Source of the DNA: an uncultured Rickettsiales bacterium
GTDB lineage: Bacteria > Pseudomonadota > Alphaproteobacteria > Rickettsiales > SXRF01
Assembly: GCA_964620765.1 (NCBI GenBank)
Contig: CAZUKF010000002.1
Span: 1-40,774, forward strand
Direction of reading: 5' to 3'
Length of the DNA stretch: 40,774 nt
Below are positions 1 through 40,774 of the stretch, piece after piece. Below the pieces are notes generated by a model. That model made no database searches and was not told the DNA's origin. It saw only the letters and a program-made list of their open reading frames with translations. Numbering within the stretch: position 1 is the first letter of the stretch; every line of letters begins with the position of its first letter. Position numbers and translations under genes: made by a program.

Positions 1-748
1 CGACCGGCGAGGCCAGCCCGGTGCCCACCGCCGTGCCGCCCTGCGCCAGCTCCAGCACCGCCTGCATGGCCTGGTCCTTGCCCAGTGCCATGATGAATTT
101 GTCAATCTGCGCCACGTAGCCGGAAAATTCCTGCCCCAGCGTCAGCGGCGTCGCATCCATCATGTGCGTGCGGCCGATCTTGATGATGTCCTTGAACTCC
201 TTCGTTTTCGCCAGCAGCGCGCCGCGCAAATGCTGCAGCGCCGGCAGCAGGCTGCTCTCGATCTCCGTCGCCGCCGCGATGTGCATCGCCGTCGGAAACG
301 AATCATTCGAAGACTGGCCCATGTTCACATGGTCGTTCGGGTGCACCGGCTTCTTACTGCCCATCACCCCGCCCGCCAGCTCAATGGCACGGTTGGAGAT
401 CACCTCGTTGACGTTCATGTTGGTCTGCGTGCCCGAGCCCGTCTGCCATACCACCAGCGGGAAATGCTCGTCCCACTTGCCTTCCGCCACCTCCGCCGCC
501 GCCTTCTCGACATACTGGCCGGTCTCCTTGTCCAGCGCCCCGAGCTTCACGTTCACCCGCGCCGCCGCCAGCTTCAGCACCCCGAAGGCGTGGATCAGCG
601 CCCGCGGCATTTTCTCCTCGCCGATCTTGAAATTCTGCAGGGAACGCTGTGTCTGCGCCCCCCAGTATTTATCGGCCGGAACCTGGATTTCCCCGAAAGA
701 ATCCGTCTCGACCCGGGTGCTGGCGGCGCTCTTGGCGGTGGCGGGCAT
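1..748 (-). CDS. fumC: Class II fumarate hydratase, N-terminal ~249 codons (C-terminus lies beyond the left edge)
   Basis: Absent from the ORF track because it runs off the edge. Reverse-strand translation from the ATG (complement of 746-748) reads [66 protein letters not shown]...[25 protein letters not shown]...[24 protein letters not shown]. This is the typical FumC/aspartase-family N-terminus, and the frame stays open to position 1. Confidence 0.9.
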
Positions 749-810
749 AAAATTAACCTACTTTCATGGAATTGTAACAACGCTTTAGCCTGCCTACGGC
801 TATAATCACT

Positions 811-1353
811 GTGAGAACAACTGTAAAGCACGAGGTTCTTTTGAGTGGCGAAGGCATAGCTCTCTACAGCCTGATGGAAAGCGACGCTGCTGAACGCGGT
901 GTGCGCAACCTGCAGAGATTGATGGACGTGCGTGACCGCGCGGACGAGCTGCGCGCAGCGGGGGTGGCCGTACCCACCTTGCGTGAATTCGAGAAAGCCC
1001 ACCCTGTGGAAAAACCCAGCCTTTTTAGCTCCATCGCCAAGGGTGCGGCCAACGGCGCAGCCGTGGCGGCTGCATTTTTTGCCGTCGGCGCGCTCATTTT
1101 CGATGCACCTGTTTTCGCGGCAATCGGTTTGGGCAGCCTTGTTGGCATCGTGCTGGGCGGCATTGCCGGCACCTTTGAGCAAAGCAAGATCGCCGACCAC
1201 GGCAGGCTGGTAGACGCCTACGCAAAGCACATCGAAGCGCTCGAGCATGCCCCCGCCCCTGCCCACGCGCAGGAGAGCAGCGTTGCCTACCGCACAGACC
1301 ACGCTGATAAGGTGCTGGCCGCCCGCTCGCACGAGCACGCCCACCATCTCTAA
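811..1353 (+). CDS. Hypothetical membrane protein with a glycine-zipper helical hairpin (paralogue A)
   Basis: ORF with a hydrophobic Gly/Ala-rich stretch, AVAAAFFAVGALIFDAPVFAAIGLGSLVGIVLGGIAGTF, containing a GxxxGxxxGxxxG motif. It shares architecture and motifs with the next ORF. The start is uncertain: GTG at 811, or TTG at 841 preceded by GAGG at 832-835. Confidence 0.55.
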   Translation: MRTTVKHEVLLSGEGIALYSLMESDAAERGVRNLQRLMDVRDRADELRAAGVAVPTLREFEKAHPVEKPSLFSSIAKGAANGAAVAAAFFAVGALIFDAPVFAAIGLGSLVGIVLGGIAGTFEQSKIADHGRLVDAYAKHIEALEHAPAPAHAQESSVAYRTDHADKVLAARSHEHAHHL

Positions 1354-1474
1354 CGCCAATACACTGAATTACATACGTTAATTCCCACGTTCACGCCGCT
1401 GTCACACAGGGAATCACCTAAACGTCACGCCCTGCCGCCCTTCCCAAAGTTATACTAAAGCATAGGAGAGCACT

Positions 1475-1942
1475 ATGCTTGAGCGGGAACTCATCAACCT
1501 CATTTACTTAAGCGACCTGCAGCAGCACACCGCCTACCGCGAGAAGCTGGCCGTCCTGCGTGACCGCGCGGCGTACCTGTCGCTCACCTCGGGCATGGAG
1601 CCCATGGGCATCTGCCGCTTCGCCAACAACCAGAAGTCTGTCCGCCATTTCGGCCCGCTGAAATATTTGGGCTACGGCGCCGCTTTCGGCGCCGGCACCA
1701 TGGGTGCGCTGGGCCTGCTCATCGGCAGCGCCATCTCCGCCGCGCCGCTGACCATCCCGCTGGCCTTCTCCGGTGCCATCGCCGGCTGCGCGCTTGGCGC
1801 ACTGCATGAATACGAGGATTGCCGCCTGAGCGACCTCTTCCGCAAATACGAAGCCTATCTCGATGCTTTCGAGCTCGCCGCCCAGCGCGCGCACGTGCCA
1901 CCCCCGCAAATGGTAGTGCGGCACAAGGAAGCGGTGTTCTGA
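1475..1942 (+). CDS. Hypothetical membrane protein with a glycine-zipper helical hairpin (paralogue B)
   Basis: ATG preceded by AGGAGA. Gly/Ala-rich hydrophobic hairpin GYGAAFGAGTMGALGLLIGSAISAAPLTIPLAFSGAIAGCALGAL. The C-terminal helix RLSDLFRKYEAYLDAFELA parallels KIADHGRLVDAYAKHIEALE in paralogue A. Confidence 0.65.
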   Translation: MLERELINLIYLSDLQQHTAYREKLAVLRDRAAYLSLTSGMEPMGICRFANNQKSVRHFGPLKYLGYGAAFGAGTMGALGLLIGSAISAAPLTIPLAFSGAIAGCALGALHEYEDCRLSDLFRKYEAYLDAFELAAQRAHVPPPQMVVRHKEAVF

Positions 1943-1948
1943 AAAATC

Positions 1949-2386
1949 TTAAAGCAAGCCACCGTATTTGTAGCGGGAAGGAGCAGCAGGCACCTGCTCG
2001 GCTTCCTTCGTCACGACAATCACTTCCGGCACAGCAGGAGTCGTGACACCCAGGACCGTCTGCAGGTCCCGCTCAAGCATTGCAGCATCAGTACGTGAAC
2101 CATCGGTTTTGAAAAGGTCTACCGGGATTACAAACTGCTCAGCCCACAAATCGTGCTTCCAGGATTGGCCCAAATTATATCCCTGGCGGCGCATGCCCCC
2201 CGTAATATCATCCCGCAGCAGCCGGGCGCCGCATTCCCGCGAATCATAACCTTCCGGGTCCATGCCGATATCGATCACGATATAGTGAGAATCCGTGGGA
2301 TGCTGGTGGCTGCTTTCCCAGTCTGGTGAGAAATCTTTCCGCAGTTCGACATCGAGATTGTAAGGCGGCGCCTTGACCGGCTGCAT
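1949..2386 (-). CDS. Hypothetical protein (145 aa)
   Basis: Complete ORF with a good SD (AAGAGGA) upstream of the ATG. It lies 44 bp downstream of purK on the same strand. No recognisable motif. Confidence 0.55.
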   Translation of the reverse strand: MQPVKAPPYNLDVELRKDFSPDWESSHQHPTDSHYIVIDIGMDPEGYDSRECGARLLRDDITGGMRRQGYNLGQSWKHDLWAEQFVIPVDLFKTDGSRTDAAMLERDLQTVLGVTTPAVPEVIVVTKEAEQVPAAPSRYKYGGLL

Positions 2387-2430
2387 AAATCCTCTTTTCT
2401 TTAATGATAATTAATATTCTTGGCGGCTTG

Positions 2431-3486
2431 TCAAGATAAGTTCGTTTTCAGCTCCGTCACGTGGCCCATCTTGCGGCCTTCCCGCACCTCTTTTTTGCCA
2501 TATAAGTGCACGCGGGTATTGGGCTTTTTCAGCCATTCCTCCCAGGCGTTCACTTCGGCGCCGATGAGGTTTGTCATCACCGCCGGACAGAGCTCCCGCG
2601 TTTCCCCCAGCTTCAGCCCGCAGATGGCCCGCACCGTTTGCTCGAACTGCGAAACCGGGCAGGCGTCGATCGTCCAGTGCCCGGAATTATGCGGCCGCGG
2701 TGCCAGCTCGTTCACCAGCAGCCCGCCCGGGGTCACGAACATTTCCACCGCCAGCAGGCCCACCAGCTCCAGCTCCTTGGCAATCTTGACCGCCATTTCA
2801 CGCGCCTCTTGCTGCAGCTTCGCATCAATCCGCGCGGGCGCGATGGTCTGGTGCAGGATGTGGTTTTTATGGATGTTCTCCACCGGCACATACGCCGCCG
2901 TCTCGCCTTTTTCCGAACGCGCGACGATGACGGAAATCTCCATCGTAAAATCCACAAACTTTTCGAGGATATATTCGCCGGGCTTGATGGCCGGTGCATC
3001 GGCGGGCGTCTTGATCTTCCACTGCCCCTTGCCGTCATAGCCCATGCGGGCGGTTTTCAGCACCGAGGATGTGCCAATTTTTGCCAGCGCCTCTTTCATT
3101 CCGGACTCGGAATCGACGGCCTCGAACGCCGCTGTGCCGATGCCAAGCTGCTGGATGAAGCTTTTCTCCTGCACCCGGTGCTGGCAGATGGCCAGTACCT
3201 CCGGCGAAGGGTGCACCGGCACCATTTCGCCGATATGCGCCAGCCCCATGATGGGAATGTTTTCAAACTCGATGGTCACCACGTCCACGGACTTGGCAAA
3301 CTTTTCCAGCGCGTCAAAATCCTCGTACCCCGCCACCGTATGCGTATTCGCCACGTGAAAAGCCGGGCTGTCTGCCTCGGGGCAATAGATGTGCGTGTGA
3401 TAGCCAAGTTCCGCGGCGGCAATCGCCAACATTCTTCCCAATTGGCCGCCACCGACAATTCCTATCGTGGAGCCCGGCTTTATCAT
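2431..3486 (-). CDS. purK: N5-carboxyaminoimidazole ribonucleotide synthase
   Basis: The ATP-grasp PurK pattern starts at the internal Met: [34 protein letters not shown]...EFENIP...[12 protein letters not shown]. The track ORF extends to 3645, but the ATG at 3486 gives the classical ATGA overlap with the purE stop. Confidence 0.9.
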
Positions 3487-3965
3487 GCGGGTTTTTCGGA
3501 AACGCTTTTCGTTTGTTTCGCGCGCCACTTTTCCAGTCGCGCAGAAAGCTTGGGATCTGAAGTCGCAAGAATGGAAGCCGCCAGCAACCCGGCATTTGCC
3601 GCGCCCGCCTTGCCAATAGCCAATGTGCCTACGGGAACACCGCACGGCATCTGCGCAATGGAAAGCAGGCTGTCCAGCCCTTTAAGCGTCTTGCTCTCCA
3701 CCGGCACGCCCAGCACCGGCAGATGCGTCATCGAGGCCGCCATGCCGGGCAAATGCGCCGCCCCGCCCGCACCGGCGATGATCACCTTGAAGCCCGCCTT
3801 CGCTGCGCCCTTGGCAAACGTGTACAGCCGGTCGGGCGTGCGGTGCGCGGAAACAACCTTGGAGATGTACGGGATTTTCAGCTCGTCGAGCTTTTCGGCG
3901 GCGTGCTTCATGGTCTCCCAGTCAGACTGGCTTCCCATGATGATGGCAACAGGCACGCGGGCCAT
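3483..3965 (-). CDS. purE: N5-carboxyaminoimidazole ribonucleotide mutase
   Basis: [44 protein letters not shown]...[23 protein letters not shown] is the canonical PurE sequence. A 4-nt overlap couples it to purK. Confidence 0.93.
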
Positions 3966-4085
3966 ATAACTCCCTGAATTAGAGGGTAGGAACCTACCGA
4001 TTTTGCGCCAATTGTCAACGCGGGTGCGGCCTTAAAGCCGTTCCGGGTACGAAATCAGGAGCAAAAGACGCGATTTCTTGTCCCC

Positions 4086-4101
4086 AATATATTAATATAT
4101 T
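4086..4101. promoter_or_regulatory. Perfect 16-bp AT palindrome AATATATTAATATATT in the purE / GGDEF divergent intergenic region (candidate operator)
   Basis: Read directly from the sequence. The motif is its own reverse complement and also a direct repeat of the 8-mer AATATATT. It sits about 115-120 bp from both divergent start codons. Confidence 0.3.
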
Positions 4102-4216
4102 GATATATAATGATATTACCTTAAGCGGCGCGAAGAATGATTAAAAAACTTTCTGTTTTGAATTCAGATCGTTCATGATATAAACGTAGAGCCTTGGGAG
4201 GGACGCTACAAAAAAT

Positions 4217-4921
4217 ATGAAGATTTCGCCTGCGAAAAACATCGACGAAGCTGTTACTCCCTCCTCCAAAGCCCGTATTTCGGAACGCATGCAGCTCCTC
4301 GGCATCCCTGAAGAAGAGCTCACGCCCTCCGTTAACTTCGCGGTTTCCGCGTTGCTGGAGCGGCTGGATGACATGGGCCGCGAGCTGTCGCGCACCAAGG
4401 ACAACCTCTCGGAAATCGAACGCCTGGTGGATGTAGACTGCCTGGCCCCCATCCCCAACCGCCGCGCTTTTATGCGCCGCCTGGGCTGGGCTGTCGCCAT
4501 GATGGAGCGCTATGGCCATCCCACCTCGATCCTGTTCTTTGACCTGAATGATTTCAAGCTGATCAACGACACCTACGGCCACGCCGCCGGCGACCTCGCC
4601 ATCCGCCACGTGTCACAACTGCTTTCCGCCACGCTGCGCGAGTCGGATTTCATCGCCCGCATCGGCGGAGACGAATTCGCCATCATCATGTACCACGCCT
4701 CCGAAGAAGCCGCGAAACGCCGCGGCAAGAAAATCGCGGAGACGCTGCGCGCCACCCCGCTCATCTTCAACGGCGCGCCGATTGAAATGTCCACCGCCTT
4801 CGGCTGCTACGCCATCAAGGCCGGGGATGACGCCGAGGGCGCGCTGGCCGCGGCCGACATGTCGATGTTCGTCGACAAGCGCCGCAGCAAGGCCGCGATG
4901 GCTGAGGCCAAAGCGCTGTAA
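4217..4921 (+). CDS. Diguanylate cyclase (GGDEF domain) with an N-terminal coiled-coil region
   Basis: FFDLNDFKLINDTYGHAAGDLAIRHV...LRESDFIARIGGDEFAII carries the GGDEF active site. An RxxD I-site (RESD) lies five residues upstream of it. Confidence 0.9.
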   Translation: MKISPAKNIDEAVTPSSKARISERMQLLGIPEEELTPSVNFAVSALLERLDDMGRELSRTKDNLSEIERLVDVDCLAPIPNRRAFMRRLGWAVAMMERYGHPTSILFFDLNDFKLINDTYGHAAGDLAIRHVSQLLSATLRESDFIARIGGDEFAIIMYHASEEAAKRRGKKIAETLRATPLIFNGAPIEMSTAFGCYAIKAGDDAEGALAAADMSMFVDKRRSKAAMAEAKAL

Positions 4922-5022
4922 AACAAGTATATTTATCTTCTTTGAATCTTAATAAAACCCTAATAATTCTTATTCTTTTTTTTGCTATTCTGGCTCCTAG
5001 CCCCTCGCGCAAGGAACCCAAA

Positions 5023-5178
5023 ATGCATACCAACACCGCCCCCCAAGACACCTCCATCTTCAGCCTGCTGGATATGTTTGATTCCATGGATCAGGACGAG
5101 ATCCGCCAAATCATCGGCAACTACTGCCTGCAATCCAAACCCTGTTTCACCGTAGGCCCCACCAGCGTGTTCGAGTAG
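5023..5178 (+). CDS. Small hypothetical protein (51 aa)
   Basis: Internal ATG of the 4942..5178 ORF, preceded by AAGGA at 5011-5015. Sequence: MHTNTAPQDTSIFSLLDMFDSMDQDEIRQIIGNYCLQSKPCFTVGPTSVFE. No known motif; the upstream part of the track ORF lies in AT-rich sequence. Confidence 0.3.
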   Translation: MHTNTAPQDTSIFSLLDMFDSMDQDEIRQIIGNYCLQSKPCFTVGPTSVFE

Positions 5179-5286
5179 GCCCCTCTATTAATTGGCGGTT
5201 GTTAACTTTTTCGACGCATTGTCACACAACTGTAACATTCTGCATCTTGTTACTTTATATGTGATCTGGTACTTTTTTACCGCCGT

Positions 5287-6300
5287 ATGTTGCGCCCCTT
5301 TGAAACAGGTATCCTCTTGAAAAACTCATCAAAGTGCCTCTCTTTCGCCGTTGCCGCCGTTGCCGCCACCCTGGTAGCCGGAACGCCGGCCGTTGCAGCG
5401 GAAAAGCTGGCCACGCTGGGCACCGCCGGGGTTACAGGGGTGTACTACCCCGCGGGCGGCGCCATCTGCCGCCTCGTCAACCGCGGCCGCAAGGAACACG
5501 GTATACGCTGCGTGGTGGAATCCACCGGCGGCTCCATCAACAACCTCGAATCCGTCGCCTCGGGTGACCTGAACCTCGGCATGGCGCAGTCAGACTGGCT
5601 GTACCACGCCTATCACGGCACCGAGATATTCGCCGGCCACGGCGCCAATGAAAAACTCCGCGTGCTCTTCGCCCTGCATCCCGAGCCGTTCACCATCATG
5701 GCCCGCCGCGAAAGCAAGATTGATTCGTTTGACGAGCTCAAAGGCAAGCGCGTCAACATCGGCAATCCCGGCTCCGGCATGCGCGCAACGATGGAAGAGC
5801 TGATGAAGCTCAAGGGTTGGAGCGAGAAAAACTTCTCCGAAGTCAGCGAAATGAAAGCGGTGGATCAGGGCCAAGCGCTCTGTGACAAGAAAATCGACGC
5901 GATTGTTTATGCCGCCGGCCACCCCAACGGCGCCGTGCAGCAGGTCACCAACTCCTGCGACGCCCGCCTCATCGGCGTCACCGGCCCGGCGGTGGACGAG
6001 TTCATCCGCCTCAAGCCGTATTATTCCTACGCCACCATCCCCGGCAACATGTATAAGGGCAACCCCGGTGACGTGCGCACCTTCGGCGTGCGCGCCGTGG
6101 TTTTCGCCTCGGCAGACATGGATAACGAGGAAGCGTATGAAATCGTGAAATCCGTGTTCGACAACCTTGAGAACTTCAAAACCCTGCACCCGGTTTTTGC
6201 AACGCTGGATGCGCGCAGCATGGTCAACAGCGCGGCAGGCATCGCACCGCTGCATGACGGCGCCAAGCGCTATTTCCAGGAAAAAGGCCTGCTGAAATAA
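5287..6300 (+). CDS. TAXI-family TRAP transporter solute-binding receptor
   Basis: Signal peptide (AVAAVAATLVAGTPAVAA) followed by LATLGTAGVTGVYYPAGGAICRLVN...TGGSINNLESVASGDLNLGMAQSD, typical of TAXI (Imp-like) receptors. The start may be slightly downstream. Confidence 0.85.
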   Translation: MLRPFETGILLKNSSKCLSFAVAAVAATLVAGTPAVAAEKLATLGTAGVTGVYYPAGGAICRLVNRGRKEHGIRCVVESTGGSINNLESVASGDLNLGMAQSDWLYHAYHGTEIFAGHGANEKLRVLFALHPEPFTIMARRESKIDSFDELKGKRVNIGNPGSGMRATMEELMKLKGWSEKNFSEVSEMKAVDQGQALCDKKIDAIVYAAGHPNGAVQQVTNSCDARLIGVTGPAVDEFIRLKPYYSYATIPGNMYKGNPGDVRTFGVRAVVFASADMDNEEAYEIVKSVFDNLENFKTLHPVFATLDARSMVNSAAGIAPLHDGAKRYFQEKGLLK

Positions 6301-6304
6301 GTCT

Positions 6305-6390
6305 GTCGTCCCGAACTCGTTTCGGGACCCACTCCTCAACCTGAGAACTGTACCGCTTAATAGTGGATGCTGAAACAAGTTCAGCATGAC
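6305..6390. repeat. Composite palindromic intergenic element (two inverted ~26-nt modules, each a hairpin)
   Basis: The left module gtcgtcccgaactcgtttcgggaccc resembles the reverse complement of the right module, gtcatgctgaacttgtttcagcatcc. Each module folds on itself (gtcccgaa/ttcgggac and atgctgaa/ttcagcat). Confidence 0.6.
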
Positions 6391-6398
6391 ATTTTTTT
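6367..6398 (+). terminator. Rho-independent terminator after the TAXI gene
   Basis: 8-bp stem atgctgaa/ttcagcat with a 5-nt loop, followed by gaca and a run of seven T (6392-6398). Confidence 0.6.
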
Positions 6399-7776
6399 AA
6401 GCAGTAAGCGTAACCGCCAGCGCGGCAGCCTGCGCGCGTAGTTCCGGCACCGCCGTTGATTCCAGCCACTGCCCCGCTCCCAGCGCGCCCAGCGCGTAAA
6501 TCCCCTCGCCGGTACACCCTTTCGCATCCAGCTTTATTCCAGCCCCGGAAGGATGCTCCTCCACCAGCCCACCCGCGGCAAGCGAACGCAGCAACAACGA
6601 AGACTGCATCACGCTGCCGTAGGAAGGCCCCGTGCAGTTGATGATGAGATCCGCCGCCATCCGCGACGGCGCGGGGTTGCCGTGAAACGGCTCTACCAGC
6701 GCGCCCCACGTATTGCCCACCTGCACCACGTGCTTCACCTGCCCCGTGTAATGCGTGATATTGCCCCGCCTTAAAATACCGTGAATCCTTTCCGCCACCT
6801 CGGGCGCCATGCGGTGGCGGTGCACGTTCCAGAATGAAAACAGCCGCGCAAACACCTTGCGCTGCTGCTCCCGCGGCAGGCTTTGCCACCAGGCTTGCGT
6901 ATGCGGGCGCAGGCCGTCAATCACGCTGTGCCACGGCATTTTCGCTGCCGCCTGCCGCAGCGCGTGCAGCATGCCCAGCGCAGTTTTCTGTGCCAGTATT
7001 TCCGCCGAGGGCTCACGCGGATGCGGCGGAATCTGCGGGTGTGCGCACGGCCACAGGCCATGCCGCGAAATAAGCGTGATCTCGCCTTCGAACTTTGCAT
7101 CATCCAGCGTCAGCAGCACATCGATGGCCGTCAGCCCGCTGCCCACCAGCACGATATGCTGCATTCCGCGGATGCGCTCCGCCGCCTCCCCGGTTTTCAG
7201 CTGCAGGAAAAGTGCACCGCTTTCTCCCAGCAGCCTTTCCGTGCCCGGCCCCACCGCCAGCACCATGCTGTCACACGCAATGGATTCTTCCTGCACCGAA
7301 ACGGTCAGGCCGCTGCCGTTGCGAACAGCTGCGCTGGCACTGCCTTGCAGATGCACCACTTCCACGCCGCGCTGCGCCGCTTCTGCAAGGCTCGCCGCGT
7401 GCAGTACCTCCAAATACGCTCCATACAGCACGCGCGGTGCATAATTATCTGCATCCGGCGCATAGCCGGGACAGAAATGTCTTATAACCGCCCGGCCCGG
7501 CTCCGACTGCAGCCACTCCAGAAAATGCTTCGGGTTTTCCTGCAGCGCACCCATGCGGCCGGTGCGCACGTTGAGCAGGTGCGAAGGGTTGAACGTGGCA
7601 TAGGCCGTGCCCGGCCCCGGCACGCCTGCGTGCGCCAGCACGATCCGCGTACCGGGGCGCACCTGCCGGGAAAGGTAATGAGTGAGCACCGTGCCGCAAA
7701 AACCGCCGCCGGCAATGAAGATATCTGCTTTTTTCTGCACAAAAATTGCTGTTTTGAGGGCCAGAGGGCGTTTCAT
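6397..7776 (-). CDS. FAD/NAD(P)-binding oxidoreductase family protein
   Basis: N-terminal dinucleotide-binding motif DIFIAGGGFCGTVL and a second Rossmann-like motif HIVLVGSGLTAIDV. The length and layout resemble the YdhS-like FAD-NAD(P)-binding family. Confidence 0.7.
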   Translation of the reverse strand: MKRPLALKTAIFVQKKADIFIAGGGFCGTVLTHYLSRQVRPGTRIVLAHAGVPGPGTAYATFNPSHLLNVRTGRMGALQENPKHFLEWLQSEPGRAVIRHFCPGYAPDADNYAPRVLYGAYLEVLHAASLAEAAQRGVEVVHLQGSASAAVRNGSGLTVSVQEESIACDSMVLAVGPGTERLLGESGALFLQLKTGEAAERIRGMQHIVLVGSGLTAIDVLLTLDDAKFEGEITLISRHGLWPCAHPQIPPHPREPSAEILAQKTALGMLHALRQAAAKMPWHSVIDGLRPHTQAWWQSLPREQQRKVFARLFSFWNVHRHRMAPEVAERIHGILRRGNITHYTGQVKHVVQVGNTWGALVEPFHGNPAPSRMAADLIINCTGPSYGSVMQSSLLLRSLAAGGLVEEHPSGAGIKLDAKGCTGEGIYALGALGAGQWLESTAVPELRAQAAALAVTLTA

Positions 7777-7820
7777 AGCAGAAACGCCGGATTATCACAA
7801 CCCGGGGTACCATCCGGCGC

Positions 7821-7849
7821 TTGACTCAACGCCCGCATCTACCTACAAA
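7821..7849 (+). promoter_or_regulatory. Candidate sigma-70-type promoter for the symporter gene
   Basis: TTGACT (7821-7826), a 17-nt spacer, then TACAAA (7844-7849), 36 nt upstream of the ATG at 7885. Pattern match only. Confidence 0.25.
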
Positions 7850-7884
7850 ATTCTCTCCCCTTCCTCATAAAACAACGGGATAAA

Positions 7885-9150
7885 ATGAAACTCTGGCATA
7901 AGGTGCTGATCGGCCTCGGGCTTGGCATTACCTTTGGTTACCTCGTGGGCCAGACCCCGCTGCTTACGCCGCTGGGCATTGACGGCAAGCACATGCTCAC
8001 CACCTACGTCAAGCCGGTGGGCACCATCTTCATCAACATGATCAAGATGGTGGTCGTGCCGCTGATTTTTTTCTCGCTGATCGCGGGCATTACCAGCATG
8101 ACGGACGCCGAGGCGTTCAAGCGCGTCGGCGTAAAATCCGTCGCCGCCTACCTCATGACCGGCGCCTTCGCCGTCTGCATCGGCCTTGCCTTCGCGCATG
8201 TGTTCGCGCCCGGCAACGGCGTGGATTTAAGCTCGCTGCAGCAGATGACGGGCGCCGCGCCGCCGGATGCGCCCAAGGCCACCAGCATCATTGACATCCT
8301 CGTCAACATCATCCCCTCCAACGTCTTCAAGGCGATGGTGGAAGACCACATCCTGCAGGTGGTGGTGTTTGCTATTTTCGTGGCCGTGGCGCTCAACGCC
8401 GTGCGCGACAAGACGCCCGAGCTCATCAAGCTCGTTCAGCAATGCGCGCTGCTGGTGTTCAAGCTCATCGAGACGATTGTGAAGTTCTCGCCCTACGGCG
8501 TGTTCGCCCTGATTTCATGGGTGGTGGGCACGCAGGGCTTCGACATTCTCATCGCGCTGGCCAAGCTCATCGTGGTGGTGATGGGCGCGCTGCTCACGCA
8601 GTACATTCTGTTTGGTATCATGGTGATCGTGTTCGGCCGCATGTCGCCCATGCCGTTCTATCGCAAGATGGTGGAGCCGCAATCGCTCGCCTTTTCCACC
8701 AGCTCCAGCAAGGCCACGCTCTCCACCGCCATGCGCGTAGCCAATGAAAGCCTCGGCGTTTCCAAATCCTCCACCTCGTTCGTGCTGCCGCTGGGCGCCT
8801 CCATCAACATGGACGGCACGGCCATCTATCTCGGCATCTGCGCGCTGTTCTTCGCGCAGGCGTTTGGCATTGATATCGACGGCCACCACTACTTCATCCT
8901 CATTCTCACCGCCACGCTGGGCTCCATCGGTGCGGCCGGCATTCCCGGCGGCTCGCTGATCATGATGGGCATGGTACTAACCTCGGTGGGCCTGCCGCTG
9001 GAAGGCATCGCGCTGATTGCGGGCATTGACCGCATCCTCGACATGATGCGCACCACGGTGAACATCACCGGCGACACGGTGATTACGATGCTGGTGGATA
9101 AATCAGAAGGTACGTTTGATGAAAAGACGTACCACGATATGAGTAAGTGA
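7885..9150 (+). CDS. Dicarboxylate/amino acid:cation symporter (DAACS/SDF family)
   Basis: Multi-pass membrane protein with family hallmarks FINMIKMVVVPLIF, SSSKATLSTAM, PLGASINMDGTAIY and GIPGGSLIMM..VL...GLP. Confidence 0.9.
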   Translation: MKLWHKVLIGLGLGITFGYLVGQTPLLTPLGIDGKHMLTTYVKPVGTIFINMIKMVVVPLIFFSLIAGITSMTDAEAFKRVGVKSVAAYLMTGAFAVCIGLAFAHVFAPGNGVDLSSLQQMTGAAPPDAPKATSIIDILVNIIPSNVFKAMVEDHILQVVVFAIFVAVALNAVRDKTPELIKLVQQCALLVFKLIETIVKFSPYGVFALISWVVGTQGFDILIALAKLIVVVMGALLTQYILFGIMVIVFGRMSPMPFYRKMVEPQSLAFSTSSSKATLSTAMRVANESLGVSKSSTSFVLPLGASINMDGTAIYLGICALFFAQAFGIDIDGHHYFILILTATLGSIGAAGIPGGSLIMMGMVLTSVGLPLEGIALIAGIDRILDMMRTTVNITGDTVITMLVDKSEGTFDEKTYHDMSK

Positions 9151-9160
9151 CGGTGAAACC

Positions 9161-9189
9161 GTCATCCTGCGGTCAAGCCGCAGGATGAC
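9161..9189. terminator. 12-bp perfect hairpin between convergent genes (candidate bidirectional terminator; short GTCATCCTG-type element)
   Basis: gtcatcctgcgg (9161-9172), loop tcaag, ccgcaggatgac (9178-9189). It lies 10 nt after the symporter stop and 2 nt before the stop of the leftward gene. Confidence 0.5.
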
Positions 9190-9191
9190 GA

Positions 9192-9824
9192 TTAAATCGC
9201 CAGCGCCGCCTGTCCACTGTGCTGAACATGATGCGGCTGCACGTACTCGCACGGCACGCAAATGCTGTGCCCCGCCAGCTGGTGCAGCGCCTGGAGGGTA
9301 TCGACGCACTGGCAGCTCTGGCCGATGGCCCCGTGCGCGATGGGGTATACCGCCGAGCAATCCATGCCCACGCCTGCAGGCACATAATGCGCACCGCCGA
9401 GCGTGAACGTGTCGGCATAGCCCTGCTTGGGCTCGTAGATTTTCCACTTCATCGATTCGCGGTCGAATACCTGCGCGAACACGTGGCCTTCCGCGCCCGC
9501 ATGCGTCGTGCCCAGCGTATCGGCCTTGAATGTTTCAATGTAAAGCGCGGGAATGCCCGCCGCGCGCGCCAGCGCCAGAAACACGTGCCCGCAATCCGTG
9601 CAGCCGGTTTCAGTGCCGGAGGTGATGATTTCAGAGGCCGTGCGCTTACGGAACACATCCGCCTTATGGGAATCGTCGTGCTTCAGCGTTTTGATGTATT
9701 CGCTGATTTTATGCAGCGTGGTGGTATTGCTGTCGATAGCTTCCTGCTGCAGCTGGTGCGCAAGCGCGGTTACCTTTGCGTCTGCCTGCGTGAACTTGCC
9801 TTGTTGCATCTGGTCGTAGTGCAT
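9192..9824 (-). CDS. Transglutaminase-like cysteine-protease-fold protein with a Cys/His-rich C-terminal tail
   Basis: Strong SD (GGAGGG). GCTDCGHVFLALARAAGIPALYIE...GHVFAQVF...WKIYEP matches the Cys / His / acidic-residue spacing of the transglutaminase-like core. The tail is CSAVYPIAHGAIGQSCQCVDTLQALHQLAGHSICVPCEYVQPHHVQH. Confidence 0.55.
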   Translation of the reverse strand: MHYDQMQQGKFTQADAKVTALAHQLQQEAIDSNTTTLHKISEYIKTLKHDDSHKADVFRKRTASEIITSGTETGCTDCGHVFLALARAAGIPALYIETFKADTLGTTHAGAEGHVFAQVFDRESMKWKIYEPKQGYADTFTLGGAHYVPAGVGMDCSAVYPIAHGAIGQSCQCVDTLQALHQLAGHSICVPCEYVQPHHVQHSGQAALAI

Positions 9825-9844
9825 GCACCCTCCAGTTTAGTTTT

Positions 9845-11719
9845 TTAGATGGTGGTCTTCGGGCCACCCTTCTGCTGGTCGCGCTTGCGCTGTTCGATGA
9901 TGCGTGTTGCAACGTCCACGTCATCCGGCGCAATTTTGTCATTCAGACTCACATCGGTCACCGCCAGGCCCGAAAGCCCGCCGCCACCGTCCGCCTTCTT
10001 CGTTTCACCCTGCTTGGGCGCCTGCTGCTGCCCCGGCGCGCTGCCACGCACCATGGATTTCAGCGCATCGATATCCGCAAGGCCCAGCCCTTTTAAAAGA
10101 TTATCCAGCTTCGCCGGCTGCTGCACCTCGGGGTTCAGCTTGATGGGGTTCTGCGTGCTGGAAATACCCTGGAATTTGTCGGCAATACCGTCGCCGTTCA
10201 CGTCGTTGGCGTTACGGCGCTGGTTGAACGCGTTCACCTGTGCCGATTTCTTCTGCTGCTTCAGCTTGCGCTTCTTGCGCTTGAGCATGTCGGCGGAAAG
10301 CAGCGAATCCTGCGTCTGTTCCACCGCTTCTTCCTGCGCGCGCTCGTGGTCATCCACCTGCTGTTCCATGCTGCCGAACGTGTGTTCCAGCGCACCCTTG
10401 AGCGTCTGCATCAGGCGGTCCACCGTGTGGCCCTTCAGCTCGTTCCACTTGTCCGGCTGGCGCGTTTCATCCACGCTCACGGACATGGTATCGGCAATGC
10501 TTTTCGGTTTTTCCAGCTTGGCCATCAGCTCGATGGAATGCTTCAACACCTTCGCCGCCTCGTTGCCCTGCTGTATCTGCTCGCTGTTCGAAAGCGACGG
10601 GTCACGCGCCATGGCGCGGCTCATGATCTGCTGGTAGAAGCCGACAAACTTGGCCACCACGCCCACCATCTCGCGCTTCTCGTCAGCCGAGCCGTCCTGC
10701 AGGATGCTTTGCGGGCTGCGGTCAGAGAACTTGATGTCCTTGAACCAGCGCAGGATGGTGATGCCGTGTTCCACTGTTTCACGCTTCGTGGCGTTATTGA
10801 GGCTTTCCTCGACCGCCGCTTCTTCCTGCTCCTGCGCCTGCACCTTTTCCAGCGCCAGCTTCTGCGCATAGGCGCGCAATTTTTCGTCGGACATGGTCAG
10901 CGGGTCCAGCGGCGCGCGCGCGTTCAGCCCGTCTTCGGAGAACGGCGTATATTCTACCGGCGGCAGGTCCCACTCGCGCACGGGCATGCCCATCCAGCGG
11001 CGGATGTCGCTCACCACGCTGTTGAAGAGGCCGGTTGTGCGCTCAAGCTTTTTCAGGTGGCGGTAGGCGTAGGCGGCGCCGTCACCTTCCATGTTCAGCA
11101 GTTTCGTATCCAGCGACGGCGCAAACAGCGCGGGCAGCAGGCGCTTCTCATTGCTGATGGCACGGCCCACCTCGGTGGCCATGGAAACCAGCTGTGGGAT
11201 GTAGCGTTCGTCGCCCGGGTCAAAAGACCCGTCGGTCATGTACGTGCCCATCACGTAGTTGCGCAAGGCCGCGAGGTTTTCACGCAGCGGTGCGTATTGC
11301 CCGTAAGTGGCCCTGTTCGGATCAAAAATATCGGGGCGGCCGGCCGTCTCCACGATGACGCGGTCAAAGAAGCGGTAGGCCTGGGTGTCAAAGCCCAGCT
11401 TCGCACCATCGGCGCCTTTCTGCACAAGCTGCTGGTGGGCAGCGAACGTTTCCTCGACGGGGATGATGAACTTGCCCACGTTCGGCCAGAACTGGATACG
11501 GCCGCTGGAGCCTTCTTCGTGCATTTCGCGCAGCATCTCCGCGCGCTCGGCGGCTTCGCGCTCGGCATGCGCCATCTCTAGCTGTATGCGGTTGGAGGGC
11601 AGGTTGGTGTATTCACCTTCGCCCTGCGGGTCATACCGGCGCGCGTATTCCGCGCTGAACCCGCGGCCGCCGGGGCGGCCATCGTAATCGTCATCGTACG
11701 GGTTTTTGTCCCTTGCCAT
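9845..11719 (-). CDS. Hypothetical protein (624 aa), no signal peptide, charged K/Q/E-rich C-terminal third
   Basis: Long ORF with an SD (AAGGA) and 20-bp and 31-bp gaps to its flanking same-strand genes. One DVNGDGIAD calcium-loop-like motif; otherwise no motif I recognise. Confidence 0.7.
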   Translation of the reverse strand: MARDKNPYDDDYDGRPGGRGFSAEYARRYDPQGEGEYTNLPSNRIQLEMAHAEREAAERAEMLREMHEEGSSGRIQFWPNVGKFIIPVEETFAAHQQLVQKGADGAKLGFDTQAYRFFDRVIVETAGRPDIFDPNRATYGQYAPLRENLAALRNYVMGTYMTDGSFDPGDERYIPQLVSMATEVGRAISNEKRLLPALFAPSLDTKLLNMEGDGAAYAYRHLKKLERTTGLFNSVVSDIRRWMGMPVREWDLPPVEYTPFSEDGLNARAPLDPLTMSDEKLRAYAQKLALEKVQAQEQEEAAVEESLNNATKRETVEHGITILRWFKDIKFSDRSPQSILQDGSADEKREMVGVVAKFVGFYQQIMSRAMARDPSLSNSEQIQQGNEAAKVLKHSIELMAKLEKPKSIADTMSVSVDETRQPDKWNELKGHTVDRLMQTLKGALEHTFGSMEQQVDDHERAQEEAVEQTQDSLLSADMLKRKKRKLKQQKKSAQVNAFNQRRNANDVNGDGIADKFQGISSTQNPIKLNPEVQQPAKLDNLLKGLGLADIDALKSMVRGSAPGQQQAPKQGETKKADGGGGLSGLAVTDVSLNDKIAPDDVDVATRIIEQRKRDQQKGGPKTTI

Positions 11720-11750
11720 GCCTTAGTCCTTTGGCTTCAGGGGGCGTGCG

Positions 11751-12032
11751 TTACTGCACGTTTTCCACCGTCAGCTGCTGTCCTTCCTCCGCCGCGGCCG
11801 TGCCCAGCGCGTAGACGCAAAGATCCTCGAACGATACGTTATTCTCTATCGCGATCTTGTGCAGGCGCTCGAAGCTGTCCATCACCTCCTGCGGGATGGT
11901 GCCGCCGCGCACTGTCGAAAGCCACCATGCCTGATGCTGCAACGGGTGCCGCTGCGGGTGCGGCTCTCCCACGTAAACATGGAAGGGATATTTCGTCCCG
12001 TTGAAGTCACACGGTATGGTAAAACGCTTCAT
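11751..12032 (-). CDS. Small conserved hypothetical protein (93 aa)
   Basis: An SD (GGAG) precedes the ATG. MKRFTIPCDFNGTKYPFHVYVGEPHPQRHPLQHQAWWLSTVRGGTIPQEVMDSFERLHKIAIENNVSFEDLCVYALG. From memory this resembles the short alphaproteobacterial DUF2610-type family; unverified. Confidence 0.65.
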   Translation of the reverse strand: MKRFTIPCDFNGTKYPFHVYVGEPHPQRHPLQHQAWWLSTVRGGTIPQEVMDSFERLHKIAIENNVSFEDLCVYALGTAAAEEGQQLTVENVQ

Positions 12033-12234
12033 GCCCCTAAGCTCCGCTAATTGCGTGTAATATCAAAATACTAACATACCAATATTACCGTATGATGACA
12101 ATCGCCCGATTTGGACCCAATTAAGCGATTTTATAACCCCTTATTTTGCACTGTCATAAAACTGCAATGGGATTGATCTATCATTATACACTGGTATGGT
12201 GCGAGGGGTGCCAAGCCAAAGTCGGGATTTCTAA

Positions 12235-15200
12235 GTGCGATCACCACATAAACAGGGGGACTCCGCATATATTAGCCTAAGGACAGCGGCTTACGCTGCC
12301 CTTATCACTACCAGTCTGAGCACCGCTTACAGCGCCCTCGCCGAGGCAACCCAAGCCACACCAAAGACCGCCCCGCCCTGGTGGCAGCAGCCGGATGAAG
12401 GATGGGCGGCATATGCCGCCCGAACTATATTGGAAACGCTGGCCATCCCGGCGGCACACGCGCAGGCAGACGAATATCTTCCCTACCGCGAACTGCCGGA
12501 TTACCTGCCACCAACTTCGCCCAATGCCGTGCCGTCACCGCACCCGGTTTATGCATCGCCGGACCCGTTCATCCCGTATTCTTCGCAGGAATCCCCGTCT
12601 TTTGAACCCGCGCCTTATGGCGTCCCGCCGGTTCTTTCGCCGCACCCCGCGCCACTGCTGCTGAATTCCATCGACCTGAACCCGCTTTCGCTCTTCATCA
12701 AACCGGCCCACGCAATACCGCCAAAACTCCCAACCATCCCGCCAACCTCTCCGCCAACTTTAGCACCCACATTCGCTGCGACCGAGACGCCGACCGAAGG
12801 CATAACCGACGCCCCCACATTCGCTTCTACCGAAACGCCGACCGAAACTGTTACCGCAACTCCTACCTTCCCTCCCGCCCCGTTCGCACCGCCGACCGAA
12901 GAAATAACCAGCGCTCCCACCCTGCCGCCCGATGATTTTTGCATCACGCCATACGGCACATTTGCCGAGGGCTCGTACACTTCCCAGTACAGCACGTGCA
13001 TAGCGCCCGGCGTATGCCACATAGCAATCCTCAACTGCTACGCCGGCGGCAGCTGGGACGGGTTTTACGCCTATGACAGCTGCGCCGAGGCAGAGGCAGC
13101 GGAAGATTGCGGTTTCACCGAGGAAGCCACCGAGATCGCAACTTCTATTGCAACCGAAGAGCCGGCTGGTCCGGGCGTGCCGCCGGATGAAACCGGCGAA
13201 CCAACGGATGAACCCACTGAAACACCAACTCTCATCTCCACTGAAGTCCCGGTCCCGTTCGCACCACCCGGCCCCTTCGCACCACCGGGGCCGTTTGCCA
13301 CGCCCGAACCCACCGTTGTCTCGCCGTTCCTGCCGCCTGGGCCTGGCGTAGTCCCTGAACCCATTACCCGTTTTCCGGGGCCTTCACCGTTACAGCCCAC
13401 ACCCGAACCCATCGTCGTACCGGAACCTGTGCCCGAACGTGTCGTCGCACCGATGCCCACACCCGAACCCATCGTCGCACCAGCACCCACGCCCGCGCCT
13501 GTTGTACCGCAACCTGTTCCGCAAGCTGCGCCCGGCCCCCAACCTGTGCCGCAAGCAGCACCCGCACCCGAACCTGTGCCGCAAGCTGCGCCTGCACCTG
13601 CAGCCGTACCGGGCCCCGGGCCAGAACCCGTACCCCAACCTTCGCCTGCAGGCCCTGCACCCGCGCCTTCACCTGCTGCTCCGGCACCCGCACCTTCGCC
13701 GGCCGGTCCGGCGCCCGCACCAAGCCCAGCACCCGGTCCCTCACCTGGCCCCGGTCCCGGCCCGGCACCCGCGCCCGGCCCCGAGGGCAATTGCCCGAAC
13801 CCCAACCCTGCCGAAGCACCGGCACCGGCTGAAATGCCGGCCCCGGCACCTGCGCCCGCACCAGGACCACAGGCTGAACCGGAGCCCGGACCCGGCCCGG
13901 CACCGCGCCCGAACCGCGAATATCCGCCTAACGGCCCGACGCGTAAAACAGAGTACCAGGACAACACCTACCGTGACCTGTGCAAGAGCAGCCGCATCCT
14001 GAAACCGGGTGAGTTCTTCGATGACATAACGGGTGAACTTGTACTCGCCGGTGATGGCCCGAACCCGGCGCCTGATCCCACGCTGGAAGAAAATTTCTTC
14101 GCCGCGCAGCATGTGGCGGGCGCAAAGCCGGGTGAAAACTGCATGCCGGCCAAGAACACGCCGGTGGTGGACCTGAAGAACACGCCATTCATGTGGGTGA
14201 ACCTGAAAGACGCCTCCACCGGCAAGGAACTCAATGATCTCGCACGCATCTACCGCTGGACCGGCAAGGATGACACGCTGAAAGCCTACATGCAGGTGGT
14301 CGGCGGCATTGATTTCTGCCCGCAGCTGCTCGTGCCGGATAAGAATTTCTGCCTCGAAGGCATGACCACCAATCCGCAGATGCTGTGCGGCGGGGTAGCC
14401 AGGCCGCCGGATGCGCCGTCTTCGAAGTGCGCCAATATGAAGGTGCGCGATTGCGATACCAAGAGGCTGATGGAGTTCCGCATGGCCGTCGTGCGCAAAT
14501 GCGCCGAAACCTACATCGCCATGCGCAGCATGCGGCCTTGGTGGCTCTACGAAAAATACGGCTCTACCTGGGAAGAGTTCCTCGCGCCGACGGGAGCCCC
14601 CTGGTACGGCTACGGCGGCCACGAAGCCGAACCGCCGGTACGCATGCTGCAACCGCTGATGCGCGGCTCCGACGCGCGCAAAGTTTACAAGGGTGAGATG
14701 AAGCAGCGCTATGCGCGCAAGGTCGACACGATCCGCGATGGCAAGCACCCGTGGCGGAACGAATGGGAGCTTGACCTGGGAGTAGAGCTTGAAAGGTATT
14801 TCAAGGACACGCTGATTTATGGTACGGCACTCGACCAGGCGGCAAGCGCAAGAATCCCCAAGAGCCTCGCAATGAAGGTGCCCAAGCCCTTCCCCGACGT
14901 CAACATGCCCTGCATCAAGGACAAGGGAGGGTTGACGGTTGCGCCGGGCGTGGAGCCGCCGAGAGACAGCCCTGCCCCGGCACCAGCGCCAGCGCCTGAA
15001 CCGGTTCCGGAGGATAACAATCCGAACCCGGTACCCCAGGCCGCTCCCGAGCCGCCCGTGCCGGGTGATCCCTGCAAACCCAAAAAGCCGCCGCAGACCT
15101 GCGGCTCCGGCTCCATAACGCATGGCGGCTTCTGCGACCCCGGCGACGATGAGGAAACGAAGCCCCCCATACCGCCGGCCGTGCCGGATCCAATCGAGCA

Positions 15201-17763
15201 GACCGAAGAAGCGTGCGGCACGCCGATCTACGCAATACCCGGCTACGAATACAAACCGCCGAAAGTGCACGAGAAGCAGCCGGACTGGTGCACGCCGGTA
15301 GAACAGTTCCTCATGGTTGATGCATGGGCTCCGCGCAGCTGGGTGGCGCGCGGCGGCAATCCCCATGACCGCTACCTGCCGCCTTCAAGCATTGACTACG
15401 ACATCGCGGATACGGATCGCCACTTCTCCAACAAGACGTCGCGGTACGTAAACCTGCAGGTTCCCGGCACAAAAATTTGCCAGAGAGTGCTTGGCTACAC
15501 CACCTACCAGGAATGGCAGAACCCCGAGCATAAGGCGCTCGACGCGATCGCCATGTGCGCCATCACGCCAGTCGACCTCATGACCTTCCGCTTCGACGTA
15601 TTCAACGGCTGCATGGGCCAGCGCATCAACTTCAACTACAACACGTGGGTGAAGTGGATGAAAGTCCCGGCCAACTTCAATGCCTACACAAACTGGGTTG
15701 AAGACTACGACATGAGCAGGCCGCCCCACGAAAACGATGCCTGCCCCTTCATCCCGCCCTGCGCCACGCGCTACTACCAGACCGACGATGCCAATGTCTG
15801 CAAGGCCGCGGCCTGGAGTGTCAAGCAGTGCTGCGGCTTCGCCGCCATGCCGGTGACGCTGGTCAACCAGACCAAGACACGCATGCAGTATGGCCCACGC
15901 AAGGCATTTGAAAACGTCGCGGACCCGGATTCACCCGGTTACGATTCCACCAAGAAATACCCGCTGATCGCACAGAATTACATGGAGACATATGTCGCTA
16001 CGCCGTTCTCATGGGGTACGCAATGGTCTGGCCCCGGCAGCAATGCCAATGAAGAGGACCTGAAGGCCGTCGAGAAAATGCACGACATCGGCTGGCCGGC
16101 AGCAAGTTATGACATCCCGCGAACACCCCGTGACGCTACTTTCTTCTACACATTCCGCATCCTGAGTGGCCGCTCCGACCCTTCTAACACCAGCCCCAAC
16201 AAGATCATCGGCGCCTACTTCCCGGGCACCAAGTACTATGATACGGGCGGCGTGGCCGGCACATCGAAAGACTACGTGGATATGGGCATCATCACACCGG
16301 ACCAGGCGCGCGGCGGCGTGGATTACTTCAACAACGCCTTCACGTATGACGTCACCGGCATCATCGGCAATGAAGGCCGCACCAAGTCAGAAGCAGAAGA
16401 AGCGATCAAGCTCGCCCAAGGCATCACCAACCCGCGCTATACCAGGCCGCAGTTCGAACTCGACTGGCTGGAGCAACCGCAAAATTCGCGCATGGGCGGT
16501 TACGGCACCATCGTCAACCGCGTGTGGGATACGATCATGAACGGCCGCTATAACCGCATGCCCGCCGGCGGCCTGCCGCGTTATGAAGTCACCTTCAAGG
16601 ACTTCGACATGGACGATTTCCCCCTTGGCCTCGCCGGCGGCCAGTTCAACGCGCCCAACGGCGCCGTCTACCAGTGGCCCAAGGGCTGGCGCGGCTACGG
16701 CTCCGAAAGTTTCGTGAATGTCACCAACGGCTTCCCTTATGTCAATAATCCCGGCATGGCAGGGGTTGTACCGCCTCTTATCGTGGGCGGAAAGGTTTCC
16801 CTATCTCAGGCGCAGGCCGACGATATCATCGTGGTTGATATCGATGGCATCCCGCGCACGTATTTCGTGGTGATGAAAGGCAACAAGCCGCACCCTGAAA
16901 GCATCCAGGGCTGCATCGCCAATCCCACGCTCTGCTACGATATGGCCTACATCCAATCCACCAGCACGGACTTCCTGATCGTGAAGTCCATGGGCATCAA
17001 CAAGGTGCCCTCCTCCACCGGCATCGGCTCCAGCTGGGGCAGGGACAGCACGCAGATGCTGTTCTCAGGCCCTGTAACGCTGCTCAATGACAAGGTCCAC
17101 AAGAACCCCGGGCTGGCGGAAGAAGGCTGGTACCGCTGGGTAACCAATAACAGAATTATTGGCGCGTTCGACAAAGTGGGCGATTACGTGCCTACGCATC
17201 CGAACCCGCACTTCCTCACACCCTCCTGCCGCGACCCGGATTTCCTGGCCTGCACCGTGCCGAAAAGCGCGTGGAACAACGCCATAATCTTCCGCCCCCA
17301 CAGCAGCGTTAATGACTGCGCGCGCTCCGGTGTCTGCATGGACCCGTTTGGCAATCCACAAATCGTCGCCATGAGAGATGTTCCGCCGGGCAACACACGC
17401 TGCGGCGCCAGCCTGGTCATGAGCTGCTACAACGACGGTAAAGACCCCCTGCCCGGCAAGCCATGGACACTGATGGGCTCGTGGGTGCAACAGCGGTCCG
17501 GCGGCTACAAGGGCGTCGGCGCGGGCGACTACACGCTCGCCGGCTTCTGCCCCGCGGTGTTCAACAGGCTTATCCCGGACATGACCAACCCGAACTGCGT
17601 CAGGTTCGGCCCCAACAGCCCGGATTGCCCGAAGAAGATGGAAGTGCTGAACAAGGGTGATCCGGAAGGCGCCTGGGGAAGCTGCCCGTCCGCGCGCCTG
17701 GGCCCTAACAAGAAAAATACGCCGCTGCCGTCAGGGCCGATGAACGGCGGGGCAGCCCGGTAA
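12235..17763 (+). CDS. Giant exported protein (1842 aa): signal peptide, long Pro/Ala/Thr-rich spacer, two Cys/Trp/Tyr-rich regions of unknown fold
   Basis: An in-frame TAA immediately precedes the GTG at 12235. The N-terminus, SLRTAAYAALITTSLSTAYSALA-EA, looks like a signal peptide. Codons ~80-560 are almost pure P/A/T/E/G/V low complexity with tandem repeats. A second PAPAPAPEP linker lies at ~14950-15200. I count more than 30 Cys downstream of the first spacer. Confidence 0.8.
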   Translation: MRSPHKQGDSAYISLRTAAYAALITTSLSTAYSALAEATQATPKTAPPWWQQPDEGWAAYAARTILETLAIPAAHAQADEYLPYRELPDYLPPTSPNAVPSPHPVYASPDPFIPYSSQESPSFEPAPYGVPPVLSPHPAPLLLNSIDLNPLSLFIKPAHAIPPKLPTIPPTSPPTLAPTFAATETPTEGITDAPTFASTETPTETVTATPTFPPAPFAPPTEEITSAPTLPPDDFCITPYGTFAEGSYTSQYSTCIAPGVCHIAILNCYAGGSWDGFYAYDSCAEAEAAEDCGFTEEATEIATSIATEEPAGPGVPPDETGEPTDEPTETPTLISTEVPVPFAPPGPFAPPGPFATPEPTVVSPFLPPGPGVVPEPITRFPGPSPLQPTPEPIVVPEPVPERVVAPMPTPEPIVAPAPTPAPVVPQPVPQAAPGPQPVPQAAPAPEPVPQAAPAPAAVPGPGPEPVPQPSPAGPAPAPSPAAPAPAPSPAGPAPAPSPAPGPSPGPGPGPAPAPGPEGNCPNPNPAEAPAPAEMPAPAPAPAPGPQAEPEPGPGPAPRPNREYPPNGPTRKTEYQDNTYRDLCKSSRILKPGEFFDDITGELVLAGDGPNPAPDPTLEENFFAAQHVAGAKPGENCMPAKNTPVVDLKNTPFMWVNLKDASTGKELNDLARIYRWTGKDDTLKAYMQVVGGIDFCPQLLVPDKNFCLEGMTTNPQMLCGGVARPPDAPSSKCANMKVRDCDTKRLMEFRMAVVRKCAETYIAMRSMRPWWLYEKYGSTWEEFLAPTGAPWYGYGGHEAEPPVRMLQPLMRGSDARKVYKGEMKQRYARKVDTIRDGKHPWRNEWELDLGVELERYFKDTLIYGTALDQAASARIPKSLAMKVPKPFPDVNMPCIKDKGGLTVAPGVEPPRDSPAPAPAPAPEPVPEDNNPNPVPQAAPEPPVPGDPCKPKKPPQTCGSGSITHGGFCDPGDDEETKPPIPPAVPDPIEQTEEACGTPIYAIPGYEYKPPKVHEKQPDWCTPVEQFLMVDAWAPRSWVARGGNPHDRYLPPSSIDYDIADTDRHFSNKTSRYVNLQVPGTKICQRVLGYTTYQEWQNPEHKALDAIAMCAITPVDLMTFRFDVFNGCMGQRINFNYNTWVKWMKVPANFNAYTNWVEDYDMSRPPHENDACPFIPPCATRYYQTDDANVCKAAAWSVKQCCGFAAMPVTLVNQTKTRMQYGPRKAFENVADPDSPGYDSTKKYPLIAQNYMETYVATPFSWGTQWSGPGSNANEEDLKAVEKMHDIGWPAASYDIPRTPRDATFFYTFRILSGRSDPSNTSPNKIIGAYFPGTKYYDTGGVAGTSKDYVDMGIITPDQARGGVDYFNNAFTYDVTGIIGNEGRTKSEAEEAIKLAQGITNPRYTRPQFELDWLEQPQNSRMGGYGTIVNRVWDTIMNGRYNRMPAGGLPRYEVTFKDFDMDDFPLGLAGGQFNAPNGAVYQWPKGWRGYGSESFVNVTNGFPYVNNPGMAGVVPPLIVGGKVSLSQAQADDIIVVDIDGIPRTYFVVMKGNKPHPESIQGCIANPTLCYDMAYIQSTSTDFLIVKSMGINKVPSSTGIGSSWGRDSTQMLFSGPVTLLNDKVHKNPGLAEEGWYRWVTNNRIIGAFDKVGDYVPTHPNPHFLTPSCRDPDFLACTVPKSAWNNAIIFRPHSSVNDCARSGVCMDPFGNPQIVAMRDVPPGNTRCGASLVMSCYNDGKDPLPGKPWTLMGSWVQQRSGGYKGVGAGDYTLAGFCPAVFNRLIPDMTNPNCVRFGPNSPDCPKKMEVLNKGDPEGAWGSCPSARLGPNKKNTPLPSGPMNGGAAR
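12763..12858 (+). repeat. 2 x 48-bp in-frame tandem repeat (APTFA[A/S]TETPTE...)
   Basis: 12763-12810 and 12811-12858 align directly: gcacccacattcgctgcgaccgagacgccgaccgaa... versus gcccccacattcgcttctaccgaaacgccgaccgaa... Confidence 0.7.
13507..13596 (+). repeat. 3 x 30-bp in-frame tandem repeat (P[Q/E]PVPQAAP[G/A])
   Basis: The units 13507-13536, 13537-13566 and 13567-13596 differ at only a few positions. Confidence 0.8.
13639..13719 (+). repeat. 3 x 27-bp in-frame tandem repeat (PSPA[G/A]PAPA)
   Basis: The units 13639-13665, 13666-13692 and 13693-13719 were read directly from the sequence. Confidence 0.75.
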
Positions 17764-17866
17764 TTCTTCTCGTCATTGCGAGCGAAGCGAAGCAATCCAG
17801 TTGGTACCGCAGGTGAGATCTGGATTGCTTCGTCGCTACGCTCCTCGCAATGACGGCAGAGAAGAA
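17764..17866. repeat. ~100-bp imperfect palindromic element (GTCATTGCGAG...CTCGCAATGAC type) filling the gap between convergent genes
   Basis: The left arm ttcttctcgtcattgcgagcgaagcgaagcaatccag (17764-17800) pairs with the right arm ctggattgcttcgtcgctacgctcctcgcaatgacggcagagaagaa (17820-17866). Its translation gives the repeat-derived peptides HCEERSDEAIQ and LLRFARNDE seen in a spurious track ORF. Confidence 0.75.
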
Positions 17867-17868
17867 AA

Positions 17869-18588
17869 CTAGTGCGAGGAAAGGTACGTCTCGGCGGCAG
17901 CAAGGCCTGCCGGGTCACCCACGTGCAGCCAGCCGCCGTCATGCGGCAGCGCGAACACGCGCGCGAGCGTGCCGTCTTTGCTCATGCCGCGGTTATAAAG
18001 CACGTTGAGCGAGAAGGCGCCCGTTGCAGGACAGCCTTGGAAAAAGCGCGGATGCAGCAGCTGGATGCCGGTAAACACGTACGGCGCGCCCGCGGCTTCA
18101 CCGCGGCGGCGGATCATGCCGCTGTCGCTGACAAAAAAATCCCCCGGCCCTTCGTAACCGGTCACCCGTTCAAGCGGGTGCACCAGCAGCAGCGCATCCA
18201 TGCGTGCGTCATCCCATGCCTTGCGCAGGCGCTCCACCGCGTGCGCGCGGCCGTTCACGCAGATCGTATCGCTGTTGACGGAAAGAAATGGTGCAGCCCC
18301 CAAATGCGGCAGCGCCTCGCGAATGCCGCCGCCGGTTTCCAGCGGCTCCGCCTCGCGCGAGATGGTCACATGCGGGTGGGCGCGCTTTTGCAGATGCGCC
18401 ACCAGCGCGTCGGCGAGGTAACTCGCGTTCACCACCGCCTGCTCGATACCGGCGCTTTGCACAAAATCCAGCGAATAGTCGATCAGCGGCTTGCCCAGCA
18501 CCGGCACCAGCGGTTTGGGCAGCTTGTCGGTAAGCGGGCGCATGCGCAGCCCAAGCCCCGCTGCCAGAATAATGGCGCGTTCAACCAT
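17869..18588 (-). CDS. murU: Sugar-1-phosphate nucleotidyltransferase, MurU-like (N-acetylmuramate alpha-1-phosphate uridylyltransferase)
   Basis: MVERAIILAAGLGLRMRPLTDKLPKPLVPVLGKPLIDY is the NTP-transferase signature. It overlaps the upstream kinase-family gene by 8 nt, matching the AmgK-MurU pairing. Confidence 0.75.
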   Translation of the reverse strand: MVERAIILAAGLGLRMRPLTDKLPKPLVPVLGKPLIDYSLDFVQSAGIEQAVVNASYLADALVAHLQKRAHPHVTISREAEPLETGGGIREALPHLGAAPFLSVNSDTICVNGRAHAVERLRKAWDDARMDALLLVHPLERVTGYEGPGDFFVSDSGMIRRRGEAAGAPYVFTGIQLLHPRFFQGCPATGAFSLNVLYNRGMSKDGTLARVFALPHDGGWLHVGDPAGLAAAETYLSSH

Positions 18589-19648
18589 TGATTTTCAGTT
18601 CGCCACGAACGGATTTCGGCACGTGTTTGTCCGTCCAGCTTTTCAACTCGGCGAGCATCGGGTGCGAAAGATCATGCTCCAGATGCGCCCACACGCGCGG
18701 TAGGAACGAAAGATACGCGTGCTTGTTGTCGCGCCGCGCCAGGCGGCAGAAAATCCCCACGATCTTGCTGTTGCGCTGCGCCGCCAGCAGCGCATAGGCG
18801 GGCGTGAAATTGCTTTCCTTCTCACCGGTGGCAGCAAGATAACGCTTCAGGCAGCGTGCGGCCGTGCCGGGTTTGAGATCGCGCCGCGCATCTTCCAGCA
18901 GCGAGACCAGGTCATACGCCGCGTGGCCCCACAGCGCATCCTGGAAATCCAGCAGGCCCACGCGCGCCTCGCCTTCACGCTCCGGCAGCCATAGCAGGTT
19001 GTCGGCATGGTAATCACGGTGCACAAAAAATTCGCAGGGCAGCTTCGCCCGCTCCAGCAGCCGCTGCCAGATATCAAGGTATTCGTCATGCAGCCCCGCC
19101 GCCTTCGCTTCGCCCAGCGCCGCCGGCAGGAACCATTCCGCAAACAGCCCCACCTCGCGCATCAGCTCTTTCGTATTATAATCCGGTAGCTCGCCTGCCT
19201 GCGCGGAGCCGGTGCTCCGCTCCGGCGTAGGCAGGCCCGCGCCCTTGCGCATCTTCGGTTCGGCGTGCCATGCGGCCAGCACATCCACCGCCGCGTCGTA
19301 AAACGTGGCTTCGTCGCCGCCATGCGCCAGCACGCGGGTGAACAAATCATCGCCCAGATCTTCGCAGATCAGCAGGCCGGACGCGGCATCTTCCGCCAGC
19401 ACTTCCGGCGCGCTGAACCCGAGGCCGTGCAGCCGGCGCGCCACGCGCACATACGGCACGATGTTTTCCTTTTCCGGCGGCGCATCCATCAGCATCGCGG
19501 TATCGGCGCCGCGCTGCAGGCGGATATAACGGCGGAACGAGGCATCACCTTTCAGCGGCAGCAACTGCGCGTCACCCCAGCCGCTCTTGGCCAGGAACGC
19601 CTGCATCGCGCTTTCACGGTTTAACGATTTGGCTACACCTGCCGTCAT
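18581..19648 (-). CDS. amgK: Aminoglycoside-phosphotransferase-fold kinase, AmgK-like (anomeric MurNAc/GlcNAc kinase)
   Basis: APH/choline-kinase motifs: GDASFRRYIRL, HRDYHADNLLWLP, and LLDFQDAL with a catalytic HxDxxxxN-type loop. It is positioned between tsaE and murU with 4-nt and 8-nt overlaps. Confidence 0.7.
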   Translation of the reverse strand: MTAGVAKSLNRESAMQAFLAKSGWGDAQLLPLKGDASFRRYIRLQRGADTAMLMDAPPEKENIVPYVRVARRLHGLGFSAPEVLAEDAASGLLICEDLGDDLFTRVLAHGGDEATFYDAAVDVLAAWHAEPKMRKGAGLPTPERSTGSAQAGELPDYNTKELMREVGLFAEWFLPAALGEAKAAGLHDEYLDIWQRLLERAKLPCEFFVHRDYHADNLLWLPEREGEARVGLLDFQDALWGHAAYDLVSLLEDARRDLKPGTAARCLKRYLAATGEKESNFTPAYALLAAQRNSKIVGIFCRLARRDNKHAYLSFLPRVWAHLEHDLSHPMLAELKSWTDKHVPKSVRGELKING

Positions 19649-20097
19649 GCAATCCCTGCTTTAACCAGGCGACTGTACCATCCACTTCCCGCATTGCAAA
19701 TGAGAACACGCCCACCATCCGCCATTTCCAGCGTAAGGCGCAGATGCCCCGGCGGCAGCATGCTTTCTGCAATCTCCGGCCATTCAATCAGCACAATGCC
19801 GCTCTCAAACCCCTCCTCCAGCCCCAGCTCCTGTAATTCTTCCGGGTGCTTGAGGCGGTAAAGGTCGGCATGCCAGAGCAGGCCGCGCGGTGTCTCGTAG
19901 GTCTGCACCAGGTTGAAGGTCGGGCTCGCCACCTCTACCTCGCCCGCAAGTGCGCGGATAAACCCGCGCGCGAAAGTGGTTTTCCCTGCACCCAGCCCAC
20001 CGCTTAAGCCAATGCAATCGCCTGACCGTGCCAGCGCGGCAAAACGCGCGCCGCAGGCCAGCGTGGCGGCTTCATCAGCGAGGTTAATCCCGCTCAT
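19645..20097 (-). CDS. tsaE: tRNA threonylcarbamoyladenosine (t6A) biosynthesis ATPase TsaE
   Basis: The P-loop GLSGGLGAGKTTFARGFIRAL followed by SPTF.LV..Y......WH.DLYRL is diagnostic for TsaE/YjeE. The start is placed at the internal ATG at 20097 (MSGINLADEA...). Confidence 0.85.
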   Translation of the reverse strand: MSGINLADEAATLACGARFAALARSGDCIGLSGGLGAGKTTFARGFIRALAGEVEVASPTFNLVQTYETPRGLLWHADLYRLKHPEELQELGLEEGFESGIVLIEWPEIAESMLPPGHLRLTLEMADGGRVLICNAGSGWYSRLVKAGIA

Positions 20098-20278
20098 CGA
20101 TCCAGGCTTGTTGAATGGCTTCGAGAATCTTCTCGTTGCAGCCGTCCGGCGCGTCGGCAAAGCCGGGCAGCGCCAGCACCCACTGGCGCAGGTCGGTGAA
20201 CCTTAAATTAAGGTTGTCCGCGTCGGGGTGCATGTCCTCCAACGCAATCGCGATTTCCCTGATATCTAACCAACGCAT
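20084..20278 (-). CDS. iscX: IscX (YfhJ)-family Fe-S assembly accessory protein (64 aa)
   Basis: MRWLDIREIAIALEDMHPDADNLNLRFTDLRQWVLALPGFADAPDGCNEKILEAIQQAWIDERD aligns along its full length with my memory of E. coli IscX (..W.DSREIGEAL.D..PD.DP..VRFTD.HQW...L..F.DDP...NEKILEAI...W.DE). Only the last 64 codons of the 186-aa track ORF are used. Confidence 0.8.
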   Translation of the reverse strand: MRWLDIREIAIALEDMHPDADNLNLRFTDLRQWVLALPGFADAPDGCNEKILEAIQQAWIDERD

Positions 20279-20356
20279 AGTGGATAAATATAAATTTTTT
20301 ACAGCAGATTGCAATAACGGTCTGGTCTGGCATAAAATGTGCCTAGTATATAGAGT

Positions 20357-20746
20357 ATGACCATGATCGACAAAACCCTGCCCATCCTCATCGTTGACGA
20401 TTACAACATGATGCGCAACATCGTGCGCGGGCTGCTGAAACAGCTGGGCTTTGAAAACGCCGACGAGGCGGCCGACGGCACCGAGGCGCTGGCCCGCCTG
20501 AAAGAGAAAAAATACGGCCTCATCATATCGGACTGGAACATGCAGCCCATGACGGGGTTGGACCTGCTGAAGAACGTGCGCGGCGATTCCGAGCTCCGGC
20601 ACACCCCCTTCATCATGGCCACCTCCGAGAACAAACCCGAGCACTTGCTCACCGCCAAGCAGGCCGGTGTCAGCAACTACCTCGTCAAACCCTTCAACGC
20701 GGACATGCTGAAAGCCAAGATGGTCAGCGTATTGGGGGCTTTCTGA
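20357..20746 (+). CDS. Single-domain CheY-like response regulator
   Basis: ILIVDDYNMMRNIVRGLLKQLGF...ISDWNMQPMTGLDLLKNVR...PFIMATSE...GVSNYLVKPF contains the acidic pocket DD, the phospho-acceptor D in SDWNM, and the conserved T and K. Confidence 0.9.
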   Translation: MTMIDKTLPILIVDDYNMMRNIVRGLLKQLGFENADEAADGTEALARLKEKKYGLIISDWNMQPMTGLDLLKNVRGDSELRHTPFIMATSENKPEHLLTAKQAGVSNYLVKPFNADMLKAKMVSVLGAF

Positions 20747-23700
20747 TGAAGCGCCACCTGCTTGCCCTTGCGGTTACCGCCTCGCTCCTGCCCGCGCTCG
20801 CGCTGTCGGCATCCGGCAGCACGCCGGTGGTGCGCGGCGAGGTGATCCGCGATTTCGCCCGCGTAACGTTTGAATGGCCGCGCACGGTGTATCTCACCAC
20901 GAAAACAGAGGGCAACACCGTTACCCTCAATTTTGACCGCCGCGCCAACCCGGATTTCGGGGCGCTGCTGGGCGGACTCTCGCCTTACGTGGTCAATGCT
21001 TCGCTCTCCGCCGACGGCAAATCCGTGCAGCTGACGCTGGACAAGGCCTACCGCATCCGTAGCTTTGTCAGCGGTAATCTGAACGGCGTCGATATCGTGG
21101 GCGTGGATGCCAGCCTGCACCGCAAGCCGGAAAAGCAGCTGGCTGCGCTGGCCCCCGCTGCCGGTGAAGAGAAACCGTCATCCCCGCCGGAGCAAAGCGC
21201 AGAGCGGGGATCTGGGAAAACCCCGGATGTCGTGCGCACACCCGAGATCCCCGCTTCCGCGGGGATGACACAAAACAAGAAACCCGAGCCGAAACCGGCT
21301 CCTGTGGCAGAAAAAAAGCCAGAAGAAAAACCGGTGCAAATGACGGAAGCGAAGCCGGAAGCACCGCCTGAGCCGCCGCCCTCGCCTGTTGCCGCCACGC
21401 CGCCGGAGCCGCCGCCTGCCCCGGTTGCCGCCGCCGCACCTGAAGCGCCCGTAGCCCTGGCCACACCCGTGCCCGCCGCCGACGTGCCTGCGCTTTCCGC
21501 CGAGCCTGCCCCCGCCTTCGCCCCACCCAAGGAAACCGGGGAACCGGGCAAGGACGAAGACCGCGTGCAGGTCTTTGCCAGCACCAGCGGCGAGCGCACC
21601 ATCCTGCGTTTTGCCTGGCCGACGCGCGTGGCTGCCGCCACCTTCAAGCGCGGGCCTTACGTGTGGGTGGTCTTCAACAAAACCTCGAAGCTTGATCTCG
21701 ATGCTGTAAAGCAGACCGCCGATACGCTTTACCCGGATATTGAACAGTTGCCCACGCCCGGCGCCACGGTGCTGCGCATCGCGCGGCCTTCCAGCGGCGG
21801 CGTGATGGCCACCAAGGCCGGCGATTCGTTTGAATGGAACATCGTGCTGATCAGCTCGCCGCAGCTGCCGCAAGACAAGATCCGCGTGGACGTGAACACC
21901 GAGCCACCGCTACCACCGCACGTTTTCCTCGCCATGCCGGAAGTGGTGAACCCGGTGACGATCGAAGACCCCGATTTGGGTGACACGCTGCTTGTCGTGC
22001 CGCTCTACCAGCCCGGCCAGGGCCTGGCACCCACGCGCCGCTTCATTGAATTTGCGCTGTTGGAAAGCGCACAGGGCGTGGTCATCCAGAAAATCGCTGA
22101 CTGGATGAACATCACGCCCGTGCGCAACGGTATGCGCGTCGGCGCCGAGGGCGGCGCGCTGGTCAGCCCCGCCCTTGCCTCTTCGCGTAAAGTTCCGGAA
22201 ATCTCGCTGCCCTCCACGCCCACCAACACGCCGCAAGGCCAGAGCACTACGCTTTTCCCGTATGAGCTCTGGCGGGCAGACCCCGCGGTGCCTTTCGTCG
22301 ACCAGGTGAACGAGCTGGAGATCGCCATCGCCGCATCCGGCATCCCCGATGAAGGGATGAAATTGCGCCTGAAGCTGGCCCAGCTTTACCTTGCCGAGGG
22401 CTTTACCACCGAGGCGCTGGGCATGGTGCAGGAAATCCGCCGGATTGACTCGCAGTCCTACGTAGGCCTGCGCGCGGCGGCCATCGCCGGCGGCGCAAAT
22501 TTCCTCATGCACCGCTTCTCCGAAGCCGCCGATGATTTCGCCGCCGCCGAACTGCAGGGCAGCCCCGAGGTGGAATTCTGGAAAAACGTGCTGGCGGAGC
22601 TCTTAGGCAAGCCGGAGCAGAATTACCGCTACCTGGAGAATAACGACGCCTATATCAGCAAATACCCGCCGCGCATGCGCCAGCGCCTGTCCATCGCGGC
22701 GGCAGACCGCGCCGTCGCACAGGCCGATTACGCAAGCGCGCTGGAGATCATGGAGCTGATGAAATCGGAAGACCTGGTAGAAGGGCTGGACTCCTATCTC
22801 AGCTATCTCGCCGCCAAGATCGCGCTGGAGACGGGCAAGGAAAAAGAAGGGCTGGAAGCACTGGTCACGCTGGCACAGGACTACAAACACCTCTCGGTGC
22901 GCGCGCGCGCCGAGTTCACCCTCATCAATTACGAGCTGAAGAAAGACCCGGAAAGCATCAAGGTGCTGCAGCCCCGGCTTGAGCGGCTTTACACCTCGTG
23001 GCGCGGCGACAGCCTAGAGATGGAAACGCTGAAAATCCTCGGCGAGCTTTATGCCCAGCAGGAAGAATACGTGCGCGCCATGCAGGCGTGGCGCGACCTG
23101 ATCACCGCTTTCCCCAGCACGGTCTCCGCCGCGGTGGCGCTCAACAAGATGCAGGCCACTTTCGTGCAGCTGTTTGACGGCGGTGCCGCGGGAGCCCTGC
23201 CGCCGCTGGACCAGCTTTCGCTGTATTATGAATTCCGCACCCTCACCCCAGCGGACGCGGCGGGTGACCGCATCATCAACGGCATCGCCGACCGGCTGGT
23301 CTCTATTGACCTGCTGGAGCAGGCCATCACGCTGATCGATTACCGCATGCGCTACCTGTATGAGAAAGAGGCGCGTTCCCGCGCCGGCGCCAAGCTCGCC
23401 CGTATCTTTCTGATAAACCGCCAGCCCAAGAAGGCGCTGGAAGCGCTGCAGAAGTCGCTTTACGGTGAAAACCCGGAAGATTTGAAGGTGGAGCGAGACC
23501 GGCTGGCGGCGCAGGCCATGGTAGAAATGGAACGCTACGGCGAAGCAGCGGCCCTGCTGGCGGAAGACAAATCCACCGAGGCGGAAGCCATCCGCCAGCG
23601 TTCATGGTGGAAGCAGAAGGACTGGCCGAAGCTGATCGCTTCCGTGGAAGGAGACCTCAAGAACCGCGCCACGCTGACGGCTGCCATTACCGAGCCGGAG

Positions 23701-24078
23701 GGCGAGAAGCTCACCCAGCTGGCGTTGGCCTACGTGGCCGAGAACGACACCGCCCAGCTACAATATTTGCGTGATTACTTCACCCCGCTGATGCAGGACA
23801 ATTCTCGCCTGAAGCTGTTTCACTTCATCACCGAACCGCAGTTGCTGGTCACCCCCGAGATGTTCGATGCCATGCTGCAGCAGGTGGAGGATACCCGCCA
23901 ATTCATCAAGGAGTTTGATATCCATCCCAAGCTGGCGCAGATGAGCGACGGCGCGCCGCACGCGGCCGAGACACCCATCGTGGCACCGGTAGACCTTTCC
24001 CCAGACGCCGCCAAGAAGCTGGAGGAAGAGGCAAAGGAGAAGGACCCGGCGAAAGAGAAAGAAAAGCCCACCCCCTAA
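20746..24078 (+). CDS. Exported 1110-aa protein: signal peptide, two beta-rich N-terminal modules split by a Pro-rich spacer, long C-terminal TPR-like helical repeat region
   Basis: Signal peptide MKRHLLALAVTASLLPALALSASG. Pro/Ala spacer PEAPPEPPPSPVAATPPEPPPAPVAAAAPEAP. Helical repeats, for example LRLKLAQLYLAEGFTTEALGMVQEI and LKILGELYAQQEEYVRAMQAWRDLI. The start ATG overlaps the cheY-like stop (TGATG). Confidence 0.8.
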   Translation: MKRHLLALAVTASLLPALALSASGSTPVVRGEVIRDFARVTFEWPRTVYLTTKTEGNTVTLNFDRRANPDFGALLGGLSPYVVNASLSADGKSVQLTLDKAYRIRSFVSGNLNGVDIVGVDASLHRKPEKQLAALAPAAGEEKPSSPPEQSAERGSGKTPDVVRTPEIPASAGMTQNKKPEPKPAPVAEKKPEEKPVQMTEAKPEAPPEPPPSPVAATPPEPPPAPVAAAAPEAPVALATPVPAADVPALSAEPAPAFAPPKETGEPGKDEDRVQVFASTSGERTILRFAWPTRVAAATFKRGPYVWVVFNKTSKLDLDAVKQTADTLYPDIEQLPTPGATVLRIARPSSGGVMATKAGDSFEWNIVLISSPQLPQDKIRVDVNTEPPLPPHVFLAMPEVVNPVTIEDPDLGDTLLVVPLYQPGQGLAPTRRFIEFALLESAQGVVIQKIADWMNITPVRNGMRVGAEGGALVSPALASSRKVPEISLPSTPTNTPQGQSTTLFPYELWRADPAVPFVDQVNELEIAIAASGIPDEGMKLRLKLAQLYLAEGFTTEALGMVQEIRRIDSQSYVGLRAAAIAGGANFLMHRFSEAADDFAAAELQGSPEVEFWKNVLAELLGKPEQNYRYLENNDAYISKYPPRMRQRLSIAAADRAVAQADYASALEIMELMKSEDLVEGLDSYLSYLAAKIALETGKEKEGLEALVTLAQDYKHLSVRARAEFTLINYELKKDPESIKVLQPRLERLYTSWRGDSLEMETLKILGELYAQQEEYVRAMQAWRDLITAFPSTVSAAVALNKMQATFVQLFDGGAAGALPPLDQLSLYYEFRTLTPADAAGDRIINGIADRLVSIDLLEQAITLIDYRMRYLYEKEARSRAGAKLARIFLINRQPKKALEALQKSLYGENPEDLKVERDRLAAQAMVEMERYGEAAALLAEDKSTEAEAIRQRSWWKQKDWPKLIASVEGDLKNRATLTAAITEPEGEKLTQLALAYVAENDTAQLQYLRDYFTPLMQDNSRLKLFHFITEPQLLVTPEMFDAMLQQVEDTRQFIKEFDIHPKLAQMSDGAPHAAETPIVAPVDLSPDAAKKLEEEAKEKDPAKEKEKPTP

Positions 24079-24081
24079 GAT

Positions 24082-24147
24082 GTCACCCCGCACTTGTTGC
24101 AGGGTCTCCTCGTAACTGCGGGAGATGCCGCAACGAGTGCGGCATGA
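24082..24147. repeat. Imperfect palindromic element between convergent genes
   Basis: The left arm tcaccccgcacttgttgcagggtctcc (24083-24109) resembles the reverse complement of the right arm (24121-24147), tcatgccgcactcgttgcggcatctcc. It fills the 71-bp gap between the TPR-protein stop and the dps stop. Confidence 0.6.
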
Positions 24148-24149
24148 AA

Positions 24150-24662
24150 CTACATTTTAGCGCTCTTGCGCTCCGAAACGCTGGCATGCTCCTCACGGTG
24201 CGCCTCCACGAACCACATCTGCTTGTCGAGCTTGCCGGTAATCTGGGTGAGGATATCGGCCGTCACGGTATCGCCCGCCTCGTCCGCCGCGTCGATCCCC
24301 TTGCGGGCATTGGCGTTGAACGTAGCGATGGCGCGGGAAAGCGCGCTCACATGTACCTGCCCGTCATCGCGCAGGTGGGGGTAGTCTTTCAGGCGCGACT
24401 CCTTGGCCACAAAGCGGGCCGTGCCGGGAGCCTCGCCCCCCAGCTGCATGATGCGCTCGGCAATCTCGTCGGCGGAAAGCGCTACCTCGGTTGCCACCTG
24501 GTCAAACAGCTCATGCAGGGCAATAAAGCCCGGCCCGCGCACATTCCAGTGCGCCTGCTTGGTCTGGCCATAGAGGTCCAGCGCATCGGCAAGCAGCGGT
24601 GAAAGCAGGGTAATCACTTTCTGGCGGGCAGAGGCGGGCAGATCATTCTGGGTGGGGTGCAT
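24150..24662 (-). CDS. dps: Dps (DNA-binding ferritin-like starvation protein)
   Basis: LLADALDLYGQTKQAHWNVRGPGFIALHELFDQ....ADEIAERI..LGG is the canonical Dps ferroxidase-centre region. Confidence 0.92.
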   Translation of the reverse strand: MHPTQNDLPASARQKVITLLSPLLADALDLYGQTKQAHWNVRGPGFIALHELFDQVATEVALSADEIAERIMQLGGEAPGTARFVAKESRLKDYPHLRDDGQVHVSALSRAIATFNANARKGIDAADEAGDTVTADILTQITGKLDKQMWFVEAHREEHASVSERKSAKM

Positions 24663-24909
24663 GATGGGTCTCCTTCAAGAGGTGTGGGGTATATCCCTAT
24701 TATATATGGCGCATGCTGGGTAAAAAACCAGCCTGTTGCAGAAATACTTCATAAAAAAACTGTCAACGATAAAAACGGCCTTTGCAAATAATTTTTGCTT
24801 GACTCAGTTTTTGATTGAAATGAGAGTGAGGGTTTTTTTAAAATAGAAGACGGTGCTACTGAGTACCAGATTTTCTCAAGGAACCTCTAAAGCAGAAGGA
24901 AGACGCCTT

Positions 24910-25098
24910 ATGTCGATCGAAGCCCATCTTGAGACCATTGCCAATAAACGTGAAGAGCTTAAAAACCGTATCGCCGCTGAAATGGCCCACCCACACCCGG
25001 ACCTCACGCTGATCACCAAGCTCAAGAAGCAGAATCTCATGCTGAAGGAAGAGATGCAGCATTACTTTAAACTGCTGAAGACAGCCGCGGCCTCTTAA
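24910..25098 (+). CDS. DUF465 (YdcH-like) small protein (62 aa)
   Basis: The internal ATG gives MSIEAHLETIANKREELKNRIAAEMAHPHPDLTLITKLKKQNLMLKEEMQHY, which fits the DUF465 pattern (H...L..kH..Ld..I..E...P..D...I..LKrrKL.LKDEi). Confidence 0.75.
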   Translation: MSIEAHLETIANKREELKNRIAAEMAHPHPDLTLITKLKKQNLMLKEEMQHYFKLLKTAAAS

Positions 25099-25122
25099 GA
25101 GCCCCGTTTCTTCCCACCTCAG

Positions 25123-25154
25123 CTGCCGCCCCCAGGGGCGGCAGTTTTGTTTTT
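25123..25154 (+). terminator. Rho-independent terminator after the DUF465 gene
   Basis: The GC-rich stem ctgccgcccc/ggggcggcag (25123-25144) is followed by TTTTGTTTTT. Confidence 0.8.
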
Positions 25155-25165
25155 AGCCAAAGATT

Positions 25166-25265
25166 TCCTCCCCCTGGAAGGGGGAGGATCAAGGTGGGGG
25201 TCATCTATCCTCCGCAGTATGCAGCACCAGACCCCCATCCAACCTTCCCCCTTCCAGGGGGAAGG
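25166..25265. repeat. ~100-bp inverted-repeat (MITE/REP-like) element of the CCCCCTGGAAGGGGGAGG type
   Basis: The left arm tcctccccctggaagggggaggatcaaggtgggggtc (25166-25202) resembles the reverse complement of the right arm (25230-25265), ccttccccctggaagggggaaggttggatgggggtc. Each arm also contains its own hairpin. The element ends 2 nt before the gspM stop. Confidence 0.65.
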
Positions 25266-25267
25266 CT

Positions 25268-25759
25268 TTATCTTTTCTCAAAGCGGATCCGCACCGCCAC
25301 CGCCGTATCGTTCAGCCGGTCCGCATCAAACTGCACCACGCGGATGCGGTAGCGCCCCTCTAGCGCATAAATCCACTCCACCAGCTTCTCGAACGCCGCC
25401 CCGTCCACCGCGGCAAACACCGAACCGTCATCCGCCGCCTCCACCCGGTTCAGCGGGATGGCGCGGGTGCGCGCTGTTTCACTGACAATCGTCGCAAGCG
25501 GGCTGTCCTCCGTCACGGTATCCTTCGCCTGCGTGCCCCATGTCTGGGCGTACTGGTCCAGCCGCGCCAGCTGCGCCTGCGTGCGGTAATACTCACGCAC
25601 GGCTTCTCGCGCGTAGCGGCTGGCCGGCTGCCATACCAGCCAGTACAGCAGGCCGATTCCCCATGCCACCACGCAGACGTACACTAACACCCGCTCACGC
25701 GGGCTGCGCCCCTGCAGCAGTGCGTTGCCTTGCGAAACCGCCTGGGTCAATGCTTTCAC
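25268..25759 (-). CDS. gspM: Type II secretion system protein M
   Basis: Small bitopic protein (TM segment RVLVYVCVVAWGIGLLYWLVW) with a C-terminal ferredoxin-like part. It is the last gene of the gsp operon and overlaps gspL by 4 nt. Confidence 0.8.
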   Translation of the reverse strand: MKALTQAVSQGNALLQGRSPRERVLVYVCVVAWGIGLLYWLVWQPASRYAREAVREYYRTQAQLARLDQYAQTWGTQAKDTVTEDSPLATIVSETARTRAIPLNRVEAADDGSVFAAVDGAAFEKLVEWIYALEGRYRIRVVQFDADRLNDTAVAVRIRFEKR

Positions 25760-27015
25760 CGCCCGGCCCTCCCGAACAGCAGCGTCACGTTCACCGACTT
25801 GTCATTCTGCACGATGGAATCCACCTGCGCCGACCACGCGGTGGGCAGCTGCACATGGTTGATCTGCTCCAGCGTATCCATGCCCGCAAGCTTGAGGCGC
25901 ACTTTCATCTGCTGCGTCTCCTCCAGGTAGGAAAGCTGCTCCACCTGCGTCTGCTGCAGCAGGCCCTGGTCGGCATAGAGGCGGACAAAAGCGTTGAGCA
26001 TACCGACAAAGCCGGGCTGCCCGCCTGCACCTGCGGCCTGCACGCGCTGCAGCATGCTGTCGGCCGCGGCCTGCGCCCCGGGATCATTCGGGAACATGGC
26101 CCGCCAGCGCGTCACCGCATCTTCACGGTCATTGGCCGTGCGCGTGTTGAGCATCACGCCCACCCCGATGTTAAACAGCACGCCGATGGCAAAAGCCGCC
26201 GCCGCCACCTTGGCCACCGCGCGCGGGTGCTGCACGGTAAAGCTGCTGCCCTCGCGCGGCAGGCCCTGCCGGGAAAGCAGGTTGATCAGCGGCACCTCTT
26301 CCTTCTGCTCGACATAAGCCTGCGCCAGCGTGGCCAGCACGGAGTTTCCCTTGCGCGCGCGCAGTTCCACCTGCCCTGCATGTGCTGCCAGCGCCTCTGA
26401 GAGCGTGGCGGAAACATTGCCTTCCGTCCACATCCTGGCCTGCAGGAAGCTCTGCGAAAGGCCCTGCAGGTACATTATCAGCGTATCTTCTTCCAGCGCC
26501 TGTGCCTTGTCGGCCCCGGCACGGAAAATCACCCGCGCGCCATCCTGCAGCAGCCAGATTTCCTCCTCGAGCGCGGGCAGCAGCAGCGCCTCGGACGTTA
26601 TCACCGCGGGCGTAATGCCCGCCTGTTTCAGCGCCTGCGCCGCCGCGTCCACCACCGCGCGGTCTGCCACCGCCACCACGTGCCCACCGCCCGCTTTGGG
26701 CAGGGCCGCGGCATATACCTGCTCGGCCGGCACGGCCAACGCACCTTCCACCGCGTAGGCCAACGCTTCCGACGAGCGGGCGAGCTTTCCCTTGGGCAAA
26801 TTCACAGAAGTCAGCAGTACATCCTCGGCGGGCAGCAGCACTATCACGCTCGCCCGGCCCAGCCTACTCCACGGGATCTGCGCTTTCGCTTCCGCGGGCG
26901 AAACCGGCGCGGCGGACGCACCGATGCGCTCCGCTTCGCTGAACGCGGCCCACTCCACGCCCATCGCCTCCACCGGCGAGGTGAACCGTATGAAGCATAA
27001 GCTCTTACTAGCCAT
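25756..27015 (-). CDS. gspL: Type II secretion system protein L
   Basis: 419 aa with a cytoplasmic actin-like N-domain, a single TM segment (VAAAAFAIGVLFNIGVGVML) and a periplasmic domain. Positioned between gspK and gspM. Confidence 0.8.
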   Translation of the reverse strand: MASKSLCFIRFTSPVEAMGVEWAAFSEAERIGASAAPVSPAEAKAQIPWSRLGRASVIVLLPAEDVLLTSVNLPKGKLARSSEALAYAVEGALAVPAEQVYAAALPKAGGGHVVAVADRAVVDAAAQALKQAGITPAVITSEALLLPALEEEIWLLQDGARVIFRAGADKAQALEEDTLIMYLQGLSQSFLQARMWTEGNVSATLSEALAAHAGQVELRARKGNSVLATLAQAYVEQKEEVPLINLLSRQGLPREGSSFTVQHPRAVAKVAAAAFAIGVLFNIGVGVMLNTRTANDREDAVTRWRAMFPNDPGAQAAADSMLQRVQAAGAGGQPGFVGMLNAFVRLYADQGLLQQTQVEQLSYLEETQQMKVRLKLAGMDTLEQINHVQLPTAWSAQVDSIVQNDKSVNVTLLFGRAGR

Positions 27016-27033
27016 GGAAAAGCAGTATCCGGA

Positions 27034-27870
27034 TTACCAATCCCTGTAAAGGGTGCGGAAGCTTGCACCCCCCTGCTTGTCCTTCAGGCGCTCAATACCG
27101 GCACGCAGGCGATACGGTTCCCCGTCTATCACCACCTCCGCCGAAACGGTAAAATGCGAAGACCAGGCCCGTAAACCAGGGCTGCTTTCCAGGTCCGTCT
27201 TGAGCAGCGGCCCGGCTTCGCGCTTGTCCAGCAGGGCCTGCGCCTTCGCCTCGCTGCCAAGCACGGCTGCCAGCACGCGGGCAGATGCGGTGTTTGCATT
27301 CACCGGCGCCTCGGCGGTGGGCAGCGCGGCAACCGCATCCTGCACCTGCCGGTATTGCGTGCGGGTGAGGCCGTAATCCATCAGCTGGCTGGCATCCTGC
27401 ATGTAAACGTCTTCTTCCGTGAAGGCGGCAACCAGCGCCTTTTCCACGCCCGTGGCCGTCTCCGGCGAAATGCCGCTCAACTCGCAGAGCTTCTCCCACG
27501 GCCCGGCCGCGCCGCCTTCCCCAGTCAGCAACGCATTCAGGTTCAGCCGGGTTTCTGCATCTTCAATACGCAGGCGTACCTCCCCGCCCGGCACGCTGAA
27601 AACCGCGGACTGCGCCCATGCTTCCTTCGGGTGATCCAGCTCCGCATCCTCCTTCAAATCCCGTGCCAGCACCTGCCTTGCACGTATTTCCGCGCCCAGC
27701 GCGTACTGCCACGCCTGCATGTAGGAAACAAAGCGCCCGGTGGAAGTCACCTCGGTGTATTGCCGCGCGAGCAACGTGGCAGCGATCACGCTCACCGCCA
27801 TCACCACCAAGAGCACGGTGATGATGGCGAAACCCTGCTCGCCTCTGCCTATCTTGCCAGCGCGATCCAC
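27034..27870 (-). CDS. gspK: Type II secretion minor pseudopilin K
   Basis: GFAIITVLLVVMAVSVIAATLL N-terminal helix, plus ...RLNLNAL... and VNANTASARVLAAV motifs typical of GspK. Confidence 0.85.
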   Translation of the reverse strand: MDRAGKIGRGEQGFAIITVLLVVMAVSVIAATLLARQYTEVTSTGRFVSYMQAWQYALGAEIRARQVLARDLKEDAELDHPKEAWAQSAVFSVPGGEVRLRIEDAETRLNLNALLTGEGGAAGPWEKLCELSGISPETATGVEKALVAAFTEEDVYMQDASQLMDYGLTRTQYRQVQDAVAALPTAEAPVNANTASARVLAAVLGSEAKAQALLDKREAGPLLKTDLESSPGLRAWSSHFTVSAEVVIDGEPYRLRAGIERLKDKQGGASFRTLYRDW

Positions 27871-28430
27871 TGCTCCACCTTTCCAATCCCCGTGATCTCC
27901 AGCTTCACCGCCACCGCGCGCGGCAGCGCGGCATTTTGCGCCGGCATGTCATCCCAGCTTTTCTGCCATGCGCCTGCCGGATCCATGAAAGCGATGCTCA
28001 CTGCCTCCACGCCGGAAGCCACGCGCAGCACATCTTCTCCCCCCACCGCCGGGTAGTGCTGGCGCAGTAGCGCGCCGCCGCGCCGCGCATAGCGGATATA
28101 TTCAATGCGCCCGCGCGCAGCTTCAGCCGCACCGTCCCAACCGCGGCGGCAGAAGGCATAAAGGGGTTCGCCCATGCCCTCCTCTGACTGCGGTGGTTGC
28201 GGTTCCTTCAGATCCGGCGGGCAGGGCGCAGCCTGTGCAAAATCCTGGTGCAGCAACACCAGCAGCGACTGCAGCTCCGCCAGCTGCACGCTTTTGCGGC
28301 TCGCCTTGTCGCGCATCAGAGTCATGGCGGAAAGCAGCTGGTACGAGGCGAGGCTTACCAGCGCGAAAATCGCCATGGCGATGACAATCTCCATCAGCGT
28401 GAACCCCTGCTCTTTTGCGTGCGCGCTCAT
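27849..28430 (-). CDS. gspJ: Type II secretion minor pseudopilin J
   Basis: Prepilin-type N-terminus KEQGFTLMEIVIAMAIFALVSLASYQLL, in the expected operon position. Confidence 0.85.
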   Translation of the reverse strand: MSAHAKEQGFTLMEIVIAMAIFALVSLASYQLLSAMTLMRDKASRKSVQLAELQSLLVLLHQDFAQAAPCPPDLKEPQPPQSEEGMGEPLYAFCRRGWDGAAEAARGRIEYIRYARRGGALLRQHYPAVGGEDVLRVASGVEAVSIAFMDPAGAWQKSWDDMPAQNAALPRAVAVKLEITGIGKVEQWIALAR

Positions 28431-28813
28431 GGCTTCTCCAGGAAACCGGTGAGCGTGGCGGCGCGCTCAGGACCGTCAAAAACCTCCACCTCCACGCGGC
28501 GCATGCCTGCGTCCTCCGTCTCCAGCACTTGATAACGCAACTGCCATGTGCGCCCCGCCATCTCCGCCGTGCTTTCGCCCGCCGCTTCCGCAGGCAGGCC
28601 GCTTTTCAGTTGCATCTCGGTGAGTAAATTCGAGGCAGCCAGCGTACCGAAAGTGCGCCGCTCCAGCACCTGCATCTGCGCCACCGTGGAGTTCAGCGCC
28701 CGCAAGATGCCGCCCGCCGCCACGCTGAGCACCAGCAGCGCCACCAGCACTTCAATTAATGTGAATCCCTTATTTCTCGGCGGTGTTTTCAAGAACAATC
28801 GTCCCCTCGGCAC
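28427..28813 (-). CDS. gspI: Type II secretion minor pseudopilin I
   Basis: NKGFTLIEVLVALLVLSVAAGGILRAL prepilin motif. The GTG at 28813 is the longest start; the TTG at 28792 (MKTPPRNKGFTLIEV) is more typical of a short prepilin leader. Confidence 0.85.
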   Translation of the reverse strand: MPRGRLFLKTPPRNKGFTLIEVLVALLVLSVAAGGILRALNSTVAQMQVLERRTFGTLAASNLLTEMQLKSGLPAEAAGESTAEMAGRTWQLRYQVLETEDAGMRRVEVEVFDGPERAATLTGFLEKP

Positions 28814-29252
28814 TGCTACGGATCACCGCCTGCATGGCAGCAGCATCCGCGGCGTGCAGGCGGATTATAGGGAGATTCATCTCCCCCGTGGAATAGAAAA
28901 TCACCGGCGGCCCGGAAGGCGCATCCGGCGCGGGCTCGGTACTCAACCCCACCGATTCCGGCAGCAGCGTGGGCTCAAACGGCGCCTTGTTGAAATCCAC
29001 CCACCCGCCATGCGCCGTATCCAGCACCACGAAGCGGTAGCCCCGTTGGCTTACGAAAAATCCCAGCTGCAGATGCCGCATCACCGCCTCGGCGCGCAAG
29101 GCCTGCAGCTTGCCGTGCAGCACTTCGGCCTCGTGCTTTAGCAGCCAGCGTTCCTTGAAATTGCCAAGCGGCAGCACCACTGCACCCAGCAGCAGCGAAA
29201 TCACCAGTATCACGACAATCACCTCGACCAGGGTGAAGCCGCGCTGTTTCAT
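28770..29252 (-). CDS. gspH: Type II secretion minor pseudopilin H
   Basis: MKQRGFTLVEVIVVILVISLLLGAVV prepilin N-terminus; abuts the gspG stop. Confidence 0.85.
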   Translation of the reverse strand: MKQRGFTLVEVIVVILVISLLLGAVVLPLGNFKERWLLKHEAEVLHGKLQALRAEAVMRHLQLGFFVSQRGYRFVVLDTAHGGWVDFNKAPFEPTLLPESVGLSTEPAPDAPSGPPVIFYSTGEMNLPIIRLHAADAAAMQAVIRSSAEGTIVLENTAEK

Positions 29253-29660
29253 CTAATTGAAAATGTCGGCGTCATTGCCCTCGCCGCCCGCCTTGCCGTC
29301 GGCGCCGAAGGAGAACAAATCATACGCCTTTTCCTTGCCCGGCGCGGCGTACTGGTACGGGCTCCCCCACGGGTCATTCGGCACGGATTTAAGATAACCG
29401 CCGGGGCTCCAGTTTTTCGGCTCGGGGTTGCCCGCCGGCTTTTTCACCAGCGCCGCCAGCCCCTGCTCGGTGCTGGGATAGCGGAAATTATCCAGCTTGT
29501 AGAGCTCCAGCGCATTGGAAACGGCGCGTATGTCTGCCTGCGCCACCGTCACACGCGCTTCATCGGGCCGCGAGAGCACGTTCGGCACCACCAGCCCCGC
29601 AATAACGCTGAGGATGAGCAGCACGATCATGATTTCGAGCAGTGTAAAGCCCTGTCGCAT
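29253..29660 (-). CDS. gspG: Type II secretion major pseudopilin G
   Basis: MRQGFTLLEIMIVLLILSVIAGLVVPNV...A.ADI..V..AL.LYKLDN..YPSTEQGL.ALV.KP...P....W...GYL...P.DPWG..Y.Y..PG is the canonical GspG sequence. Confidence 0.95.
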   Translation of the reverse strand: MRQGFTLLEIMIVLLILSVIAGLVVPNVLSRPDEARVTVAQADIRAVSNALELYKLDNFRYPSTEQGLAALVKKPAGNPEPKNWSPGGYLKSVPNDPWGSPYQYAAPGKEKAYDLFSFGADGKAGGEGNDADIFN

Positions 29661-29661
29661 A

Positions 29662-30864
29662 TCACTTCACTAATTGATTAATACTCAAGATAGGTAGCAT
29701 GATGGCCAGCGCAATGGCCAGCACTAAAAGCCCGGTAAAGATAATGATGGCAGGCTCGCTGATCCGTGCCAGCACGGTCAGCTGCGTCTCCACTTCCTGG
29801 ATATGGTTTTTGGAAACGATATGCAGGATGCGGTCCAGCTCACCGCTGTTTTCACCGGTGGCAATCATGTTGCACACCAGCGGCGGGATGACACCGCTTT
29901 CGGCCAGCGCCTGCGCCAGCGTCCGGCCCTCGCGCACAGCCACCGCCGCCTCGGCCAGCTGAGCGCGCATATACGCATTGGCGGTGGTGCGTTCGGAAAT
30001 CAGCAGCGCTTCTAAGAGCGGCACGCCACAGCGGCGCAGGATGCTGAGCGTGGTCAGGTAACGCATCACGTTGATGGCGCGCACGTAGCGCCCGAAAAAC
30101 GGCAAGTCCAGCACCTGGTGGTCCCATGCCGCCTTGCGCGCCGGGTGCTTCAGGTGCCGCACCAGCGCAACCCCGCCAAGCACCAGCGCCAGCAGCACCG
30201 GCAGACCCCAGTTCTTCAGGCCGTGGCTGATGGCCAGCATCACCAGTGTGAAGGTGGGCAGCGGGTGCCCCGCCTGCTCAAACGCCTTCACCACGTCTCC
30301 GAACACAAAAACCAGCAAGAAGGCAAGCACGCCCATGGCCACCACCAGCAGCATGGCGGGGTAGATCAGCGCCAGCTGCATCTTGCGCAGCGTCTGTGCA
30401 TAGGCTTCGTAATGGTCGGCGAGGTAGCTCAGCACCGTCTCCACGCTGCCCGAGCGTTCCCCGGCGGCGATCATCGCCGCGTACGAATCCGGGAAGCGGA
30501 AATCCGCCGCCTGCAGGCTCTGCGCAAAGGAATGCCCCGCGAGAATCTGGCCGTGAATATCCAGCAGGATTTTTTTCAGCGGCGCGTCTTCCGTCTGCTG
30601 CGCCAGCAGGCGCAGCGATTTTTCCAGCGGCATGCCACCCTGCAGTAAAATGGAAAGCTGGCGGCTGAGGAAATTGAGATATGCTGCCGGTGCCTTGCGC
30701 TTCTGCTTCTGACGCACGAAGCGCTTTGCCACCGCGTCTACCCGCACGGGCGAGAGGCCGCGGCTGGCCAGGCTCTGGCGCAGCAGGAACGGGTTTTCCG
30801 CCTCCAGCATCCCCTTGTGGGATTTGCCCAGTACGTCCACCGCTATGTAAGAAAACAGCGCCAT
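29662..30864 (-). CDS. gspF: Type II secretion inner-membrane platform protein F
   Basis: 400 aa with duplicated GspF domains, three TM segments, and typical ..GE.SG.L. motifs (IAAGERSGSVE and IATGENSGELD). Confidence 0.95.
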   Translation of the reverse strand: MALFSYIAVDVLGKSHKGMLEAENPFLLRQSLASRGLSPVRVDAVAKRFVRQKQKRKAPAAYLNFLSRQLSILLQGGMPLEKSLRLLAQQTEDAPLKKILLDIHGQILAGHSFAQSLQAADFRFPDSYAAMIAAGERSGSVETVLSYLADHYEAYAQTLRKMQLALIYPAMLLVVAMGVLAFLLVFVFGDVVKAFEQAGHPLPTFTLVMLAISHGLKNWGLPVLLALVLGGVALVRHLKHPARKAAWDHQVLDLPFFGRYVRAINVMRYLTTLSILRRCGVPLLEALLISERTTANAYMRAQLAEAAVAVREGRTLAQALAESGVIPPLVCNMIATGENSGELDRILHIVSKNHIQEVETQLTVLARISEPAIIIFTGLLVLAIALAIMLPILSINQLVK

Positions 30865-32333
30865 TACTCGATCACCCGCATCGCCTCGTCGATGCTCGTA
30901 ATACCGGCCAGCACCTTGCGGCGCGCATCGCCGGCAATGCCGGGTGCCTTTGCCCGCGCATAATCTTCATAGGCGCGCTCACCCTTGCTGGCGTGGATCA
31001 GCGCGCGCATGCCCTCGTCCACACGGATAATTTCATAAAGCCCGGTGCGGCCCTTGTAGCCGGTATGGCGGCACACGTCGCAGCCCACGGCCGCGTAAAC
31101 GGGCGCGCTGCATTCCCACAGCCACACGCGCTCATGCTCCAGCGGTTCGTGCACACGCTTACAATTGTTGCAGAGCTTGCGCACCAGCCGCTGCGCCACG
31201 AGGCCGATGAGGCTGGAGGAAAGTAGGAACGGCTCAATGCCCATGTCATAAAGCCGTGTAGCCGCGCCCACGGCACTGTTGGTGTGCAGCGTGGAAAATA
31301 CCAGGTGCCCCGTGAGGCTCGCCTGCACGGCGATGCGCGCCGTCTCCGCGTCGCGGATTTCGCCGACCATGATCACGTCCGGGTCCTGCCGCAGGATGGC
31401 GCGCAGGCCTTTGGCGAATGTCATATCCACCTTGGTGTTTACTTCCGTCTGGCCGATACCCTCGATCGCCAGTTCCACCGGGTCTTCGATGGTAAGAATA
31501 TTCCGGCGGCTGCTGTTGATCTGGCGCAGCGCCGCGTAAAGCGTGGTGGTTTTGCCCGAACCGGTGGGGCCGGTCACCAGTATCACCCCGTGCGGCACGG
31601 CGATAATCTCTTGCAGGCGCTTTAAGTCATCCGGGTCCATGCCCAGCGAATCCAGCTCCAGGGCACTGCGCTCCTTGTTCAAAAGGCGAAGCACCACGCG
31701 CTCGGAGCCGCTGGTGGGAATGGTGGAAACGCGCACGTCGAACTCGTAACTCGCCATGCGCAGCATAATGTGTCCGTCCTGCGGCACGCGCTTTTCGGCA
31801 ATATCCAGCTTCGCCATTACTTTCACGCGCGACACCAGCAGCGGCGCCAGCGCGCGCTTCACGCGGATGATTTCCTGCAGCATGCCGTCCACCCGCAGGC
31901 GCACCACCACGTGCCGATCAGAAGGCTCGATGTGAATGTCCGAAGCCTTCATCGCCACTGCCTGGCTTAAGATGCCGTTGATGAACCGCACCACCGGCGC
32001 ATCATCGGATGAAGAAAGAATATCCGCCTGCTCGGAGATATCACCGGCAAGGCTTTCCAGGTCCGCCTGCGTTTCCATTTCACCGGCGCTTTTATTTTTC
32101 AGATGCTCGGTGGCGTGGCCTTCATACACCTCGCGCAGCACCTGCTCGAACGCCTCATCCTCGGCCATCGAAACCAGCAACGGCTTTTTCAGCACGCGCC
32201 GTGCTTCGAGCAGCGCCGCAGGCTTTGCATCGCGCCGGCACAACAGGCGCGGGCGCCCGGCTTCCGGCGCAGGGCTCACCACCACGCCATACTCACGCGC
32301 GAAATTGTAAGGAAGATTTACTATCTCTGGCAT
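30864..32333 (-). CDS. gspE: Type II secretion ATPase E
   Basis: Walker A GPTGSGKTTT, Asp box, Walker B ILRQDPDVIMVGEIRD, His box, and the tetracysteine CNNC...CDVC motif characteristic of GspE. Confidence 0.95.
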   Translation of the reverse strand: MPEIVNLPYNFAREYGVVVSPAPEAGRPRLLCRRDAKPAALLEARRVLKKPLLVSMAEDEAFEQVLREVYEGHATEHLKNKSAGEMETQADLESLAGDISEQADILSSSDDAPVVRFINGILSQAVAMKASDIHIEPSDRHVVVRLRVDGMLQEIIRVKRALAPLLVSRVKVMAKLDIAEKRVPQDGHIMLRMASYEFDVRVSTIPTSGSERVVLRLLNKERSALELDSLGMDPDDLKRLQEIIAVPHGVILVTGPTGSGKTTTLYAALRQINSSRRNILTIEDPVELAIEGIGQTEVNTKVDMTFAKGLRAILRQDPDVIMVGEIRDAETARIAVQASLTGHLVFSTLHTNSAVGAATRLYDMGIEPFLLSSSLIGLVAQRLVRKLCNNCKRVHEPLEHERVWLWECSAPVYAAVGCDVCRHTGYKGRTGLYEIIRVDEGMRALIHASKGERAYEDYARAKAPGIAGDARRKVLAGITSIDEAMRVIE

Positions 32334-32425
32334 AATAATTTAAAATTAATCCATTAGTACTAATGCTATATTGATAGAAATATACTATATCAGTATTAAC
32401 TTATCCTAATCTTCTTAAAACATTC

Positions 32426-32441
32426 GATCAAAATTTTGATC
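32426..32441. promoter_or_regulatory. Perfect 16-bp palindrome GATCAAAATTTTGATC in the AT-rich divergent control region of the T2SS locus (candidate operator)
   Basis: Read directly from the sequence; the motif is its own reverse complement. It lies 93 bp upstream of the gspE start, within the ~330-bp AT-rich gap 32334-32663. Confidence 0.3.
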
Positions 32442-32663
32442 CAATTTTCTCAAAGAGATAGTGGGTTGATATTGGTAGATCATTTACAAAATACATTATT
32501 ACTCAAATGTTTATAAAATTATTTTTTTACGAAATTAACCAAATGTTAGGTGGCAGAGGCGCAAAATCTGGCTTATGACGCACAAGTTAACGCTGTTTTA
32601 CGCCCAAATATTCAAAGCTGGACAATAACACTTTAGTAATTAACAGGATGGCTTCTTATAAAT

Positions 32664-32951
32664 ATGCGCCATACATATCAATCATCCCGCCGTGCACTAC
32701 TTTCGCTCGCAGCCTGCTCTGCCCTTAGCCTCGCTCTCACCGTGCAGGCAGCGCAAGCGGCTACTTTTTATGTATCGCCCTCCGGCAACGATACTAATAA
32801 CGGCGCCGAAGCCACGCCGTGTAACACCGTAACCCACCAAACCCGGGTCCCATGTATAAATTTCATTATTAAGACGCCGATTTGTAATAAAATATTAATA
32901 TATATTAACTACTATGGCGCATCCCCCCAGGAACTGCCAGAATACATTTGA
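32664..32951 (+). pseudogene. Truncated N-terminal remnant of a third beta-helix exoprotein paralogue
   Basis: The first ~55 codons, MRHTYQSSRRALLSLAACSALSLALTVQAAQAATFYVSPSGNDTNNGAEATP, parallel the N-terminus of the 34908 gene (..CSALALLVALPAGAQAATYYVSPTGSNSAAGSSAAPW). Around 32840 the reading frame enters AT-rich, non-homologous sequence and stops. Confidence 0.5.
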
Positions 32952-32965
32952 AAAGGAGACAGACC

Positions 32966-34894
32966 ATGCGCATTTCTCAATCCGATCTGCTGATCGCCCT
33001 GCTGCTTTCATCGCTCCTGATTGCCGCTACCGCAAACGCAGCCCCCTGCGAGCCCGGCACCAGCGATACCTATGACGTGGGCCCTGGCAAGCCCTACGCC
33101 AATATCGGCGATGTGCCGCTCAACACGTTCGGCCCCGGCGATACCATGCGCATCTTTTACCGCGCCACGCCGTATAACCAGAAAATCACCCTTGTAAACA
33201 GCGGCGCAGCGGGCAACCCTATCCGCATCTGCGGCGTGGCTGACCCGGCCACCGGCAAGCTGCCCGTGATTGACGCCAAGGACGCAACCTCTCCCGCCAC
33301 CCAGAATTATCCCAGCTATACTCCCCTGCAGGACGCAGGTTTAATCTTGCTTGCCAATAACTGGGGCGGAAGCAGCCGGTATATCGAAATCGCAAACCTG
33401 AAACTCATCAATGCGAACCGGCAATACCAGTTCACCGACAGCACTGGTGCAAGGCGTAATTATGGCGGCAATACGATTGGCGGATATCGTACCGCCTACG
33501 TTACCATCGACAATATCGACGTTGAAAACAGCAATCAGCCGGTGTTCGTCAAATCCTTTGGCGGCGAGCCCAGTGGCAGCGGCACCGCTAGGGATATCAA
33601 GGTGCTCAACAGCCGGTTTAATAACAACAGCAGCCCCGGCAGCTACCTGGAACACGTTATGTATATTGAGTCGGTCGGGCTGGAAGTGGCTTACAATTAT
33701 ATCAACGACCACAACGGCAACCTCGTAAAAAGCCGCTCCAGCGATGAATATATCCATGATAACACCCTGATCGGCGGCGCGCGCGCCATTGACCTGGTCG
33801 GGCCGCAGGACGGCAGTGACGCCATTCCTACCGGTGGTATTTCACGCGTATACAACAACCTGATATTCCCGAAAACGAACGGCAATATCGTCCATTACGG
33901 CGATGACCAGGGCGACGGGTATTCCAATTACCGCCGCGGCACGGTGGAGATTTATAACAACACCGTCATCACTCAGCGCGATAACGACAGGGACCATGAT
34001 GCCGTCGATATCGCGCGGGTGGATGCGAATCCGCCGCAGCAGGGAACCGCAAAAATCTGCGGTAATATTTTCTATTCCGCACCCCTTACTACGGGCGCCA
34101 AACCCATCAACTATGCCTTTGCAGGCGTGGATTGGGTAAATGAGACGGTGCGCGGCAATTTCATACTCGGCCGAAATCTGCTGACTAATGTGCCCGAGGC
34201 TTTTGTCGGCTGGTACGCAACCACCGGCGGATGGCAGGTGGCCAATCCGCGCTTTCCGTTTGTCGGCACCGCTACCGGTGCGAATAATATCCAGACCATG
34301 AACGCCGGGGTCAATCCGGGCTTCGTGAATATCGCGGGCAATGATTTCCATCTTGTTCCCGGCGCGCTGGCTACCGGCCTTGGCGCATACGTACCCGTGG
34401 GCGCTAATCCTTGCGGCGATACCGGCGGCAGCACATCTTCCGGCGGCTCCACCAGTAGCACCAGCAGCAGCGGTGGCACGACTTCCTCCGGCGGCAGCAC
34501 CAGTAGCAGCACGGGTTCGTCTTCCAGCGGCAGCACCAGCAGCTCCAGCTCAAGCACCAGCAGCAGCTCAAGCTCCTCGGGCGGTACTTCCAGCACCAGC
34601 AGCTCCGGCGGCACACCTGCCTGCACGGTAACGCTCACGCCGCAGAACGCTTCCATCAAGCGCGGCCGCACACTCTCCATGACCGCCACCTCCAGCAACT
34701 GCCAGATTGACAAGGCGGTGTTCAACTGGGGTGACAACCGTAGCACCACGGCCAACCCCAAGAAGCTGGTGAACTCCATCGCCAAGAACCACGCCTGGAC
34801 ACGCACAGGCAGCTACACCGTGACTGTTACCGTCACCACCGGCGCGCCGGTCCAGACCAAGACCGCAACTTCAACCGTTACGGTAACACCGTAA
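32966..34894 (+). CDS. Secreted right-handed parallel beta-helix protein with a Ser/Gly/Thr-rich linker and a C-terminal PKD-like domain
   Basis: The ATG at 32966 is preceded by AAGGAG. Signal peptide LLIALLLSSLLIAATANA. Repetitive beta-helix coils: IEIANLKLINAN, VTIDNIDVENSN, IKVLNSRFNNNS, VAYNYINDHNGN, IHDNTLIGG, VYNNLIF, IYNNTVI. The Ser-rich linker spans ~34425-34612. The PKD-like module includes FNWGDN...HAWTRTGSYTVTVTV. Confidence 0.85.
   Translation: MRISQSDLLIALLLSSLLIAATANAAPCEPGTSDTYDVGPGKPYANIGDVPLNTFGPGDTMRIFYRATPYNQKITLVNSGAAGNPIRICGVADPATGKLPVIDAKDATSPATQNYPSYTPLQDAGLILLANNWGGSSRYIEIANLKLINANRQYQFTDSTGARRNYGGNTIGGYRTAYVTIDNIDVENSNQPVFVKSFGGEPSGSGTARDIKVLNSRFNNNSSPGSYLEHVMYIESVGLEVAYNYINDHNGNLVKSRSSDEYIHDNTLIGGARAIDLVGPQDGSDAIPTGGISRVYNNLIFPKTNGNIVHYGDDQGDGYSNYRRGTVEIYNNTVITQRDNDRDHDAVDIARVDANPPQQGTAKICGNIFYSAPLTTGAKPINYAFAGVDWVNETVRGNFILGRNLLTNVPEAFVGWYATTGGWQVANPRFPFVGTATGANNIQTMNAGVNPGFVNIAGNDFHLVPGALATGLGAYVPVGANPCGDTGGSTSSGGSTSSTSSSGGTTSSGGSTSSSTGSSSSGSTSSSSSSTSSSSSSSGGTSSTSSSGGTPACTVTLTPQNASIKRGRTLSMTATSSNCQIDKAVFNWGDNRSTTANPKKLVNSIAKNHAWTRTGSYTVTVTVTTGAPVQTKTATSTVTVTP
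34616..34891 (+). repeat. 276-bp module (copy 1) encoding the shared PKD-like C-terminal domain
   Basis: Aligns without gaps to 37062-37337 and differs at only a small minority of positions by eye. Protein PACTVTLTPQNASIKRGRTLSMTATSSNCQIDKAVFNWGDNRSTTANPKKLVNSIAKNHAWTRTGSYTVTVTVTTGAPVQTKTATSTVTVTP. Confidence 0.85.
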
Positions 34895-34907
34895 TAGAGG
34901 ATTGTTT

Positions 34908-37340
34908 ATGCACACTTCACATCTCCTGAAAGCCACCTGCTCCGCGCTTGCTCTGCTGGTTGCACTCCCCGCCGGCGCACAAGCCGCCACCTATTACGTG
35001 TCGCCCACCGGCTCCAATTCCGCCGCGGGCAGCTCGGCCGCACCCTGGCAGACGCTGCAAAAAGCGGTGGACACCGTCGTTGCGGGCGACACGGTCATCG
35101 TCCGGGCCGGTAATTACGCGGGCTTCAATATGACGCGCGACGGCACGGCTGCCGCCCGCATCACACTCTCTGGTGAGCCCGGCGCCACCGTTAACTCGCG
35201 CGGTCCTGCCCCGCTTTCCGGCGCCATGAATCTTGAGGGTGCAAGCTATGTGACTATCGAAGGCTTTAATGTCACGCATTCCACCTATGGCGCCACACAG
35301 GCCAATATACGCTCCGTTGGCAACACCGGCGTCATCATCCGCAATAACGTCATCGACAACGCCAGCTGGTGGGGCATTCTCACCGGCTTCAGCGCCAACG
35401 TTCTGATCGAAAACAACACCATCACCAATACGCAGATTCAGCATGGCATTTATGTCGGCAATTCTTCCGATAATCCCATTATCCGCAATAATACGGTAAA
35501 AAACAGCCATAACGCCGGCATACAGATCAATTCCGATGCCGAAACCATGTGCGACGGCGGCCTGGATCCGAATGATCCGGATTGCGACGGCGTCATCCGC
35601 AACGCGCTGGTGGAAGGCAATATCCTCATTAACAACGCCATCGCAGGCGGCGCTACCCTTAACATGGACGGCGTCAATGATTCGATGTTCCGCAACAATA
35701 TCGTCTACGGTATCCGCAACGGCATCGCCCTGCACCAGACCGACGGCGCCTTGCCGCCGCGCAACAACAACATGGTCGGCAATACTATTGTCTTTAATGC
35801 CAATGACGGCTACTACGCCATCCAGATCGGCGGCGGCGACGGGGGAGGCGCAACCGGCAACAAGATCTTCAACAATATTCTGTACCGCAACGGCTCAGGC
35901 TACCGCGGCAGCATCGCCATCGATTCTGCCTCCCGCGCTTCGGGTTTTCAGAGTGATTACAACATTGTGGTCGACAAGTTCAATCTGGATCCCGTGGATG
36001 AAAGCCAACCGGTGACGCTTGCCCAATGGCGCTCGCAGACCGGACAGGATACACATTCTATCATCTCCAATCCCTCACAGCTTTTCGTCAACGGCGCGCC
36101 GAGCTTCACATCGTATGATTTCCATCTGAAAGCGGGCTCCCCGGCTATCGATATGGGTATCAACCTAACCACACTTCCTGCCGATATCGAGGGCAAAGTA
36201 CGCCCCGCCGGTTCCACCACGGATGCCGGTGCCTATGAATTCAACGGCACCAGCGGCAGCAGCACGAGTTCCTCCAGCAGCACCAGCAGCAGTACAAGCT
36301 CGTCTTCCGGCGGCAGCACCAGCTCTACGAGCAGCACGTCCGGCTCCAGCAGCGGCGGCAGCACCAGCTCCGGTTTTGCGGGTCTCGTCGCAGCCTACGG
36401 CTTCAACGAAACCTCCGGCACCACCGCCGCAGACAGCTCCGGCCGCAACCACCCCGGCACTGTCGCTGGCGGAACCTGGAGCACGGCCGGTAAAAACGGC
36501 GGCGCCCTCTCCTGCGACGGCAACGACATGGTCACCGTCGCTGACCATGCAGACCTTGACCTCACTAATGCTATGACAATCGAGGCATGGGTGAAGCCCA
36601 GCGCTGCAACCACCGACTGGACCACGGTGGTACTGAAAGAGAAACCGGGCGGTGAATCCTACGCTCTCTATGCAAGCGATGGAGCGGGAAAACCGCCGAT
36701 CTTTTACATCAACAATGGCACTGACATAGGAGCCATCGGCTCTGCTAATCTGCCGCTGAACACGTGGACACATCTTGCCGCCATTTATAACGGCAGTGTG
36801 ATCTATCTCTACGTCAACGGCCAATCGGCGGGGGACATCGGCGCCACAGGCGGCGCCTTCGTCTCCGGCAACCCTTTACGCATCTGCGGTAACACCGTGT
36901 GGGGCGAATACTTTAAGGGCCTGGTCGACGATGTGCGCATCTACAACAAGGTGCTCACGCAAGCCGAGATCACCACCGACATGAACACCGGCGTCGGCGG
37001 CGGCAGCTCGAGCAGCTCCTCTTCTTCGGGCGGCAGCAGTACCTCCTCTTCCGGCGGCTCGCCAGCCTGCACGGTGGCGCTCACGCCGCAGAACGCTTCC
37101 ATCAAGCGTGGCCGTACACTCAGCATGACCGCCGCCTCCAGCAACTGCCAGATCGACAAGGCCGTCTTCAACTGGGGCGACGGCCGCACCACCACGGCCA
37201 ATCCCAAGCTGCTGGTGAATACCATCGCCAAGAACCACGCCTGGACACGCACCGGCAGCTACACAGTAACCGTCACTGTCACCACCGGCGCGCCCGTCCA
37301 GACCAAGACCGCAACATCAACCGTTACGGTCAAGCCGTAA
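34908..37340 (+). CDS. Secreted parallel beta-helix protein with a LamG (concanavalin-like lectin) domain and a C-terminal PKD-like domain
   Basis: Signal peptide ALALLVALPAGAQA. The entry motif ATYYVSPTGSNS..G....PWQTLQKAV and PbH1-type coils: VIIRNNVIDNASWWGI, VLIENNTITNT, PIIRNNTVKNSHNAGIQI, LVEGNILINN, MFRNNIVYG. The LamG signature spans ~36380-36985: TIEAWVKPSA...WTHLAAIYNGSVIYLYVNGQ...FKGLVDDVRIYNKVLTQAEI. Two Ser-rich linkers. Confidence 0.88.
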   Translation: MHTSHLLKATCSALALLVALPAGAQAATYYVSPTGSNSAAGSSAAPWQTLQKAVDTVVAGDTVIVRAGNYAGFNMTRDGTAAARITLSGEPGATVNSRGPAPLSGAMNLEGASYVTIEGFNVTHSTYGATQANIRSVGNTGVIIRNNVIDNASWWGILTGFSANVLIENNTITNTQIQHGIYVGNSSDNPIIRNNTVKNSHNAGIQINSDAETMCDGGLDPNDPDCDGVIRNALVEGNILINNAIAGGATLNMDGVNDSMFRNNIVYGIRNGIALHQTDGALPPRNNNMVGNTIVFNANDGYYAIQIGGGDGGGATGNKIFNNILYRNGSGYRGSIAIDSASRASGFQSDYNIVVDKFNLDPVDESQPVTLAQWRSQTGQDTHSIISNPSQLFVNGAPSFTSYDFHLKAGSPAIDMGINLTTLPADIEGKVRPAGSTTDAGAYEFNGTSGSSTSSSSSTSSSTSSSSGGSTSSTSSTSGSSSGGSTSSGFAGLVAAYGFNETSGTTAADSSGRNHPGTVAGGTWSTAGKNGGALSCDGNDMVTVADHADLDLTNAMTIEAWVKPSAATTDWTTVVLKEKPGGESYALYASDGAGKPPIFYINNGTDIGAIGSANLPLNTWTHLAAIYNGSVIYLYVNGQSAGDIGATGGAFVSGNPLRICGNTVWGEYFKGLVDDVRIYNKVLTQAEITTDMNTGVGGGSSSSSSSSGGSSTSSSGGSPACTVALTPQNASIKRGRTLSMTAASSNCQIDKAVFNWGDGRTTTANPKLLVNTIAKNHAWTRTGSYTVTVTVTTGAPVQTKTATSTVTVKP
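37062..37337 (+). repeat. 276-bp module (copy 2) encoding the shared PKD-like C-terminal domain
   Basis: Protein PACTVALTPQNASIKRGRTLSMTAASSNCQIDKAVFNWGDGRTTTANPKLLVNTIAKNHAWTRTGSYTVTVTVTTGAPVQTKTATSTVTVKP. It has the same length and the same terminal position as copy 1. Confidence 0.85.
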
Positions 37341-37350
37341 CCCGCCGAAC

Positions 37351-37391
37351 CCCGGCGCCGCTGCCCCCCCGTAAGCGGCGCCGGGTTTTTT
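37351..37391 (+). terminator. Rho-independent terminator after the second beta-helix gene
   Basis: 12-bp GC stem cccggcgccgct / agcggcgccggg (37351-37362 and 37374-37385), followed by six T. Confidence 0.8.
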
Positions 37392-37444
37392 CTTGCTGCT
37401 ACCCACGCGCGCGGATATATATTTAGCAGTTAGCTATGTAAGCT

Positions 37445-39469
37445 GTGGGGCCTTTGAAACAAGCGCTGCTATCATTGACTATTATTGCCGCGGCCCTCTG
37501 GGCAGGGTTTTCCTACCCTGCGATTTCGCAAAACGCCGAGCCCGCTCCACCGCCTGAAACGCCCGTCAAACCCGCGGTGAAAGCGGAATCGCGGGATCAC
37601 TGGACCCTCAATTTCACCGATACGGAACTCACCTCCTTCATCCAGAATGTCTCGCAGATAACGGGCGAGAATTACATCATCCCGCCTAACTTGAGCGGCA
37701 AGGTGAACATCCTTTCGCAGCAGCCGCTGACCAAGGGGCAGATCCATGACGTGCTCTTACGCGTCCTGCGCTCCTATAACTACACCGCCGTGCGTTCGGG
37801 CAATACCGTGGTCATCCAGCCGCTTGCCGAGTCCCGCCGCGCCGCCACGCAGCTGGATCGCGACGGCAAGATAGACGGCGAAACCTTCATCACCCGCGTC
37901 ATGCCGGTGCGCTACACCAGCCTACCGGAGCTGCAGAGCGCACTCACGCCGCTGGTGTCCGAATACGGCACGCTGACAGGCCTGCCCGACGCCAACGCCG
38001 TCCTGATTGCAGACAAGGCAGACAACGTACAGCGCATGATCTCCATCATCGAGATTTTCGACGCGCCGGAAGAAAACGGCATGGACGTGGTACAGCTGAA
38101 GCAGAACTGGGTCGGCAGCGTCATGCCGCTGCTGGAAAAGCTGGCCCCGCGTGAACTGCTGGCAGCTGGGCGGCCCGGCCATTCGCCGCTTCGCATTGTG
38201 GCGGATGAACGCAGCAACCTCATCTACCTGCGCGGCGCGCCGGAGGCGCGGGCGCAGATCAGGCTGCTGATCGCGAGGCTGGACCAGCCGGTAAGCTCTA
38301 CCGGTGCGGCACAGGTCATCCACCTGCAGCACGCCGACGCGCAGGAAATGGCCACCCTGCTGAAGGATTATGTGGCAGGCAATGCCGCGACACCCGGACC
38401 GGACGGCAAGCCCGCGCCCGGCATCTACATCAAGGCAGACCCGGCGGTGAACGCGCTCATTGTCCGTGCACCGCCGGTGATGGTGGAGGAAATCCGCCGC
38501 ATCCTGGACCAGCTGGACATCCGCCGCACGCAGGTGTTGATCGAGGCCGCGATCGTGGAAATTACCGATGATCTCCGCGAGGAACTGGGCATCCAGTTCG
38601 GCGCGGGCGACGCCTCCACCACCGCGGGCCTTGCCGCCACCTCGCTCACCACGGCAGACATCAACCTCACCACCGTTCTCACCGGGCTTGGCTCCGCCAA
38701 CACCGGCATGCTGAGCGAAGGCTTCACCGCCGCGCTGGGCGGACGCGGCGGCTTCACCGCGCTGATCAAGGCGCTCTCTACCAACTCGCGCGCCAATTTG
38801 CTCTCCACCCCCAGCATCACCACGGTGGACAACCAGGAAGCGCGCATCCTCGTGGGCCAGAACGTGCCGTTCCGCACCGGCTCCTACACCACCGATGCCT
38901 CCGGTGCCACCAACCCCTTCACCACCATCGAACGCAAGGACATCGGCATCACGCTGAAAGTCACGCCGCAGATCAACGCCGGCCAACAGATCACGCTAAA
39001 AGTGGAGCAGGAAGTTTCCTCCATCCAGGAAGATACCGTCACCGCCGTGGCCACCGCGGCGGCAGACCTGATCACCAACAAGCGTACCATCGCCACCACC
39101 ATCCTCGCCGACAACCAGGAAACCGTAGTGCTTGGCGGCCTAATCCGCGATGACAAGACCACCTCGCAAAGCAAAGTGCCCGTGCTGGGCGACATCCCCG
39201 TGCTGGGCCGCCTGTTCCAGAGCGAGAAGGAAATCTCGGTGAAGCGCAATTTGCTGGTTTTCCTGCGCCCCACCGTGCTCACCAGCAAGGAAGATGTGCA
39301 AACCACCAACATGAAGAAATTCCGCGGCATCTGGGAGCTGCGCTTTGGCGAAGGCGAGGCGCCCCCGCTGGCGGCAGACAATCTCGAGGCCAGCTTCGAG
39401 ACGCTCTACAACCCGGCCTCCGGCAAGAGCTACAACCCGCCGCCCCCGCCCCTGCCCTGGACGAAATAA
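37445..39469 (+). CDS. gspD: Type II secretion outer-membrane secretin D
   Basis: Signal peptide, N0-N3 type domains (for example NFTDTELTSFIQNVSQITGENYII), and a secretin core with VPVLGDIPVLGRLF and ...LLVFLRPTVL. GTG start. Confidence 0.95.
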   Translation: MGPLKQALLSLTIIAAALWAGFSYPAISQNAEPAPPPETPVKPAVKAESRDHWTLNFTDTELTSFIQNVSQITGENYIIPPNLSGKVNILSQQPLTKGQIHDVLLRVLRSYNYTAVRSGNTVVIQPLAESRRAATQLDRDGKIDGETFITRVMPVRYTSLPELQSALTPLVSEYGTLTGLPDANAVLIADKADNVQRMISIIEIFDAPEENGMDVVQLKQNWVGSVMPLLEKLAPRELLAAGRPGHSPLRIVADERSNLIYLRGAPEARAQIRLLIARLDQPVSSTGAAQVIHLQHADAQEMATLLKDYVAGNAATPGPDGKPAPGIYIKADPAVNALIVRAPPVMVEEIRRILDQLDIRRTQVLIEAAIVEITDDLREELGIQFGAGDASTTAGLAATSLTTADINLTTVLTGLGSANTGMLSEGFTAALGGRGGFTALIKALSTNSRANLLSTPSITTVDNQEARILVGQNVPFRTGSYTTDASGATNPFTTIERKDIGITLKVTPQINAGQQITLKVEQEVSSIQEDTVTAVATAAADLITNKRTIATTILADNQETVVLGGLIRDDKTTSQSKVPVLGDIPVLGRLFQSEKEISVKRNLLVFLRPTVLTSKEDVQTTNMKKFRGIWELRFGEGEAPPLAADNLEASFETLYNPASGKSYNPPPPPLPWTK

Positions 39470-39473
39470 TCTT

Positions 39474-39532
39474 GTCATCCTGAACGAAGTGAAGGATCTA
39501 CTTAGTAGATTCTTCGCTACGCTCAGAATGAC
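39474..39532. repeat. 59-bp imperfect palindromic element (GTCATCCTGAACG...CTCAGAATGAC) between convergent gspD and gspC
   Basis: Left arm gtcatcctgaacgaagtgaaggatct (39474-39499); right arm agattcttcgctacgctcagaatgac (39507-39532). It shares the 11-mer TCGCTACGCTC and the GTCAT/ATGAC ends with the element at 17764-17866. Confidence 0.7.
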
Positions 39533-39534
39533 AG

Positions 39535-40041
39535 TTATTCGGTCGGCTTCTTCCGCAACCACAACACGTGCGGCTGGCCACCCATGCTGACGCGCACGCG
39601 GTCGGGGAAAATTTCCAGTATCTCGCTGCCGTCGCTTAAGCGCTCGCCCTCGTGGTAGAGCTTGCCCTGCCCGTTCTCATCGGCAATCAGCGCCGCCGAC
39701 TCGCCGCGCGCATCCGCGTTGTGAAAAATCCCCTGCAGCTTCGAAACACCCGCCGAGGGCGAAGCCTCGCCGCCGCCCGCCTGCGGGGCGGAGAACAGCG
39801 CCGCGTCGCGAATCAGCGCCAGATCCGGCCAGGCCTGCTCGGTCGCGGCAATCTCCGCCGCCGATTCCGCCTCGCGCTGCCCGCCCAAATCCAGTAATTG
39901 CCGCGTATAAAGCCCCAGCAGCAGCGCCGCCACCAGCACCGCCGCCGCCACATCCCCCTTCAGCCCGTACCGCTTGAAAACCATTTTTTCCACCCCATAT
40001 ATGGTTTTATCCCAACCAATCATAGTAACTCCCATGATCAC
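39535..40041 (-). CDS. gspC: Short GspC-like protein (TM anchor plus HR/secretin-interaction domain, no PDZ)
   Basis: TM segment AAAVLVAALLLGLY, then LQGIFHNADARGESAALIADENGQGKLYHEGERLSDGSEILEIFPDRVRVSMGGQPHVLWL, which fits the GspC HR-domain pattern (L.Gi....s.AiI.......Y..Ge.l.....i..I....V.l...G....L). The likely true start is the ATG at 39984 (MVFKRYGLKG...), which avoids overlap with the pirin start. Confidence 0.6.
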   Translation of the reverse strand: MIMGVTMIGWDKTIYGVEKMVFKRYGLKGDVAAAVLVAALLLGLYTRQLLDLGGQREAESAAEIAATEQAWPDLALIRDAALFSAPQAGGGEASPSAGVSKLQGIFHNADARGESAALIADENGQGKLYHEGERLSDGSEILEIFPDRVRVSMGGQPHVLWLRKKPTE

Positions 40042-40735
40042 CGTCTACCCCTATGCAAACCTCGGCACCGCCGATTTTGGCTGGCTCAAGGCCCGCTACC
40101 ATTTCAGCTTCTCGCGCTACCTGAACCCGGAGCGTATGGGCTTTGGCGCGCTTCGCGTCATCAACGATGACCGCGTCGCTGCCGGCACCGGCTTTTCGCC
40201 GCACCCGCACAAGGACATGGAAATCATCACCTACGTGCGCACGGGCGCCATCTCGCATGAAGACAACATGAAAAACGCCGGCCGCACGGGTGCTGGCGAC
40301 GTGCAGGTCATGAGCGCGGGCACGGGCATCACGCATTCCGAGCAGAACCGCGAAGGTGTCGCCACCACGCTCTACCAGATCTGGATCGAGCCCGACAAAG
40401 AGGGCGTGCAGCCGCGCTGGGACGCGAAGGCCTTCCCCAAAACCCCGGTGCAGGGCGCGCTCGAACTGCTCGTCTCCGGCCGCAAGGAAGACGAAGGCAA
40501 AGGCGCGCTCTTCATCCACCAGGACGCGGCGATCTGGGGCGGCCGCCTCAACGCCGGCACGCGCATCGCGCAGCCCATCAAGCACCAGGCGTATATACTG
40601 GTGCCGCAGGGCTCGGTCTCTCTCAACGGCACCAAGGTAAGCCAGGGTGACGGCGCCGAGATCACGGGCATGAAGGAAATCACGCTGGCCGCCGATGCAG
40701 ATGCGGAAGTACTGGTGATTGATGTGCCCGCTTAA
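40034..40735 (+). CDS. Pirin family protein (bicupin)
   Basis: The internal ATG gives MITVYPYANLGTADFGWLKARYHFSFSRYLNPERMGFGALRVINDDRVAAGTGFSPHPHKDMEIITYVRTGAISHEDNMKN...VQVMSAGTGITHSEQN, the pirin metal-binding cupin motif (HPH...E...H). Confidence 0.9.
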   Translation: MITVYPYANLGTADFGWLKARYHFSFSRYLNPERMGFGALRVINDDRVAAGTGFSPHPHKDMEIITYVRTGAISHEDNMKNAGRTGAGDVQVMSAGTGITHSEQNREGVATTLYQIWIEPDKEGVQPRWDAKAFPKTPVQGALELLVSGRKEDEGKGALFIHQDAAIWGGRLNAGTRIAQPIKHQAYILVPQGSVSLNGTKVSQGDGAEITGMKEITLAADADAEVLVIDVPA

Positions 40736-40742
40736 GCGGTAA

Positions 40743-40774
40743 TGGTGCCGTCTAGAGGACTCGAACCTCCGACC
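40743..40774 (-). tRNA. tRNA gene, 3' portion only (isotype not determinable; the anticodon lies outside the window)
   Basis: The reverse complement reads ggtcGGAGGTTCGAGTCCTCTagacggcACCA: a T-arm with a GTTCGAGTC loop region, a 7-nt acceptor strand, discriminator A, and an encoded CCA. Confidence 0.8.

Follow-up and report, generated by a model that had tools for sequence, protein, structure and literature searches.

Promoters activated by PhoB, such as those of pstS and phoA in E. coli and others in Proteobacteria including Sinorhizobium, are built on two 7-nt direct repeats of the CTGTCAT type, separated by a 4-nt A/T-rich spacer and following an 11-nt period; the Pho box itself is defined by the CTGTCAT consensus in units of 11 nt (PMC4415409). 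Promoters of this design are found at the locus described here, in which the first gene of a three-gene operon encodes a DUF2610 protein. The DUF2610 domain also occurs in the STAND-NTPase conflict systems that multicellular bacteria carry (Kaur et al. 2020, PMC7159879; Kaur et al. 2021, PMC8195603) and is reported to be fused to two cyanobacterial orthocaspases (PMC8283722). The last gene product of the operon matches the PF01841 superfamily, and DUF2610 shows a weak, sub-significant likeness to the ribbon-helix-helix (RHH) regulators (Arc, CopG and pRN1 ORF56). The module in the window, by which is meant the whole 40.8-kb stretch of DNA analysed, differs from each of these. Unlike the STAND-NTPase conflict systems, it lacks NTPase, TPR, caspase and TIR components, is chromosomal and syntenic, and does not show a patchy distribution. 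Unlike the genes behind known PhoB-activated promoters, its genes lie outside known Pho-regulon functions, and its DUF2610 stands alone as a protein and is linked with one particular partner gene.

Three genes lie on the minus strand: the 93-aa DUF2610 ORF (11751-12032) and the 624-aa ORF, here called BIG (9845-11719), which are the first and second genes of a conserved pair, and a lineage-specific third gene, the 210-aa ORF for a transglutaminase-like/papain-like protein (9192-9824). A giant Pro/Cys-rich protein of 1842 aa is encoded divergently on the plus strand (12235-17763). The first two ORFs have many homologues each, and for the 210-aa ORF there is a single homologue (50% identity) in addition to a Pfam match, all of which supports their coding reality. 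A preliminary description had proposed a tight same-strand packing of the three genes, and this is borne out: the intergenic gaps are 31 nt (93-aa/624-aa) and 20 nt (624-aa/210-aa), and each gene is preceded by an SD-like site, GGAG for the first, AAGGA/TAAGG for the second and GGAGG, within the 20-nt gap, for the third. All ORFs, gaps, SD sites and motifs of that description were confirmed. No terminator-like hairpin was detected in either of the two short gaps, and hairpin matches within coding sequences occur at chance level (6 versus 4.0 in shuffles). Past the last gene, between the operon end and a convergent SDF symporter gene, lies a strong hairpin, CGTCATCCTGCGG-cttga-CCGCAGGATGACG (inverted repeat I1, 9160-9190), which is a probable bidirectional terminator. 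The short gaps, the SD site before each gene, the hairpin-free gaps and the hairpin after the last gene together indicate that the three genes are probably carried on one transcript.

The conservation of gene order was established directly. A DUF2610 gene with a BIG homologue starting about 10-35 nt downstream is found in 76 of the 80 species-level genomes identified via DUF2610, and DUF2610 is directly upstream in all five long contigs that bear BIG homologues. The pair is single-copy within a stable housekeeping synteny, the usual slot being NDUFS4 - DUF2610 - BIG - SDF symporter - NMT1 - GGDEF - purEK. The position downstream of BIG is mostly taken by the convergent SDF symporter; its other occupants are TPR, DsbD, YkuD, EI24, NAD synthase, ferredoxin-like and Gln_deamidase_2 proteins. 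From these sequence comparisons, DUF2610-BIG is a conserved, uncharacterised pair in about 200 uncultured alphaproteobacterial species and is vertically inherited within an extensive uncultured alphaproteobacterial clade. The three- or four-gene functional unit envisaged in the preliminary description did not hold: neighbourhood conservation, proposed there as a check on all four genes, extends to the DUF2610-BIG pair and fails for the transglutaminase gene (none of about 80 loci) and the giant gene (two other loci). Many of the genomes with the pair are labelled Rickettsiales. Their sources are lakes, streams, sludge and sea water, and flagellar and biosynthetic genes lie near the pair.

The control region between the operon and the giant gene (12033-12234) is 202 bp long, with a GC content of 41% against 61% over the whole window. 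Upstream of the DUF2610 operon it contains the Pho-box-like repeat TTGTCAT-CATA-CGGTAAT (12084-12101, minus strand; 10/12 half-site matches), which is followed exactly 10 nt after its second half-site by the -10 hexamer TAGTAT (12068-12073, minus strand). Facing the giant gene is a second element, CTGTCAT-AAAA-CTGCAAT with a 10-nt distance to the -10 TATCAT (12151-12184, plus strand). These are the only two such sites in the window, placed back-to-back within 12068-12184, one per strand. The earlier suggestion that this divergent region controls both sides is plausible; the giant-gene-facing element is wholly conserved in one related locus, L091, where a homologue of the giant gene is present and the sequence separating the two promoters is not conserved.

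Both the enrichment and the geometry of the motif are direct observations. At a threshold of at least 10/12, yTGTCAT-N4-CTGTMAY is present in 42 of 78 DUF2610 promoters versus 0.9% of controls (shuffled or random 150-mers), while 17 of the 78 reach 8/12 or less, which leaves about a fifth without a good repeat. Among sites of at least 11/12 over about 0.97 Mb of loci, 18 of 32 are immediately upstream of DUF2610, and TANNNT follows the repeat at exactly the 10-nt offset in 41 of 59 orthologous sites. As in PhoB-activated promoters, the DUF2610 repeat stands where a -35 would be and leaves 10 nt to the -10, and several orthologous DUF2610 promoters match the Pho box perfectly, for example CTGTCATAAAACTGTCAT; unlike the consensus, the second half-site reads CGGTAAY in the sub-clade of the window. 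From the motif we infer PhoB to be the regulator. Since the repeats follow the 11-nt period, the -10 lies at 10 nt and a properly spaced -35 is absent, phosphate limitation is most likely what turns the operon on. The partial conservation of an extended -10 (TGn) leaves room for a degree of constitutive expression. In three loci the motif is found in front of Peptidase_C26/GATase genes as well, and as these are not classical Pho-regulon members, another OmpR-family regulator may possibly act instead of PhoB.

The first gene product matches PF11020 (DUF2610) at E=4e-37, with 126.3 bits (gathering cutoff 21) and a near full-length alignment (residues 1-80 to model positions 1-80 of 81). This family assignment was made directly and agrees with the earlier guess of a conserved small DUF. 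The homologue search returned 347 clusters, with 68-96% identity to the window copy among the 120 listed, and the median identity is 86% across 81 loci. The residues conserved in the superfamily (147 representatives, including 34 fusion proteins), namely F10, Y20, P30, Q34, W37, G43, G44, P47 and L71, are all present in the window protein. Its AF2 model (pLDDT 81.5) predicts a beta-hairpin (strands 2-10 and 13-21) followed by three helices (32-42, 48-64 and 68-83). The C-terminal half, GG-T-I-P-QEVMDSFERLHKIAIENNVSFEDLCVYAL, recalls the RHH regulators in its succession of a short strand and two helices joined by an N-x-S turn, and ORF56 and Arc are the best PDB matches of DUF2610, yet the likeness is weak and every score is below significance: ORF56 is reached by PDB profile at E=0.1 and 0.24, and Arc by Foldseek with the model at E=3-6 and TM 0.42-0.46. 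No RHH Pfam family matches any of 66 DUF2610 members, and nothing is found below E=0.6 in BFVD. Unlike RHH regulators, moreover, DUF2610 carries an extra N-terminal beta-hairpin and helix, and its putative ribbon strand holds an invariant Gly-Gly.

Elsewhere, the DUF2610 domain is embedded in nSTAND1-TPR, Ser/Thr-kinase-TPR and TPR-only proteins; in the STAND/TPR and kinase/TPR proteins it is located at the C-terminus or between TPR arrays. MalT/AfsR-like regulators have their DNA-binding output domains at such positions. DUF2610 could on this account be an RHH-like autoregulator with the direct repeats as its operator, its small regulon comprising its own operon, the Peptidase_C26 genes and, in the lineage of the window, the giant gene. 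The weak likeness of the C-terminal half to RHH proteins is compatible with such a role, as are the extreme conservation of DUF2610, which parallels that of the repeats, and the recurrence of the motif at Peptidase_C26, a gene not of the Pho type. We nevertheless consider autoregulation unlikely, for the motif with its 10-nt distance to the -10 is that of a canonical Pho promoter, the repeat is missing upstream of DUF2610 genes beyond the alphaproteobacterial module, and the RHH similarity is sub-significant throughout.

The BIG protein has no match in Pfam, NCBIfam, PADLOC or PDB sequences, and its model finds none in the PDB below E=1 by Foldseek; the earlier description had recognised no enzyme motif in it. 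It was also correctly described as free of TM segments: no hydrophobic segment is found (maximum KD19 0.84). The homologue search yielded 39 proteins, all from metagenomes or MAGs, the few named ones being from uncultured Alphaproteobacteria, and the median identity to the window copy is 27% in loci where that of DUF2610 is 86%. No relationship between DUF2610 and BIG was detected by hhalign. Both proteins are cytoplasmic. On its model, BIG is all-helical with a disordered tail. The N-domain (residues 3-291; 10847-11713, minus strand) is modelled confidently as helical with one beta-hairpin, with a pLDDT mostly of 85-97 across residues 40-290, and is separable: it forms an ORF of its own in L019, L020 and L029 and is missing from versions of about 490-530 aa, such as those in L032-L048. 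Residues ~300-460 (10340-10822, minus strand) form a universal helical core with an ILRW.. module and H..I.LMA..E.P, which is the only region kept in all 76 family members and is duplicated in longer homologues. Its best-conserved residues are hydrophobic (I322, L323, Y362, A388, A400 and L436), and no invariant polar residue is found in this core among the 76 members. The polybasic run RKKRKLKQQKK (481-491) and the previously noted DVNGDGIAD loop, confirmed at residues 506-514, lie at 10178-10279 (minus strand) at the start of the charged tail; the family consensus here is RKRRRRR, then D.NGDG..D or ADD.A.GQG, with D510 alone invariant. The long tail, rich in Q/E/K/R, is predicted to be disordered (pLDDT <50 at residues 493-601), and the whole protein contains 42 Gln and 86 Lys+Arg.

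The lack of invariant polar residues in the core, the modular N-domain and the disordered tail lead us to read BIG as non-enzymatic. The explanation we favour, to which we give about an even chance, is a non-enzymatic two-protein core under PhoB-type control in one transcript, with the transglutaminase-like gene riding along and the giant gene served by its own promoter. The transcription unit would begin at the promoter near 12068-12101 and end with the 9160-9190 hairpin, and its functional core would be two genes, DUF2610 and BIG, rather than three. BIG would be a non-enzymatic scaffold or binding protein and DUF2610 its partner, either an adaptor or possibly an RHH-like nucleic-acid-binding dimer. 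We infer that the two proteins form a physical complex, with BIG as scaffold and DUF2610 as adaptor. The third gene would be a recent lineage-specific insertion sharing the operon transcript. A wider proposal is speculative and has a small chance of holding: an undescribed phosphate-starvation-controlled DUF2610-BIG system, universal among the members of a large, uncultured clade of Alphaproteobacteria, in which DUF2610 would be a highly constrained adaptor or nucleic-acid-binding module, its domain being one that STAND NTPases and Ser/Thr kinases of other bacteria carry in their sensor/TPR arms, and BIG a fast-diversifying Gln/Glu/Lys-rich scaffold. BIG would in some lineages be modified post-translationally by independently recruited Gln-modifying cysteine enzymes, transglutaminase-like here and Gln_deamidase_2 in L004.

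The third gene product was correctly recognised as transglutaminase/papain-like. It matches PF01841 (Transglut_core) at E=1.8e-8, with 35.1 bits against a gathering cutoff of 23 (residues 30-131 to model positions 11-107 of 108), again a direct assignment. The motifs GCTDCGHVF, GHVFAQVF and WKIYEP begin at residues 74, 113 and 127, and the putative triad on the minus strand is Cys75 (9600-9602), His114 (9483-9485) and Glu131 (9432-9434). By inspection rather than structural superposition, Cys75 in GCTD..FLALARAAGIP and His114 in EGHVFAQV occupy the canonical places of the superfamily motifs G-x-C and H-[AV]-[WF]. Unlike in the superfamily, where the third residue is Asp (DP), Glu is found in W-K-I-Y-E-P; it is plausibly a functional, if non-canonical, substitute. 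The protein also departs from its superfamily in being a short single domain with a Cys/His-rich tail and nearly an orphan. In its sole homologue, P0161 (50% identity), C75, H114 and E131 are kept, and neither Cys78 nor the tail is shared. The non-conserved tail (residues 156-202; 9219-9359, minus strand) contains 5 Cys as earlier counted and 6 His where 7 had been given, and the suggestion that it binds metal is not borne out, the tail and Cys78 differing in the single homologue. The P0161 locus is unrelated, adjoining an M24 peptidase and flanked by repeats, and the absence of any transglutaminase homologue from the roughly 80 related loci was observed directly. By this distribution the gene is a local addition outside the conserved unit. 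The enzyme may nonetheless act within the operon on BIG and deamidate, cleave or cross-link its disordered Gln/Lys/Glu-rich tail, in which case Gln-modifying papain-fold enzymes would have been recruited to this slot repeatedly. In L004 and L027 a PF18626 Gln_deamidase_2 gene begins 2 nt past the BIG stop, a second and unrelated Gln-directed match in the same slot; the Gln and Lys+Arg content of BIG also speaks for this reading, and the enzyme and BIG are both cytoplasmic and would be co-transcribed. Such modification is improbable all the same: the case for it comes from two genomes of about 80, and most loci have no third gene or a plainly unrelated neighbour, which makes chance adjacency possible.

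To return to the two-protein core, the pair might alternatively be a conflict or toxin-antitoxin-like module of small antitoxin or adaptor and large effector, related to the DUF2610-bearing STAND-NTPase systems. The nSTAND1-TPR, kinase-TPR and orthocaspase fusions described above point in this direction, one of the nSTAND1/kinase-TPR proteins adjoining a SIR2-TIR gene, as do solo DUF2610 copies, which occur in tandem beside NACHT/nSTAND and VirD4-like ATPases in the neighbourhood of integrases and a PIN gene, and the arrangement of a small gene first and a large, fast-evolving partner. The alphaproteobacterial pair is, however, single-copy, stably syntenic, clade-wide and vertically inherited, the PADLOC search gave no match, and BIG shows neither conserved catalytic residues nor the signature of an NTPase, nuclease, toxin family or other effector. 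An antitoxin is not expected to be more conserved than its partner, and here the small gene is the more conserved one. A conflict module is very unlikely. It is scarcely likely that BIG is a secreted effector with DUF2610 as its chaperone: the NLS-like polybasic run and type IV-substrate-like basic C-terminal tail, the fast evolution of BIG, the paralogous DUF2610 copies beside VirD4-like coupling ATPases and the Rickettsiales label of many genomes are set against the lack of T4SS genes in the window and the examined flanks of the pair (T2SS genes are in the window instead), the unusual situation of a chaperone whose conservation would far exceed that of its cargo, and the aquatic and sludge origin of genomes with flagellar and biosynthetic genes near the pair.

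The first suggestion, in which the giant Pro-rich exoprotein is a substrate that the transglutaminase-like enzyme processes or cross-links and all four genes form one system, has hardly any chance of being right: the genes are adjacent, Pho-box-type promoters on both sides make co-expression plausible, the Cys/His core is intact and export of the giant protein could run through the T2SS cluster in the window, but L013 and L091 keep the giant gene beside the pair without the enzyme, about 77 of 80 related loci have no giant gene, the only homologue of the enzyme lies in that unrelated, repeat-flanked context, and a common compartment is not supported, the enzyme having neither signal peptide nor TM segment and the giant protein a signal-like N-terminus. 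Cross-linking of the giant protein by this enzyme is unsupported. The giant protein contains 283 Pro and 41 Cys and has no match in Pfam or NCBIfam. Among 92 loci its homologues are confined to L013 (28% identity) and L091 (50% over the N-terminus), and the gene adjoins the pair in three genomes only; by its occurrence it is a sub-clade-specific neighbour outside the conserved module. Under the two-protein reading, the giant gene and the DUF2610 operon would probably be co-induced through their Pho-box promoters, with no mutual action implied.

Three leftward ORFs in the window encode a 93-aa DUF2610 protein (11751-12032), a 624-aa protein termed BIG (9845-11719) and a 210-aa transglutaminase-like protein (9192-9824). 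They diverge from a giant rightward ORF of 1842 aa, rich in Pro and Cys, that starts at 12235. The gaps within the leftward operon are 31 and 20 nt, an SD-like site precedes every start, and the divergent region (202 bp) has a GC content of 41% compared with 61% for the window. A check of ORFs and sequence thus bears out the ORFs, gaps, SD sites and AT-rich divergent region of the preliminary description, and the motifs it quoted were found where it had placed them. No terminator-like hairpin is found in either short gap between the three genes; a hairpin with a 13-bp stem is located at 9160-9190, 3' of the last operon gene and facing the convergent SDF symporter gene. The operon is best accounted for as one transcript driven by a Pho box, in which the DUF2610-BIG pair is the conserved part.

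Conservation of the pair is close to certain. DUF2610 lies directly upstream of BIG in every long contig examined, usually in the order NDUFS4 - DUF2610 - BIG - SDF(-) - NMT1(-) - GGDEF(-) - purE - purK, and the SDF, NMT1 and GGDEF genes are kept on the same side in the window. Searching species-representative genomes with the DUF2610 alignment identified 204 genomes, and the 80 examined all stem from metagenomes, 79 as MAGs and one as a metagenome chromosome. In 76 of these 80, the BIG profile detects a homologue that starts about 10-35 nt after DUF2610. The two proteins evolve at greatly different rates, with median identities to the window copy of 86% for DUF2610 and 27% for BIG. Because two of the three operon proteins are without characterised relatives and the searched literature contains no description of the pair, it is considered categorically new by absence of similarity, meaning that no relationship to characterised systems is detectable rather than that a mechanism has been demonstrated. 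Three hypothetical genes are in this way resolved into a defined, clade-wide pair with a specific regulatory input, a putative Pho-box promoter. Lakes, streams, sludge and sea water commonly harbour the bacteria that carry the pair, none of which has a cultured representative; several of the MAGs derive from Lake Mendota time series.

The third gene very probably falls outside the conserved unit. Its product does belong with the transglutaminase-like proteins, as had been proposed (PF01841 Transglut_core, 35.1 bits vs a Pfam cutoff of 23), and its Cys/His tail contains the 5 Cys reported earlier but 6 His, not 7. A single homologue, of 50% identity, was found on a 2.4-kb contig (locus L010) alongside an M24 peptidase. 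Cys75, His114 and Glu131 are kept between the two proteins, and Cys78 and the entire Cys/His tail are not. The homologue is bracketed by direct repeats of about 220 nt (L010:36-256 and 1071-1268, 83-97% identical), which contain a tRNA-T-arm-like GGTTCGAATCC string and in which ARAGORN calls no tRNA. This arrangement suggests a mobile cassette; the repeat element is not present in the window. None of the related loci has a transglutaminase homologue. The slot after BIG is usually occupied by the convergent symporter, and its other occupants are unrelated: TPR, DsbD, YkuD, EI24, NAD synthase and a ferredoxin-like protein, the last being a third gene of about 100 aa in L001, L006 and L025 that by inspection resembles an ordinary 2Fe-2S ferredoxin-like neighbour. 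The transglutaminase-like gene is read as a lineage-specific passenger. An apparent conserved third gene of about 210 aa in 13 distant loci was rejected: it reads a shadow frame within the convergent symporter gene, and its translation is meaningless and rich in C, P and S. One locus, L004, is an exception, with a PF18626 Gln_deamidase_2 gene (333 aa, L004:12435-13436) starting 2 nt past the BIG stop. This is the second match to a Gln-directed cysteine enzyme in the slot held by the transglutaminase-like gene in the window.

Neither BIG nor the giant protein has a match in Pfam, NCBIfam, PADLOC or PDB sequences, and PDB sequence searches with BIG, as single protein or profiles, yielded nothing beyond chance similarities such as those to low-complexity or LRR sequences. 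Homologues of BIG are rare, 39 being detectable among 5.8 billion proteins, and all come from metagenomes or MAGs, the few named ones from uncultured Alphaproteobacteria. The AF2 model, built on 38 homologues, is all-helical, with a confident N-domain (pLDDT about 85-97 across residues 40-290), a middle part modelled with moderate confidence and a tail (493-601) that is disordered; in Foldseek comparison with the PDB it matches no fold below E=1. Pfam scans of all members of the BIG and DUF2610 alignments reveal no consistent secondary family; weak matches to CPSase_L_D3, in 7 of 38 BIG homologues with a best E of 3e-5, and to NNH1, in a single one, were set aside. The protein is modular. Its N-domain (residues 3-291) and C-module (292-619) are encoded by adjacent ORFs in three loci (L019:6443-8568, L020:6284-8671 and L029:6284-8778), either by gene fission or by assembly frameshifts, and a subgroup of about 490-530 aa (L032-L048) lacks the N-domain and carries the helical repeat in two copies instead. 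This modularity, together with the fact that the sole universally present region, residues ~300-460, has its best-conserved positions hydrophobic, speaks for a role in scaffolding or binding and against an enzymatic one.

The 93-aa protein, described earlier as a conserved small DUF, is a full-length PF11020 DUF2610 (E=4e-37). Its AF2 model (pLDDT 81.5) consists of a beta-hairpin followed by three helices and has no significant Foldseek neighbour in PDB or BFVD, none falling below E=0.6; PDB sequence searches, single and profile, gave chance matches only. The C-terminal half resembles a ribbon-helix-helix unit, the best PDB matches being ORF56 and Arc, all below significance. The residues conserved superfamily-wide are mostly structural (F10, Y20, P30, Q34, W37, G43, G44, P47 and L71), and C8 and C72 are about 87% conserved. 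A metal site formed by C8, H29 and C72 was discarded, as H29 is just 26% conserved in the fusion proteins. No relationship between DUF2610 and BIG is detected by hhalign. Their products may act together in the cytoplasm, BIG as a non-enzymatic scaffold and DUF2610 as an adaptor under tight constraint, or possibly as a subunit that binds DNA; the chances that they form a physical complex are about even.

In a full HMMER scan covering 1.84 billion representative proteins, DUF2610 was detected in 848, many of them large fusions of the types nSTAND1-TPR-DUF2610-TPR, Ser/Thr kinase-TPR-DUF2610 and TPR-DUF2610. In locus L092 (417-7139), the gene for a 1773-aa nSTAND1-TPR-DUF2610-TPR protein has a SIR2_2-TIR_2 gene immediately upstream, and the arrangement resembles an antiviral-STAND system whose repeat arm contains DUF2610. 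Solo copies outside the alphaproteobacterial clade are arranged in tandem, 2-3 at a time, or immediately follow the gene for a 1993-aa NACHT protein (L024:5244-6291; L049/L007:5671-6279; L060:10-6279), and their neighbours include NACHT/nSTAND giants, VirD4/TraG-like ATPases, an FGE-sulfatase-HEAT protein, integrases and a PIN gene. Bacterial conflict and signalling systems have been described with these architectures (PMC7159879, PMC8195603). In the searched literature, DUF2610 appears only in passing, in the orthocaspase domain tables of two papers, two cyanobacterial orthocaspases being reported to carry it (PMC8283722). The solo DUF2610 of the window differs from the fusions in its housekeeping-like synteny and very strong conservation; the domain links STAND-NTPase and kinase proteins of conflict type to a solo, housekeeping-like form, and the pair offers a first handle on its function.

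Aligning the regions upstream of DUF2610 revealed a conserved block, resolved across 78 non-redundant loci as the direct repeat yTGTCAT-AATn-CTGT(A/C)A(T/C). At least 10 of the 12 half-site positions are matched in 42 of the 78 upstream regions, a level that about 0.9% of control 150-mers (shuffled, or random genomic ones) attain. In 0.97 Mb of loci, 32 sites reach 11/12 or better, and 18 of these lie just upstream of DUF2610. In 41 of 59 sites, the second half-site is followed by TANNNT at a distance of exactly 10 nt, and no -35 is found at 17-nt spacing. A distance of 10 nt also separates the Pho box from the -10 in the E. coli pstS and phoA promoters. In both sequence and geometry the repeat is like the Pho box as reviewed in PMC4415409. 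Within the window, sites with at least 9 of 12 matches and the repeat-to--10 geometry lie only in the divergent region: one facing DUF2610 (TTGTCATCATACGGTAAT, 10 nt, TAGTAT; 12068-12101, minus strand) and one facing the giant gene (CTGTCATAAAACTGCAAT, 10 nt, TATCAT; 12151-12184, plus strand). Pho-type regulation of the operon is moderately favoured, and if it holds, a large and so far uncharacterised share of the response to phosphate limitation would fall to the pair.

The same motif, as perfect or near-perfect repeats (e.g. CTGTCATAAAACTGTCAT), precedes Peptidase_C26/GATase-like genes in three loci (L012:2322, L015:1314 and L038:809), a few kb upstream of the DUF2610 pair. These sites may mark a further target of one shared regulator, or else hint at a regulator other than PhoB. 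A minor rival, that the repeats are DUF2610's own operator, is at odds with the lack of the motif in front of those DUF2610 genes that do not belong to the alphaproteobacterial module. Pho-type control remains the preferred reading, and the locus offers a lead for studying both a DUF and the way an uncultured clade responds to phosphate.

Homologues of the giant gene are found only in loci L013 and L091, in both divergent from DUF2610 as in the window. L091 keeps both promoter elements almost base for base, with a diverged spacer between them, and L013 keeps the DUF2610-side element and not the other. Downstream of the giant-facing Pho box, GATTGATCTATCATTATACACTGGTATGGTG is nearly identical between the window (12169-12215) and L091:562-650, despite only 50% identity between their BIG proteins, and the conserved block runs beyond the -10 into the likely 5' leader. 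The giant gene is a sub-clade neighbour, probably co-induced with the pair. Neither L013 nor L091 has a transglutaminase. The headline proposal of the preliminary description, that the transglutaminase-like enzyme processes or cross-links the giant protein, therefore fails the co-occurrence check set for it, and the predicted compartments of the two proteins do not match.

Other features of the window were also noted, and an Rfam scan across it gave no match. A large uncharacterised ORF of 1110 aa without Pfam match occupies 20746-24078 (+). A type II secretion cluster (GspL, GspK, GspJ, GspF and GspE; 25756-32333, minus strand) and a GspD secretin (37445-39469, plus strand) could export the giant protein and neighbouring PKD proteins. 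Two large, probably secreted proteins are encoded between these genes (32948-37340, plus strand), one of 648 aa with a PKD domain and the other of 812 aa with beta-helix/NosD, LamG and PKD domains; just ahead of their genes, GC falls to 45% (32001-33000), vs about 61% elsewhere. The Pro/Ala-rich region of the giant protein, which has a signal-like N-terminus, is encoded by imperfect tandem DNA repeats with periods of 12-30 nt (13248-13781).
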